From assembly GCA_047495785.1 (NCBI GenBank), contig JBLDXI010000033.1, forward strand, positions 2,170,001 to 2,234,000: a stretch of 64,000 bases of DNA, written 5' to 3'. How positions within the stretch are numbered: position 1 is the stretch's first letter; every line of letters starts with the position of its first letter. The stretch is from Lepidodermella squamata. Lineage: Eukaryota; Animalia; Gastrotricha. The notes beneath the pieces are model-generated. The model was given only the letters and a program-made list of their open reading frames with translations, was not told the origin of the DNA and ran no database searches. Shown here in pieces: positions 1 through 64,000 of the stretch. The position numbers and the translations under genes were made by a program.

Positions 1-1186
1 AATGGTCACATCTGCCTATCGATTCTCACTGAAGACTGGTCTCCAGCGCTCTCCGTCCAATCCATCTGCCTTTCAGTTATATCGATGCTCTCTTCTTGCA
101 AAGACAAGGTAACATTTCTGCTTACCAATATCTTGGAGTAAATTTGCGTTGGCATGAGCAGAAACGGCCTGTTGACGACGCATGGTATATTGCTGGCTGC
201 TCGAAAAATCCCAAGAACACTCGTTGGTGGTATCACGGTAAGCAGTCATTCATACAAGATCCATGATATTCATTTATTCTCTAATTTAGATGATACGGTC
301 TAAAGCTCTGCGGTCGGTGTCAATTATATCACTTTTATTATGCACTCTAGCGCTTTTCCGACGCGACATCCTAGCATGTGTCGGCATTTCTATTTTTGTT
401 TGCCATTTCAAAGTTTGCCCATGTGGTTTGGAATGTCGTGTTTTAATGAAATTTAAAGCCAGATAGTATCTCGAGTTGAAAACGAAGCTTCTTGGCTTCA
501 GTTTGTCAGAATTTGGCTCCCTCGAGATCAAATTTATTATCACCGTGAGCCACCAGCAATGTCTTTCTTTTAAACTCGTTTTATAATGAGTTGTATAACC
601 GCGATTTCGTGTGAAAATCTTTATTAGTCCGAGTATTTAGTACTGCTTGTAGGTTCAAAAAAGCCAAATGTTCTAATTCGTCGTGTGCAATCATTCCTGT
701 AAGTTCCTTATTCAGTTAAAATATGTAGCAGATTGTTGTTTCAAGCATATTACCTGACGCAATCGAAAGTTTTGGATGTTTCATCGCCGTTGACAGGTAG
801 AAAAAGATGATATATTATCTTTCTCAAAATGTTTTAACTATCTGGCGTCCTATCTCTTTTACTTTTTCACTTTGGTTCCGAGAAGTAGCGTGTCTGGAAT
901 CTGAACAAAAAACTAGTGAAACACCGAAAACAAAAATTTGTGAAAACGGTTCGTTGATTATCCTGGTGGTTGCATTTGAGCATATGTCTCTCCTGTTCAT
1001 ATTTCCTACAAGCCCTTTGTGCGTGTTTATTATATTGCAATTCTTACTATAATATTGATAATGAAAACGAAGTGTGGTTAATACAACTGTCGCAAAATTC
1101 TCTTGTCGGTTTTTATGGAATTGCGAATAGAAGAATACTCTTACAACGAATTATTTCTATTCAAATTTTAGATTTATTGTGCAAAA

Positions 1187-2394
1187 ATGTCAGAGGATGG
1201 TGATGACTTTGATATGCTCAGTGAGGTCGAGGAAGACGACGAAAAGCCGAAGTCTCGGCGGAAACCAGATTCAGATGATAGCGATCAAGAAAGTGTTGGC
1301 AGTATGGATTCGGACCGCGAGTTACAAGTAGCCTTTCAAAAAGGCCTCCTCAAACCCGGGCTCAATTATGCCGTTGAAGCTCCTCGTCCTTCGGTTAACA
1401 ACCCGGTATGTATCTAATCGCTGAAGTTGAATAAATTAAAAACAATGGTATGTATTTTAAGGAAGCTTTAAAGCAAAAATTAATCGACCTCAAACAAAAC
1501 CTGAAATTTCCGGAGCGTCTTGACTTGATACCATCCAAAGCTCAGCTTGATGCCTCAAAACCGAAGAAAAATAAGGGAAAAGAATCAAAAGCAAAGGAAG
1601 CTGTGTCAAATACAGAAGTTGCTGAGGTGGATGATGATTTCAAACGAGAGATGACTTTGTAAGTGCTTCGATCTCTGTAAATGAATAACATTGAATGCTG
1701 TTTTTTAGCACAAATTTAGCTCAATTAGCAGTTCTCGAAATTATGCCTCGTCTTCATACGGCCGGTGTTGTGACGAAGCGCCCTGAAGATTACTTCGCAG
1801 AAATGGCGAAATCTGACGCCCATATGCAGCGAATTCGTCAAAAATTGATTCAGAAGAAGGCGGAAATCGAAGTCCGAAACCGCGCTCGTCAGCTTCGGCA
1901 ACTTCGAAAAGAAAGCAAATACGTAAGCATTCTGCCAAAGTGTTGGTTTAAAATTGATAAAAAATTGTTTTCAGATTCAAGAAGAAGTCTTAAAAAGACG
2001 ACAAGCCGAGAAGAAGTTGCTCAACGAAGCTGCTAAGAAGTTCAGTACCGATGCGAAGAGTAAAGAAGACCTGGAAAACATGTTGGCCGGTAAGAAGAAA
2101 GGAGCCCCGGGGCAACAACAACAGAAGAAACAACCTGTCAAAGTCAATAAGCGTCGTGAGTGGAAAAATAAGAAATTCGGCTTCGGCGGACAGAAGAAAC
2201 GCAGCAAGTGGAACACAGCCGAGTCTGTGGATGATTTCTCTAAACGTAAAAAGAGTACGTCTGCTTTTGCTCGCGTTAATAAAAACAAGCCGGGTGCTAG
2301 TAAGAAGCTGAAGAAGAACAGACCGGGCAAGATTGCTCGTTCTCAAGCTCGCGGTCAGCGTGCTGGCGGTGGCGGCGGTGGACGGAAACGCTGA
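1187..2394 (+). CDS. EBNA1BP2: rRNA-processing protein EBP2 (EBNA1BP2), 4 exons: 1187-1405, 1462-1658, 1709-1922, 1975-2394
   Basis: Spliced ORFs give DDDFKREM, RPEDYFAEMAKSDAHMQRIR and KNKKFGFGGQKKRSKWNTAES, all Ebp2 signatures; GT-AG introns of 50-56 nt join the frames correctly. Confidence 0.95.
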
Positions 2395-2585
2395 AAAATA
2401 GTCTTCCTCAAATAACTTCTTCACATTGTTGCGCTGCTCATTTTGAAAAAAATTGGTGAAATCAATGATAATGTGCAAACTTGGTCATAATGATATGAAA
2501 AATTGAAACAATAAACCGTTTTTATTGGGTTACATCAAAGCAACGTATTACAAAATTAGTTGGCTTTCCGGATACATTCAGTCAG

Positions 2586-4464
2586 CTAGTCGGCTGGCGC
2601 TGAAATAAGTTGGTGTAAGGAAGTATTTAGTTTATGTACCCTTGGTAACTTACGTCGGAATAGGTGATACTCAGCTCGGAAAGACCTGACTGAACTACGC
2701 GTTCTGTCGTTGACAATGAACTCGAAAACTTGAGAGCGTTTGATGGCATCCGCCGGAGTGAACGCTTGAACAGTGTAGACACCGCTGTATCGTTGTTCAT
2801 CGCTGACGTGACTGGCCTTTGCGAAGCTGAAGACGAGGTCGGCTTTGTTATCCCCAACGAACAGGGAATTTTTGAATCCCTCGAAGGGTTCTTGCTCTCG
2901 CAGCAACTCGCCGTTACGCAACAACTCCATTGATGGCATGCAGCCCGCTGCTGCTGGGATATCACAGGAGCATCGAACGGCGATATCAACCGTTGACTCG
3001 GGGCTATAATCGGCTAGGTTTACTACACGGCTGTTTTCAGGCGACACAGCCAGGTTGTTGACCGCCAAATGACAATCAAATTGCCATATATCGTCATCAC
3101 GCTCGACTAGGATGAAATCCATTACAATTTCCTTGGTTTGGGACTCAATGCATCGGACAGTCGTCAAATTCATTTTCAGCCAAGAGTCGACCGTTCCAGA
3201 AAGCCATAAGTGATAACTTCCATCCCCTGACTTGAGGTAGTTTGGCGTCTCATAGACGAACCAAGACGAATTATTGATAATTCTAACACGCCAAGTAACT
3301 GCTTCCTTGCTTGTTGCCTTCAGCGGGCAATGCAGTGTGAATCGCGCAGAACTTCTTTTCCAAGCTAAGAGCTTTTTCGAATAACCATCAGGGTTCAACT
3401 TGAACTTCTTTCTTTCCATCAGATTCTCCAGAGGACACTTCCAGTACTGCAGCTTCAAGAAGTCATCTTTGTCGTCGGCGTCGCGGCAAGCCAGACCGCA
3501 TTCTGACGGGTTGACTTTACTGCATTCGAAAACATATGCGCAGGAATCTTGGCCACATATACTTTTGTTGCTCGGAGCTTCTTTTCCATAGCCCATCGTG
3601 GCAAACACGAAACTTTTATCAGCATTCGACAAATAAATCAGGAAGTGTGTATCGTTGATAATGTTAGGTTCCATGACATTGTCGTAGAAGAAAGAAATTT
3701 CCCCTGTTTCTACTTTGTAAAGTTTCATCAATTTCCGTATAGAGTGGCTTGACCGCGGTTTGCAGTTTGTTTCCACAACTTTTTCGAACATCGGCCGATT
3801 CTGGTAATCGATACAATCGGAGTAGATAATGGGCATGGCTGCAAGGTCGATGACATCGAGCTCAGCATTTATGGTGATAATTCGAGCGCTTAGTTGATCC
3901 CCCGGACAGCCTATCGGGATTCGAAAAACCAAATGCTCACCTATAGGCATTATAATTTGAACAATATAAGGAAAAAATATGTCAAATTGAACATAAATTG
4001 CCTCTGAAAAGCGCATTACGGCACTCAAAGCCGAATAGATCCGTTACATTTTGCGGTATGCGAAGCTGAAGTTCCATGTCACTGAGCCTCACTTCCATAG
4101 TTTCGCCACGCACGATGAACTTGCCCTTCTGCAACCTGTCCTTTACATCGAAACTGATATTTATCCACAGCCGATAATGCACATCGACCTTATCGAAGTC
4201 TTCATAGCCACCGAATGGCTTGAAACCTGATAGCGGCGGCCGATTGTCTTTGAGGATTATAGTTCGTATTTTGTCAGCAGTTTTAAGACGGGAATTGTTG
4301 AATCGAATTGTATTCGTCACGTGAAGTCGGTTCCCCAATGTAAAGCTCGGTTTCAGCAAACCTGTAGGCCGAAATTCATCATCCAAGTGTAAGGGCTGAG
4401 AAGCTGAATATTCACAGCTTTGAAATGTCAAAAAGACAATAGCTATATTTGCTGCTAAACTCAT
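2586..4464 (-). CDS. Secreted protein with two degenerate Ig-like domains near the C-terminus; 2 exons joined by a predicted GC-AG intron (3941-4001)
   Basis: Signal-like start MSLAANIAIVFLTF at 4464; TLHCP...VTW...VRC and VRCSC...LLRNG...YSGVYTVQA resemble Ig strands B/C/F; ORFs 3982-4716 and 2586-4028 join in phase 1. Confidence 0.6.
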
Positions 4465-4522
4465 GTCGAAATAGAATAAATGGAAGCAAGCAGATAAATC
4501 ACAAAAATCTTGAAAATAATTT

Positions 4523-5346
4523 TCAAGGTGGATTATTTGTTTTATTTTGAAAATTGGGAAAAAATAAAGACAAAAAAGCTGGAAAAAGAAGTTCTTTGAG
4601 GTCACCATGGCATTGATTGCATAGTTCGCAAACAGCACGATATCCAAATTTACACGAGCAATCATCAGTCTGTAACGCTCTCTCTTCGCAATCATAACAT
4701 ATGCATTTGCTATCATGAGCGTTGAAATAATAATGAAAAAGCCTATTGCCGTCAGGAAAAAGCAGCAGATTATGGAGGAAATGATTTTCGGTCAGCATGT
4801 TATGATCCGGATCGTAGATTCCCATTTGCTGAACGCCAAGGTATACGTAGGGTGACAGAACGTGCTCGCCGTCCCACGAATGATTGAGCGCGATTCCGAA
4901 TCGAGCGTTTTGATCATCGATTGCCTTTTGAATTCGTTCAAACTCGAATCGATTATTCGGCACAGCTAATCGGCCACCAGCTGCGAAGCAAGTAAAGTTG
5001 TGGTCTGCCCAAGTAGCTCTATCAGCGAAAACGATGTAAGCTTTAAGCAGGGGCTGTTTTAAATAATAGGAAATTCTTGTTTAATACTTTTATTTCTACA
5101 TTCATGATGAGGTTTGATCCGTTTAGTTGTTGTCGTAATTGTTGTTGTCGTGGTTGTTGTCGTCGAAGTAGTTGTAGTCGATTTCGTCGTAGTTGTAGTA
5201 GGCGTCGTGGCCTTCATTCGACCTTGAAAAAATGAAAAATTGATTAAAAAATACCGAAAACAGAGACAACATTTACCTCTCCGGCATTCGTATGTTCGAA
5301 ATAAGATCAAAAGCACGACAACCAAAGCTAATGCAAAAGTCTTCAT
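4523..5346 (-). CDS. Secreted C-type lectin-domain protein with a Thr-rich mucin-like stalk (introns about 5224-5276 and 5041-5099)
   Basis: Signal peptide MKTFALALVVVLLILF, poly-Thr run, then ATWADHNFTCFAAGGRLAVPNNRFEFERI...YLGV...C..C...AVCE, the CTLD pattern; no EPN/QPD sugar-binding motif seen. Confidence 0.7.
5125..5210 (-). repeat. Imperfect ACN trinucleotide repeat encoding a poly-Thr tract
   Basis: TTPTTTTTKSTTTTSTTTTTTTTITTTTK in ORF 5059-5346. Confidence 0.85.
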
Positions 5347-5790
5347 TTTAGCAAAATTTGCCTACAAACAGCTTACCTGATTGGGGTCCCACTATTGCGC
5401 ATGTTTTATCTGATAACACTGATGCGCGTCTTATCTGTGACAAGACGGCTAAAAGGCTGTTATCTTCTCGCTGCAATCGAATCACACTTGTGCGCCAATG
5501 TAATCAGACAATTTTATCGATTGCCAATCGCAGCGACCATCCAGCACCACCTTTGATTTTATACCGCATCGCATATGGTTACTGGAGCGGCATTATTTAT
5601 GGTCCTCTTTTGTTTGCAGTAGTTGAAGCTATTCAACAGAATAGAATAGGTACGCCGTAGGAAATGTAATAAAGTGCCACGTGAATGCACATCTTAAAGC
5701 CTTGCATAATGATTGACCCTAATTACAGCACGGCAGAGTAAATGCAATCACCATGCGCCGCATATCGACAAAGCTATTAGATTCGATTAG

Positions 5791-8700
5791 ATGGAAGCTT
5801 TTCGGCTACGTGTTCGAAGTGCACTTCATCGTGGGGATATTACTATTATCCCCGACGTAGTCCACACCTGTGGCATTGATTCCTTGGGTTTTGGTGACGA
5901 TGGCTCGGCGACTCTTCTGCACGAGGCTGTTCAAGAGGGCGATCTTGAGTTTGTTTCTAGAATACTTGGGGTCGGCGCCAACGCTAGAATCGCTGATAGC
6001 AGAGGCGAGACGCCGTTTCATTATGCCGCAATCGGTGGGCATGTGGACATCGGCCGAATCTTGATTAAACTACGAGGGGTTGGTCTTGTTGACTCACGTT
6101 GCGCGAACGCGACGAAACAAACTGCCTTATTACATGCGAGTTCAGAGGGGCATGTCGAATTCATTCGAATGCTAATCGAAGAGCAAGAAGCTGCTGTACT
6201 CATCACGGCAGATCTTCTAGGCAAGAAAGGAGTAAATTCGCTTCAGCTTGCTATCTTCGGGAATCACGGGGCAGCAGTTGAGTATTTAGCGAGATGGAAA
6301 AGCGGAAAGTTGTTGAATACATGGGATGGCGAACACAACAGCCCGATGCAAATGGCCCTGAAAATGGCGAAGTTACAAGCAGTTCGAGCTTTGGTCAAAG
6401 CAGGCGTGAATGTTGAGGAGGTGAACAAGCGGACGAAACAGAATACGCTTCAAGATGCTTTGGCTTACAATCAGCCTGATGCCATCAAGGTAAATACCAA
6501 TTCAAAATTCCCTGATTTGTATTGCCATTTATTCGAATAAAAGGTACTGGTGACCGAGTTCAAAGCTAGCACGAAGGTTCGATCGAGCGATGGAGCAAAA
6601 ACTTTGTTGCATCAAGCCGTTGAGCATGTTTATTCGGCATGCTTGAAAACTCTGATCAGCGTTGGAGCTGATGTTGAAGCTCTAGACAATGAGGGCAATA
6701 CTCCGCTGCACCTCGCTGTTCGACTTCGAAATAAGGAAGCCATCAAAGTGCTATGTGGGCATGGAAAGGCCAATGTCGAGGCGAGAAATCAGTTCGGTCG
6801 GACTCCGCTCTGTTTGCTGGCTCACGAACATAACGATACAGATATTGCCAAAGTTCTTGTGCGAAAGTTCAATGCGAACCCATCAGCTACCAGCGGAACT
6901 CAAGATTTCAAAGAAGCAACAGTATTTCAAATTGCATGTCTCAACGGGAACCTGAAGCTGGCTGAATTTCTCGTTAAAGAAAATCGAGATGTTATGAAGA
7001 AGCGAAACAAGGAGGGAGAAACAGCGCTGCACTTGTGCGCAGCTTCAGGTTCGTCTATATCACCACTTCGTCCCAAATTAATCCTTACATATTATTTAGG
7101 AAAGGAGGAAGCTGTGAAATTCCTCGTCAAAAGCGGATGCCGCCTGGATGAAAAATGCTTGAATGGTCGAACCGCATTGCATAAAGCCATGATTGCCGAT
7201 CATGTCGGCGTAGTGAAAATACTGGAGGAGAACGGCGCATCTGTCGACGAACTGAGCGATGATCCGGACGATCAGGCTTATGTTGGGAAACTTCTCGCTG
7301 CAAAACACGGTAAAGGTTCAATCCTCGCAACTTCGTCTCATTTCTATTCAAAATTTTTAGGTGCAATCAATGTCTTCTGGTACTTATTCGAAAGGTCCGG
7401 CGAGTCGATCAGAGACGTGCTGAAAGAAATTATTAGGAAAACTGGCAATGCTCAACTCGTTGGATTCCTGGCCGACATTCTCAAAAAGTCGAACCAAACT
7501 GCCGAAATTATAGATGGTGGAGAGGGCATATTCGGCCGCGGATTGCTCCATTTCTGCTGTTTTGAGCGTCGTATTGCCGCGGCTCGAGCTCTCATTGAGA
7601 AAGGTGACGCTTACGTGGATGTTCAGTCATCCGTCCAAGACTTCATGCGAACCCCGTTACACTACGCAGTCCTACTTGAGTTCCCAGAAATGATTGAAAC
7701 TTTAATCGATTGCGGTGCGGATATTCAAGCGAAAGACATCGAAGGAAACACTGCGCTAGATCTTGCTGCCCTAGCTGGCAAGTTTAAAATGGCTGAGAAG
7801 CTGATTGAAAAAGGCGCCAATATTGGCAAAAGGGGCAAGGGCAAGAGAAATTCCCTTCATATGGCCTGCACCTGGATCGGCGAATCCGATGGCGATTTGC
7901 CAAGTCATGTTCGTTTTGTCGACGCAAAAAACGGAGGTAAAGACCTCGCGAAAATGTTTCCTGAACTTTCGATCGGAAAGGTGGTTAAAAAGCGCCACCC
8001 ACGTGTCCACATAAAAATCGAGCCAGAAGACTTCAAAGATGAAGAAATTTCATATGATACCACAATGTCGAAGGACGCATATCAGCAAAAGTTGAGAATA
8101 GTTCGCTTGTTCGTTCGTGAATTGCCGGCTATTGCAACGGTGAAGGACAAGCACAACGATCGTGGGGTCCATATCGCAGCTAGAACAGGGCATTTCGATA
8201 TAGTTAAATATTTTATCGATTGGCGACGAGACGTTTTTGTCGATTGCATCGGTAAATATGACAGGACTTTGCTTCAAACCGCGGCTATGGCCTGTCAATA
8301 CACCATCATAGCGTTTTTGCTTGAATCTAACGCGAGTCTCCAGGCGAAAAGTGGGTCATTGAAGCATGACGCGGGTGGAACAGTTTTACATATGATGATG
8401 CGCCACGGAGTTTCGATGTCAGATAAACGTTCCAAGGTAAATTTCTTCTCAAGTTCCGCTTTTGATACTCACCATCAATTTACAGGTGCTTTCCATCATA
8501 AAAATGCTTATAAGCTACGACGCACCCTTGGATGAATCGGATGAAAATGACGACACTGCCCTTCATGTCGGTCTTCAAATAGCATGTAAACGAGATGCTA
8601 GTTGGTGCTCAGCCGTTCGGTTGCTTATCGAAGCCGGCTGTGACACGGATGCTGTATCAGGTAGCTCGGGTTACGCTGCGGTCGAATCTGTCGCGGCAAC

Positions 8701-8899
8701 TCCAGGTGATCACGTGACTATATTCGAGTTCCTAGTGAAACTTGGTTGCAAGGTTCTGCTGGTGAAAGACGAAACTTCGAATAGTCCCAACTACGGCCAT
8801 TTAGTACCGGTATCGCTGCAACTGGCTAGCAAGGCTGGTAATTCCAAGATAGAGAATTATTTGACACAGAAATTTATGACGCAGGGTCAGAAAGTTTGA
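5791..8899 (+). CDS. Long ankyrin-repeat protein (introns 6490-6543, 7049-7099, 7310-7360, 8437-8485)
   Basis: Many G-x-T-P/A-L-H-x-A repeats (GETPFHYAA, GNTPLHLAV, GETALHLCA, RTPLHYAV, GNTALDLAA); GT-AG introns join the three ORFs; true start codon uncertain. Confidence 0.9.
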
Positions 8900-8966
8900 T
8901 ATAAATATCATTTTATTTCGAGGTTTTCATTTTTATAGCAAATAAAATGGCGTGATGAAGATGCAT

Positions 8967-10415
8967 TCATTCACGGCTTAATTTGAGAGCTTGGCTGACA
9001 ACTTGATAGAATATCGGACTCATCTCTTGAAATTTCTGTGAAAACACAGCGAAAGAAATTATTCAAAGCTCTTGTTTCTTATATGGTTATTACCTTTAAA
9101 ATAGCTTCTTCCGAGATGTCGACGACAAGTCTGGTATACGTGCGCTCGGCGATTTCGACAAATCTATCGTAGACAATACTGTTGAGCCCGTCCAGCTTGA
9201 ACCTTTCTTGAGATGTCGTTAGGAGATGAATGCTGAAATAATTGAGTAGTGCACTCATTGGGGCATAAATAATGCGCATAAATCATACTTGGGAATTTTC
9301 GGGTAAGGCGAATGTGGCAAATTGCGGTAATGAGACAGCATCTCGTGCTCTCGATATATCGTCAAGTTGGCAAGCTTAGCTCTAAAAACAGAAAATAAAA
9401 TAAAACGAATTTTGTTCATATACTTATTGAATTTACCGTTTGAGGAATTCATCGTCTTGGTTACCTGAACCGAAGAATAGGTTGGAAAACCCGTTCATTT
9501 TCAGCATGTCTGGCGTGTTAACTGCTAAGACTCCTCCAAAGTAACCATCTCGGAAAGGCCTATTTTAACGAATGAAATGATTAATTTTATTTTATAAGAT
9601 AAATTTGACATACATGCGCTCGAAACGGTCTTGATATGCTGCCATATGACGAATAAAACCAGGCCTCGGACAGGTATGTGAACAGCGATCATCCACGGGG
9701 ATTTTATCGACATCGTAAAATAGAAAGCAATCGTAGTTGTAGTTCTTCATCGCGTGCTGGAAGCCAATATTCGACAGGATTCCGCGATTGAAAGGCGTTG
9801 TAGTCGAACCGCCTTGTTCGACGACGAAAATTGAGTAGTCAAGGAGTTGCCGCTGCATGATCATGTGTAGATAGTAGAGAAAAACTCGCAAGTTCTCGTC
9901 CCCATCACGAGTTGGGACAATGATGGCAACTCGGTTAATAGGCTCGCACCACCGAGGCTTGAAATGGCCGCCGTATTTCTCCTGGAAAGACTCTCCGTAA
10001 ATTTCTGTGATTTCGTCAAACTCTGGGGTATGAGCTGGCGGGTAAGGTAATTTCCCAGCTAAAATAAATAAAAAAATCACAGAAATATTCGACTGATTTT
10101 TGGCAAACCTAAATCTGGTGGATATCTTGGGCATTCTAGCATATACTCAGTATCGGAAGTGTTCCATCTGCTATTTGTTATGTTGGCGTAGTAATTGAGC
10201 AAGGTATCTCCGAGACTTTGTCCGCACGGCGTCACCTCGGTGAAGCTGACGATGTAAAATGATGCTAGGACGGCCCCAGCGCACATTGATAGAAAAGCTA
10301 GTAGGGCCCCGCCATACTTCCCTGACGGGTGGTAAATTCCCCATGGCTGATGAATGCCGAGAGCTGATGTGGATACCCACTGATATCCACCGCGGATAAT
10401 ATTCGAAAAACCCAT
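8967..10415 (-). CDS. Beta-1,4-galactosyltransferase-like protein (GT7 family), type II membrane, 6 exons
   Basis: N-terminal TM; GGHFKP, VAIIVP, FNRG, DVD motif, YFGGV, NGFSN, DGLNS; introns 10059-10108, 9560-9613, 9382-9436 and two more; stop TGA at 8969-8967. Confidence 0.9.
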
Positions 10416-11229
10416 TAAAAAAAATTTGATGGCAAACAAGTTTTCAAAATAAGCAGAATTTGCCCATTTCTTGCTGCAGGTCTCACGATAATCAGCGACC
10501 ACTACAATAGTGTCGTAGTAAAATATAAAATGTGCCAGTGCTTTATCAGCACATGTTAGCCTTATCAACAATGCTAATTTATATGTGTCCGATAACAATA
10601 ATAACTTAATCGATGGGTTGCTACTTTGAATTTCCGCCGAAGTCAAGCATTTCATTAGGGTGGCTAACAAGTAGACCGGTCTAGCCGTTATCCGCTTCAA
10701 CGTTGAATATTTATTGTATAATGAAAGAGTAAAATCAATGAAAATCAGGGCAAATTTCTTATAAGTTGCCAAATCTTTCAGCCGACAGTGAATAAAATTA
10801 TTTTTCCCTGAAGTAGACTCACGCTACGGTATAACACCATGCTGGCTGATTTATTCGCAAAAATGATAATATTATCCTTTTTTACTGCTGGTTCCGAGGC
10901 CGTTTTTTCGCAGTTAGGTCGACTGTCGACTGTTCCAGATTAAGAAAATTGAGGGAAACACACCGGTTGTTTATCGAAAATTTCAGAGCAAAATGTGAAC
11001 CACCGAAATCAAACGAAAATAAAAGGTATAAATTCTGTATGAGTAGTAGGTAAGTGACGACCGTTTTATTCCGATCTGTGACCGTTGAGAATACCCGAAA
11101 ATACCCGAATCGCCACGGCAAGGCGGTAGCTTGCACAGCTCTCCGATCAATACACATCGATCAATGTGCGAAGTGAAAAATAATCAGCGTCGAACGATAC
11201 AATAAACGGCAAAAATAATACAAATAAAT

Positions 11230-11635
11230 GGTTGTGTGCGAAAAGAGCAAGCGAAATAAGAGCAATGATATGAGAGCAATGACATAAGAGCACAACGAAA
11301 CAAGAGCAACGAGATAAGAGCAGAACGACGAAAGAGCAATTATTAATGATAAATCACGAAAAAATAGTGGCACGCGATCATATATTTTTCCTCATCATTA
11401 TCAAGTGATTAGCGGAGCGGTTAAACAGCAATTCGAGCTACTTAATGGGTCGAGATTCACTTGTCTGTTCAAAGAAAAAAAAACAAGTCGCGTGCCACTA
11501 TTTTTTCGTGATTTATCATTAATAATTGCTCTTTCGTCGTTCTGCTCTTATCTCGTTGCTCTTATTTCGTTTTGCTCTGATGTCATTGCTCTCATATCAT
11601 TGCTCTTATTTCGCTTGCTCTTTTCGCACACAACC
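11230..11635. mobile_element. Non-autonomous foldback/MITE DNA transposon with 148-bp TIRs and an 8-bp target-site duplication
   Basis: Arms 11230-11377 and 11488-11635 are near-perfect reverse complements with internal AAGAGCA subrepeats; AAATAAAT flanks both ends (11222-11229, 11636-11643); termini GG...CC. Confidence 0.9.
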
Positions 11636-11925
11636 AAATAAATATCAGCTTTTTTTATTTGCGCCAATGTCACCATTTTTTCTAATTTTCGCATATTGTG
11701 TTATAATAAAACTTCTCAGACATGTGCAACAACGCCGCGGGATAAAGAAACGTGCAAAGGTATGTGGGGTCAAGAGTCAAGAGGAGGCGCGCACCAGGAG
11801 GTGTTCAGTACACAATAGGTCACAGCGCCATTTTAGGAATCACGCACACGAAACGTCTGCGCATTGATACTTTTCATTACAACTTATCATTACACCAAAT
11901 ATTTAAATGTGAGTCGACGTTTTGA

Positions 11926-12327
11926 GACCACTGTAGCAATTTCAAGCTCAATCATGGGTTCGAAGTTGCCAACCGATTTCCGGACACAATCACGGCTTCA
12001 GATGTATGTAAGGTGACCAAACATGGTTGTGATTCGAGATTCGCGTGCAATATCAACGTCGCAAACTCTGAGTCGCATGTTACATCAATCAACAACAAAC
12101 TCTTGTCTCGCATCATTTATGACCACGACGTTTTGGCATCAATCGAGGCCACGGTTTTGCTCATTCATGCTCGTGGAGAAGACGTTCGAGAAATCGCGGA
12201 ATCTGCTCGAATGTTACCCGACAACAAGGATACAATCACCAGGCTGGAGCGTGCTACGACTGTCGCCGAAGTTCACGGGTGCGACTATTTGCGCCGATAT
12301 TACACAGTTATGGCGAAGGCGATCTGA
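11926..12327 (+). other. Unassigned open frame of about 130 codons, possibly an exon or a transposon remnant
   Basis: Stop-free frame ending TGA 12325-12327 with AATAAA downstream; no family recognised. Confidence 0.2.
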
Positions 12328-13577
12328 AAAATTGAGAAAATTTAAAAAAACTACTCGATTTTTTCATTAATAATGTTCGCGATAAATAAAACATGGCGAA
12401 TTAAGGACTCATCGCGGACTTTTGTGTCAAATACTGATATTATGTCTATGGTCAAATATTGTGGCCAGTTTTTCGCTAAAATCAAATTTGGATCTCAAGG
12501 AACTAGCCAGAACGTTGCATAACGCGAGGTACCGAAATAAAAAATTTGATAAGTGCGCTCGTTGTTCGGTTCAAAAAACCCCGAAATTGTAAATCTTTAA
12601 TTTTTGGTAGTGGTGAATTGTTTTTGTTACCGGTTCTCACACTGAATCAGAAGCGAGAGGAAATTCACGCATCGAAAAAGAGGGTATCAAAAGAGAGAAA
12701 TCGAAAAATTTAAACGAAATGCGGCTGTTCTACGTTCTACAGCAAAATTTGCCAAATTCAACATCATTAACGCAGCAGTTCATGAGCGCACATTATTTGA
12801 ACCCTCAGAAATTCGCGATGCGTATGATATGTTTTAGAGCGGTATGGGGTATAAAATTACCTAGACGCCGTCAAGAACACCGGCTACGGCGTGATTGTCT
12901 ACTGGGAACATGAGGTTAAACAGCTGGAAAGGTGATCCGGCTTTTCCAGCTTTCGCCGTAAATTGGCGAAGTAATCGCGACGACTCAGTGACTCCGCCCT
13001 GTAGGTAATGAAAAAAACATTATAAACTGTTATTGAAATATTATGTAAAGGGAGGGTGGAAGTATTTGGGCATAATATGGGCGCCTGTATCATCAGGGTT
13101 ATGGTACAGCTGCGAGCAAAAGGAATATCGCAAAAAAAATTTGAATTACTCACCTAACGATGTGTGTTCATTCGATAAGATGAAGCAGCTGTTGACCCAT
13201 CACTTCATGAGGTGGAGATATTACCAGTTCCGCAAACTACCATGACCACCAGTAGCGCAGGTGTTAAGGTAGTTGAAGACTTGAAGTGTGTATGCATTAC
13301 GCTAAATAAGCCGCGCTTAACGCAAGCGACTTGTCGAAGTTGGAGCCCCGCTAGCTCTCTCTTTCTCTTTCTCTCCCATCTTTGTACATACCACTAGTAC
13401 GCAGCTCAGTGTCTAATCGTCGTCGTCTTCGTCATAAAAACATATCTAACTGAATATTATAAAGTCATAACCCCGAACGTTCACCCTTCCATCTCGGCGT
13501 GGCTGCGCTCAGCGCTCGTGCATGAATATTTGTCTAATTTGTGATTTTTATAATTGCGTATTTCTAATATCTAAAAT

Positions 13578-14185
13578 ATGGCGCAACTGACAATCACGCG
13601 GCCCGTCGTCAACCCCGCCCTGGTGCGACGCGACATTTGCAACAGTGCAGCGATAGCCTTCGTCCGCTGCGTCGAGCAAACGCTAAAGGGAATGGCGTCA
13701 GGTGTGAGGAGGATGGGGTAGTTACGGACTCGCAAACCCAACTACCCCATGACATTACTCCCAAGGATGCGGGAATCTATGCCGATAAGACCGCTCGGCA
13801 CGTCATTGCGGAGTACAACTGCCAATATAGCTTCATTTTGTCAAACCTCAACAACCTCTACGGCGAGTGCCAGCCTGAGTGGGCTAACCAGGGCGGTTGG
13901 GAGCCTGACGTCACCTTTTTTGGAGGAAGCCCGACTACCGATCACGTCAAGTGACTGACAACAACTTACGTTCGCAATGTGTTGGGCAACGCGAACCCTG
14001 CAGCCTTTCCTAGACCTCAGACGACTTTTCTGTCATACGAGAATCGTCAGGTTGGAGAGTCAAAGACTGACTATGGCATAGCTTCGGCGCTATTCGAGCG
14101 AAACATTAATAAGAGTAATAATAAGTTACTAGTTGGAAGTCTACTGAGTCACAACCACATAACTGCCATCCACGACGATATATAA
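13578..14185 (+). pseudogene. Decayed LTR-retrotransposon (Ty3/Gypsy-like) gag fragment
   Basis: ORFs 13637-13954 and 13979-14185 share a frame split by one TGA; RQVGESKTDY resembles the gag major-homology-type Q-x-x-x-E-S-x-x-D-Y motif; the upstream ATG at 13578 is out of frame. Confidence 0.45.
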
Positions 14186-15357
14186 CTACCCCAATGGTTT
14201 CCAAATACATTTCCCTAGATGCGCCAAAGTATTCTCTTTAACTAGCTAATTGAGTGGTTTCAGAGTGGTTTTAAAAAAAGTTGTGGGTTTCTGCGAATTG
14301 TGCTAATATGTTCCCTAGCAGAAACTGGTCAATATATCTCGTTCCCAAGCAAACATCGCTTTATAACGCTTTATAAGTGAATTGGTAGCACCACTGGGCA
14401 CTCTCTAAAAAGGTGAAAATAGCCTAAAAATGACCGAAAACCCTATGTCCCATAGCCTATGAAATCCTATCCAAGTGATGGAATGGCTGGTCAGAGGGAG
14501 GCAGATCGAAGGCCTCGCGTGCCTTGAGAATTTTCTCAAGTAGCGTGCACCATTGCGCATGCGTGCTGTTGCGAAATGCGCCACTTTCAGCGGTTCCTCA
14601 AAGCGCGCACACACGCAGACTCGAACTCACGACAATACACACAAACCAATAATTAACATACCTCATTAATTAACGCTTTTTGCTTTTTGATCTTTGAGTG
14701 GGTGATTCAAAATCCATAATTGTCTTTCTTAAGGTACCGTGGTGGTGTGGGGTAAATTGGCTAGGAACCTCTTATGTCTCTGGTAACTATTTCGCTTTAA
14801 ATTGTATACCAAAAAATCACGTTCAATTCTCAATCGATTGGTCGTAACCCGGCCGACAACCGATAAAATCAATCGATTCTGTGGAGTTTGAAGGGATATT
14901 GACCAAGTGAGGTAACTTGGCCGAATGGCTATTTCACTTGGCTATGAGCCATCTAGCAGAAACTAGGACGATGATTCATCACGCCTTCTCTAGTCGCGAC
15001 TTGCGCGCCATAATAGTGTGCCGGAAATAGAAACAAGTGGCGTAATGCATTTGATGCGCAGAAAAAACACTAATGTTCAGCTTTTTTCTAGCGATAAGGC
15101 ACGCGACGACTGACTTGGCGAAGATGCAAGAAGCATGCCAGAAATAGATACAAATGTACAGGACCTTTCTTGTCACTTGACAAGCGATTTTCGAATTTGT
15201 TTAAAAGTGAGTGCTCCCGTGCAAGTCTCAAAACTCACACGCGTTTGTTCATCACGTTTCATCTGACAATATGAAATGACTGGCACAATGATTGTTCAAG
15301 GAAGCATGCGGACTGTTTTTCGAACCACGCCCGCACGCGATTCGCGTCTAAAACGCC

Positions 15358-15364
15358 TATAAGA
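15358..15364 (+). promoter_or_regulatory. TATA-like box of the small HSP gene
   Basis: TATAAGA about 110 nt upstream of ATG 15471, preceded by CG-rich sequence. Confidence 0.5.
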
Positions 15365-15470
15365 AGAGGGCGTGGCTTCATCGGAATATTCATCACTTGC
15401 TCATTCGCAATTTGCATCTAGCAATCTAAAGTATTTTCAGTTTTTCGCATTCTTCAAATCTTCAAATAAA

Positions 15471-16865
15471 ATGGCCTGCTCATACACCTCGATGCCCTCG
15501 ACCTTCGGCGCCGCCGCCGGCTACACCAGCCCGATCAACGTTGAGAACATGCTCCGCAACAAGGTCGACCTCTACTCGGCCCTGCCAGTCGAGCGCAGCC
15601 TCATAAATGCCAGCCCGATCGTCGGCAACACCTTCGCCTCGGCCGCTCCCTTCGGCGGTGCCTTCGAGACCGAACAGGCCCTCCGCTTCGGTGGTGCTGG
15701 CTCCGTCGTCGAGTTCGGTGCCCACACCGGCCGCGTCTTCGGTGCCGACTGCGGTGCCCAACTCGCCTCGATCGTCGCCGCCCGCCTCAACACCTTCCTC
15801 GGCCAGGAGGTGGCCGTCCGCATCGGCGCCCAGTGGGGAGCTGAGGTGTGCGCCAAGCTGGGTGCCGAGCTCGCCGTCAAGCTCGCCAACGGCTGGCCCG
15901 TCGAGCAGTGCGCCCGCTGGTGCTACACCTTCGGTGCCGAGCACGGCGCTGAACTGGGTGCCGTCATCGCCCAGCGCCTGGGTGCCATCTACACCGCCGA
16001 GCACGCCGCCCGCGTCTCGTCGATGCTCTTCGCCGAGCTGAGCCAGCAGCTGTGCTACGTCATCGCCGCCCGCCTCGGCGAGTCCCGCTTCGGCCGTTTC
16101 AACAACTGGACCGGCTCGTACCCGACCACCTACGGCTCGTACGCTGGCAGCTACGGCTACCCGACCTCCTTCGAGCGCTTCGGTGGCCTGTTCGGCGGTC
16201 GCCCTGAGCTCTTCAACACCACCAACACCTTCGGCTCATACCCGACCACCTTCGGCTCCTTCGGTGCCAACACCTGGGCCAACACCATGTCTGGCGACAA
16301 CAAGCTGTACAACATCGCCTTCCGCCCATCCTCGGAGCTCGAGATGTACACCCTGACCAACCCGATCCGCATGATCGACGTCGAGGGCAACCGCCAGCTG
16401 TACCTCGCCTTCGAGCTCAAGGGCTTCAAGCCTGAGGAAGTCACCGTCACCCTGAACAAGGCCGAGCGCGCCGTCGTCGTCGAAGCCGCCCACGACATCA
16501 AGGAGGGCAAGGAGCACCAGATCTCCCGCAAGTACTCGCGCAAGTTCGTCCTGCCCGAGGTGAGTAAATCATTGAACCTTCAGTCATCACCTATTTAAAT
16601 GTTAATTTCATTTTTCTAGACCCTTGCCAAGATCGACCTGACCAAGGTTGAGCTCAAGTCGTGCCTGACCCAGGAGGGCTACCTCGTCGTCGAGTGCCAG
16701 CTGCCGAAGATGACCACCGAGGAGATCGCCAAGTCGCCGATCATGTCCGAGCTGTACAACAAGATGCCCTTCGGCGGCTACAACGCCGTCCACAACTTCG
16801 GTGGCATGCCCTCGATCAGCAGCCACTACAACAACGTCAAGCCCGTCACCGTCAAGACTGCCTAA
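15471..16865 (+). CDS. Large small heat-shock protein (HSP20/alpha-crystallin), 444 aa; exons 15471-16559 and 16620-16865
   Basis: FELKGFKPEEVTVTL...VVVEAAH...ISRKYSRKFVLPE|...LKSCLTQEGYLVVE is an alpha-crystallin domain; extreme C-ending codon bias; AATAAA near 17018. Confidence 0.9.
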
Positions 16866-17522
16866 ACGCGAGAAAACTGAACGAAAATCGAAGCCAGCCA
16901 TGCAGGATAAGACATGACGAGGACGATTTTGTGATTAGTCTCAAATATATTTGATGATTATGCATGCAATTATCTGCCTATTTGTGGCTTGATCACTCTA
17001 TAAATCGCTTGCTTACGAATAAATTTAATGCTTCATGTTTGGTTAAAAATCTCGAAGTCAAACGCCGGAAAACGCTACAGAGCATCTAATAACAATATGA
17101 ACGCGCCAATCGACGAGGCTGAAATTTTGAAGGTCATTGAAGGCAGTAAAAACGTTGGCAAGCCTGGGGTAAAGACGCAATGTGTCGCCAAATTGGCGCT
17201 CCACTGAACAAAGACTGTTAGGTTTGAACCCTCCAGCATTTCCTTAATTTTGCAGCAGAATTTAGAGCAGAATTTTGTGAAAACCAGTTAGTTAGTCTTT
17301 AAAAATTACCTGGATATTTCTAGGCTTGATTACACATATTGGTGGCACATTTCGATATTATATTATTAATCGCTTGCTTGGGAGAGCAGCTTAAACAAAT
17401 TTCCATAACTTGTTCACAAATGGCGCGCGATTCTCGAGTCTTCGAGAGTCCAACTAGGTGTAGTTTCAGCGTCAGTATTTGTGCTTCCGAATTTTCTCAT
17501 ACTCTCTTTTTCAGGTTTGATA

Positions 17523-19323
17523 ATGGCCGCGCGGGGAGCTAAACGAATGAAGACTTCGCACGTCGCTGCTGAAGTGGAGAACATTGCACCGGTCGGTGGT
17601 AGTGAAGGAAAAGCTAAGCGAGGCAAGAAGGTCAAAGTGCCTATGCTGGACATGCCGCCAAGTAGCACTCGCATATCGGCTCTTCCTATCGAAGCAATGG
17701 CTCGCGTTCTATCCTTTCTACCGATAACCGAAACATTTCAAAGCGCTTCTTTCGTATGCAAAAGGTCTGAGATTTATGATCAAAATCGACGTTATATTTT
17801 TTTTTGAATTATCAGTTGGCATCAAGCTGCAATGTCAGACATATATTGGAGCCTAATGATCCGCCGCGAATTCGGATCTGAGGCTGCTCGCAAAATGGCT
17901 GCTATCAACGGCGCAGTTGGGCGATTCCGCTTCCTGGTGACTAAGCCTAATTCCCCGTTTAGGCCAGAATATTTCAGTGAGGGTATCACGCCGACAACTG
18001 CCGATAAGTCAATCAAGTGGCAATGGACCGGCATTAGCAACGTTACCTCTTACACGGTTTTCAAAAAGAAAGCAATCATGGCCGGCAAACCGAATTCTCA
18101 ATGCGGCGTTGTTCATGCTACTAGCAGTGATTTCGAAACGTACAACTGGTGGCTGCTAAACTTCCAAGCTCTCTGCGAACCTTGTGCAAAAGAGGTATTA
18201 CTTTCCCCTAATTTTTTATTATTCCAGTTATTATGGAAATAATGTTGAAGGTTCTGGAAATTCTCAAGATGCCTATCATTTACGCTGCTCCGAAAGATGT
18301 GCTCGTATTCAAAAAAGCTGACATTCAGCTGTTGGATGCTGGAATGACTGTACTTCGAAAGGAAACCAAGGTCAAGGAGACAAGCTTGTGCTATTCTGCC
18401 GAATTCCCAATATTGGATAATTATCCGTCGAATTTTCGCTATTTGGCTACTCGAGACGATGCTCGATCGATCAGATTTCGACTAATCTTCCCGAGTTTTG
18501 CGAAAAAATTGCCCGATCGCCTTAAAAATGTGAGTTGATGGAAAATTGATCGTTGATTTGAAATGTTTAACATATTTTTTTTCAGCTGAAGGCTCTACAT
18601 CTGGCGATGCAAAAAGACGACATTGCTAAGGCTGCTAAGATCCTAGCTAAAGGTAACGTGGACATCAATGGCCATGACGCGAAAGGCAAATCAGTGCTGT
18701 ACAAGAGCGCTAAATCGTACGGCCTTGATAGCAAAATGGCCGATAACTGCCGCTTTCTCTTGAAGAACGGCGCCAGCACGGAGACAGCGAGTTACAAAGG
18801 CTTCACGCCCCTAATGAAAGCTGTGAAACGACACCATGTCGAGACGGTGCGAGTCCTGATCCAACATGGAGCTGATGTCAACGCTAAGGATAAGCGTTGG
18901 GGCGATCACTCACCACTGGAACATTGCTTTGACTGGTATGATTTTGATCGAAACATTGCAGAGATTCTCTTGGACAACGGCGCTGATCCCAACATTGTTA
19001 ATGGTACAAAAACTCCCCTCATTCAACTAATGGGTCCTGCGGGCAATCGACAAGATGAGAAGCACCACCAGTCTGTTTACGAAAACGCGAAATTCCTAAT
19101 TGAACGTGGCGCCGATGTCAACTATCGCGACAAAGATAACTTGAATGCCCTGAGCTGGGCCATTCGTTTTCATGGTTCAAATACATCTCTGCTTGAGTTG
19201 CTGCTGGAAAAGGGGGCAGATATCATTGATCCCAGTGAACAGAAGTCGGACTACATCAAAGCAGCGGATATTGCCCGAATTTCATCGCTTCGAGATCAAC
19301 TGAAAGCTTGTGGTAGAATTTAA
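17523..19323 (+). CDS. F-box plus ankyrin-repeat protein; exons 17523-17764, 17816-18194, 18251-18529, 18586-19323
   Basis: ISALPIEAMARVLSFLP...SFVCKSWHQAAMSDIYW is an F-box; C-terminal GFTPLMKAV, HGADVNAKD, NGADPN, RGADVN are ankyrin repeats; N-terminal basic NLS-like stretch. Confidence 0.85.
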
Positions 19324-19595
19324 AAAAATCTCCCCATGTTTTATAGCCTGACTTTGCTGTTTTGTTTTCATACAACTGTGCTGCGCTTTTATATTAATAT
19401 TTCTCAATTCTATGTGTTCATCATTATGACGCTTCTCGTTTTTCAACGAATAAAGTGATCGTGCTTTTGCGGAAACGAGCATATTTTTCGAATTTCAGGA
19501 ATTTTTTCACCTGCGCATGATAATCATTGTTTCTCAAAAAATTACATAAAAATTAAATACGCCGATTCATCTATCCTTCCAAATTATAATAGGTA

Positions 19596-19748
19596 CCGTA
19601 GTTGTTCCAATAGTAGCCCATTCCCTAATAGTAAGTATAGCCCAGGGTTGAGGGGTCAAGTCGGTTCGAAAACATCAAAAATGAACGACTCACCAACTAG
19701 TACTTTTTGAAATTTTAGCAGCCCGGGCTGCTATAGGAACTAATACGG
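19596..19748. mobile_element. TA-flanked MITE, Tc1/mariner-pogo type
   Basis: Left CCGTAGTTGTTCCAATAGTAGCCC and right GGGCTGCTATAGGAACTAATACGG are imperfect TIRs; TA on both sides (19594-95, 19749-50). Confidence 0.75.
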
Positions 19749-20010
19749 TATTACCCCAACTCACAAGCTTTTAAATGACTGGTGTTAATGTTAAGGCGGC
19801 TTCCTTAAAGCCTCGCGCGTTTCAACGCGCAAATTGTTTATTCACCCTCCCTTTTTATTGAGCAAACGGCAACGTACTCGGTCTTACAGCTGCCTTCGAG
19901 GCAGCAAACAAACAAATTACTTGTTGCACCACCCCACTTTTGATAGACTCGGAACAAGCACCAGAACCGAGGCACTCATTCTAGACAACAAAACTATTCT
20001 ATAAGAGGGT

Positions 20011-21252
20011 ATGTTAAGATCATTTTCCTGGCGCGCGATTCTATTCGCTAGCATTATCGCTTACTCGGCTGCTGATAAGTTCGGAAAAATCAGCGAAATC
20101 GAGTCAGCCTTTTTCCAGAACTGCCCGGAGGTTTCATCGAAAAATTTAGCGGTCGAAACGAGATTCAGACTCGGCCCGGAGAATGAAATCACCGCCACGT
20201 TGAACTTTCAGCAATTTAGACTGATAGAAATCGACGAGGAATCCCCTCGACAGTCGATTTTTATCGCGTTTGATGTCACGTGGTCACTGCCGTGCAACAT
20301 CATGGAATTCAAGCGATTTTGCTACCAGAATGGAATCATTGTGCCAACAAAGACCAAGCTGAAGCCTGAAATAGCCGATTTTTCTTTCGTCCGATCACCG
20401 AGCGAGATTTGGTACCCGACTTTTACGGTGGCTAGCGCTTTTGAAGACCCAACTTCGGTCAACACGTAAGATATTAAGCGACCGATTATAATAGTGAATT
20501 ATTCATTTTATTGCAGGCGAATCACTGAAATTACCATTTGGCCGTTTCAAAATAAAGCCGTCTGGTCGTTTGCGGGAAGAGTCGATATTTTCTGCTCGAT
20601 ACTCAAGCTTCAACACGAAACTAAAGGGTGCTCAATCAGAATCATTCCAGACAGCAATTTTTCTCTCGTAAAATTTGGCTATTCGGCTATAGAGCTGTCG
20701 AAAGAAACAACATTCGTTCACCCTGACGGAAGCGCCGAGTTCGAAATGGCTGCCTCGCCTCCGTTTGCAGTCAAGCATCTACAGTCAGATCAAATTGCAG
20801 AAATTGTTGTTCCAATCGTTTTGAAACGAACAGCAATTATTTATTTTTCCTTCGACTTTATCATCCCTAGTTTCGCAATATTTTTTCTTCAACTTTCGTC
20901 TTTTATCATAAAGCCGCATACCTTACTCAGACCGTTGGCTAACATGGGTGCATTACTGTCGCAAAGTTTGATGCTGGGCCTGGCAAGTAATCGAAATCAA
21001 TCGCCTGATCTGAACCAATCGAGCCAAGTTCATTTCGTGACTGCGAAGTTGGTTCTTGGCGTGCTGGCGACAATCTACTCATTCGTAACAAGTGACGTAG
21101 CAAAAGACCATTGTAGTGAACAAGTAGCTCCGTTCGTGCTATCTTTCATCAAAATTAGTCGCATTCGACTTGCAGATCTTGGTGTTTTCGCCTTGCTTTG
21201 CCTTGTCTCAATTTTGTCGGATACATTTTTTATAATTATTTGGTTTTTCTGA
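20011..21252 (+). CDS. Divergent pentameric ligand-gated ion channel (Cys-loop) subunit 1; intron 20466-20516
   Basis: Signal peptide, LIEIDEE, loop A IWYP, degenerate Cys-loop CSILKLQHETKGC, four hydrophobic helices; clearly paralogous to the next two genes. Confidence 0.8.
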
Positions 21253-21576
21253 TAAAAAAAAATGCTTCAAACACCTTGATTCGGATGCCCGGTTGGCGTT
21301 TGAAGTAGCGCGAGTCCATGTCACCTATAATAATGACAAAGCTAATTGCCCGTGGCGTATCGCACTTATCGACTCGTTTGTAGTCACCTCGCTTGTTTAC
21401 CTTAACGCGATTCCGGCAAACGGGTAAACAGGCTTAACGCCGGCTACTGATGGTCTTCACACCCCTAAACGTCATCTATTGCATGCATGGATGAGCGTCA
21501 TAACGCTTTAGTCACCCGACAGCTAATAATTACCATGCCGTAGAACGCAGAAGAAGTTTAATTTCCGATAATAAAA

Positions 21577-22889
21577 ATGAGGAGTTTCTTACCGCGACTT
21601 TTGGCCATCTTGGCGTTTAGTGATTACTCATCAGCAATAGTTATTCGAAAGCCGGAGCAAGTCGCCGAAATTTTCTACGCACTCTGCCCTTTAACAGCAT
21701 CGCTCAACTTGGGCGTTGAACGGGTTTACGAGTCGAATTTCAAAAGGCCTATTCAAGTGCATGTCAGTATGATTCCACGGCGATTCTTGGTCGAGGAACG
21801 CGATATGACAGTAACATCGACACGCTTCAATGTCGAATTGTCCCTCGAATGGTCGCTGCCATGCGATGACATCTCAGAGCTGTGCAATCAGCTGATTATA
21901 TTAGACGACGATAACAAAACGGTAACCTGTCACAAGGAGAAAGGAGCGGAGGGCTATGTTATAGACGACGATTTCGTGGGGTTTAGCTTCCCTCGACCAA
22001 AGCGCACAGTTTGGCACCCCAAATTCGACCTGTTACGAACGTCTTCTTCAGAATCGTCCGATTTTGACGTGTAAGCCTTGTTTTCTTCAATTTTTTTTAA
22101 GGAAGATGTACGAAGAAATGTTCTCTTTTCAGTTTCATGGCTGAGCACATACGCATATTCCCTTTTGCGGGGAGGGCTCAGTGGTTGGGCCGAGGACCCA
22201 TCGAAAGCACCTGCGTGCCTTCAAGGCCTTACAGCTTCCCGTTCGACAGACTGAACTGCACAATCATTATGGAACCGTCATACGAAGACGCTCAATCGCT
22301 TCGCTACGCAATTGACACATTTTACGTACCAGAAGGCTTGAGCGAATTCTCGATCGGCAAGCTCGATTGGCAGCTCATTCCTTCTTCGCTGTTCTCTGCA
22401 ATAACTCAGGATAGAGTTCTTGTTTTCCGATTTGCATTTTCACGCCGCAATAGCCCCATGTTTTTCCGGCAGATTTTCATCCCAGTCTCGTGGATTATTT
22501 TCGCAATTCAACTGTTTAGCATTGTCCTGCCGCCTAAAACAATGATGCGGCCGTTGTTTAGCTTAGCAACATGCCTCACCCTCGGCGCTTTCATCGGCTA
22601 CTACGCCCACGCAGGTGTGCCGACAAACTCGCTCAACGGCTCATCGCCGGAGCCGTTCTACCTAGGCCATTTGATGATTGCTAAGCTTGTTTGCTCGCTT
22701 GTGGTAACCCTGCATACCTTGATATCTTGCAGTCTGGCTGAAACGCCGGAAGTTTCGCGAAATGTCGGTACTTGCGCGAAGTTGAGTGTATTAAGAGCAA
22801 TTGATTTATTGGTTGTCATTTTTATAACGTTAATGCAAGCAACATGTGACGCAATTTACGTGGATCTGATCAGTCAAACATGGGATTAG
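21577..22889 (+). CDS. Divergent pLGIC subunit 2; intron 22071-22132
   Basis: Signal peptide, VWHP, Cys-loop CVPSRPYSFPFDRLNC, pre-M1 FSRR, M1 proline (IFIP), four TM helices. Confidence 0.88.
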
Positions 22890-22972
22890 AGTATATTTAC
22901 CCTGACGAATAAAATTAATGGACGTTTTTTATCCCGTATTTTGTTTTAAACTTATTTTCAGCCTTTTGATCT

Positions 22973-24321
22973 ATGCCTGAATTGATAGTCGCAATCATAT
23001 TTTCATTTTTCGCAAAAGGTGCGATCAGCGATTCTATCGTACAAATCGAGCAGGCTGAAAATCTTGACGATTCATTTTTGTATTTTTGCCCCCAAACAAA
23101 GTGGGCGAATTTACCAACAGAATGGGCCTACCAAAACAAGTTCAGGAACCTAATTACCGTAGAAGTAGCCGTTACTTTGCACCGCTTTGCTGAAATCGAT
23201 GATCTGGAGCAAACTTTATCGCTGTTCCTCGAGGTCAGAGCACAATGGAGCCTACCTTGCAACGCCACTGATTTCTGTGGAAATCTAAGTATTATCCATT
23301 TTGACGATGATGGTGATGATGAGATGGGCAATGATAGCGAAGAAGAGCAGGAAAAGACAACCACTCTGACACCTTTACCAACGAAAGTTATCGATACATC
23401 GCAATGCCCGAATGCTGAAGAATTTCAAGAGTTCACCTTCTATATTGGCATAAGGGATCGCGTGTGGTATCCAACTATAATGCACCAGAATGCGCTAAAA
23501 AAGCCCTGGAAAATAATAACGTAAGACCTTGATACTTGAACTTGATAGATACAGATGACTCTTCTAAAAAATACAGCGGATTTGGTGAAGACTTGACGGT
23601 ATATCCTTTTCAAAGCAGAATGAAATGGAATTTTCGAGGTCGCTTGGACTCATCATGCACCGATTTCGCATTCAGCAAGTTTCCATTCGATACTTTGAAC
23701 TGTTCTATCATCCTCGAATCTGAGGAGCCTGCGAAGGTTATTCGTTACAAAATCAAGCAATTCATCATTCACCCAGCCGCTGTGGATGATTTCATCAGCG
23801 AAACGGAAATATGGCGGCATCACCCTGAAAAAATGTCAGCGGGCGTTGAGATTACGAAACCTTCTGAAGGACTTTCTCATCACCGCCTGGTTTTTTCCAT
23901 GTTTTACAGCCGCAAGTATCAGTACTTTTTATGCAATGTTTTCATACCAACTTATGCGCTTTACTTTCTGCAATTAACCGCCCTGATTATGCCGCCTCGC
24001 ATGCCCGACAGGCCGTCGTTTTCAGTCACCGTAGTGCTAGCGGCAAGTGTCACTTTAGGCATGGTGTTTCAGGAAATTCCGAAAACGTCTGAAACTGTTT
24101 ACGTGGTGTGGCTTATCGCCTCGAAGCTGCTTTGCGGCGTGGGGATAACCGCCTACAGTCTGGTGGCGTGTGCGATATCCCGGGAGCCGCGCTTCTCACA
24201 GCCGATAAAAAGTCTGAACGGCATGACAACCATCCGAGCTATCGACTGTGCATTTGGCTTTGTTGTCTTAGTTGGTACCGTCAGTCTGGACGTGGGTTTC
24301 TTTTTATTAATGATAAGATGA
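22973..24321 (+). CDS. Divergent pLGIC subunit 3; intron 23521-23576
   Basis: FAEIDDLEQTL, VWYPTIMHQN, Cys-loop CTDFAFSKFPFDTLNC, YSRKYQYFLCNVFIP, IPKTS in the M2-M3 loop, RAID before M4. Confidence 0.92.
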
Positions 24322-24914
24322 ACTGATAGCTAAAAAGCCGTGAACTCGACAAGTAACAACACTTTATTGGTCGAATGTTTGTCCGCATCGTTTTATACAA
24401 GATAGTTGAGGATGTTAAATAAAAGCGAGAGAGAATAACCGAGAATAAGACAAGAGAAACTGTATGTTTTCGCCGTTAAAAGCGGCAGAGAATGATGGCT
24501 TCACAAAAAAACCTAGCGAATCAACTCATTTTTTCCTGCAATTTTTCGTCGCGGCGAGACACGTATTGCTTATAGCATACTGAATGACATCATAAACACA
24601 TTACACCAGAAAAGTCTCTTTGAGAGAGAGCGTCACATCATTGCGCAAAACACCTAGTAATAGATATATATAACGACAGACACAGCGCCCGAAATTTTAA
24701 AAGCTGGGCAAGTTTCAACAACAATGATTTTGTTTCAGCGGTCGGTTATTTCCCTGAAAATGAAGATGAGCAGACCATAGTATTATCATCGGTTGGCATG
24801 TTGCTCTATTGTCGGCATGCATTTTGTACGGTAATGCTGGTAAAAACTGAAAAATAAATGTTATTGAAAAAATGTTTAAGGTAGAATTTTCGAACTCACA
24901 TTTTCTAACAGGCT

Positions 24915-27900
24915 CTATTTAGATGATGCGTCATTCGACGCTTCTGAGCCTTCGTCTTTCGTGGCGAGATTCAGGGGTCCAGTACTGCCCGAGCTGGCTT
25001 TCCGCGATGACGTCGATGACGAGCTTGCCGATGCCGGTTTAGTGACCGGTTTCGATAGATCCAACACGTCGTCAGCCTCAGCCGCCGCCGACGATTGGGC
25101 GGATGGCGGGCGTGGCGGGGGTGGAGCTGGGGCGGCTTGTTTCGGAGGTTTCGGAGCCGGGTTGGACGACGAGGCAGAAGACGGTGGGCGAGGTTTCGGA
25201 GGCGCTGGTGGTTCTGAAGCCGCGCCGCTGCCAGCTATAGCGGCCTGAAGCAGTTGCTCGGCTAGACCAGGCGGTAATCCGCCCAAGCCCCGAAGACCCT
25301 CGGCTAACGACGCAGCCGCTAGTTGCTGCTGAGCTTGCTGGGCCATTTGCTGCTGGGCCAACTGCTGTTGCAGCAGCATAGACGCAAGCATCAACGGATC
25401 GCCGAACATCATCGCCGATGGGTTGCCGAACAATTGGGAGAGCGTTTCGGCCGAAATACCAGGCGGCAGACCGGGCAGCCCACCTAACCCTCCCAGACCA
25501 GGTATAGCTGAGCCCAGTAAAGCAGCGGCCTGCAGCTGAGCGGCTGCTTGTTGTTGCGCCTGCTGCTGGGCGGCAGCGGCAGCCATCGCCGCGGCTTGCG
25601 CATTCGATGAGGCCTTGCTGCTACTACTGCCCGGATCTTTCTTCGACGAGGACGAAGCACCGCCGTGATGCTCTTTGTGTGGTTTTTCAGGTCGCTCTGA
25701 CTTTTCGTGTTTATCTTGTTTATCATGTTTATCATGCTTCTCGTGTTTCTCGTGCTTTTCGTGCTTTTCAGCCGATAGATCTTTCAACTCATGAGATGAA
25801 GATGAAGGCTTCATAGCACTGGTATCGACAATTCGAGGTTTTCGAGGTGGTTTCGGAACTTCTTTCGGAGCTTCTTTCGGGGTGGTCGATAGAGACCGCT
25901 CGGGTATACTTGACGAGGAGCTTTCGTCAACAGGCGGCGGAGGCGGTTTCTCGGTCGATTTCCGTTTTTTAGCCTCAGCTTTCGGCGGTTTTTCATCGCT
26001 GGGCTCAGGTGCCCCGGGTAACGACTGGGCGGCTTCGTCGGCCGGAGGCGGGGTAGCGGCCCTCGGTTCCTTCTTCGGATTTTTCGGCGGCCGGCCCTTT
26101 CTGCCGGGCACTTTCGCCGGGGTCGGTTTCGGGGTTGGTTCGGCGTCGAGCGAAGAATCATTACCGCCAAGACCGGACTGGTCAGCCTGGTGGGAGGTGT
26201 CCCGATCAGAGGCACCCGGGTTCGTCTCGTCATCCTCGGCCACGACCACCTTTTTCCGTTTTTTCGACGAAGACGTCGGGGCAGGGGGTTGCTTCCGCTT
26301 CTTCGGCGTTTTCTTCTCCCTCTTCGCAGATGACTCCGGGTCGTCTTCCGCCCCATTCGTAGCCCCATCACCCTCGCCGCCTTCCTCAGCGTTATCACCG
26401 CCCTCCTCGTCATCGCCAGTTGCGGATAACTTGGAATTTTCGTCATCGTCCTCGGCGCCTTCGCCCGATTTCGACTTTTTGCCCTTCTTCGGCGTTGCAT
26501 CCTGCGCTTTCCTCTTGCCCCGGCCGCGGCCAGATGGCGCCGCCGCAGCCTCTGCCTCTTCCTCCTCGTCCAAAATGTCGTTCAGCCACTGCTCGTCGCT
26601 CATAGAATCGATCGCATAATCAACCTGTTTCCGCTCACGAGCACCGCGACCACGCAATTGCTCCTCCAACTCTTGCTCCTCAACCACACGCTGCAAGTCC
26701 TCCTCGTCTCGCAACAGCCAGGCAGGCAATTCATTTTCTTGAATTAAACGCGACTTCCAACCGGACTGCATGTGCTCGCGGTTGATGCGTTCCATATCGA
26801 TTTTCTCGAAAATTTCCGCCTCATCCTCACTACGAGCCATCATTTCATTGATGGCCTTGTCGTCGGGGACCTCGAGATCTTCCTCCTCCTCCATATCGTC
26901 CTGTTGCAGCAGGAGTTGTAGAAAACGCTTCCGCTCGTTTGAGGTGGATTTCTGGTCAAACATGCCGGCTTGAATGACCTTTTCGTCGACGTTCAATTTG
27001 AAGCGCGCCGCGGCTAAAATTCGCTCTTCGACCGAATTCACGGTCATCAAACGCAAGACACGCACTTCATTGCGCTGGCCGATACGATGCGCACGATCTT
27101 GCGCCTGCAAATCTTGGTGCGGGTTCCAGTCAGAGTCGAAAATGATGACGGTGTCGGCAGATTGCAAATTCAAACCAAGACCGCCAGCTCGGGTCGATAG
27201 GATGAAGATGAAGTACTCCGCATTCGGGTCCTGAAATTGCTTCAGCAAGTCGCCTCGCTCCTCGGCCTTCGTAGTACCATCCAGGCGAAGGTACTTGTAA
27301 CCACGCCAATTGAAATAGTCCTCCAAAATCGACAAGGCAGAAGTCATCTATAAAATTAAAATTAAATTTTAATCGAAATTTTAGGAAAAATTTTGTTACC
27401 TGAGAGAAAAGCAAAACTCGATGTCCGGTTGCTCTGAGTTTTGGCAGGATACGATCGAGGAGTTCGAACTTGCCGGCAGCTCGGTACAGATCCGGCCCGG
27501 TAATCGACGTGTTCGGTTCTAGACCGATGTGCGCGGCGTAGGCCTGTTCGTAGTGGGGGAACATGAACGGGTGATTGCACACCTTTCGCAGCTGCATCAG
27601 CGTGTTCATTAGGGTGCGAGCGCCCTTCTTGTCCTTATCAGACACGTCCGTCAACATGATACCCTTCTGCATGTGGCGGTAGATGGCACGCTGCAGGCCG
27701 GACATTTCCACCTTAATGACATACTCGACCTTGTCGGGGAGTTGAGATTCGACCTCCTTTTTAAGGCGGCGGAGAAGGAAAGGACGAAGCACCTTGTGTA
27801 GACGTCGAATGATCAAAAGCGATTCTTCGCTGTTCAACTCGACTTTTTCGGTCGTGTTGGCGAATGGCGCGTTGAACCACTGTTCGAACGTAGTGCAAGA

Positions 27901-30016
27901 CTTAAAAATGTTGGGTAACATGAAATTGAGCAGCGCCCACAATTCGGGCAGTTTATTTTGCAGCGGCGTGCCGGTCAGCAGCAGACGATGCGGCGCCGTA
28001 TAGTACGTGTTCAAAATGATAGTCAGTTTGCAGTGGTGGTTCTTCATGCGGTGACCTTCGTCGATAATCAGGTACTTCCACTTGATTTTCGACAAAACGG
28101 CCTTGTCCTTGATGATGTACTCGTAGGTTGTTAGCAACACATTGAATCGCGCTGTTTTAATCTGAGAGGCAAGATTTCGACGCGATTGAGGAGAACCTTA
28201 AAAAAATGATAATTTAAGGAGGATTATATAAAAAAAATTTAATTTCACCTTTGTAGGTAATCACAGTAAGGCTTGGAACCCATTTTTCAAACTCATATTG
28301 CCAATTGGAAATTGTAGAAAGCGGTACGATGATCAAATGCGGCCCGTTCGACTTCTTCTTATCGGCCAAGTGAGCAATTAGACCGATAGTTTGGATAGTC
28401 TTGCCAAGACCCATCTCATCGGCCAGAATACCGTTCAAATTGTTGTTGAACAGCGAAACCAGCCATTCGATACCTTTGAGCTGGTACTTTTTCAACTCGC
28501 CGTTCACCATGTTCGACGGCTGCTTGTCAACCGGCTCGATAACGGAGTGGGCGATAGCGTAGTAATTATTGAATCCAGCTCCTCGTTTGTAGTCATCGTC
28601 TTCCTCAAGCCTGGCCTGCTCGATAATAGCTTTAGTTTGCTCGTCCTCGGGCAAATCAGAGGAGGTGCCCGCTGGTTTGGCGGAGGCTGCACTTATAGGC
28701 CGATCTTGGTTGTTCGTATTGTTGGTTTCGTCATCGCTCTCCTCGTCTCGAGGCTCAACTTCGAAGCCCTGGTGCATTTCGAGCCAAGTCTCGAGTTGCG
28801 ATTCAAGCGGCGCGTCTTTCCCGCTCAATCGCTCGCCCGTCTCCGGGTTGTGAACAGTGACTCGTCGCTCGCCATCTTCCGTGACCAGGTCCAATTTCTC
28901 GCGACGCCGTTTCGCCTTGTCAGAATCGATTTTCTTCTGAGTATCCACTTTATGCTGTTTGACCAGGTTGACCAAGTTTAAAATAAACTCATCGGTTTGT
29001 TTCAGCAAGAACGCAAGACGCTTGTCCTTCTTCTCGTCAATCATCTTACGATAACCGACTTCATCCTCAGCCATCAAACGGTTGATACGCTCCTTCTCGT
29101 TACGCTCGGCCTGTTTCTTCGCCTCGCGCTCGGTGTTGGCATGCCAGGCTAGAACGCTCTTGCCGACCTTGTTCAACGTAGCCCGAATGCCCTTGTGGTA
29201 CTCCTTGAACTCTTTGCCGTGTTGAATGACAGCGTTGATGTACTCGAGATGCTTTTGGCGTTTCTTCCGTTCCATCTCAATCTTCTGTTGCCGCTCCAGC
29301 TTCTCGGTAATTCGCGCCTCTCGCAACGTTTGCCGCTTCGGACGGCGGTAGTCTTTCATATTGAGCATCGTCTGAAGGGTGTTATCGCGCCGCATGAAGC
29401 CGAGAACTTCATTGCGAAGTGATCGCTGGAAATCAACGAGGCGCAGGGCCTTCAAAGTGATCGTCGCTTTGACTCGTAGGTCATCGCTACAGTTCAACGG
29501 CGTGGTTTCCAACTCACGAATGTGGTAAGACATGCGTTGCGCAACCCGGTTCTCGCGTTCGATCAACAACTGGATCGGGTCAACTCCGGGAGGTTTGGCG
29601 GCCGCGGCGGTTTTGCCAGGTCTCTGCTGCATTTGCAACATGGTCTGAACAGAAATTTGCGGCTGAGCCGGGACTACGGCGGTCTGTGGGGGTGGTCCGG
29701 CTGGAGCAGGGCTTGGCCCAGTCGACGCCAGTAAACCAGCTACCGTTGTGGTCTGGCCGGTCGTACTGAGAGACGCCCGGGTTCGGTCGACAGCAACGGC
29801 TAGAAATCCGTCGGGAACGGCCTGATTTCGCGACAACAGTCGGTAAGTGTTAATCTGAGCTCGCAGCTGAGCCATTTGGGCTTCCGAGAAAAGCCGCATA
29901 GCCGCGGCGTTACCACCAGGTGGTGGCGCCGGTCCGGGCGGGCGTTGGCCATAACCAGGCTCCATTTGAGAATTAGCCGACGGCTGGAGGTACGAAACAC
30001 TGCCAGCGCCGTCCAT
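24915..30016 (-). CDS. SMARCA4: SWI/SNF ATPase Brahma/SMARCA2-4 paralog B without bromodomain; introns 28197-28248 and 27348-27399
   Basis: QLQ ([12 protein letters not shown]), HSA, BRK ([12 protein letters not shown]...WLEMH), [13 protein letters not shown], HELICc ([11 protein letters not shown]), SnAC; long low-complexity tail. Symbol denotes the SMARCA2/4 family, not a specific vertebrate ortholog. Confidence 0.95.
25700..25770 (-). repeat. 9-nt tandem repeat encoding (K-H-E/D)n
   Basis: [23 protein letters not shown] in ORF 24915-27347. Confidence 0.8.
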
Positions 30017-30180
30017 TCAGATTTATAAAAAGCCTAAAATAAATGAAACACAAGTTAAACACCTTTAAAAATTCAATAATGAAAAAGACACCAGAGTTGA
30101 GGCTATCATCAAGCGAAAGAGTTGAAAGTAAAAATATATTCGTGTACAATAGAGCTGGATTATTATTATAATATTCGATA

Positions 30181-33100
30181 TCAGCCCTGAAATGATTGAG
30201 AATCTTCATAACCGACGATTTCTTCATATTCAACCGCATATCCACCGTACAAATCATCAGTCTCGTCTTGTTCTTGGTAAGGATCCTGATCCTGGTCTTG
30301 GTCCTGGTCTTGTTCAGACTCTTCCTCCTCCTCGGCGTAAGAGGTTGTCGATTCATTGTAACCGTAGCCGGACTGCTGGGAGTGATCGTCTTGCTCAAAA
30401 TTGCTAGTAGTAGGCTCTTCGATGTAGGCAGAACTCACGCCAGGTTCTTCAACTTTTTCCCGCTTTTTCCGCGGCTTTTTCGGTTTCTTAGGCTCACCAG
30501 GTTGGCCCGAAGCAGGTCGCTTCTTCCGACGACCGGTGTCCTCATCAAGCACTTCCCGCATCCATTGCTCTTCGGTTTGAGAGTCTTTACCATAGTCGAC
30601 TTGCTTACGTTCTCTTGCTCCTAAACAGAAAATCCAGCTTAATAATAGGAGGAACATTATTATTTAAAAAACTGACCTCGGCCGTAATAAAGGTCTTCAA
30701 GTTCTTTTTCCTCAGTAATACGACGGAGATCTTCTTCGTTTTTCAAAAGCCATTTCGGTAGTTCAGTTTCTTGGATGAGTCGCGACCGAAGACCAATCGC
30801 TTGGTCCCTCGCTTCACGCTCCATGTCCATTTTCTCGAAGAATTCCGCCTCATCTTCGCCACGAGCCATCATTTCATTTATCGCCTTATCATCAGGTACT
30901 TCAAGGTCTTCCTCCTCTTCCAAATCATCTTGCTGAAGAAGCAGTTGCAAAAAGCGTTTTCGTTCATTTGAGGTAGACTTTTGATCGAATTTTCCGGCCT
31001 GGATGACCTTTTCGTCGACGCTCAGCTTGAAACGAGCCGCGGCTAAAATACGCTCCTCGACCGAATTAGCGGTAACTAATCTCAGGACACGAACTTCGCT
31101 TTTCTGGCCAATACGATGAGCACGATCTTGCGCCTGCAGATCCTGATGAGGATTCCAGTCGGAGTCGAAGATAATGACAGTATCAGCGGATTGCAAATTC
31201 AACCCTAAACCTCCAGCTCGGGTCGACAGGATGAAAATGAAATAATCAGAGCCTGGCGCTTGAAATTTTCGCAGCAATTCGCCGCGGTCATCAGATTTTG
31301 TCGAGCCGTCAAGACGCAAATACTTGTACTGCTTCAACTGGAAATAGTCTTCCAAAATCGTCAAAGCAGACGTCATTTGCGAAAACATCAAGATTCGATG
31401 CCCTGTCGCTTTCAACTTCGGGAGAATGCGATCGAGAAGTTCGAACTTTCCGGAAGCTCTGAACAAATCGTTGCCAGTGATATGGGACTCCTTTGCCAGA
31501 CCGATATGGTCAGCGTAAGCGCGTTCAATTTGAGGGAACATGAACGGGTGATTGCAAATTTTTCGCAATTGCATCAATGTATTCATCAAAGTTTTGGTGC
31601 CACTGCCCTTTTCGGCCTTATCAGTATCGTTCGTCAACATAAAACCTTTCTGCATGTGGCCGTAGACAACACGCTGTAGACCGGACATTTCCACCTTAAT
31701 AACGTATTCAACTTTATCGGGAAGTTGCGATTCGACCTCCTTTTTAAGGCGGCGCAGAAGGAAAGGTCTCAGGACCTTGTGAAGTCGTCGAATGATCAAA
31801 ATCGACTCTTCGCTGTTTAATTCCACCTTTTCGCCCGTATTCGCGAAAGGAGCGTTGAACCACTGTTCGAATGTCGAGCATGACTTGAAAATATTCGGTA
31901 GCATGAAATTCAACAAAGCCCACAATTCCGGCAGCTTATTCTGAAGGGGTGTACCAGTTAGAAGCAGGCGATGAGGGGCTGAGTAGTACGTATTCAACAC
32001 CACTGTCAATTTGCAGTGATGATTCTTCATTCGATGACCCTCGTCAATTATCAAGTACTTCCATTTCGTCTTCGAAAGGATAGATTTGTCTTTTATGATG
32101 TACTCATAAGTGGTCAACAAAACATTGAAGCGGCCGGTTTTGATCTGATTGGCCAGGTTTTTACGATGCTGGGGCGAACCTTTGTACGTAATTACAGTCA
32201 AATTCGGCACCCATTTCTCGAACTCGTATTGCCAATTGGAGATCGTGGCGAGAGGCACAACAATAACATGAGGCCCGGTCGTTTTCTTCTTATCAGCCAG
32301 ATACGCGATCAAGCCAATTGTTTGAATTGTTTTACCGAGACCCATTTCGTCGGCCAAAATGCCGTTCAAATTGTTATTGTACAACGAAACGAGCCATTCG
32401 ATGCCTTTGAGCTGGTACTCCTTAAGCTCACCGTTAATCATATTCGACGGCTGCTTTGTGACAGGCTCCACAACTGAATGAGCGATGGCGTAGTAGTTTC
32501 CGCTGTCAGTACTGTTTCGTTGATATTCATCATCCTCTTCAGTCTTCGCCTTTTCGATAATCGCCTTGGCCTGATCGTCATCGGTCGGCTCAAGAGCCCG
32601 GTCAGTTTCACCGTCTTCATCACGAGGAGCGACCTCAAAACCTGAAGAAATGCAACATATAAAAAATGAAGAAAAATCCACCTTAACTAATTACCTGGAT
32701 GCATTTCTAGCCAGGATTCGAGCTGAGATTCTAGTGGAGCATCTTTTTGACTGATTCTTTCGCCCGTGACTGGATTGTGCAAAACAATTCTCCGCTCGCC
32801 GCCATCTTGATCAGCTTGCATGCGCCGTCTTTCACGTTCCTCCCGATCCAAAACAAGCCGCCTCTCAGCAGCATCTTCTTTGTGTTGCTTCACCAAATTG
32901 ACCAAATTTAAAATGAACTCATCAGTTTGCTTGAGAAGGAACGCCAGACGCTTGTCTTTTTTCTCATCAATCATCATTCGGTAGCCGGCTTCATCCTCGG
33001 CCATCAGGCGCTGGAGTCGCTCCCTTTCTATTTTCTCCTGCTGGCGTTTGAACTCCCTTTCGTTGTTCAAATGCCACGTCAAAACAGCTTTTCCTATCTT

Positions 33101-33880
33101 TGAGGTAGTCTGGTGAGCGGTTTTGTGAAACTCCCTGAATTCTTTCGCATGCTGAAGAACCGATGCGAGATACTCCGCGTTTTTCTGCTTCTTTTCTCGC
33201 TCCATAATCAATTTTTGCTGCCGTTGTTGCCTGAATAATTTCTGCTGCCGCTTCGATAAATTCGCAATATTAACATTGCTGTCACTGGGCTCGTTGAGCT
33301 TTTGCTTAATTATCGACGCAACGTCAGTTCTGACTGATTTCTGAAATTGCGACAATCGAAGAGCTCGCAGCGTGATTTGCGCTTTTAGCTTCGAGTCTTC
33401 ATCAGGTAAAAACTGCTGGTATTTGTCGACTTCCCGCGCGTGAAGAGCCATGCGAGTCGCGAGGCGGACATTTCTCTCCAAGACAACATGGGCTCGGTCG
33501 ATGGGTTGGGGTGGCACGGCCGGGGCAAGTTTACTTTGCCTGGCACTTTGGCGTTGGACTTGAATCGCTAACGACGGAGTTTCGACCGGGCTCGACCAGT
33601 CAGGCCGCGGGTCGAAAGTGAAGGACAGACTAGTTTTCTGGCATACTTTGCCTCGATTTAGCGCAACGGACAACAATCCTTCGGGAATGGTCAGTTTTTG
33701 AATAAACGCCCGATAGGCGTAGATTTGAGCCCTCAGTTGAGAAAACTGAGCCCCGGTAAAACGAACGGGTTCAGTCGGCGGATCGTAGGACGGGCATGAG
33801 CTCGAACGGTCGTACAGAGGAACCGGCTCTTCTTTGGTTTCGGAAAGTAGAGAACCCAAGAGGTCCTCATTTTCCAACAT
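30181..33880 (-). CDS. SMARCA4: SWI/SNF ATPase Brahma/SMARCA2-4 paralog A without bromodomain; introns 32642-32694 and 30621-30676
   Basis: QLQ, HSA, BRK, SNF2_N, HELICc and SnAC as in paralog B; ends in a short acidic Tyr-rich tail with a QD repeat. Family-level symbol. Confidence 0.95.
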
Positions 33881-34120
33881 TTTCAAACAATAAAACTCTA
33901 TTTGAATGATAAAATGACTTCCTTAGATTTTTACTCGCTTCTCCACATGCAGTGTGTTATTTTGTTTTCTTTTAATTCTTGAAGTATTCTCCGAGTTTAT
34001 AGAACCAAAATGTAGACTTTGGAATGATTTTGTCACGATCACCAGTTCAACCTGCTGAAGAAACAATGAAATGGTTCGGTTGGAAGTGACTCGCTGAAAA
34101 TTACATTCAAAGAGACTTTC

Positions 34121-35780
34121 TTAGTTGGAGCCCTGAGCACCATGGGTCAAAATGGTTGCAGCAGCGAAATTTCGCTGGACAACAGTGGCAGAGACACGGC
34201 TCGCCTCGGCAGCGGTGTGGCCGAGCTGCGAGGCTAGCAACAACGCTGGCAGCTGGTTGGTGGTCTGAGGCTGGCGAATGTTATGAGCAATTTCTTCCTC
34301 GGTAATCGGCACAGTCGGCTCGCCACGAGACGCCTTGCTGCGGTTCTCAGCCTCGCGGCGGGAAACGTATTGCTGGCGCATCTGCAGATAGCGCGCTTGC
34401 TGCACGCAGTTCTGAACCGAGCGACCAGCGTCAACGGCCAACTCTTCGGCACACAGCGCCAAATCACGCAGGTGGCGTTGCAGGGCAACGGTAGTTTGTT
34501 GTTGGCTGCAAAGACAAAGTAACCCATCTTAATTTCATCCTTCAAACCCCCGACTTTTTCGTAATTTGAGACACATCATTATGCTTATGCAATAAAGCGC
34601 AACCCTCAAAAACGCAATAAAATTGTGAAAATCCAATAAAACGCGTCAAGTACCTAGTAAGATTTTCCTTCTTCGCCGTTTTGAGTGCCTGGCACGAGCT
34701 TCGGACGTTGAAAGCGCCGAACTGATGCAACAGAATGTTCGAAAGATCCGAGTTGCGGACAGTAACCGGGAGCTGCTCGAAAATGTTCTCGAAGGTCAGG
34801 CCGTGCTGGCGCATCGTCTGCGGCGTGAAGACGTTGTTGTCGTAGAGCGCAACAGCGGCGTCGCTGAGGCGGTACGCACGAACCAGGCACGGCGGGGTGG
34901 TGAAAGCAGCGAGAACGTTCGACGGGTTCGCCTTCACCTTCGCCAGGTTATTCAGATCAATGACGAGTACGACGCTCTCGTCGTGCTGTTGCTGGTAGCC
35001 GAACTGGTGCTCGACGAACGCTTTCGTGGCGAAATTCGCAACGGAAGCGGTCGTGTACCAGCCGACAGCGACGTGGTCCTGGCGGAACATGCGCATCGTC
35101 GACAGCATGTCCATTTGATACCTGAAATTTTCATTTTTTTCAATCATGTCAGCAAATTTAACATCATAACATCTCGTAATTGAACAATTCATTTCATTAC
35201 GGTCCCCAGCTCTGCATCGAGTATATTAATGACTTTTGTGGAATAGCAGTCGAGCATACATAGTATGCAAATATTTAACAACAGATTTTCGCTTGCAACT
35301 AAACTAAACTAAAGGTACTGATGTTCAGGGTCGTTTTAATCTACCTCGCTAGAATATAGTACATTTTACACCCACTGAATAAAGATAACCTCATTATCTA
35401 GGGTGGATTGACAACAATTAGGCCAGTTTTATAACCTAGACATTTACATCAAGAAATTTACATATTGAATTTCGTGAATCATCTTTCATATCATTTCAAC
35501 GGCCTTACTTGTTTTCAATGTGTTCACGACGAGTCGCATCTTCAATGTGGTCAAGCGATGGAGACGAGAAGCAATTCGTCACCTCGAGGGTCGATCCAAC
35601 CAGTAGACCGACCAGCTTGCCCTCCGCACGCTGGTTCGTCTCTTCGGCGCTGCCGGATAGAAGAGACTCGGCGTGACGCAGCATTTTCATGAGGGTTACG
35701 CCCTCGAGTTGCACGGCTTCCGGTTTGGCGATCATGTGAACTGAGCCGCGATGCTGGCCTACAGGTTGCGCTTGCCTCAT
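34121..35780 (-). CDS. EIF3H: Translation initiation factor 3 subunit H (MPN domain), 3 exons
   Basis: VQLEGVTLMKMLRH, GKLVGL...LEVTNCF, YQMDML...DHVAVGWY, IFEQLPVTVRNS and C-terminal ENRSKASRGEP match eIF3h; introns about 35122-35507 and 34506-34653. Confidence 0.88.
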
Positions 35781-36390
35781 TTTAAAAATTATAACGATAA
35801 CGAAATCTAAAAATATCAAGGGATTAAATTGTATTAACAACACGTAATGGGCTTTTATTGAAATAATCAACCGTAAATAATATAAATTTGGCGGTGTATG
35901 GAAAAAAATCAAGGGAAGAAAAATCGAAAAACCGCTGTTGATCAATATCGTTACGAAAGACGATATAAAAATAATGATAATAATAATAATCGATGACTGG
36001 TTGATTGGAAAACGCGGGATGATGGAGGTACAAAATCTTTGATTACAGACAGGATTCACAACAGATTGCCACTGATTTTGAAGAAGAATAATAATAATAA
36101 GCAAAATCATATTGCGTCTAAGGCACCGCGATATCAATCGATTGGAGACCTGAATGTGGAAAACTTCGTTGTAACTAAAACGGTCCATGCACCATAAAAA
36201 TTTGTTAACAAATGGCCGTAAAAGCCAAGGCATGTGATAGTTCACAGCTAATCATACAACCTTAACACATGTGTGAAGCAGCAATGAAATGGTAACAGTA
36301 ATTCCTAAACGTGCCATTTGTTCACAACCGATCATACTAACGCTAACATATCGTAGTCAATTTCAAGTTCTCAACCGATTTTGAATCGAT

Positions 36391-37860
36391 TTAAATGCCC
36401 ATTTCGGTAAGGGAAGCATCGAATGCGGCTAAGACGTAGTCAGCATCGTGTTGATTGATACACATTGGCGGCTTGAAGCGCAGCGTGTTTCCGAATAGTC
36501 CGGATTTGCCGACGAGAACGTACTTCTCACGTAGTTTCTCCATCAGAAGGGCGGATTTTTCGCCAGCTAATGGCGTCCTCTTGACGGGGTCTTCAACCAA
36601 CTCTATGGCCAGCATTAAACCAAGGCCGCGAACGTCACCGATGGACGGATGCTTCTTCTGCATTTCGGCGACCTTCTTCATGATGTAGGTACCCATTTTC
36701 TTCGAGTTGGCTTGCAATTTCTCCTCCTCGATAACATCAAGAACAGCGCTGCCTACAGCCGAAGCCATAGCATTTCCACCGAAGGTGTTGAAATGCAAAG
36801 CATGCGTTAAAGGCTGTGCAATTTCCTTGGTGGTAACAACAGCAGCAAGAGGGAAGCCATTGCCGATACCCTTCGCCATTGTTACAATATCGGGGACAAC
36901 GCCGTGCGTTTCCCAGCCCCAGAAAGCTTCACCAGTACGGCCAAAACCAGTTTGTACTTCATCAGCAATGCAAAGACCACCACGGGCACGGACAAGCTTA
37001 TAAACCTGTTGCAGATAACCCTTCGGGAATTGGACTGTGCCACCGGCGCCCTGGATAGATTCCGCAATAAACGCTGCCATTTTACTCTTGTAGCAGGTTG
37101 AGCGCAATAGATCCTCAACTTCGTGCACGTAAGCATCGCAAGCTTTACATTGACCGGCAGCACAATCGCATTCGCGATTAGCTTGCACGGGAGAGTTGCG
37201 GCAGTTCTTACCGCCCCACGGGCCCTTGTAGACGTCTGGGCAGATGGCGTGATGATGACCGCCTGGCATGGGGATATTATGGCGCCAAGTCTGCATAGCA
37301 GCCAATGGCATAGTGCTTGGTGAAATGCCGTGATATGCATTGCGAAGAGATACAACATCCTGGCTTCCAGTGTTCAAACGAGCCATCAGCAGTGCCAAAT
37401 CGTTGGCCTCAGAACCGCTGTTAACAAGATAGACGTATTTGAGAGGCTCCGGGAATTTACCAGCAAGTTTTTCAACATAAGTCAATACAGATTCATAATT
37501 GTAAATTGTGGATGTGTGCCACAACTTCTTAGCTTGACCTTCCAAAGCAGCAAGAACTTTAGGGTGACAATGTCCAACGCTGATAGTCACAATTCCGCCC
37601 AAAAAATCTACATATCGCTGGCCCTTCTCGTCAAACAAATACTGCATGTGACCCTGGGTAACAGTCAATGGTGATTTGTAGTAGTGGAAAATACCAGGAT
37701 TGAGATGCTTCTTTCGAATTTCAGTCAACTTATCGGCCGATGGTCCAGTGTACTTGGGCGGCTTATAATCACATGGTGGTAAATCAGCCTGAGTGAAACT
37801 AGACGAGCTGCGGATGCCACCCGCAGACCGAACTTGACGTAATAACTGGCTACGCATCAT
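36391..37860 (-). CDS. AGXT2: Alanine-glyoxylate aminotransferase 2, mitochondrial (class III PLP enzyme), intronless
   Basis: Arg/Ser-rich transit peptide, GHMQYLFD, GIVTISVGHCHP, CPDVYKGPWGG, IADEVQTGFGRTG, PLP lysine in MAKGIGNGFP. Confidence 0.95.
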   Translation of the reverse strand: MMRSQLLRQVRSAGGIRSSSSFTQADLPPCDYKPPKYTGPSADKLTEIRKKHLNPGIFHYYKSPLTVTQGHMQYLFDEKGQRYVDFLGGIVTISVGHCHPKVLAALEGQAKKLWHTSTIYNYESVLTYVEKLAGKFPEPLKYVYLVNSGSEANDLALLMARLNTGSQDVVSLRNAYHGISPSTMPLAAMQTWRHNIPMPGGHHHAICPDVYKGPWGGKNCRNSPVQANRECDCAAGQCKACDAYVHEVEDLLRSTCYKSKMAAFIAESIQGAGGTVQFPKGYLQQVYKLVRARGGLCIADEVQTGFGRTGEAFWGWETHGVVPDIVTMAKGIGNGFPLAAVVTTKEIAQPLTHALHFNTFGGNAMASAVGSAVLDVIEEEKLQANSKKMGTYIMKKVAEMQKKHPSIGDVRGLGLMLAIELVEDPVKRTPLAGEKSALLMEKLREKYVLVGKSGLFGNTLRFKPPMCINQHDADYVLAAFDASLTEMGI

Positions 37861-39012
37861 TTTCAATTAAAACTCAGCAAACTCAAGTACAACGAAGTAC
37901 TGACCTATGAAAGATAAAAGAGGGTAAAGGGGGTTGAGGGTTGAATTAGGGCAAGTGTTTGGTGGTTAGTGCGACAAAATTACTTCTTAGTATGATACAA
38001 ATCACACGCTATGATCAATCTTCTATCTTCTATACATTCATTCTTTCATAAAAACGCAACTGGCCCTCTTTCTCAGAGCTAAATAACAACACTGAGGGCT
38101 GAGGGATCATTAAAATTTCACATGCTGAAGCCAATAGATAACGTCAATTTATGAAAAAAAACGACAGGATTGCAATTGACAGAAGTATACCAAATGCCTA
38201 GCCGGTTATCCACAGGACACAAGAAAGAATTCAAAGTTCGAGCTCATTCTCCATTTCTCCATTATCTGACGAAAACTAAAGCGAGATAAGCAGCGAAAAA
38301 CTGTGAACGACTATTCAAGGTCATAAAATAAAAAGAAATAAAGGGTTTCTGTCAATAATTATTTTAAAATCTACGACTTAATTTTATAAAATGAAAAGAA
38401 AACGGAGAAAAATGTGTTATTAGCCGCAGTTGAAATTACTTTTTTAACCTTGACTTTAATTTGTGTAGCCATCTGTCCGCGGTTTTCAGTTTTTGAAGCC
38501 TCAAACAGGTTGAGGGCGCTGCCTTTCAGTGCTTTCCGTTGACAGTTGAAAGAGAGGGCAGGCGGCTTTAGTTGGTCGTAGCAGTAGCCTAATGTTTTGT
38601 ATTGAATTTTGCTGCAATTATTATTCCAGCAAGTAATTATAGTTGACGTTAGCACCTTGTGTTACTGAGCCGACCGTTTATTGGAGTATTTTATTCATTA
38701 GCCACCTTCACCGTTTTAGCTTCACAGTAATATGTGAAGAAAAACAATGGGCTAGCTTCCTGATGGACTTACTAAAAACTGTTGTTGGAGTATCGGAGAA
38801 CGCCTCCAGAGATGTATCGCATTTTTTACTAAGTATCGAATTGAAAGTTTAACGACATGCATGATGCATGTAATGCTGCATATATATCATTTGCCGAAAT
38901 ATTTTGTTCTTCTTAATAACCAACTAATTGCCTTCCTCTTCCATGTCCGAGTTTTTGCTCTGACTCAATTCCGTAACCCAAGTTTTTATTCGGCCACTTT
39001 TTAGGGGAAGTC

Positions 39013-39606
39013 ATGGAGTTTACTCTCGCTATTGTGAAGCCAGACGCCTTTTGTCGTCCTATTGTTCTAAAAGTAACGGCTGTATTCAAACCAAAATGTT
39101 TACGTAATTCGGGGTATTCTATGCAGGCATTGTACGAAGTTCTGGCCCGAAAGTCAATCAGAGTCTGCATGGTGAAAGATATGGAAATGAGCATGAACTT
39201 GGCTAAGTCCTTCTATCAAGAACATGAAGGTACGACAAGAATTTAGCTGAATTTACTGATAAATCTTAGTTTTGCGCTAGGAAAATTTTACTACGATCGG
39301 TTAGTGTTTAATATTACCAGTGGCCCTTTGAGAGCGCACGTCTTGCAAGGTGCGAATGTTATTAAGCAGTGGCGTGTAGTAATTGGCCCCACTAAAGTCA
39401 ATAAGCTTCATTATGAACCATATGAAGATTCGCTTCGGGCTAACTTCGGCCTGAGTGACACAAGAAACTCATTTCACGGGTCTGATTCGCCGTCGTCTGC
39501 ATTACGTGAAAGCTCTCTCATTTTTCCAAGCTTTGACCTTGTGAAGCTTGACAACTGCCCAGACTTATTGCCCGGGCTAGTTGTTCAAAGTGCGGGTTGC
39601 TGTTAA
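39013..39606 (+). CDS. NME6: Nucleoside diphosphate kinase 6; introns 39073-39126 and 39230-39280
   Basis: TLAIVKPDA, FYQEHEGKFYYDRLV, SGP, GPTKV, FGLSDTRNSFHGSDS with the catalytic His. Confidence 0.88.
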
Positions 39607-39675
39607 AAAGATAATGTTTTTTTTATTCGTCTTGTTGCGTCTAGGTTTTTATTTTTAATATTGGTGTAAGTTATT

Positions 39676-41023
39676 ATGACATTGGAGTGCTCCGTTTGTT
39701 TCGAGCTTTCAGATGACAACTACAAATTGAAAACATGTGGCTGCGAGTTTTGTAAACGCTGCGTTCTGAGTTACATCGGAGTTCGTGTCCAATCCGGTGA
39801 CGTGCTAGACATACCATGCTTGTCTTCTCAATGTAAGCAGCCTTTCACACATGAAGAGGTCGACGAGCTTCTTCGAGAATCTTCATCTACCGATATCCAT
39901 GAGCGCTATTTGCGATACAAAGGCAATCGAGATGTAGAACGCGATCCAAATCGGACCTTTTGCCCTAATCCATTATGCTCATGTATATGCGAAATCCCAC
40001 CTAGCCCTGCGTCTAACACCCAAACCTCAGTAACGGTTGATCAGAGCACAAATCCAGATTCGAGCAGTAATAGCCAGCAACCGCCCGTGATAAATCCACC
40101 CTCATTTGCGAGTCCTCGCGCTGTGAAATGTCAAAATTGTGGCTTTCAATTCTGCTCGCTCTGTCACGCATCATGGCTACCTGACCAGGTTGGCCAGTTG
40201 AATAGCAATCAACCGGGGACAATCGACAGTCCGCAAGCTCATCACCCTTTCAGAACCCCATCTTCAACTGCAGCTGCGGCAGCTGCTGCCATTCCTATGG
40301 GCAATTTGTTATTCGGTGCCAATGAGCAATCGCAACAGACTCAAGCATCCCCACACCAATGTGAAGTAACCTACGTAGTAAATCGGCAAAGATGGAATCT
40401 GCTATCTAGGTAATTTTGCAATGCCAGATTTATCGATGTAGATTTTAATCTTTGTTTACTTCAGAATTGGCATAGAAGTAGCGGCTGATGACGTCATGAT
40501 AAAGCGGTGTCCGTGCTGCGGCATCCCGGTGGAGCGCGGACCCGGTTGCGCTCAGATGCTGTGCCTGAACTGCCATCATACGTTCTGCTGGTACTGCTTG
40601 ACCGTATTGGATGGCGACGTGTTTCTGCGGCACTACGAGTCAGGCGTGTGTCGCGCACGTCTCGGCCACACGCCCGGCGATCTGCGCCGCCACCGTGCCC
40701 GCGTCGCCATGGCTCTCACATGCTGCGGCGTCGTCGCCGTCCTCCTCCTACCTGTCATAATCGTCTGTTCACCGTGCATTCTCACCTGCGTCTGCTGCGT
40801 GCGCTCGCTCATAAACAACAGCGCAAGAGGCGCGGCCGGGGCCAATAACGCGAACGCTACGACGAATCGACGGCAGCAGTTCACAAATTTGGAAGGCATT
40901 GCAGCTCAACCGCCGCCTGACTATAGTCAAGTCGTTACTAACAGTAACAATCAGGGCAACCGCACTTCGTCGTCGAATTCCAACAATAACTTGAACATCC
41001 ACCAAAATAACTCGCCAGTGTGA
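39676..41023 (+). CDS. RNF144: RBR E3 ubiquitin ligase RNF144-like with a C-terminal TM helix; intron 40410-40464
   Basis: RING1, IBR and RING2 IKRCPCCGIPVERGPGCAQMLCLNCHHTFCWYCL followed by HYESGVCRARLGH and a Cys-rich TM, as in RNF144. Confidence 0.9.
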
Positions 41024-42169
41024 ATTAAGGGTCTTTATTTTGTTTCATTCAAATCGCGGGATCATTTTAGCTTTCACCTGTAGAGAGTGTTCAGTGGGTC
41101 AGAAATAATGTTGCGCCGTCTTGGACTGCGATTTCCTTCAGACGAAATCGAATATTTTCTGGTCCTTTCTCTATATGCACTTTCACTTTTCTCGTTAAAC
41201 TTTCTTGATTGAAAATGAGTCCCGAATTTCAGGAATTTCAGGGATAATTCCTTTATATTTTTTCTGCGCGTGCAGTCGGTAAGATTATAATGCAGGTAAA
41301 TGGTGTGGGCGCCATCTCGTTTTGAGATGCGATTGTAGCAAAAAGAGAAATACACGTCGTTGAATCTGGAATGTTGTCGGTAAAATATCACGGCTTCTAG
41401 TTTTTTCAGTCACATTTTTTTGTTGAGTTTCCATGCGCGCGATTTCAATATCGCGAGCGAATTACGTATTTTTCGTGCGCAAAATGGCCTTCTCATATCG
41501 CAGAAAATGCCATATGATGCTTCTCTTCGGTTGAGTTATGAAGATTTATTGTTATTTTTTTGAATTTCGGAATTATGGAGTTGCTAAGAGAGAAAGAAAG
41601 AATACTTTATTGTTAACATTATCTTTATTGAAAAAATATTATCTTCAGTTTTTATTTTTATATTCAGCTGTCGATGAAGCGAGAAATTTTCTGATGAGCG
41701 TTTGTTTATATGATGATATATCGTTATACAAATATATATGGAATTATCATGGCACTTGGTAAAAAATGTCGAAAACCCGAATAAAAACAAATGATGGTGG
41801 CTACATGTTTTTGTCTTCACTTTTTTATTTCGAATCGAGTATAGGGCAACTGGAAATGAATTTGCATAAAGCTGCGGCGAAATACAATGTTACAATGGGC
41901 AATAATATAATGAATGACAGACACCCGCCACTACACAATAAGTTTGTCACATCCGAAATACACGCAACGACCTCGAAACAAATACAAGCACACACCAATT
42001 CAGCATGATCCAACGATTTGAGCAAAGGCCTGTCTGGTTCTTTAATCCAATTTGATTGGATACAATTATCATATTCAGTATGGTACAAACAAAAAAGTCA
42101 CAAGTCGCTTCGCAGCTTGTTGCGTTATTGACCGTTTTTCATTGCGAAATTCATGTCGGAACACACCCC

Positions 42170-44604
42170 TCAGGTTCTCAACTGGTAGTAGACAATACCC
42201 TGAAATAACATGGTCAATTAGTGAGAGATTCGTTGTTTTCAGAGTTTAAACTTACGTGAGGGCTAGGTTCGGGATTGACGCATTTGTTGGACTTGATGTA
42301 GCACTTGTTCTCGAACTGATCGAAGGCGAAACCGAGACACTTGGTCGTATGGATGCAGCGAAGAGCGCACTCGCCAAGGGGCGCCACTACCTGTTCGATG
42401 ACACTTCCACGGCAGTTGCCAGCTAGTGCGGTGTAGTACTCGAGCACCTTCTCCTTGGGCGGCTCGCCACTCGGACGGATCGCGTGGTGGTTTGCGCGGT
42501 TTTCACCGTACTGGCTCGCGGTGGAGACTAGCGATCGTCGCGCCATTAGCGAGGACTGGTCGTGGCCAAGGCTGTTGCGGGCGCGCAGTTTTTTCTGCTG
42601 CGCGTTGTGCATCTGCTGGAGGGCGGCGCCGAGGCTAGGCGAGGTTTTGTTTAAATTGTTTTGCAAAAAATCGTAAAAAGCAAACAATTTTTCAGACTTG
42701 GACGAAGGCGGCGTAGCATCGGCGCCATCATCGCTGCCGCCGTCACCCTGGGTCGCTGCTACGTTGTTCGAAGATCCGCTCGAAGACGGGGTTTTATCCA
42801 TCAAAGCGCCGATTTTCCGGTAATAGACCCATGCAGAGCTCGTGATGGGGGTGGAGCATGACTCAGCTCGCAGGTAGCACTCATGAGGAGAAGACACGTA
42901 CAGGTTCACTGAGAAGCCGGAGCAGTCAACACGGCGGTGGCACTTCCTCGCGCATTCGTAGACGTTCAGTTCGTAGACTTTGTTGTCCAACAATGGGCTC
43001 TGGCAATCGCCCTCAAGCCGTTCGTAGCCGTGGAGGACCTTGCGTTCTGAAGAACGAGATTCGCGGCTGTGACGAGGGTAACCGTTGTGGTGGTTGTGGC
43101 GCCTGTTACTATTCATCATGAATCGCTCCTCAGAAGACGTATAGCCTTTGTAGTGAGCAGGGCTCATAATTGGAGGCATCATTGGCATCGGCGCGGGAGG
43201 AGGTGCTCCGCCGCCGTAGGGTGACGAGCCACCTAGAGCTGCGAAGGGCGAACCACCTTGAGCAGCAGCGGCTGCTGCGGCGAGGATGCTAGGAGGGGCC
43301 CCAGCCATTCCGGCGAGCCCAGCTCCTCCCATCGCTCCCCCCATCATACCAGGTGGGCTATTGGCTCGACTAAGAATGAAGTTGAGCAGACTCAGAATGT
43401 CAGGCATGCCAGATGAACCGAAAACTGAAAAATATATAATTAAAATTATAAGAACTTTTATTGAATTATGAACCAACGTTTCTTGAAGACCTGCTTCTGT
43501 TGGCAGTGGCCGATGAAGCGGCAAATGTGGTGGTTCTGGTCGTAGGAAAACGCCTGGCAACCGGCATCGGCGAGGCAGTATTGCGCGCAAGTGAAAACAG
43601 TCGAAGTCTTGAAATGCTTGTCGCTATCGCAGATCTGATCGTAAGTCGACAGGTAGGCACGTAAAATCTCGGTATTCGGCTCGTCACTGATGCGAATTGG
43701 CGGCAAGTCGAATGGTTGAACGTCATAGCCGGATGGGGGCATGGGTGGGGGCGGATAAGGTGCGTGGACTTTGTGAGCCCTTGGTTGCTTTTCTGCGGAC
43801 AAGAAGATGTTTAATTGTAAATTTTAGGGAATTTGTTAAGCCTGAAAAACTCAAGACATACTGCGGCAAAAACCGAAGCGCGACGAGTAAGTCGGAAAGC
43901 GGCATTCAGTGTGTTGCAGGGTGCATGAAAATGGCTTCGCCTTGCCGTCGGCGTCCTTGTCCCAGCTGAAGCCGAGACATTCAGCATTCAGGTTGCATTG
44001 CGATGCGCAGCGCTCGCGGTTGAACGCCAGTGGGTTGCCGATGGGTGAGTCCGCACAGTAGCCGATGATTTCTTCGTAGCGAGGCGGGCAAGCGTCGCTC
44101 GGTGGGCGGGCATCTCCCGCCGACGATCTGTCATCGGCGCCATGCCAGCGCGATTTAGGGTGGGCGATGGATGATTGACTAGGCGATGGCCAGATGCCCT
44201 CTTCGTTGTGGTTAGAATTCGGTCCGGTCGGCATGGCGTCGAGCGGTGCGGAGGCGGAGGGTGGCGCAGCTACGTCATCGCTCGTCTGGATATTACTCTT
44301 GTCGCCTTGTTGTAATTGCTGCTGCTGATGATGAGCTGCCTCGAGCAGGCGCGACAGGTCCCGCTCGGCTTCCTCCGCGACTTTCACTTTAGTGAGGTCA
44401 TCACAAAATCCAGTTAGAGCAAAGCAAAAGAAATATCACAGACAGGAATCACAGGTAAAAGCAAAACAAAAAATAAATCAAATGTTAGTCGCGGTGAGCA
44501 AAATTTAATTAGCATCAAAGTTGCAACTCACTGTTGTACGGCTTAGCGCCTTTTAGGATGACTAGGCCTAGAACGACCAGGGGAATGAGGCTAAATCTAG
44601 CCAT
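42170..44604 (-). CDS. Secreted PAN/apple-repeat protein P1 (4 PAN-like domains), 5 exons
   Basis: Signal exon MARFSLIPLVVLGLVILKGAKPYN (44532-44604); repeats of G-x-C...C-A-x-x-C...C-x-G-F...C-x-L...C...YYRK; last exon GIVYYQLRT*. Missed as one gene by the ORF track. Confidence 0.85.
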
Positions 44605-45886
44605 GAAGATCGCTCAGAAAAATAAACTAACGCGAAAGTTCTCTATTCCCAACTTTTCGCCAAGTTGAAATCACGCTAAATGTCAGGTGGAATCCTTGTT
44701 GGCCCCGAAATTCGGCGCTATTTAAACGTGCCCTAGCAACCGGCCTCTCAGTAAATGGTGGTGATTTTAAGGCAGCGCAAATATGGACATCGCCTATGTG
44801 CGGTTGCAAAGTAGCGGTGGTTTGTTGTTTGCTTCGTTTTTGACGCGACCCGTTAAAAGGCGTTATTTCAGGCTAAAAATTTCCGTTGGTAAATATCGGC
44901 ACGGGCAAATTTTTAGCGGCCAATTTACGGCCCGAGCAGGACGAAGCAAAATTTAGCTGATATTTATTTAAATTTTTAGCCCACTGTTGATGGAATGCGT
45001 ACATGCGGTGGAGCCTGGCCGGGCAGGTGTTTGATCTAGCTGCTATTAGTCGACGCGTGTGTATGCTCGGCTTTTTATTCTGACTCGTAATTTTATTTGC
45101 GCAATTTTTAAAGATGGCAACTTTTGCCCGCTACCGACGCCCAAATAATGCGACATTTAGCGAACAAACAAGCGCTAGAAAAACCACGTCTTCAAAAACT
45201 ACCTGAGAAAAATTTGGTATATACATGCTTTAAGGTAGCTACAGTTTGTTTTTCCACAGAGTGCTCTAATAAAAAGATTCGTCCTCATGGAAACAGATCC
45301 TTCGTCTTCATAATAATATCAACATCGGTAACGATTTTTCTGCCTCTCCGTGACTACGGTACATTTTTCTTTTAATAACATATTTTCCCACTTTGCAGAT
45401 TTCTTTAACCTGAAAATAATTCGTCGAAGCACTCGTTAGATTTTAGAAAATAATTTTTTTTACTTATTTTCGGCTCAATATTAAAGGATCCGTACATTTT
45501 CCAAAAATAATGTCAGCCTCAAATGAATGTCAGGGTAAAGGTATTTCAATTTTAGGACCACCTGAATGCTTATCCGTGAGCCCGTAAACTTTGGTCGCTA
45601 GGTCGACCATTCGAAAATAATAAGAATGCCATGGTTTTTAAATTCGACAAAATTAGTTTACGGCTTCGCGAACACTCGTATCCGAACTTAGGCAACGCGA
45701 GGTCAAACGTGATCAACAACTACCAGGGAAACTCCAACTTCAAGCTTGCCTAATGCTAGAATCACTTCGACTGTTGGCATTGAGAAAAGTACTGGTCCCG
45801 TAAGAAACCTGATCGTTTGTGCTTTGACTCATCCATCTTATTTTCAAGCCGCTCCACCAGATCTGTCACGAAAAAATCGATTGATA

Positions 45887-46022
45887 CAGTGGAACCCCGA
45901 TTCCCGGTAGTTTTGCTTGTAATTGCCCTCTGCGGGTCGTTCCTAAGTCGTTCCTAAATATTTACATATCGCGATTTCCCGTCAGACGGGAAACCAGGTG
46001 ACGGGAAATCGGGGTTCCACTG
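45887..46022. mobile_element. TA-flanked MITE, pogo/Tigger-like
   Basis: TIRs CAGTGGAACCCCGATT / AATCGGGGTTCCACTG; TA at 45885-86 and 46023-24; 136 bp. Confidence 0.88.
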
Positions 46023-47180
46023 TATTTATGCTGATAATGAGGGAACGGTTTAAAAACAAATGCAAGCATTAATTCAGAGAACTATATTTCAGCCGTTCTC
46101 CAGATCTGTTATTGAAAAACCAATCATTAATTAGAGGCTACTCCATTAAGTAATTATAGCTAGCCCAAGGGGAAAGCGACAGCAATTCGTCCCCAGTTCA
46201 TTAACCTCGTAAAATTTTTGAGTTCAAGTTCAATAGGGAAATGTCAAAACTGTGGAAAACCAACAATATCATTACGAAGAATTTGCATAATTGTACAAAA
46301 TTTTTATTGTTTCTTTTTTTATCATTATCATTAATGTTTGTCGCCTCGGCGCTATAATGTTAGGAGGTGAGAAGATGAGCATGATGAGAAAATCGATCTG
46401 GCGAGAATACTGCGGATTCAGCATTGAGAACGACGCCCATTATTCCGGATATCGTCATTCTGATTGAGCACAAGAGTTGACTAAGAAGGTCTGCTCTTCT
46501 AATGGAAGAGCTTGTGATAACAACGCCCGATTTCTTCGATCTACCTTAATATCAACGACGATTATATTTACGTGAGAAATTATAGGTTAACTGCGCGTTT
46601 TTAAATCTAGGAGAAAACTGAAAACAACTCGAAATTCGAGTTATCAATTAATACTGAGTCGCAATTTTTTTGATCAAGGTAGCGCCAGGTGAGGTGACAG
46701 TATACAAGAACTAGTTAATAATAAAATTACATTGTAACAACAATACAAATACAAAAACGAGAAGAGAGAGAGAGACAGAGAAATAAAACAGAAATGCGAT
46801 CGAGACAAAGAAAGAAAATTTGTTTATAACACAAAGTAGTAAAAGAAGATAGTTTCTCTACTTTTTTCATCATCAAATCAGTCAATAATTTAAACGAGAG
46901 TGCAGATGATGGGGGATGACACATGGAGGCTGGAGATGAGCAACACAATTTTCTTCCTTCGCATTTAACAATCACAACAAACTAAATAATAGAATAATTT
47001 CCGCCAGCAATATCGCGTCGGTTTTTTTTCTGTTTTTATTCACTCGTTCACAACCGCAAAAAGGTGAGGAAATAGGGAGTCTCCATGTATTAGAGCTTCA
47101 AATGTATATCAACAAACAATCATACACAACCGGCATTTGTAAAAAGTGGCATGGCTTCGATGCTTTCAGCCGCCCTCTGC

Positions 47181-50100
47181 TTACAACTTGGTGTAATAGA
47201 TGAATTTGTGCGGGTTCGGGTTCTTGCAAGGGCCGTCCTTCAACACGCATTTCGAGTCTTCTTGAGCGAACGCGAAGCCTGAAATAAAATTAATCAAATA
47301 TTAATAAAATTATTAAAATTAAATTAGATTAATTTTAATTAAATTTTTTAACAATTTTATACCTGCACAAGTCGGTGCCGAATTACACCTGTCAGCACAC
47401 GAGTCGATGGTCATAGGCTGGAAAATTTCCTGCAACACGTGACCCGGGCAGTTGCCGTCCAAGCTCTTGTAGCCGATTATACTCCTCGACCCGGCCGACG
47501 AAGCCGCCCCGGTTTCAACGTGCTGACTCACGGGTTCCGGCGCCGGCTCCGGGTGGCTGTAAGTCTCCGACTGCCGCGCCGCCGAGGACGGTCCATTGGG
47601 AGCGCAGTGTTGTTCGCATTCTTCCAGACTCAAGAAATTGTTGTTGTTACCCTCACAGCCGCCGAATACAAACTCCTCGCACTGGTTCGAGTTGTAGAAC
47701 CAGCGGCGCAGGTTGGCCTTGCACGGTCCGGTGTCTGGCGGCAGGTTGCAACGCGGCGCTAGGTGGCCACCAGCTGCCCGGGCAGGCTGCGACTCGAACG
47801 ACTCGTGCCGTTGCGTCGTGAACTGCTCAGCCAACCGGCGGAAAATCTGCGCGCCGTTGCAATCGAACGAGAAGATCAACCGGCACATGTTGCCATTGCC
47901 GATGTACGAATAGCCCTGGCAGTTCGAGTCGACCAAGCAGCGATCCGCGCACTGCGCCTTGTTATCGACCCAGAACTCGCCGGTCTGGTCCAGGCACATG
48001 CCGTCGTGAACGACAAAGGCAGTCGGGGGAGGGTTGCTGCCGCCGCTGCTCGAACCGGCCGTCATGTCCTCGCCGCGGTTGTAGAACCTGAACGCCGAGT
48101 CTTCCCTTGGGTGCCAGCAGCGTTGCGCGTTGAGTTGGCACTCGAGTGGCGGCTGGTCTCGCATGATTTGAACGCTGAAGCCGAGGCATTTCGGGTGGTT
48201 GTAGCACTCAGTGGCACAGGCTTCTTTATTCGGAACCGGCAGCGATACGATGGGAGTCCCCTCGCAGTTGCCCTCGACGGCGTTGAAATGGCTCTGGAAA
48301 ATTCGCCGGCTCTCTTCGGATGGCGCCGGGTTGTTGCGACCCGCCGACCTCGTCTCCGCGCCGCCGTACTCATTCGACGCCGGCGCGCTGGGCACTGCGG
48401 AATCCAGCCGGCGGTAGAACGTCCACATCGAGTGCGGCCCGGACATTTCGCAATCGCGCAGTTTTCCGATGCATTTGAACGGACTGCCTGTCGCGGTTTT
48501 GTCCCAGGTGAAACCGCCGCATTTCGGGTTGCTCATACACTCCTTCGCGCATTGCTCGAGGCTGAGGTCGGCGTAGGACGAGTCGATGCTACCGCCCTTA
48601 CAGTGTTCGTTTGTATCTTCGAAGTGAGACAGCGGCGATGACGATTCAGCGACGTGTTGGCGAGCAGGCTCGGGCGCGGGTTCAGCCGGGGCTGGTTCGT
48701 AGGGTGTCTCAACCGGGGCTGAACTGCTGTGTTGCTTCAACTTGCGGTAAAACGTCCAAACACTGTGCGGGCCGATGTTCTCGCAGCCCTTTGCCTTTAG
48801 TATGCAGAGATGAGGCGCGGATGTTCGCGTGTGGTCAATCGTAAAGCCGATGCAACCAGGCCGGTTCCAGCACTCTCTCGCGCACTGCTGCAGGTCCCAG
48901 TTTTCGGGGACGTCACTCAACGACGCACCCTTGCAATGAGCCCCTGTGTTTTCGTAGTTTTCAGATGCAAAGTCGCCGCCGCTGGGATGTGGCCGATGCG
49001 TCTCCTCGACTGGCGGCGGAGGCGGGTGGTACGGCTCTTCGATGATCGGAGGTGCCGCTGGAGGTGCTTCAGTCACGTCATAGCCGTTATTCTCGTTACT
49101 GTTCGTTTCAATCATCACGTGACTTTCTTCCGGATCTAACGCTGTTGGCTGCTCGATGGGTTCCGCTGGCAATTGAGGCGGAACGAACGGATGGGTCGAT
49201 ACCTCAATTATTTTCGCTGGAGTTTCAGTCACAGTCGATGAGGTTGACGCCGATGTGGCTGGCTCGGTTTTCACCGAAGTTTCAACCGAGCTCGTCAGAT
49301 TAACGACCGGGACTGTCGGGAACGTCGGGAACGTGACAACCGGCACGGCCACGGTTGGTGGTGGCGATGATTCATTCTTGAAAACCTCAACTTCACTTGT
49401 GTTCAAGTAAGTTACTTCCAGGCTTTCGCTGCCGTTGAACCCGAGCATGGTTTCGTTAGCGAGAATGGTGGCCGAAGTCACGCCAAGATCGGGCAGGTCG
49501 GTTTCGGAACTGGTTTCCAATCCCCCTATTAGGCCGGTTCCGTCAATTTCCGTCTCAGGGCCCTGAGGCGGCACTTGCGGGAACAACGGGAAAGGCGGCA
49601 GGGTGAGTGGGGTCGGACCACCTGGGTACAGCGGCACAGCCCATGGAGGCAACGAGCCAGTTCCAAGATTGCCAAGACTTTGAGGACCTAATGACACAAA
49701 GAAAAGATATCAACAATTGAAAATATAAAAAAAATATTCAAATTAAAAAATCAATTTCAAATTGTTCTTCTAGATTTATAAATTATAGAAAATTGAATTA
49801 AATTTGACAAACATTAATTTAATGAATAAAAAATATTGACAAAATGTTTGCTGCATAGAATTTTTCTAAATTATCCTAAATTAGAAAAGAAATAATATTT
49901 ACCCATGAGTGCGCTCTTTTTGTTGTAAGTGTACCAGTTGCGGCCAACATCGACAGCGCGTGACAGCGAGCAGGTCGACGTGCGAAGCAAGCATCGGCTG
50001 TTATCGGCGTTGTAAGCGCCGGACAAGCAGTTCGAAAGACGCTGGCAAAGCGTTAAACAATCGGCAATTGACACGGGAGCAAGCGGATTCGCAGGATGGA

Positions 50101-51176
50101 TGAAGTCTTCGGCGCAATAGCCGTGCACGAGTTCAAAATCACTTGGAATGTCTGAAAATTATTGGGCATTAAAAAATTCATTTATTTTCAGTAAATTTCA
50201 ACGAACCTTCACAACGATCACTGCAAATCGGGCCGATTGTCACAGGAGTCACGTAATGCTTGCCTATAGTATCTGTTACTTCGCTATACTCACCGCCCGA
50301 ATACGGGAAGTGGAAGAAAAGACACCTTTGCATGTCGGTAAATAGGTCAACGTCCTGAAAACCAGGTCAGAATTTTTTAAGAAAAAACGAACAATTTTTT
50401 CCGTTACATACCTGATCGTAATCGCCGGTATCGGCTCGCCGTACGAAGTAGAAAATTGTCATATTCGACTCTTGTTTCCATTCCCAGTTGATGATGTTGT
50501 CAACGTGGTCTTTCACTGGGGACGTGTAGCCGCTGATCCACCGGTCGGACACGTACAACCGCTGGCCGCTTGTGTCCATGCCGGCGATGATGGCATCTGA
50601 ATGCGGCATGTTGCGATCGGCCGAAAAGCCGACACCTAGCCACCGATTAGGGCCCAGCGCCAGGCTGGCGATTAAGAAATGAACGACGATGCCGCCGGTT
50701 GACAACTGTTCACTCCTCCACTTGCCGAGAAATATGCATGTGGATGAATCACAGCCGGGCGGAAACCGGAAGGTGCACGGAGAGGGGTTCGCAAAAATAT
50801 CTGATGAGCGTATATTTATTAAGGAGGGTGACCAATGGTTATTATTTGTTTATTACCTTCAAGAGGGCCGTATAACTCCTCGGCCATCGCTTCGATTCCA
50901 ACGTACCAATGAACTGCGAAAACAGTCAAAGAGACGAATTTAAGATAGGCCAGAAATTGCCTCATCTTGTCATGGCAGAAATGTAATGACTACTGGCTAA
51001 GTAAGTGTTTGATCAAGTATGAGGTATATAGCTGCGATGACGCGGCTAATTAAAAATGTATTAAAAATAATAGTAAAATTTGCAAACAAACTTGGCGCCG
51101 TTATCGCTGAAATAGCCGGCGTGACAACGGCTAGCATTATCAGTAGAAGCTGGGTCATCCTTGTCGTTGTTGTCAT
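47181..51176 (-). CDS. Secreted mosaic protein P2: DOMON, PAN, Pro/Thr-rich linker, 4 PAN, Kunitz, PAN
   Basis: Signal MTQLLLIMLAVVTPAISA; DOMON WLGVGFSADRNMPHSDAII...VSDRW...FVRRADTGD; Kunitz CNLPPDTGPCKANLRRWFYN...FVFGGCEGNNNNFLSLEECEQHC; six PAN-like repeats; stop at 47183-47181. Confidence 0.85.
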
Positions 51177-54100
51177 AGTTGCATCTGGGGGGCACGTTTT
51201 GTTCGAGTTTGGCGGCAATAAAATCTTATTTAATTATTATTAATAGTAATAATAATAATAAAGCCGGCCTGCTATTGCAACAGGTAGGCTGTTAGAGCTA
51301 TTTGACGCAGACCCTACAATTCAACAATGGAAATGATTAAAATTTTAGACATCGTATGACAAAGAGTAAATATGTGCGGCAAAGAGATTTAGCGATAAGA
51401 AGACGACGAACGAGAGAGTGAGTAAGTAGGTAAGTTCTTGTTTGAACTCACTCGTGTTCGATGAACTTGCGGCGCACGTTCGGCGTGAACTCGCAGCGCA
51501 TGAACTGGCTGAGGCTGGCTTGAGGACAAGATTAAAGCACGTGTCTTTGGCGGCGAGTGATGAGAAAGCAGAAGCTCTTTATGTCTTGGTCGGCTAATGA
51601 GACGGCAGTAGTAATAACAGTATCGCTAATCTTTCATTACAAGAGAGAGAACGACGAGAGAGAGAGTAAGCTGGAGTCCAGTGGAGAAAATTTTGCAAAA
51701 CCGTTGTAAGGTCACGTTCGTAAACTCTCGCCGAGCTCAAACCACCACACAGCGTTGTTTTGCTCTTGTTTCGATAACCTTAACACTTTCGCCTGCTGTT
51801 GGAAGATGCGACAGCGTAAAGACGTGCGTAGAAACAACAAAAACCAGGCATTTCCGCGCTTTCTGATTTTGTTGATGTGCTTTTGTCTAGCTGCAAAGCA
51901 AGCATATTTAGTCTGACAAGGAGTGACACATGTGACACACGGTGAAAGCGTCAAACAACGCACAAGTACACGGCCATCACATCAAATCAAAAGAGCAATA
52001 AGGGCAGGGCGAGTGCCTTGGGTTGGCAGTTGCAATAACTTGCCAAAAATTGAGCATTCGAAAATTTAGCAGTAGACAACGGCAGAATAGCACGCGATAA
52101 AGTCCTATACACAGGCAACTCTACCGGACTAACCGACACCTATGTTCAAATACAGCCGTGAATGCGCTCTTTCGGTATTGAATGATTTCATTCACACAAG
52201 TGGCGTGTTACGAACGCGAATGTTCGGTGTGAATGACCGAGTTACGCAACGGCGCCACAGGGTGTTTACACAAGTCGCGCGACAACCATCACTGCTGGCG
52301 GCGCTCAAAATACCTGTGTAGGCATTGACGAATTGGGCCGTAATTTAGCGTAATCAAGGCAATAAATTGCCGAGAAAAATCATCTCGATAAAAAGTCTGT
52401 GTCCATTTTCTGCAACCTTAAATGTTGATTGTTATTGTCTCGCTGGCCGCGCGCGAACAGGGTGACAGACTAGTCGCGAATGTTCTCTTTAGAATATTAG
52501 CAACAACCTATTTCAAACATGCCAATCACGTTGATGGCAGGCTAATAATTCTAGGCCGAGCGAGAAAATCGAAAGTGTAAACACACGCGCGGCGTGTGGC
52601 ACTATTTCCGGCTTTTAGGCGCCAGGTGAAAATAAATATTATTACCTATCATCTCATTGTTGTCGATTGCTTATTTACTCAGCGCGCTCTTTCTCTTTCT
52701 GCTCTAGTCGAAAACTGTATGCTGCTGCTGAAAGGGTCAACAAATTAGCTCTGATATAATTGTTTCAAAGAAGGAAGTGTTATCGAATCAATATCCGCGC
52801 TTTTCACGACTCTCTGCGACATAAACTTCGCAGAAGGCAATCTTACTTCCATGACGAACATTTTTCAGAGATAAAATTCTATAAAATTCCAAGATGCAAA
52901 CAGAGTGTTAGAAGTTTTTATGAAGCCATCTGCCAGTAAATTATACGAATGAGTACCTAAAAATCATCGATATATACAAAAAGTCCGGTCCTACCTAAAC
53001 TCAAAATGATCATTATTATTGTGATAAAATTTTCTAAAATTTACAAGCTGCTTTCAGATCTAGAATCATCCGAGAATATGCAAAATTTTCAAGGTGCAAT
53101 AATGTTTTTTTTCGCAAGCAACATGTCAATCGCAGATCGCGGAAATTTTCGCGCAGTGTAGTCAAATTTTTAGACCAATCCAATGATAAACCTGTGTCTG
53201 CTTGAGTTTTGGGTAATAATAAAAATTTGTCATTTTCCAGGGTCTTACTGTTAAAGTAGCCAAATTTGCCCATAGCGAAACCAAAATTTCGATAATTAAT
53301 TCGCAAAAAATGCCGTTTGAAAGGTTAAGACAATCTAGATGATTAAAAATCCGAATCCAAATAAATGAGAATAAAAATATGCTTGGTTTTCTGAATAAGG
53401 CCTGATCATCACTCTGAGAACGAGGTGTAATCTCAATTTTTAATAGTTCTCACATTTTGTGCCTGGTTATTATCTTTGGTAGAGTGAAAAAGTATGCTGA
53501 AATCTGTGCAACTTATTTCCCGACGGTTTGCCACCCATTCAAATTTATGGACACAAGTTAGTTAAAAGGGGCAGGGCAGTTGCACAAAAATAAGAAGCGG
53601 GGGGTTTATTTCGGGTATTACGGTAGACGGTAGTTGACTGAAACTAGCAACGGAAACTGTACGCTAGAATATTATAACACTTTAGATTATATTATTAGGC
53701 AATTTCCACAAAAAAAGCTGAGAAGACCTGTTGAAAATGTTCCAAAGTTGACAGGTAGCGGTTATAAAGATTCAGAAAGATTCAGATATGAACACTTCCG
53801 TAATACATATGTTATTATAGCCCTAGTGGTTTCTTATACAGTAACCGTTCAAGGCAAAATCTTGAATTCGAAAATTCGGCCGGAGAGGCATTGCATAGGG
53901 AACCTTGAAAGCAGAAATTCTGACCAGAAATGCTGAAATTATTATATTAGATAGTTGGACTAAAATGTTTACTCAGGTCAACGGGCCACATGCCGCCCTA
54001 CGTCACAGGTGGTGTGTAAGTTTTTGCCAACGCCTGCAAATTTATCGAGATATATCTTTCAAGTTCATGCCCTTTTTAAATAATTGAAATAAAAGATAGG

Positions 54101-56973
54101 TAACTTTGATCAACTTTCATCGTCCGAATAATAGAAATTCGTTCATTTTTATGTATTTTTCTTGTATTTTATATTGGATAACAGCGTGACAAGCTTGAGA
54201 TTTGTTTTTTTGTTGTTGTTGCGATTCTCGCAAAACAAAGCCGCATCTGCTTCGCCGTGAATCCTCGCTATGCGAAAGTTGACAAGCTTAACTGCCAAAC
54301 AAAATAGCGGAAAATCCATAACATCTTCGAATTTTCCCAAAAAATACTAAACACCGAACCCGCGAGCTGTAAAACCAACATCAACACTCTACATTGCGCA
54401 AGAAAAGTCCGGTCCTCGGTCCCTGGGTTTACATGTAATTTAAGAAAAATGGAACTTTTTACATATATCCTTGAAGTATACTAGATCTGAGAGGAGTTTG
54501 CAAATCGGTATAAGCAATGAAGCAAATCGCCTTATAAAGCTGTCTTCTCGATTTTCGCCAGGAACATAGACGTTTTTGCGCAGTCTATGTATATTTCAGT
54601 GTCACATGGAGTATTTTTGAGGACGGCCTCGTGAATCTGAGCAAGTGATCAGCTCTCTTAAAGGATTGAATACTGAACATGGGGAACGTTCATTGGGATC
54701 GTTTGTATGTAGCGCAAAAAATAATATTTTTCGTTTTTATTTCTGCTTTTTTATCTAATAATGATGAGAAATTGAGATTTATGGAGAGGTAAATCTGTCG
54801 GCGAAATCGGCGCTTTGCAGTTCGTTTGGCCTTCCGTAAGAAAAAATCGACAATATTGCTGTGCGCAACTGACAGCTTCGTTCGGAAATAAAACACTCTC
54901 GAGTTACCTTTTTACAGACTTAACTCACTCTAACACCCGAAACTACGTGAAAGCCATAAGTTTTCCGTAGAGTTCTTCATGGCGAAGGAGTTAACCATTT
55001 CACGCTGTTTGTCAACACAAAGGATGAGATGTCTCTCGCATAGTACAAGCAAGACGAAAGTTTGAAGTAATGAAACTTTGAGTGTTTGGTTTTAGGAAGT
55101 GTCAATACAGCCAGGCGCCAGTTTACCGAAGCGAGACCGTGTTGTCACAAATCTGGCGGGCCGGCGTTTGTTGTCTGCCGGCCGTTTCACACACCCACAG
55201 ATTATGGGAATTTGCTACCTGGCGTCTCGCCGAGGTCATAAAAGTCATTAGAGGTGTTGCACGCCAGCTTTGCAGCCGCAAATTTACTGCCATTTGACAC
55301 AAAAAGCCACTTCCTTGTCAGCCCAACTTGACCAATTTCAAGGCTTTCTACAACAATAGATATTTTGTTTTTTCGGCGCTTGGGTATGACTTGTTAGGCG
55401 ATAACAAAAATCGCCAATGCTATGTGTGTTTAACAGGCCTAACGAGGTGTTTGCCAGTGTTTTTTAATGAGGCACCATCCAGCTGGGTATAAATGCGCCG
55501 GGTCGCGGCCAAAAATGCATCACTCCATCGCATTTGCATCCGCCAGCAACAACCATCCTCACAATATTTCCTAAACTATGACTCACCGTTTCGCTTTTTA
55601 ATTATTGCCAGCAATTATAATTGCGCGAACAATTTTTTCGATAATTTTGTTTGCATCGTTCGCGTCATGTTTACACCTTAAGTGGTTGCCAAATATTCGC
55701 GCGCCGATAATTATTTGTATGATTAACATTTTCCCATAATCATTTTTATCATTAACAATTTTTGCCCTGCGGCACGTTGAACGCGATTTCAAGCAGGAGT
55801 CATCGTCTTGTTAGACACCCTGCGCCTTACATTTAGCGTATTAAGGTGTATCGCACTTGTATTTAAAACGCGTGATATTAAGCGGCTTGTCTTGTGCTAG
55901 CGTCGGATCCTCTGCTATAATAGGTGCCAAGACGGCACGTCCGCGACGCCTAAAAACTAGGTAAACTGCTCATTAAAAAGGTGTTGATTGTAGTAGCAGA
56001 GGCGACTACTTTAAGACGAGTTTGGGATTATATTATTAGCCAGCGCTAGAGCAAACAAAAAAGGCTTGCTGGTATGTGCGCGGCTTTTGCGCCTGCGCTC
56101 ATTATTTTCCTCATTAAATTTAGCGGCTATTCTTGCGCACATTATTGTATCATTGCGGGGCGGTGACTAAAACGCTAACCGACAATTGACAGCGCACAAA
56201 AACGCAATTCATTCCTCAATTTTTCAAATTTTTATTCACTCGCGAATTTCTTGTGACAATTTCCTGCTAAATCGAAATTTAAATAGTTGCTTTACCTTAC
56301 CTGAATTTTAGCAAGTAGCTATCGAAAGCCGAGATTTTTTGGTTAAAGATGAACACGTATTGGCAGCCATCTGGCTATAGAGTTTTCAAAAGCCTAGATC
56401 GGCCGCACTTTGACCCGCGCAAAATGCCTGCGCTATTGCGTTGCGCAATTAACTGTTTGCGCGTTCGCTCATCGTTTCAATCTCATCGCGCGCATCCTCA
56501 AAATTTTCATATATCCCCAAGCCAACTGCAATTTAGAAAACAGGTAAACAGGTTATTTACGACCTGTTATGTTACGTAAAGCAAACACCCAAACTAATGA
56601 CCAGCTCATTACATTAAAATACGGCGAGTAAAATCGAGAGCTGAGATAGCGCATCATCATCGTCAAACACTGACCAGTTTCGCGAGCGCGTGTGAATTTT
56701 AGAATGGACTTCCGTAGCGCGCAAACAATTTGAAGCAGAGAGGTCAAAACACTTTAAACGTTGCATCACACACCAGTTGGGTTATTTGCGCCTAATAATT
56801 GATAGCAACGAAAAATAGTTTCGAACAAGCAACGTCACGTTTGCGTTTTCTAATAGAGCCCGACGTCATCATCCGGCGTGTTTTTAACGTTATCATCATC
56901 GTTTTTTCGCTCCATATAGCTCATTATTTTAATTTTCGTTTTGGCAAGAACTAGCCAATTCAACTCTACAATA

Positions 56974-59900
56974 ATGGCCGGTTTTCGTCGAATGGTCCTC
57001 GGTGTGGCCATTCTGTCTATCGTTGTCATCAAGCAGGCTAAGACCTACAACGGTAAGAGTTAGTCACCCTATCTTTACTAAAACAACTCGGTTACTTAGT
57101 TAGACAACTCTTTACTTTGAGGAGATTAGTTTCAAAAACATTAGGCTGGTTACTTTCATAAAAAGTTGCTTTTACTGCTTTTACTGACACGCTGCTTTAT
57201 AGCAAATTTAGAAGTCATCGCGCCAACTTCTTCCGCCTTCCTATCTTCGCCGGCTTCGTCGGCTTCTTCGTCGGGCGTTAAGGCGGCGGGAAAGAACAGC
57301 AACAACCTTGATGACGCAGCGGCCGTCTACAACCAGAACATGGCATTCGCCGAGTGGCAGTCGCGCTTCATCAAAATGCAAGGCAACTGCCCAGGCTCGA
57401 TTCTCCGCGAAATAGAATCTGCGTCGTTCGAACACTGCGCCCACGAGTGTTGGAACGACGGCGACTGTTACGGCTTCGCTTACCGGCACTACCACAACCA
57501 AGACGCGATATCGACGCTGGCCAACTGCGTGCTGAAACACACGACGTGCGACGGAACGCTGCAGCTATCCAAGTGGATGTACTACCGAAAAGGTCTTTAC
57601 GTCACGCCCTTTCCGCCCTTTTATTATTAGGAGCATAATTTTCCGGGGTCCCTCTCGCCTTTCTATTCTGTCTAAATTATTATTTTTTGAACGTCGGGCA
57701 GTTGATATTGTGACCCGCTTTAGTGCCATAGACCAAAGAGCTGTACTTTCGGACGCTACTGTCTTTAGCTTTTTTCCTAACATTAGTCGTTTTTTCTGAT
57801 TTCAAAAAAATCAAGATTTCAAATTAGCTGAATTTTCGAATCAAAACTAAATTTTTTGCCAGTGTCCGAAATTACGGCTTTGATCATGCTAGCTAGTTCC
57901 CAGCTTTGCCTTGATTGTCATATTTGTGTCAACTCTTTCTCTTTATTCTTCCTCTGCCTGTTCTCGAACTTCGAACGTCGTGTATAGTGAGGCAAGAGAA
58001 GCCGGCAATGAAAGTTAACGCTACCGCGCCGAGTTTCCAGCAACTAGTCAACGCATCGTCGACTGTCTCACCGATTTCGCCGTCTAGCAGCAGCGCCGCC
58101 GTGCCGCAACCGACGCAACCCACGCTGTTGTTGCCGCTGAAGCAAGAAATGGAGCAGAAATTGTTCGGTTCGCCTCTTAATCTCTTGGCATTTTATTATT
58201 TTTGGTTTATTTTCCAATCTCACCACGTGGAACTGTTTGTGGCCTAACTTTCTGTTTCTTTTCTGTTTCCCCCCACCCTCCCACACTTAATGACTCACCA
58301 CGCACAGTACCGACACCCGCTTCTGACCCTTCGCTGAAACAGGGCGCGGTCTCGCCGCCGTTCAGCGAGGAACAGCGCGTTGTTCACTCGAACCGCCGCC
58401 CGTCCGCCTTCGCGTCGGTAAGCGCCGAAATGCGCTCGAATTTTCTGGACGAGGGCACCGCCGCCGCATCTCGCAGCGCCGGTCGAACGTCGGACGCTCA
58501 GCAGAAACTGTCGAGTGAGGATGAGCTCATCAATAATGAGGAGCAAACTCGTAATAGTGAATCGTCGTGGGTCGACTGGCTTGTAGACCGGCCTCAGCCG
58601 ACGCGAAGAAGTTCACAAGGTTTTGTCATCGTTCATGTCTCTTGTTCTCAACGCCCCACCGCACGCTTTTTCGGTCGATGTTGTACGCTATTTTAGACGT
58701 ATAACCGCACCCAGCACGCTCTATCGGCATTTTCCGCTTATGGGTTTCATGCGGTTATTTTTTCCGACTTTTTTCGGATTTTTCATATGCGCAGAAAAAT
58801 GCAAGATTTCCTTATTAATTTTTAACAGTTGGCCCGATGGGGTTGGAATACAACCAGAAAAACACGGCTCAACACGATGAATCGAACATTCGATCGTCTC
58901 GCGACAAGAACAATGACTACGTCGGCTACTTCAAGGAGATGAACGGCAACTGCCCGGGCGGTTCGATGGGTAGCCCGTTGTCACTGTCTCTGAGCGAATG
59001 CGCCAAGGAGTGCTACGACCGTGCCGGCGATTGCCAGGGCTTCTCGTACCGCGACCCGAACGGCTGCGTCCTTAAACGCGTCGCTTGCGCCGAACCCGAG
59101 CAATCACCCACCGGATTCGTTTTCTATCGAAGTGAATTTAATTTAGCAATTTTGCCACGGTTTTAATTTTAATTTCAATTCAGAGCTTGAAACTATCCCC
59201 GCCGGTCAATCGCCCGCCATTCCTCGCCAAGCCCAGCAGCAGCAACAGGCCGAAAACGACGACGAAGCTCTGTACAACACTTGGCAGCAAAACGAACGCA
59301 TGAATGGCCCTGCCGCTAGTCACCAAGGCCTTACCCAGCAGTCCGAAAATGTCAGCAACCAGAATCAGGCCGGTCAAAAGCCACACGCCAAGTCTCGCTC
59401 CGGCCCAGCTGGTCGCGATAGCCACGAAGGTCCGTCAAGCTGCCCTGCCCGTTACGAGGAAATCGTCGGATACTGCTCAGACTCGCCCATTGGAAACGCC
59501 CTCAGCATGGACAAGTTCCGCTGCGCCGATCAATGCAACCTGAACCCTGACTGCCTCGGCTTCACCTGGGACAAGACTGGCAATGGTAAGGAAAAGCCGT
59601 TCTCGTGCACCCTGCAACACACCGAATGCCGCTTCCCGATCTACTCTGAGACCTACAACTTCTACCGCAAAAAGATCGTCCACCACCACAAGCCCGCCTT
59701 CGTCCCGCCACCACCCCCACCACCACCAGCTGCCCCAGTTTTGCCGCCTCTGCCCAAGCTCGAGGAACCGAACCCTGAAGTCTTGCGCGCCTTCCTGTCC
59801 ACCTACGACCAGATTTGCGATAGCGACAAACAGTTCAAGACCACGACCGTTTTCACCTGCGCCCAGTACTGCCTCGCCGATGCCAGCTGCCAGGCCTTCT

Positions 59901-62189
59901 CCTACGACACCCAGAGCCACTTCTGCCGATTCATTGGACACTGCTCGCAGCAACAAGTCTTCAAGAAACGTAAGTTCCCTCCAGTTTATAATTGCCTCAA
60001 GATTCCACCTTGAAAATTTTAGTCTTTGGCTCCGCTGGTTTGCCCGACTTCCTTGGCCTTCTCCACCTGCTGCTCGGTGGTCTTGCCGGCAACCGCTTCG
60101 GTATGGCTCCCCCAGCTATGGGCCACCATCACCACCACGGCATGCAAGGTATGCAAGGTATGCAAGGTATGCCAGGCATGCCCGGACTCGCTGGTATGGC
60201 TGGTCTTCCCGGTTTCGGCCCTGGCCCAATGTACCCCGGCTTCCCTCTGGCCCCGCAGCGCAAGGAATACTTCACCTCATCGGAAGAGCGTATGGTGAGC
60301 CGCAGCCGGCATCACGCCCATGACCGTGACCGTTCCAAGTCGACTGAGCGCCGCCTGTTGCACGGCTTCGAACGCCTCGACGGTGACTGCCAAGGTGCCC
60401 TTCTTGACAACAAGGTCTACGAACTGGACATTTTCGACTGCGCCAAGAAGTGCTACCGCCGGCCCGACTGTGCTGGTTTCTCGTTCAACCTCTACGTTTC
60501 ATCGCCTCAAGAGTGCTACCTGAAGGCTGAAAGTTGCTCGGCCCCGATGCAATCCAGCGTGTGGGTGTTCTACCGCAAAAGTGAGTTCCTTACCCTGACG
60601 GCCTGTAGCCATGACCCCGCCCGCCGGTTTTTTAATTTTTGTAGTTGAATTCAGTAGTCTTTTTGATGAACTCCTTGTTAAATATGTGTTTTTTTGCTTT
60701 TTTCTCGATCGTCTAACCCAAATTTCCCTGAAATTCTCTCTCTGATCACTAAAAACAAACAACTAAAACCCCAAAGCCCCCAAAGTGCACTCATCGGAAG
60801 CTGGCGATCGCCGCCGTGGCGGATCGCGCCGTCCGCCCGTGCCGCCACAAGCCGGGCCCGGCAACAGCACGGTGCCAACGCCCATCAACTGGCGCTCGCG
60901 CCGGCCCAACCCACCACCGCATCTACCGCCATTTTCTGTCGATGTCGTAACAGGTACTAAACATCATATGATTGCGTCGGTTCGAGGCGCTAGCCACGAC
61001 GCTGCCATGCCGCAAGACTCGCAGGCCGTCGACGCGCTAACGGCTCCAACTAGTGCTAGCGAGGCCGCAGCTGACGACGGACTAGCCGCGTCCGGGCCCT
61101 CGGCGTCGAGCTTATTCGACGCTATAGATGACTCGCAGTTGTCGCGAGCTAGTAGCTCGAACACTAACAAGAAAACAGCCGCTGCTGCTTCCTCGCCGCC
61201 TAACCAACCCTCGGCTAGACACGCTAGATTGAGTCAGCTGCGCAACCAGCCGCAACGCGAGCAGTTCATGGTGCGAACCCGATCGATCAAGCCCGCGTCC
61301 GGCAAGGCCAAGCAGACCGTCAAAGCCCGCGCTCGCTCGACGCAGCCGACACTACCGAGTACTACACCTTTATACAATTACTATTCCGTGTCGGTTTCCA
61401 CCTCTACTCTACCTTCTGTACCTTCTACTACCACGAGTCAGCAGTTTTATTTAATTTGATAATATTAACGCTTGTTTTTTCTGTGTCTTGTTATTTATTG
61501 CTGCCGCTGCTGCTTTGTTCATCGTCGCACCAAACCTAGTTGGTGAACTAGTAGAAATGCCCGTCATGCCGCCTGCTACTAACTCTTGCTTTGAGAACAT
61601 CGGCGACCCGTCGTCGGAGCGGCCGTTCAAGGCCAACGCCGCGTCGTCGCTCGAAGCCGACGACCCAAAGCCGCTGCCTGGGCCTGTTGTAATACAGGCC
61701 AAGAGCAGCGCAACTAGTCCCACACCGCTTTCAGGTAGACATGCTTCTTAGCCCAGCTTTGGTCTTGGTGTTAGTTTCAACGTTGTCGATCTCTGACGAC
61801 TGAAAATCGGCTCTTGTTTTTTATCAATGTTGCGATTTGAATTCACAGAGGATCGCGCCCTCGAGTACTACACCCCGGTCGCCGGAAACTGCCCTGGTAA
61901 CGTCATCGAATCCCTCGATATTACTCTCCTCAAGTGCGCTGCTCGGTGCCTGCGCCACAACGAATGCCTCGGCTTCGCGTTCGATCAAGTAATTTTTTAT
62001 TAATTAAACACAACCCGATGTAACCTCCCGTTTATCACCATCAGGCCGCCACCCGATGCCATATCAAATCGATCAAGTGTGATCGTCCTGAAGCTAGCGC
62101 ACCTGTAAGTTGATGAAATTCGATGATGAAACATTCATTCAAATTGTTCCCAATGTTAGGGTGTCGTTTACTATCAACGCCGAATGTAA
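56974..62189 (+). CDS. Secreted PAN/apple-repeat protein P3 (6 PAN-like domains), inverted paralog of P1
   Basis: Signal exon MAGFRRMVLGVAILSIVVIKQAKTYN; shares CP.RYEEI.GYC, STYDQICDSDK, LLDNKVYEL and LEYYT..AGNC with P1; last exon GVVYYQRRM* (62160-62189). Confidence 0.85.
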
Positions 62190-63200
62190 ACGCAATTAAT
62201 CAACAACTCCGTTCTTCATTCACATCGTCGAGTGCCTTCCTTCATCTACTACGTTGGAAAAAGAGACATTTTTTTCGTAGAAATTTTATTCTCTCATTTA
62301 TATAATAGCAATCTAGTTTTATAAATCGCTATTACCCCGCCTGGTTCTGTGGCTACTGGTTGATTTATTCGAATTGATGGCTCGGCTTTTCGTGAAATTT
62401 TTTGATTTTCGAGCTACGCCTTTCAATTGTTTTAGTCAACAAGTGGCCGATATGACAGTGGCAAAAAATTCAACCGAAATGTCTTTTATGTGGGCTTGGC
62501 TGTTTTTCGACGGCGAAAAACGTTAATTTATTGCAAAGTTTTCGCGCAATGATCTCAACTTTGTGCAATAGTCTGACTCAATAATTGTTCTCATCCATGG
62601 TCATTTGCTTCAAAAAATTCATCTATCGAGCTATTACTACTCATCATGTGATTATTGTGCTCATTTATCGGCTGTCGAATTTGCAACAAGTTCAAAGCCT
62701 GCCTTTGTTCTACTATATCTGAATTTGCTCCAATGACATCTGCGAACTGCGCTTTTCACGTTTTTTAAACAAGTTATACGCGCTCAGAAAATCTGCTCAT
62801 TTTTATGTGTTGTCGAGAGATGCGATCCCTTTTTCGGAATTTAATGCAAGAAAAAGCTCGCATCTATAAAAAAATTATAGTAAATTCAAGTGTTGTGTGC
62901 GTTTTACTCTTATGATATATCTATATAACGGATTGTATATCGATTGATTGATTATTTACTATTTAAATTTTTATTTAAAACAATGCAATAATGTTAATTA
63001 TTGTCATAATTACGTACTTGAGCTATATAAAATATGGCGTTGATAAAACAAAATAAAAGTGTCGTTGCAAAATATCTATCGACTTTTACTCATGAGTCAA
63101 ATTAAAAAATTCAAATTTTCCAATGAAAGCATGAACTTTATTAGAACTAAAAGCTCACTTTAACACTTTGAGGCAACTTTTGCATAAATGTATCTGTTTG

Positions 63201-63662
63201 CTAGAAATTGAAGGAGCCGGTTAATAGCAACAGGCTAGCAACAGCGACTATGAGTTTGATGTTTGAAACTTTAGTAAAGGAGGCATTGCAAAAATCTGTT
63301 TGGCAGCACCGGCATTCGTTGATTATTTCGAAATTTTTCTTGAAATTGCGCTCAGCGTCCCGGCGTAAACTTCGGCATGACTCATCGCACAGCCAAATGG
63401 ATGACGAAGCTGAGAAGCATGTGTACAGCGGCAACGGGGGTGGTAGAGCGGCTGATGAATGCGACGGGCTTCGGCTGGTTCGGACAACGCGGCAAACGCT
63501 ACAACCGCGCATTTCCAACTTGTGAAAAGGACCCTGTTGGTTGGTGCCAATGTAGCACATAATGCCGCTGTGTTTGGTTGGAGATGCGGGGCTAAGGTGG
63601 CTGAAAATCAGCGCCGAAAGGAGTAGGATATCGCAAATCCCTCTAGATTTTAGCTTGCTCAT
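63201..63662 (-). CDS. Ly6/uPAR three-finger protein (quiver/sleepless-like), probably GPI-anchored
   Basis: Signal peptide, IMCY start, ten Cys ending CRCCQTDFCN, hydrophobic C-terminal tail; single exon. Confidence 0.82.
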   Translation of the reverse strand: MSKLKSRGICDILLLSALIFSHLSPASPTKHSGIMCYIGTNQQGPFHKLEMRGCSVCRVVRTSRSPSHSSAALPPPLPLYTCFSASSSIWLCDESCRSLRRDAERNFKKNFEIINECRCCQTDFCNASFTKVSNIKLIVAVASLLLLTGSFNF

Positions 63663-64000
63663 TTAGGATCAAGAATCAGCATTACTTCTACCGCTTTTCG
63701 CGACGATTAAAGCGATAGACGATATGAAACTGTTTCTTGTATAGGAGAGAAAGTGGAAAGATGTCCCGAATTATTCAAGCAGTAATGCGATAACAACGCA
63801 TGTTCGGCAGCAGACACTAAGATTTTATTGCGCGCCGATCGATAGCGAGGGCGTTTTTTGTTAAAACTCGCGTTATTATCGCAAAAATGATACTTACTGG
63901 TAAAAATAGCGATGATTACTGCCCTCATCATGTCATCTTATCAATAACAGCGCCTGGATACTCATTCGGCGGTGCATGAATATTTTGTCATGGTATAGCC

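Follow-up and report, generated by a model that had tools for sequence, protein, structure and literature searches.

Here, we present genomic and RNA evidence that six housekeeping genes in a 64-kb window (the whole stretch of DNA analysed) of the gastrotrich Lepidodermella squamata probably form two divergent operon-like units, AGXT2-eIF3h-Brahma-A-Brahma-B and NME6-RNF144, on one promoter spacer of ~1.1 kb, and that the two runs are spliced leader (SL)-resolved operons (rough probability 0.6 for this joint reading). We infer that the acceptors of these genes share a common leader and that each run gives rise to one primary transcript. The genes were identified by Pfam and BLAST-type matches as AGXT2 (Aminotran_3; 58% identity to named animal AGXT2), eIF3h (JAB and eIF3h_C), NME6 (NDK), RNF144 (RING-IBR) and two Brahma genes, each with the Pfam order QLQ-HSA-BRK-SNF2-Helicase_C-SnAC. 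Reading of the stop and start codons gave CDS gaps of 610, 240 and 164 bp in the leftward run AGXT2, eIF3h, Brahma-A and Brahma-B, a CDS gap of 69 bp in the rightward run NME6 and RNF144, and a divergent spacer of 1,152 bp as the common origin of the AGXT2 run (minus strand) and the NME6 run (plus strand). The head-to-tail order, the four gaps and the shared region of ~1.15 kb had been given in the initial annotation and proved exact. An exact-protein look-up with AGXT2 returned no record, protein searches gave no match of >80% identity from L. squamata, and a tRNA scan of the 64-kb window found nothing. Genes and transcripts are laid out as follows.

24915..30016, minus strand: Brahma-B CDS, from ORFs and its Pfam domains (QLQ, HSA, BRK, SNF2, Helicase_C, SnAC), with an orthologue in the related species L002
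27348-27399 and 28197-28248, minus strand: predicted Brahma-B introns (intron scan)
30181..33880, minus strand: Brahma-A CDS, from ORFs and Pfam, with an orthologue in L002
30621-30676 and 32642-32694, minus strand: predicted Brahma-A introns
33919..35806, minus strand: eIF3h mRNA, from spliced contigs of RNA runs X1 and X3; Pfam JAB, eIF3h_C
33919..33921, minus strand: eIF3h cleavage/poly(A) site (run X3 contig 13), with AGTAAA at 33930-33935
34055-34104, minus strand: eIF3h 3'UTR intron, from spliced RNA contigs of runs X1 and X3
34121-35780, minus strand: eIF3h CDS, with introns 35122-35508 and 34506-34653
35854..35859, minus strand: AATAAA near the AGXT2 3'UTR end, 47 nt before the eIF3h acceptor
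35879..37860, minus strand: AGXT2, with a single-exon CDS (36391-37860) and a 3'UTR of at least 512 nt
37907..39002, no strand: divergent spacer and presumed shared promoter region, with almost no RNA and unalignable with L002
39013..39606, plus strand: NME6 CDS (Pfam NDK)
39073-39126 and about 39230-39280, plus strand: NME6 introns (GT..AG joints in run X1 contigs)
39676..41023, plus strand: RNF144-like RING-IBR gene, from ORF and Pfam, with a predicted intron at 40410-40464

RNA ends define how closely the genes of the leftward run follow one another. In contig 13 of run X3, 22 non-templated T precede 33919. On the strand of the gene they read as an A tail, which places the poly(A) site of eIF3h ~21 nt ahead of the acceptor of Brahma-A. 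With the tail at 33919, the acceptor G at 33898 and the ATG at 33880, the end of one mRNA and the start codon of the next are therefore separated by ~40 nt. The 610-bp gap between AGXT2 and eIF3h represents the AGXT2 3'UTR, because run X3 contig 15 continues unbroken over 35879-37810, and this 3'UTR RNA comes to within at most 72 nt of the eIF3h acceptor. Such very short spacing between an upstream 3' end and a downstream 5' end on the same strand is one feature of SL-resolved operons. The divergent spacer, on the other side, is almost silent, with a run X1 depth of 0-4 over 37960-38959, whereas the genes on either side reach hundreds to thousands; contig depth was rejected as a measure of expression and is unfit for ranking genes.

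The initial annotation had also placed a pyrimidine-rich AG acceptor 8-44 nt before the ATG of EBP2, F-box, pLGIC3, Brahma-B, Brahma-A, eIF3h, AGXT2, NME6 and RNF144. An AG was indeed found within 1 nt of each proposed place at all nine genes, with the acceptor G at 1171, 17514, 22961, 30034, 33898, 35807, 37905, 39004 and 39644, respectively, while only five of the nine exceeded chance under a position matrix derived from the acceptors of 27 cis introns in the window, with 32,220 non-coding control windows as background. The five strong sites are those of pLGIC3 (score 12.0), Brahma-B (11.9), eIF3h (11.5), F-box (9.6) and EBP2 (8.2), with background P of 0.004-0.06; those of Brahma-A, AGXT2, NME6 and RNF144 are at chance level (background P 0.24-0.46). 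The sites are listed here, with a slash at the proposed splice point.

1170..1171, plus strand: EBP2 acceptor, 15 nt before the ATG (P 0.06; Pfam Ebp2)
17513..17514, plus strand: acceptor 8 nt before the ATG (P 0.02) of a gene named F-box by the initial annotation only
22960..22961, plus strand: strong pLGIC3 acceptor in the 83-nt pLGIC2-pLGIC3 spacer, with an AATAAA that ends 48 nt upstream
30034..30035, minus strand: strong predicted Brahma-B acceptor (tttcatttattttag/g; P 0.004), 17 nt 5' of the ATG and 147 nt 3' of the Brahma-A stop
33898..33899, minus strand: Brahma-A candidate acceptor (cattcaaatag/a), 17 nt before the ATG, weak and not above chance
35807..35808, minus strand: eIF3h acceptor (gatatttttag/a), 26 nt before the ATG (P 0.006), at an RNA contig end
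37905..37906, minus strand: weak AGXT2 candidate acceptor (tatctttcatag/g; score 3.9, P 0.27)
39003..39004, plus strand: NME6 candidate acceptor (ccactttttag/g), 8 nt before the ATG (score 4.5, P 0.24)
39643..39644, plus strand: RNF144 candidate acceptor (gttgcgtctag/g; score 2.3, P 0.40), 38 nt 3' of the NME6 stop and 31 nt 5' of the ATG

Taken as a set, the nine acceptors depart from the background (Fisher P = 1.8e-5; Mann-Whitney against ATG controls, P = 6e-4). The stretches between acceptor and start codon, 177 nt in total, hold no ATG where 2.8 would be expected, and a PAS-like hexamer ends 32-51 nt 5' of the acceptor at six of the nine same-strand junctions (background 7.9%; P = 1.7e-5, for a distance window that was picked after inspection of the data). 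The description of these signs as window-wide was an overstatement, because other presumed ORF starts, among them Ank, pLGIC1 and pLGIC2, lack a strong acceptor.

The background P values of Brahma-A, AGXT2, NME6 and RNF144 are what would be seen if these weak sites were chance AGs in AT-rich DNA and the mRNAs started unspliced near the ATG, and by a simple estimate ~75% of 44-nt stretches are expected to hold some YAG. The AGXT2 contigs of run X1, moreover, end at 37866 and not at the candidate acceptor at 37905, and all AGXT2 RNA contigs listed end at 37866 or lower. We nevertheless regard such a chance origin as very improbable, as the nine sites exceed chance as a set and the orthologous positions in L002 all have strong acceptors. 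Separately, SMART primer junctions at 37866, 35904 and 39593 in run X1 were considered as cDNA ends and dismissed as library artefacts on account of their misfitting orientation.

The eIF3h acceptor at 35807 is used by spliced RNA. Run X3 contig 14 aligns to exactly this predicted position and then continues with 3 non-genomic letters. These letters could equally be the last ones of a cis exon located upstream, as would be the case if the acceptors belonged to ordinary cis-spliced 5'UTR introns, a caveat already raised in the initial annotation, and each gene had its own non-coding first exon and start site, with no shared leader. We consider this improbable. The joints table contains no cis joint onto 35807, 33898, 37905, 39004 or 39644, despite deep coverage of eIF3h; the contig of eIF3h extends 3 nt beyond the acceptor and enters no unique exon; and a first exon of Brahma-A would fall inside eIF3h.

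Comparison with relatives supports the two runs as units. L002, whose AGXT2 is 74% identical, keeps RNF144 and NME6 diverging from AGXT2, eIF3h, Brahma-A and Brahma-B in the same order, with gaps of 44, 1413, 535, 180 and 131 bp along the block. Its non-coding DNA is unalignable with the window and the genes beyond Brahma-B differ from those of the window; the six-gene block is conserved beyond the surrounding synteny, as judged at one boundary in one relative species. Acceptors precede all six orthologous ATGs in L002 (scores 6.8-12.8). At Brahma-B, ttttattttgtag stands at the same relative place as the acceptor of the window, a strong acceptor (score 10.4) occupies the equivalent place at Brahma-A, the NME6 acceptor is tttttcgttcag (score 6.8), and that of RNF144 lies ~22 nt 3' of the NME6 stop. 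In the more distant L003 (AGXT2 66% identical), AGXT2 is flanked by other genes and its ATG is not preceded by an acceptor. The 5'UTR of L001, a Logan RNA contig from a relative (AGXT2 78% identical), is 43 nt long, and its 5' part is absent from the window (at up to 3 mismatches) and from the JGI contigs. Searches with eIF3h for a second relative transcript returned only genomic pieces, a 5'-cut contig and distant eukaryotes (at most 49% identity).

These distances and comparisons also bear on the proposal that SL trans-splicing is real and operates without co-transcription, each gene being driven by its own promoter in the 3' region of its upstream neighbour (outrons or 'hybrid operons') and the close packing reflecting a compact genome. 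The AGXT2-eIF3h spacer of ~550 nt in both species would leave room for an internal promoter, AGXT2 lives apart from eIF3h in L003, and many trans-spliced genes of flatworms lie outside operons (PMC12582326). No polycistronic RNA was seen among the assembled contigs, in which a contig over two genes does not equal a single transcript. Separate promoters are difficult to reconcile with the ~40 nt from the eIF3h poly(A) site to the Brahma-A ATG, with the distance of at most 38 nt from the NME6 stop to the RNF144 acceptor (~22 nt in L002), and with the survival of the six-gene block despite the change in its flank and in all non-coding sequence. We therefore rate individually transcribed genes as unlikely, though as an explanation to be taken seriously.

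SL-resolved operons could operate at this locus as follows. Each unit would be transcribed as a long precursor, and the upstream cistron would be cleaved and polyadenylated at the PAS-like hexamer. The AG acceptor ~20-35 nt further on would receive a capped SL from a separate SL RNA, whereby the downstream gene would gain a short 5'UTR of its own, with the start codon as the first AUG. The polycistronic, SL-resolved interpretation made in the initial annotation is thus partly supported by the spacing of poly(A) site and acceptor, the eIF3h contig end, the silent spacer and the conservation in L002; its shared leader was not seen on the six genes among the listed ends of the assembled RNA contigs, four of its nine acceptors are weak, and the 64-kb window, with 0 Rfam hits, shows no SL RNA gene. 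That a gastrotrich here has genuine SL-resolved operons, and unusually tight ones with a PAS hexamer ~30-50 nt and cleavage ~20 nt before the acceptor, has in our view somewhat better than even odds.

Operons and SL trans-splicing have a patchy distribution among animal phyla, and whether they arose once or many times is debated. No paper in the literature searched connects Gastrotricha or Lepidodermella with trans-splicing or spliced leaders, and the L. squamata genome paper mentions neither. If true, our reading would be part of the first evidence that the phylum Gastrotricha has operons and SL trans-splicing. It would also make common ancestry and independent origin testable against each other, because both traits occur in flatworms, the proposed sister phylum of gastrotrichs (PMC6468455). 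The mechanism itself is textbook knowledge from worms and flatworms, and the locus adds architecture and conservation without a new principle. It offers a well-defined place to test for operons in Gastrotricha, with ~21 nt from poly(A) site to acceptor and a block kept in a second species. For annotation, it implies that genes of this kind will be fused or given wrong starts by gene finders.

SL2-type operons of Caenorhabditis elegans have an intercistronic region of ~100 nt, a U-rich element and a dedicated SL2. The spacing found here is different, with one measured distance of ~21 nt and hexamers 32-51 nt from the acceptor; the locus may work like an SL2-type operon, yet it is not of that subtype. 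In the operons of tunicates (Ciona, Oikopleura) and in 'SL1-type' operons of C. elegans, the intercistronic spacer is near zero and the poly(A) site adjoins the next acceptor. The eIF3h-Brahma-A and NME6-RNF144 junctions are similarly tight, although tunicates are an unrelated lineage and the gastrotrich acceptors are candidates whose leader use is predicted from sequence. In C. elegans operons, 3' end formation of the upstream gene and trans-splicing of the gene that follows are coupled, the first genes also have an acceptor (outron), and the acceptor consensus is T-rich, of the TTTTAG/TTTCAG type (PMC12582326). In the SL operons of flatworms (Macrostomum lignano, Schistosoma, cestodes), unrelated genes follow one another on the same strand at distances of up to 300 bp, and an acceptor closely precedes the downstream ATG; SL is also added to non-operon genes, and some of the operons are shared by different species (PMC12582326). 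The two units described here resemble these in their close same-strand genes and in candidate acceptors near the downstream ATG; neither a leader, among the listed contig ends, nor an SL RNA gene, in the window, was seen here. They differ from flatworm operons in that one junction has a CDS gap of 610 bp, which becomes short only after the 3'UTR is counted.

The window is compact animal DNA (GC about 45%) with introns mostly of 44-70 nt. The gene names that the initial annotation gave to a six-gene block are borne out by Pfam and homology searches, and so is its layout: read from stop and start codons, the CDS gaps are exactly 610, 240, 164 and 69 bp, and a divergent spacer of 1,152 bp separates the leftward unit (AGXT2, eIF3h, Brahma-A, Brahma-B) from the rightward one (NME6, RNF144). 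The best reading of this block, to which we assign a probability of about 0.6, is that of two divergent operons of the spliced-leader (SL) type.

36391-37860, minus strand: AGXT2, CDS in one exon
Minus strand: eIF3h, JAB and eIF3h_C domains (Pfam)
Minus strand: Brahma-A and Brahma-B, tandem pair of Brahma/SNF2 genes
Plus strand: NME6, NDK domain (Pfam)
Plus strand: RNF144-like gene, RING-IBR (Pfam)

AG acceptors had been proposed before the start codons of the six block genes and of EBP2, F-box and pLGIC3, and an AG is found at all nine places (within 1 nt), 8-44 nt 5' of the ATG. The acceptors of 27 cis introns in the window (five RNA-confirmed, the others short GT..AG introns that join ORFs) gave a position matrix, with which the highest-scoring site within 50 nt 5' of every ATG was compared with 32,220 non-coding control windows. 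Five of the nine acceptors (pLGIC3, Brahma-B, eIF3h, F-box, EBP2) are strong (P 0.004-0.06), and the set as a whole exceeds chance by Fisher's test (P = 1.8e-5) and by a Mann-Whitney comparison with ATG controls (P = 6e-4), but those of Brahma-A, AGXT2, NME6 and RNF144 do not individually score above the control windows (P 0.24-0.46). The proposed acceptor signal is confirmed in part. Several other ORF starts in the window, at predicted positions, scored without a good acceptor. Between acceptors and start codons, 177 nt contain no ATG against 2.8 expected, a weak and partly circular indication. The pLGIC2-pLGIC3 spacer (22890-22972, 83 nt) is built like the junctions within the putative operons; the pLGIC3 acceptor is very strong (score 12.0), lies 11 nt before the ATG and follows an AATAAA that ends 48 nt upstream.

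The best matches of AGXT2 are environmental or Logan sequences (78%, 74% and 66% identity); named animals, mostly spiralians, reach 58% at most, and the homology search found no close annotated relative. The 74% relative (L002), assembled in several ENA metagenome assemblies, carries the same block, RNF144 < NME6 / AGXT2 > eIF3h > Brahma-A > Brahma-B, with gaps of 44, 1413, 535, 180 and 131 bp, and only coding DNA is alignable with the window. Strong acceptors (scores 6.8-12.8) precede all six orthologous ATGs, also those of the four genes whose acceptors in the window are weak; that the AGs of these four are chance occurrences in the window matches their individual scores and is very unlikely in view of the relative. 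With the two species taken together, a hexamer resembling a poly(A) signal ends 32-51 nt before the acceptor at 6/9 same-strand junctions (background 7.9%; binomial P = 1.7e-5, for a distance window picked post hoc, with the data already seen). Synteny ends at the block edge on the single visible side: past Brahma-B, the window continues with a pLGIC trio, and the relative with PAN/IgGFc-binding, lectin, zinc-finger, GT6 and GBP genes. In the more distant 66% relative (L003, 1-6146), AGXT2 has a tubulin-tyrosine-ligase-like gene on one side and a 7TM receptor gene in convergent orientation on the other, so either the AGXT2 linkage is not ancient or this gene is not an orthologue. No AG acceptor stands just 5' of its ATG, which, together with the different neighbours, suggests a young linkage or a separate lineage lacking the feature.

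Both Brahma paralogues occur in the window (24915-33880) and in L002 (7511-15892), where they share about 75% DNA identity over the helicase core; the duplication is therefore older than the species split. Brahma-B (24918-27347, minus strand) ends in a low-complexity tail, where residues 532-623 match Pfam Diphtheria_T at 21.6 bits, under the cut-off of 27; we regard this match as a composition artefact.

Three public sequencing runs contain the block region and were compared with window positions 33760-39759. X1 and X3 are RNA, as their splicing and a poly(A) tail show (runs dated 2014 and 2015), X2 is DNA (2024); being assembled contigs, they cannot show absence. X2 differs from the window by about 1%, probably as another haplotype, with indels at 34561, 35394, 38857 and 38880 that include a 28-bp deletion, a 7-bp insertion, a 7-bp deletion and a 4-bp insertion, all listed ones intronic or intergenic. 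X1 carries an organism label unlike that of X2 and X3 and matches the window at >= 99% over this interval; this is either a single species labelled in two ways or a mixed culture. The SMART primer AAGCAGTGGTATCAACGCAGAGT occurs in X1 contigs at internal places (37866, 35904, 39593), oriented unlike cDNA ends.

In an SL-type operon, the 3' end of the upstream gene would be formed and a trans-splice acceptor would follow within ~20-35 nt. X3 contig 13 is a spliced eIF3h mRNA whose non-templated tail begins at 33919. This site is 10-12 nt past AGTAAA and ~21 nt before the Brahma-A acceptor G at 33898 (ATG at 33880). X3 contig 14, the eIF3h 5' end, aligns to exactly 35807 and continues with three non-genomic letters; eIF3h RNA thus departs from the genome at the predicted acceptor AG, 47 nt after an AATAAA. 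Ordinary 5'UTR introns are an unlikely source of such acceptors: among the contigs over 33760-39759, none of the listed cis joints leads into a predicted acceptor. No leader sequence was seen on block mRNAs at the contig ends listed. Both NME6 introns are RNA-confirmed. So is a 50-nt intron in the eIF3h 3'UTR (34052-34104, minus strand), beginning 17 nt past the stop, whose acceptors differ by 3 nt between X1 and X3 (tandem acceptor ttcttcagcag); at the equivalent place in L002, 21 nt past the stop, lies a 39-nt candidate intron (7352-7390).

X3 contig 15 is unbroken across 35879-37810, so that the 610-bp gap represents AGXT2 3'UTR. Trans-splicing at these acceptors from internal promoters, without co-transcription, is a less likely alternative, especially plausible in the ~550-nt AGXT2-eIF3h spacer; the conserved gene order and the closely spaced RNA ends favour operons, and the divergent spacer, nearly silent in X1 (depth 0-4 over 37960-38959), is consistent with a promoter spacer. 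The AGXT2 3'UTR, at least 512 nt (35879-36390) and unusually long for a compact genome, contains an (ATT)n run (35961-35996) and could harbour an internal promoter or other element; the stop-to-acceptor distance in L002 is similar (517 nt, 5603-6119), in unalignable sequence. Polycistronic transcription resolved by trans-splicing, as originally suggested, is plausible, and both the RNA ends and the conserved block support it; the leader that would define it was not observed in the contigs.

The published Lepidodermella squamata assembly comprises 122 Mb in 157 contigs (43% GC), and its paper mentions neither trans-splicing nor operons (PMC11660948). Our literature search found no paper in which trans-splicing or spliced leaders are tied to Gastrotricha or Lepidodermella; SL-type operons here, if true, would be of moderate interest as a known mechanism in a phylum for which we found no published record. 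In C. elegans SL2 operons the spacing is roughly 100 nt, whereas the ~20-35 nt proposed for the block are tighter and nearer to the spacing of tunicate or "SL1-type" operons. They also fall inside the 300-bp limit (<= 300 bp) at which flatworm operon candidates were called (PMC12582326).

Follow-up and report, generated by a model that had tools for sequence, protein, structure and literature searches.

In animals and fungi, the SWI/SNF motor subunit is held to be marked by its bromodomain, which in human SMARCA2/4 is a drug target. Animal Brahma/BRG1 proteins, such as SMARCA2/SMARCA4, Drosophila Brm and C. elegans SWSN-4, share the order QLQ-HSA-BRK-SNF2 ATPase-Helicase_C-SnAC, and in canonical Brahma proteins an AT-hook sits directly before the bromodomain at the C-terminus. 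Snf2 ATPases without a bromodomain of their own include plant SYD and MINU (CHR12/23) and the Tetrahymena Snf2 protein. The plant BRD proteins (BRD1/2/13) act with the ATPase, as subunits of the complex (PMC8299063), and a separate bromodomain subunit, Ibd1, belongs to the Tetrahymena complex (PMC13580576, citing Saettone 2018). Mutating the bromodomain has milder effects than mutating the ATPase, and in Drosophila brm and Arabidopsis brm-3 the ATPase largely works after deletion of the bromodomain (PMC8299063, the latter citing Elfring 1998 and Farrona 2007). Two Snf2-subfamily ATPase paralogs have been kept in one lineage in vertebrates, where BRM and BRG1 are alternative catalytic subunits (PMC12326009). 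The pre-HSA segment is anchored on the core of the complex, and HSA binds the ARP module (PMC7445562).

A tandem pair of Brahma genes without a bromodomain is present in the gastrotrich Lepidodermella squamata, in a 64-kb stretch of genomic DNA that was analysed as a whole and is called the window here. The two genes, copies A and B, lie head to tail on the minus strand with three exons each; A, at 33880-30181, has 1196 codons, and B, at 30016-24915, has 1665. The earlier note had placed the pair at 24915-33880, and both ends are exact, 33880 being the ATG of A and 24915 the final base of the stop codon of B. All four introns are of the GT..AG type and 52-56 nt long, and the spliced lengths, in exon models derived from sequence alone, are divisible by 3 and contain no internal stop. 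The protein of the AGXT2-type neighbour shows 53-58% identity to those of many phyla, spiralians first, and Rfam gave no match within the 64-kb window. The features of the locus, in the order in which the minus strand is read, are as follows.

36391-37866, minus strand: AGXT2-type aminotransferase gene, upstream neighbour
34121-36245, minus strand: eIF3h gene, several exons, upstream neighbour
32695-33880, minus strand: A exon 1, with ATG at 33880, QLQ at about 33722-33739, remodelled pre-HSA at 33212-33310, HSA, and BRK at about 32753-32800
32642-32694, minus strand: A intron 1, 53 nt, GT..AG, missing from the A gene of a related species
30677-32641, minus strand: A exon 2, with the entire SNF2 ATPase and the first part of SnAC
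32328-32342 (I), 32034-32045 (II), 31938-31958 (III), 31194-31226 (V) and 31104-31136 (VI), minus strand: A helicase motifs, in exon 2
30621-30676, minus strand: A intron 2, 56 nt, interrupting SnAC
30181-30620, minus strand: A exon 3, with the end of SnAC, a basic patch at 30508-30534, a short acidic Tyr-rich tail and the stop at 30183-30181
30017-30180, minus strand: spacer between A and B, 164 nt, candidate intercistronic region
28249-30016, minus strand: B exon 1, with ATG at 30016, QLQ, canonical pre-HSA, HSA, BRK at 28826-28873, the start of the ATPase and motif I at 28397-28411
28197-28248, minus strand: B intron 1, 52 nt
27400-28196, minus strand: B exon 2, with the remainder of the ATPase N-lobe and the start of the C-lobe
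27348-27399, minus strand: B intron 2, 52 nt, missing from the B gene of the related species
26583-27347, minus strand: first 255 codons of B exon 3, with Helicase_C (motif V at 27165-27197, motif VI at 27075-27107) and SnAC
24915-26582, minus strand: B tail, 555 codons, mostly disordered, with the stop at 24917-24915
26070-26105, minus strand: candidate AT-hook in the B tail, a GRP-core basic motif judged by eye, conserved in the relative
25821-25844, minus strand: RKPR-VDT island in the B tail, conserved in the relative
25485-25544, minus strand: Ala/Gln helix in the B tail, conserved in the relative
25362-25412 and 25245-25286, minus strand: helical MM-GDPL-LAS block in the B tail, conserved in the relative
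25047-25070, minus strand: VLDLSKP in the B tail, conserved in the relative
24963-24977, minus strand: PLNL[A/S] in the B tail, conserved in the relative
24322-24914, no strand assigned: non-coding stretch from the B stop to the end of a convergent ligand-gated channel gene, no ORF longer than 77 aa

QLQ, HSA, BRK, SNF2-rel_dom, Helicase_C and SnAC are present in both copies, which were searched against Pfam exon by exon. QLQ (PF08880) scores 26.5 bits in A and 34.3 bits in B against a cut-off of 23.8, HSA (PF07529) 51.9 and 64.8 bits, and BRK (PF07533) 35.4 and 52.7 bits. The match to SNF2-rel_dom (PF00176) spans the full profile in A (337 bits, E 1e-101) and continues on either side of an intron in B (103 and 205 bits, E 1.8e-29 and 1.3e-60), and PF00271 is matched in both. 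SnAC reaches 56.8 bits in B; in A the intron divides it into two matches, one of 26.7 bits over profile positions 9-54 and one of 21.1 bits over 53-72, each alone below the 27-bit cut-off, and in the unsplit A tail of the relative it scores 35.1 bits. Both copies show the helicase motifs (I, II, III, V and VI) intact, and the QLQ-HSA-BRK-ATPase-SnAC architecture with intact motifs read in the earlier note holds for each. Judged by domain content and descent, A and B are members of the Snf2/Brahma (SMARCA2/4-type) subfamily minus one hallmark domain, the bromodomain.

Among the animal Brahmas sampled, this lack is unusual. In a mollusc, a flatworm and a beetle the full-length Brahma carries PF00439, as does a crustacean-like metagenome locus, and every other full-length animal match carries the domain, in line with its description in the earlier note as a standard animal feature. 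Among the matches that seemingly lack it, several (P0004, P0032, P0054 and P0072 among them) break off at its first helix, and beyond that helix the Trichuris suis model P0354 turns chimeric. Two non-animal sequences without a bromodomain, P0405 and P0485, are amoebozoan and fern.

The earlier note had also proposed a comparison with relatives, and a second species, represented by two independent metagenome assemblies, keeps the AGXT2-eIF3h-A-B order unchanged and has both tail types. Trees were built from the N-terminal region (650 columns) and from the C-lobe plus SnAC (260 columns); B exon 2 (27400-28196) was included in the pN/pS estimates and left out of the later searches, alignments and trees. 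The copies of the two species form a single clade, (winA,relA)+(winB,relB), with an SH-aLRT of 100. On this topology A and B are sister paralogs, and their duplication predates the split of the two species. With Capsaspora as root they fall among bilaterian sequences, their position within them being unplaced. Identity over the C-lobe and SnAC is 62-69% between A/B and other bilaterians, compared with 76-83% among the latter and 69-73% even for a flatworm. The common stem of A and B is unusually long for so conserved a region, which fits either co-evolution after domain loss or divergence beside an unseen canonical copy.

Taken together, A and B are probably functional SWI/SNF catalytic subunits of the BAF/PBAF type, which arose through a tandem duplication confined to one lineage, probably Gastrotricha, from an ancestor that already lacked the bromodomain. 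Placing the loss in the common ancestor before the duplication would be the most economical reading, as a matter of parsimony only. More tentatively, A and B may be the sole Snf2-subfamily ATPases of the lineage, forming a motor with no acetyl-lysine reader in which B is BAF-like and A re-docked. In no tree, with ENA, Logan and JGI matches included, does a bromodomain-bearing sequence stand beside the A/B clade, which counts against the rather unlikely alternative that the pair are derived, additional paralogs and that a canonical bromodomain-bearing brm elsewhere does the BAF/PBAF work, leaving the core complex unchanged. Such a retained copy would relax constraint and account for the long stem; moreover, the genome was read in one 64-kb window only, and clustering of the library at 50% identity could hide the relative's canonical copy in a large animal cluster. 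However, the nearest other metagenome matches (51% identity) group with crustaceans, and no third close relative emerged from word searches, whose length windows excluded most full-length relatives, or from an exhaustive search that made up for this in part. B also retains all canonical N-terminal features together with the candidate AT-hook, and most invertebrates have a single brm.

The absence of the bromodomain is, on the evidence of both species, real and old, and no artefact of assembly or annotation, because the relative keeps the gene order and tail types, the C-termini of B align to the stop, and purifying selection acts on the genes. PF00439 was found in no ORF of the window at E<=0.01, and in neither tail even at E<=10. 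A six-frame search with a Brahma-bromodomain HMM, suggested for the locus in the earlier note, was extended to the whole 64-kb window and the two loci of the relative (3171 fragments); its best E value, 1.2, is at chance level, while the same HMM recovered 108 of 120 control proteins. Both copies thus stop without a bromodomain, as had been claimed, and the claim that no room is left for a further exon also stands: the A stop lies only 165 nt from the B ATG, and the 593 nt that separate the B stop from the convergent channel gene hold short junk ORFs only. It is very improbable that a bromodomain was missed, be it on an exon that is tiny or far away, past a break in the assembly or through unusual splicing. 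Acceptor-like sites do exist downstream of the B stop, and the exon models have no source beyond the DNA itself; against this, the window contains no N, no bromodomain-like fragment of at least 20 aa occurs in any frame over the 64 kb, the two independent assemblies of the relative show the same gene ends and no bromodomain over about 20 kb, and the last 170 residues of B align with the last exon of its ortholog up to the stop. A four-helix bundle is likewise absent from the AF2 model of the B tail.

Selection between the two species is purifying in both genes, with pN of 0.198 for A and 0.178 for B against a pS of about 0.89; synonymous sites are saturated at this distance, which precludes a dependable dN/dS ratio. 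A and B are, by these comparisons, distinct maintained paralogs and not decaying copies, because each has an ortholog in the second species, each is under purifying selection, and the differences between their N- and C-termini are conserved. Least credible of all is that one or both are unexpressed relics turning into pseudogenes, to which the N-terminus of A, evolving about 1.7 times faster than that of B (pN 0.296 vs 0.172), and its BRK, weak here and degraded beyond recognition in the relative, would lend some colour, but both reading frames (1196 and 1665 codons) run without a break and are spliced in the correct phase, the helicase motifs are all intact, and pN stays far below pS in every exon at synonymous-saturated divergence.

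The two copies differ most at their ends, largely as the earlier note had described. The short tail of A is Tyr-rich and acidic, with a net charge of -25 over the last 75 residues, and its pre-HSA segment is remodelled by a 7-residue deletion and divergent residues, both shared with the relative's A copy; inspection by eye found no AT-hook in A. The pre-HSA of B is canonical. Its long tail of 555 residues is disordered, as had been proposed, with 82% disorder-promoting residues, and the AF2 model has pLDDT below 50 in 348 of 561 residues and contains long single helices only. The pTM of this model, 0.26, is too weak to justify a fold search, and a Diphtheria_T match in the tail (22 bits against a cut-off of 27) is compositional, falling in an Ala/Gln-rich run. 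A search of the ESM Atlas with the C-terminus of B returned nothing above chance level. The proposal of a rewired BAF complex with two specialised ATPases is partly supported: the two distinct conserved paralogs are upheld by orthologs and selection, and BAF itself may be rewired.

Each copy keeps the modules for entering the complex and moving nucleosomes, namely SnAC, an ATPase with intact motifs, and the pre-HSA/HSA region, through which the protein docks on the base and actin/ARP modules. B is the conservative copy, with canonical pre-HSA, strong BRK and a candidate AT-hook, beyond which 400 disordered residues contain short conserved motifs and a single conserved helical block. A, which evolves faster, is the stripped copy: its pre-HSA is remodelled, its BRK is weak, its tail is short, acidic and Tyr-rich, and an AT-hook is missing. 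It probably joins another sub-complex or docks differently. Acetyl-lysine reading could be supplied by other subunits of the BRD7/BRD9/PBRM1 type, as by BRD1/2/13 in plants; alternatively, DNA and partner contacts of the B tail might replace it. We infer a division of labour between A and B, a reader acting in trans and expression of both copies. Read set X1, putatively RNA, contains 0.85 of the sampled words, a figure that does not count as a sign of expression. No bromodomain gene that could serve as a trans partner was found within the 64-kb window.

Compared with animal Brahma/BRG1, the pair has the same domain order, to which B adds a candidate AT-hook, and differs in lacking the C-terminal bromodomain, in being a lineage-specific tandem duplicate with the reduced C-lobe and SnAC identity given above, and, for A, in the remodelled pre-HSA and missing AT-hook. 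It resembles vertebrate BRM/BRG1 as two retained paralogs; however, the A/B duplication is independent, its two genes are neighbours on the same strand, their ends differ much more, and neither encodes a bromodomain. Like the plant and Tetrahymena ATPases, A and B lack their own bromodomain, and these trans-reader systems are the best functional analogy. The likeness is one of function and not of membership: the pair has BRK, a metazoan domain, and branches among bilaterian Brahmas, being of other descent. In contrast to the laboratory alleles of Drosophila brm and Arabidopsis brm-3, the loss here is natural, fixed and common to two species.

This lineage may serve as a useful natural experiment: two Brahma paralogs, both maintained by selection, would long have been without a bromodomain. 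It bears on the purpose of the domain, on compensation by other subunits and on the ATPase and anchor changes that accompany its loss, and it provides a clear gene-family case for a little-studied gastrotrich genome. Should A and B be the sole Snf2-subfamily ATPases, this would be, to our knowledge and among the sequences searched, the first animal case of a state so far described outside animals, in plants and ciliates. Co-located and possibly co-transcribed paralogs would then share out the work, the candidate AT-hook and motif-bearing disordered tail of B standing in for the bromodomain and the pre-HSA anchor of A being changed.

The arrangement of the genes recalls spliced-leader operons of the nematode and tunicate type, in which genes on the same strand are separated by spacers of about 100-250 nt and keep a conserved order, and in which a polycistronic precursor receives its leader at an acceptor close to the start of the downstream gene. 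The spacers measure about 240 nt between eIF3h and A and 165 nt between A and B, and the corresponding ones in the relative 181 and 132 nt. The AGXT2-eIF3h-A-B order is held there despite saturated synonymous sites, and we infer that A and B may be co-transcribed with eIF3h and AGXT2. A T-rich, acceptor-like sequence ending in AG lies 18 nt before the ATG of B, with a similar arrangement in the relative.

Two Brahma/SMARCA2-4 genes, copies A and B, are arranged head-to-tail on the minus strand at 24915-33880, and both end without a bromodomain. Their four introns, found by eye and with a script, are of the GT..AG type and 52-56 nt long; both coding totals are multiples of 3, and internal stops are absent.

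Gene models of copies A and B (window positions)
Copy A: exon 1 33880-32695, exon 2 32641-30677, exon 3 30620-30181; minus strand; 3591 nt, 1196 aa
Copy B: exon 1 30016-28249, exon 2 28196-27400, exon 3 27347-24915; minus strand; 4998 nt, 1665 aa
Introns: 32642-32694 and 30621-30676 (A); 28197-28248 and 27348-27399 (B); minus strand

Pfam assigns QLQ, HSA, BRK, SNF2-rel_dom, Helicase_C and SnAC to both proteins, and the helicase motifs are legible in both translations and were positioned. Given these intact exon models, domains and located motifs, the coordinates and domain list of an earlier note on this DNA proved exact. Searches and fold models were run exon by exon. Positions 28022-28064 fall within the most conserved part of the ATPase N-lobe of B.

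The earlier note also held that both copies lack the bromodomain and that no space is left for another exon; both statements were borne out, the first being reinforced by a second species. The Pfam bromodomain (PF00439) was not found in any of the six large ORFs, nor, even at E<=10, in the tails of A, B and their orthologs. A Brahma-type bromodomain HMM, trained on 109 word-search matches and recovering 108 of 120 control proteins, gave a best E of 1.2, which is chance level, across 3171 stop-free fragments of at least 20 aa obtained by six-frame translation of the entire window and of contigs L001 and L002 of the second species. Only 165 nt separate the stop of A from the ATG of B, and the 593 nt between the stop of B and the end of a convergent ligand-gated channel gene hold short junk ORFs only.

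This second species came to light through the closest database proteins to A and B (P0001 and P0002, 74% identity), whose genes lie on contigs L001 and L002, from two ENA metagenome samples. These contigs carry the same gene pair, also without a bromodomain. Gene order is identical in the two species (AGXT2-type aminotransferase, eIF3h, A, B), and in tblastn A matches the A-like gene and B the B-like one. Intron positions differ, so these are two separate genomes and not one assembly seen twice: both introns of window A and the second of B are missing from the relative, whose A gene carries an intron where B has its first and whose B tail has an additional one.

Conserved block and introns of the relative
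Window 24915-37866, minus strand: AGXT2-eIF3h-A-B block
L001 1272-13008: the same block in the relative
L001 about 6222-6290, 9885-9940 and 12419-12507: introns of the relative

Spacers within the block measure 130-240 nt, and its order is kept despite saturated synonymous sites. Acceptor-like sites stand just before downstream ATGs, and in both species before that of B. This tight, conserved arrangement and the acceptor-like sites suggest that the block is co-transcribed as a candidate four-gene operon. The terms bromodomain, intron, operon and trans-splicing are absent from the L. squamata genome paper (PMC11660948). The GC content of the window (roughly 45%) is near the 43% published there for the genome, and its AGXT2 neighbour shows 53-58% identity to proteins of many phyla, with spiralians at the top. 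For the N-terminal part of Brahma the best named match is to a mollusc; these comparisons indicate a bilaterian that lacks close named relatives.

Between the orthologs of the two species, A has a pN of 0.198 and B one of 0.178, against a pS of about 0.89, which is saturated and so yields no reliable pN/pS ratio. The N-terminal exon of A is the fastest part (pN 0.296 versus 0.172 for that of B). By this contrast of pN with pS, neutral decay is excluded and both copies are maintained by selection. Trees of the N-terminal region (650 columns) and of the C-lobe with SnAC (260 columns) each unite the A pair and the B pair in one clade (SH-aLRT 100), separate from all other sequences, which places the duplication within this lineage and before the split of the two species. 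The stem of this clade is long: A and B are 62-69% identical to Brahmas from a mollusc, insect, chelicerate, fish and hemichordate set, which share 76-83% with one another; over the same region even a schistosomatid flatworm Brahma reaches 69-73% with this set. Partly because of the long stem, a canonical brm elsewhere in the genome is given some weight, although it is considered unlikely. The most economical view is that the bromodomain was lost once, ahead of the duplication.

In the word searches, all other matches without PF00439 were cut at the first bromodomain helix. An exhaustive search with the first exon of B against 1.84 billion representatives added no other sequence to the A/B clade, returning the B of the relative (77%) and then a full-length mollusc protein (52%).

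Brahma proteins used for comparison
P0348: Batillaria (mollusc), full length; bromodomain present
P0356: Trichobilharzia (flatworm), full length; bromodomain present
P0357: Phaedon (beetle), full length; bromodomain present
L003 239-4957: compact ENA metagenome gene with few introns, grouping with crustaceans; separate 105-aa bromodomain exon, a positive contrast
P0405 and P0485: amoebozoan and fern; bromodomain truly absent

Within the reach of these searches, bromodomain-less Brahma is confined among animals to the A/B lineage. A and B are animal Brahma paralogs with natural bromodomain loss, analogous to plant SYD/MINU. In a published BLAST table, Schistosoma mansoni Smp_158050 is entered with a SMARCA2/4-type domain match (PMC6881072); that domain is presumably the bromodomain. 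A Trichuris suis protein (P0354, KHJ43646.1) was rejected as a bromodomain-less Brahma: it is Brahma-like to the first bromodomain helix, continues into unrelated Cys-rich sequence and also lacks Helicase_C, so that it is an uninformative chimeric model.

The tails of the two copies are distinct. The last 75 residues of A carry a net charge of -25, and the tail of its ortholog is short, acidic and aromatic. The B tail consists to 82% of disorder-promoting residues, and its AF2 model is mostly disordered (pLDDT <50 in 348 of 561 residues); its helices are long and single, and a four-helix bundle is absent. The tail aligns with its ortholog right up to the final residues ahead of the stop, and the two share islands comprising an AT-hook, a basic RKPR-VDT motif, an Ala/Gln helix, a helical MM-GDPL-LAS block, VLDLSKP and PLNL[A/S]. 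The last two, conserved at the end of the tail (window 25047-25070 and 24963-24977, PLNLA; L001 about 12800-12960, PLNLS), resemble the PxDLS/PLNLS motifs that mediate CtBP binding by ZEB and other repressors (PMC2749851), a likeness offered as a lead.

Through its pre-HSA and HSA regions the motor is anchored on the core and the actin/ARP module (PMC7445562, PMC13580576), and complex assembly is independent of bromodomains (PMC13580576). Bromodomain loss in flies and Arabidopsis is described as mild unless BRD subunits acting in trans are also removed (PMC8299063). A Brahma without a bromodomain can therefore still be a working SWI/SNF motor. Copy B retains BRK, the AT-hook and an anchor of canonical type, and its long tail with conserved short motifs was either gained or kept. 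In copy A the anchor is altered, the AT-hook is missing and the tail is minimal and acidic, suggesting that it docks differently or belongs to another sub-complex. The reader function may be supplied by other subunits or replaced by DNA or partner contacts of the B tail. Of the proposal that the BAF complex was rewired around two specialised ATPases, the part concerning two distinct, selectively maintained paralogs is supported; rewiring itself would be a further step.

Elsewhere in the window, several PAN/apple-domain protein genes, one with a Kunitz domain, lie at 42214-49697 and 59300-61459, and a PAN-domain gene is also found downstream of Brahma B in the relative. An ORF of 408 aa at 15372-16598 has a C-terminal Hsp20 domain as its sole match.

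Follow-up and report, generated by a model that had tools for sequence, protein, structure and literature searches.

The window analysed here, a 64,000 nt stretch of contig JBLDXI010000033.1 of the gastrotrich Lepidodermella squamata, contains three neighbouring genes for apparently secreted proteins built from PAN/apple modules, designated P1, P2 and P3. P1 (42214..44604, minus strand) has four exons and a 707 aa model with four PAN modules; P2 (47181..50965, minus strand) has six exons and a 1103 aa model with six modules; and P3 (56974..62113, plus strand) has approximately 11 exons and a model of approximately 1207 aa, also with six modules. P2 lies between P1 and P3, and is positioned head-to-head with P3. 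In the 10 kb beyond the right-hand end of the window no further PAN gene was found, and a scan of the whole window revealed no Rfam family. The gene models are predictions in which exons were delimited by GT/AG sites, by frame and by their colinearity with paralogous and orthologous genes. The spliced models were joined for frame checks, composition, hydropathy and dN/dS, whilst database searches and folding were performed exon by exon.

PAN modules and secretion features

A first-pass annotation of this DNA had proposed PAN-repeat genes with four, six and six repeats, and about 16 six-cysteine modules in total. Both proposals were borne out: the exon models and PAN_1 matches gave the same repeat numbers, and six cysteines are invariant or nearly so across the 16 aligned modules. 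To the 16 modules of P1, P2 and P3 we added seven from other loci, and in the resulting alignment of 23 modules (A2) four Cys columns were invariant and two were conserved in at least 90% of modules. The suggested PAN identity of the repeats also held in profile comparison, as 21 of the 23 modules matched PAN_1 on their own at E <= 0.01. Against a cut-off of 21.4 bits, PAN_1 scored 50.0 bits on the large P2 exon and 36.8 bits on the exon encoding PAN 3 and 4 of P3. Comparison of the P3 exon with PDB sequences by phmmer yielded marginal matches only (for example MIC4, E 0.024).

PAN module 5 of P3 (60367..60579, plus strand) was taken as the representative for fold prediction. AlphaFold2 modelling of a two-module P3 exon with a 5-row alignment was unusable (pLDDT 39.9), and the single module with the 23-module alignment was used instead, yielding a model with pLDDT 92.4 and pTM 0.80. 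The predicted structure has the PAN fold, in which an antiparallel sheet packs against a central helix. VIA-align gave Z scores of 9.3 with the plasminogen PAN domain, 9.0 with the HGF N domain and 8.7 with TgMIC4 apple-5, at rmsd 1.9-2.0 over 65-66 of 71 residues, and the top Foldseek matches were all PAN/apple domains, the first being the galactose-binding apple lectin SML-2. On the grounds of PAN_1 scores above the gathering score, the six conserved cysteines and the predicted fold, the modules belong to the PAN/apple superfamily (Pfam PAN_1, PAN_4 and PAN_2).

Such modules are very abundant in L. squamata. In the genome searched (121.2 Mb, 151 contigs), at least 142 PAN_1 matches were found among 150 sequences scored, drawn from 637 candidates, together with at least 70 Kunitz matches. 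Given hundreds of PAN modules in the genome, and as secreted PAN-repeat proteins are ordinary, the existence of the locus is not in itself surprising.

All three genes begin with an N-terminal signal-like exon, as judged by eye and by hydropathy. No ZP domain was matched by Pfam in any exon scanned of the three genes, and hydropathy analysis of P1, P2 and P3 revealed no hydrophobic segment, C-terminal or otherwise, beyond the N-terminal signals, in agreement with the earlier statement that neither a transmembrane nor a ZP domain was seen. The Cys counts of the three products are even (26, 50 and 38). The signal-like exons, the disulfide-rich PAN, Kunitz and DOMON modules, and the absence of a transmembrane or GPI-like tail all point to extracellular products, which look secreted and soluble.

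P1 and P3 are old inverted paralogs

In P1, exon 1 (44604-44532) encodes the signal and ends in AKPYN, exon 2 (44386-43862) encodes PAN A, exon 3 (43792-43478) encodes PAN B, and exon 4 (43424-42214) carries a Gly/Ala/Met/Pro-rich stretch, PAN C, a Ser-rich linker, PAN D and the stop codon, all on the minus strand. The junctions were placed by GT/AG sites, frame and colinearity with P3. On the plus strand, P3 opens with a signal exon ending in AKTYN (exon 1, 56974-57052), followed by PAN 1 (exon 2, 57203-57592), linkers (exons 3 and 4, 57988-58167 and 58308-58619), PAN 2 (exon 5, 58829-59131), PAN 3 and 4 (exon 6, about 59232-59969), a Gly/Met/Pro/His-rich stretch with PAN 5 (exon 7, 60023-60580), further linkers (exons 8 and 9, about 60777-61436 and about 61540-61734), and PAN 6 with the stop codon (exons 10 and 11, 61849-61988 and 62045-62113). 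Exons 6, 8 and 9 each have an ambiguous acceptor site. The linkers of P1 and P3 are Ser/Pro-rich, His-rich or Gly/Met/Ala/Pro-rich, much as the first-pass annotation had described them (Pro/Ser/His-rich); when the genome was searched for other genes with the Gly/Met/His-rich linker of P3, none was recovered besides P3.

The shared signal-exon design (AKxYN, phase 1) that had been noted for this pair was recovered in both models. In each, the last base of the signal exon is the first of a new codon, and GTGAGT or GTAAGA follows, so that both are phase 1. The DNA pattern encoding AKxYN plus a donor site occurs at three sites in the 121 Mb genome, two of which are P1 and P3; the third proved to be a chance match lying antisense in a V-ATPase subunit gene.

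P1 aligns to the four C-terminal modules of P3, with 53-78% amino acid identity within modules, and the exon DNA of the two genes forms inverted repeats of 73-80% identity, which substantiates the inverted paralog pair claimed previously. 'Several' common intron positions had been reported as well, and here the correspondence is narrower: two positions are shared, one following the signal exon and the other a 53 nt phase-1 intron after the second shared module, whilst the remaining introns differ. P1/P3 dN/dS is approximately 0.10 over 335 codons, with dS saturated. No other close paralog of P1 and P3 was found in the genome. We conclude that P1 and P3 are old inverted paralogs under purifying selection.

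Multiple-displacement amplification is able to create inverted chimeras. For the published L. squamata assembly (122 Mb in 157 contigs), multiple-displacement-amplified DNA was the starting material (PMC11660948), and we therefore considered whether the two inverted arms could be an artefact of assembly or amplification, or whether the genes are decaying pseudogenes. Against an artefact, DNA identity between the arms is no higher than 73-80%, their intron content differs, and P3 carries two modules that P1 lacks. Each arm also has its own ortholog in another assembly. P1, P2 and P3 all have orthologs in one related ENA assembly (P0003, P0001 and P0002, respectively): P0003 retains the AKPYN end of the signal and shares 65% identity with P1 across exon 2, and P0002 is 84-88% identical to P3 over the PAN 3-4 exon. 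The divergence of the arms and their separate orthologs refute an amplification chimera, and with all frames open and dN/dS at about 0.1, artefact and pseudogene explanations alike have a negligible chance of being correct. The separate orthologs of the three genes further indicate that the locus is old.

Mosaic architecture of P2 and its relationship to P1 and P3

The order of features predicted in P2 is signal, DOMON, PAN, Pro/Thr-rich stalk, four PAN modules, Kunitz and PAN. On the minus strand, exon 1 (50965-50857) encodes the signal, exons 2 and 3 (50800-50389 and 50325-50207) the DOMON domain, exon 4 (50151-49903) PAN 1, exon 5 (49687-47363) the stalk, PAN 2-5, the Kunitz domain and the first half of PAN 6, and exon 6 (47278-47181) the remainder of PAN 6 and the stop codon. 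The last junction reproduces the C-terminus of the ortholog P0001. The six PAN modules had been recognized earlier; the DOMON and Kunitz domains had gone unreported.

The DOMON domain (50207..50800, minus strand; Pfam DOMON 5.7e-15) spans two exons and scores 56.1 bits in the P2 exon (cut-off 32.7), and in the ESM Atlas it lies nearest to clusters of DOMON proteins (score 0.96). An ESM Atlas search with the large P2 exon reached no more than 0.75-0.76 and was uninformative. Exons 1-4 are colinear with an intronless 276 aa signal-DOMON-PAN paralog (L014:1102-1932:-), in which DOMON scores 73.5 bits, and this paralog confirms the predicted signal-DOMON-PAN head of P2. The DOMON head has one paralog in the genome, on contig C3.

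The putative mucin-like stalk (48957..49664, minus strand; residues 305-540) is Pro/Thr/Ser/Glu-rich, with a composition of 18% P, 12% T and 9% S, and contains N-x-S/T sites. The Kunitz/BPTI domain (47604..47753, minus strand; Pfam Kunitz_BPTI 1.2e-17) scores 64.3 bits against a cut-off of 21 and has all six cysteines. Its GPCKA loop aligns with domain 1 of TFPI and with BPTI, placing Lys at the P1 residue of the reactive site. A phmmer search against the PDB matched TFPI, bikunin, BPTI and the inhibitor SmCI, with values for solved Kunitz inhibitors of 1e-16 to 1e-39, and the domain is approximately 90% identical in P0001. By profile, cysteines and basic P1 residue, the module looks active, and inhibition is predicted. 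The combination of DOMON-PAN head, stalk, PAN array and Kunitz domain, which our searches found only in L. squamata and the one related ENA assembly, is the more unusual item of the locus.

Between P2 and P0001, identity is 60-88% in the PAN modules, 28-41% in the linkers and 36% in the stalk. This better conservation of modules than of linkers in P2, together with the P1/P3 dN/dS of about 0.10, indicates that the genes are functional. HMMER searches of 1.84 billion representative proteins gave two matches below 1e-10, both from that one assembly, and nothing else closer than generic PAN matches. As judged from these searches, the three genes are lineage-restricted members of a known protein kind. 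The orthologs in the related assembly probably lie on a single syntenic contig of 27 kb, a reading drawn only from the equal longest-contig values (27,115 bp) of P0001, P0019 and P0020.

The first-pass annotation had envisaged a co-regulated, lineage-specific extracellular system. The extracellular and lineage-restricted parts of that description stand, the latter on the HMMER results, whereas co-regulation finds no support in the module tree or the upstream alignment. Several features would fit a single secretory system expressed in one gland or epidermal cell type, such as an adhesive-tube glue, a scale cuticle or an egg shell: the genes are adjacent, their neighbourhood is probably kept in the related species, all three products appear to be secreted PAN proteins, and P2 and P3 diverge around the largest gene-free stretch of the window. 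That stretch had been described as a gap of 5.8 kb between head-to-head genes, and both its rank and the gene orientation were confirmed, but the divergent start codons lie 6,008 bp apart (50966..56973). The spacer is low in G+C (0.39-0.45) and is not a repeat, its sequence occurring once in the genome except for four short matches; it contains no Rfam family, and its longest ORFs gave no credible Pfam match.

Nevertheless, in the module tree the P2 modules did not group with those of P1 and P3, and were no closer to them than were PAN modules from other loci. Local alignment of the 800 bp before each of the three starts scored 13-14, within the range of shuffled controls (means 12.0-12.5, maxima 16-17). 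A 6 kb spacer in which no element was recognized does not amount to a compact bidirectional promoter, and adjacency is weak evidence in a genome with so many PAN genes, where two PAN lineages side by side need no special explanation. Taken together, the tree, the upstream comparison, the spacer and the abundance of PAN genes leave co-regulation of the three genes unsupported, and we consider a single co-regulated system unlikely. The adjacency can be accounted for by the old P1/P3 inverted duplication lying next to one of many PAN genes.

Proposed function and comparison with known systems

We propose, with a probability of approximately 0.6, that P1, P2 and P3 encode secreted multi-module glycoproteins that serve as matrix or secretion components, P1 and P3 having arisen by an old inverted duplication beside P2. 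The matrix role, which we infer from domain content alone, is likely. On this view, the three products would act as multivalent constituents of a secretion or extracellular matrix; candidate settings are mucus, the product of a gland, and an apical matrix or cuticle. The PAN modules may act as protein- or glycan-binding anchors and the low-complexity linkers as flexible spacers, whilst the P2 Kunitz domain may inhibit trypsin-like proteases locally. Nothing in this proposal requires the three genes to belong to one system.

It is tempting to speculate that all three are structural proteins of a gastrotrich-specific device, such as the scale-bearing cuticle, the adhesive-tube secretion or the egg shell, though we regard this as doubtful. 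The Gly/Met-rich and His-rich linkers of P1 and P3 might then provide elastic or metal-bridged cohesion and the PAN modules multivalent cross-links, whilst P2 would organize and protect the material. Our literature searches found nothing at the molecular level on the cuticle, scales or duo-gland adhesive of gastrotrichs, and, if the idea is true, the three proteins could be some of the earliest components of this sort to be named in the phylum Gastrotricha. Regardless of setting, a conserved and selected trio of secreted PAN proteins represents a set of concrete candidates in a phylum that now has a genome.

PAN modules are also known from soluble lectins and from immune or protease-recruiting proteins. 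The products could accordingly be soluble lectin-type recognition or defence proteins directed at microbes or food or acting in immunity, with the P2 Kunitz domain countering foreign proteases. The top Foldseek match to SML-2 and the Z scores of 8.6-8.7 with MIC4 apple domains are consistent with such a function, as is the multiplication of PAN and Kunitz modules in the genome, which is common in recognition families. However, a lectin-like fold does not demonstrate sugar binding, the P1/P3 modules are old and under strong purifying selection, unlike fast-evolving recognition genes, and a mucin-like stalk and long linkers of low complexity are more usual in matrix proteins. We therefore consider a recognition function improbable, and favour matrix or secretion components.

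Known systems resemble the locus in part. The P2 Kunitz domain shares six cysteines and a BPTI-like GPCKA loop with TFPI- and bikunin-type inhibitors and the collagen VI alpha-3 Kunitz domain, but differs in being a single domain between PAN modules, behind a DOMON head. Gel-forming and tethered mucins have long, O-glycosylated Pro/Thr/Ser tandem-repeat regions; P2 residues 305-540 are P/T/S-rich, and Tandem Repeats Finder detected no array in their DNA. The apicomplexan microneme proteins Toxoplasma MIC4 and Sarcocystis SML-2 are, like the products described here, secreted arrays of six-cysteine apple domains with few other domain types, and superpose on the P3 PAN 5 model with Z 7.7-8.7 and rmsd 2.0-2.3 at 12-22% sequence identity. 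They belong to an unrelated lineage, and have short linkers and proven galactose binding, whereas the linkers of P1 and P3 are long.

Caenorhabditis elegans LET-653, NOAH-1/2 and Drosophila NompA are PAN-domain apical-matrix proteins of ecdysozoans. They are defined by a C-terminal ZP domain and cleavage site, whereas P1, P2 and P3 have no ZP domain, and no sequence relationship extends beyond the PAN module. Their likeness to the three products lies in being secreted and in having PAN/apple modules at the N-terminus, ahead of a mucin-like region. The PAN domains of LET-653 bind the protein dynamically to the luminal apical matrix (PMC4970718), and LET-653 thus provides a precedent for PAN modules as matrix anchors.

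The PAN-repeat cluster and its surroundings

The window consists of gene-dense animal DNA with short introns. The three PAN-repeat genes reported by the first-pass annotation were confirmed there, with the addition of DOMON and Kunitz domains in P2, and they are real genes that are conserved and under selection. P1 extends from 44604 to 42214 on the minus strand (four exons, 707 aa), P2 from 50965 to 47181 on the minus strand (six exons, 1103 aa) and P3 from 56974 to 62113 on the plus strand (about eleven exons, about 1207 aa, with three ambiguous acceptors at the linker exons). These models are predictions that rest on uninterrupted reading frames, GT/AG splice sites and phase, and on colinear paralogs and orthologs. 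The joined models served only to check frames, to measure composition and hydropathy and to estimate dN/dS, while database and fold searches were run per exon.

The cluster is bordered on the left by an RBR-type ligase gene (39676-41023) and on the right by two small Cys-rich genes, and no additional PAN gene was found in the 10 kb to the right of the window. The two small genes (63201-63662, minus, and C33:2234218-2234703, minus, the latter at L011:218-703 in the stretch right of the window) adjoin each other and encode predicted secreted proteins, each with a hydrophobic tail and the motif CC-x-x-D-x-CN at its C-terminus. Neither matched Pfam; by eye, the motif is like that of Ly6/uPAR three-finger proteins. 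The P2-P3 spacer (6,008 bp) is single-copy and low in G+C, with neither a recognisable gene nor an RNA found in it, and the regions upstream of P1, P2 and P3 were no more similar to one another than shuffled controls.

A core-motif scan counted four modules in P1 and six each in P2 and P3. An alignment of the 16 with seven more from other loci has four invariant Cys columns and two that are at least 90% conserved. Tested singly, 21 of these 23 modules matched Pfam PAN_1. The predicted fold of P3 module 5 (pLDDT 92.4) superposed on plasminogen PAN (Z 9.3), the HGF N domain (Z 9.0) and Toxoplasma MIC4 apple-5 (Z 8.7), as well as on factor XI apple domains and the Sarcocystis lectin SML-2, the best superpositions having an rmsd of about 1.9-2.0 over 65-66 of 71 residues. 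Cys conservation, profile matches and fold together show that the initial description of six-Cys PAN-like modules was correct.

P1 and P3 as inverted paralogs

P1 aligned with P3 over the C-terminal two thirds of the latter. The modules common to both, four in number, are 53-78% identical; at the DNA level the exons that encode them are inverted repeats, 73-80% identical, in agreement with the proposed inverted paralog pair. The signal exons likewise bear out the proposed common design, as both end in AKxYN at phase 1. The DNA pattern of this exon end occurs at three sites in the 121.2-Mb assembly (151 contigs); the third is a chance match. Several shared intron positions had also been claimed: the post-signal intron and a 53-nt phase-1 intron after the second common module are present in both genes, but the remaining introns differ.

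The published L. squamata genome was derived from multiple-displacement-amplified DNA (PMC11660948), and an amplification chimera was therefore worth checking as the origin of the pair. Over 335 codons, pS was 0.72 (synonymous sites saturated) and dN 0.235, with dN/dS about 0.1. The duplication is therefore an old one, with constraint acting on both copies, and a chimera is ruled out.

Directly after the 53-nt intron, the motif LFGS-x-G-x-PD-x-L-x-LL is kept in both genes (43424-43200, minus, in P1; 60023-60260, plus, in P3), and a Gly/Met/Ala/Pro-rich stretch comes after it. In P3 this stretch contains a His5 run and Gly-Met-Gln/Pro triplets that a 9-nt repeat at 60142-60181 encodes, and matched no other gene in a genome-wide search. 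It is reminiscent of Gly/Met-rich elastic proteins such as abductin. An extra Cys pair flanks P1 PAN A (44081-43866, minus) in both P1 and its ortholog; the first Cys precedes the module and the second lies in the F-C-R that follows. P3 PAN 3 (59450-59659) and its ortholog have the first extra Cys only, with F-Y-R after the module; this Cys is possibly unpaired and could form intermolecular disulfides.

The mosaic architecture of P2

P2 had been described as a protein of six repeats. The repeats are present, but a DOMON domain in exons 2-3 (minus; Pfam 5.7e-15, Atlas neighbours all DOMON) and, separating PAN 5 from PAN 6, a Kunitz/BPTI domain (minus; Pfam 1.2e-17) had been overlooked. After the signal come DOMON, one PAN, a stalk of about 236 aa rich in Pro, Thr, Ser and Glu, four more PAN, Kunitz and a last PAN; the module types of the trio are PAN, DOMON and Kunitz. 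The Kunitz reactive loop is GPCKA, the same as in BPTI and TFPI domain 1, and on this basis the domain appears able to inhibit trypsin-type proteases.

An intronless paralog on contig C3 (2295372-2296202, minus; L014:1102-1932) backs the joining of the DOMON exons to the first PAN exon. This 276-aa protein has a signal, DOMON (2.3e-20) and PAN_1 (3.8e-6) and matches three separate P2 exons in colinear order; no second paralog of the P2 head occurs in the genome. Its ortholog in a related ENA assembly, P0021, is 75% identical, and the DOMON-PAN fusion was found nowhere beyond P2, this paralog and their counterparts in that assembly. An AAATT-type simple repeat (47282-47347) fills nearly the whole of the 84-nt last intron of P2; the P2 ortholog P0001 reads through this position and lacks the intron.

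As first proposed, the trio lacks both a ZP domain and a membrane anchor: no exon scanned matched a ZP profile, and hydropathy revealed no membrane segment except the N-terminal signals.

Lineage restriction and putative function

Word-index searches returned one ortholog per gene, all from the related ENA assembly: P0001 (49% identity to the large P2 exon), P0002 (84% to a P3 exon) and P0003 (65% to P1 exon 2, with the signal end retained as AKPYN). In the module tree, every P1 module has its partner in P0003 and every P3 module in P0002, which places the P1/P3 duplication before the split of the two species. P0001 and the allelic members P0019 and P0020 each report 27,115 bp as the longest contig, so the three orthologs probably sit on a single contig. 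Between P2 and P0001, PAN modules are 60-88% identical, Kunitz about 90% and linkers 28-41%.

HMMER searches of 1.84 billion representative proteins gave two matches below 1e-10, both from the related assembly; the other 16 were generic PAN hits, none stronger than 4e-9. As judged from these matches, the family is confined to this lineage in current databases, as had been suggested. Its modules are strongly multiplied in the genome, often in local clusters (e.g. C33:1.47-1.60 Mb, C25:0.76-0.86 Mb and C15:1.33 Mb). Among 150 scored candidates, of 637 first-look candidates, at least 142 matched PAN_1, and the Kunitz part of P2 had at least about 70 matches. P2 modules are no closer to those of P1 and P3 than PAN modules of other loci are.

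The interpretation offered at first is partly supported; the matrix or secretion role is one that we infer. The proteins are probably secreted, and may act as multivalent components of a matrix or secretion (possibly cuticle, mucus, glue or egg shell) in which PAN modules would be binding anchors, the low-complexity linkers spacers and the P2 Kunitz module a local protease inhibitor. Literature searches on gastrotrich adhesive and cuticle yielded no molecular work on proteins of this kind. The trio represents a lineage-restricted example of a familiar secreted-protein type, in a genome full of such modules. In LET-653, PAN modules have been shown to act as binding anchors (PMC4970718), whereas for P1, P2 and P3 the anchoring role is putative.
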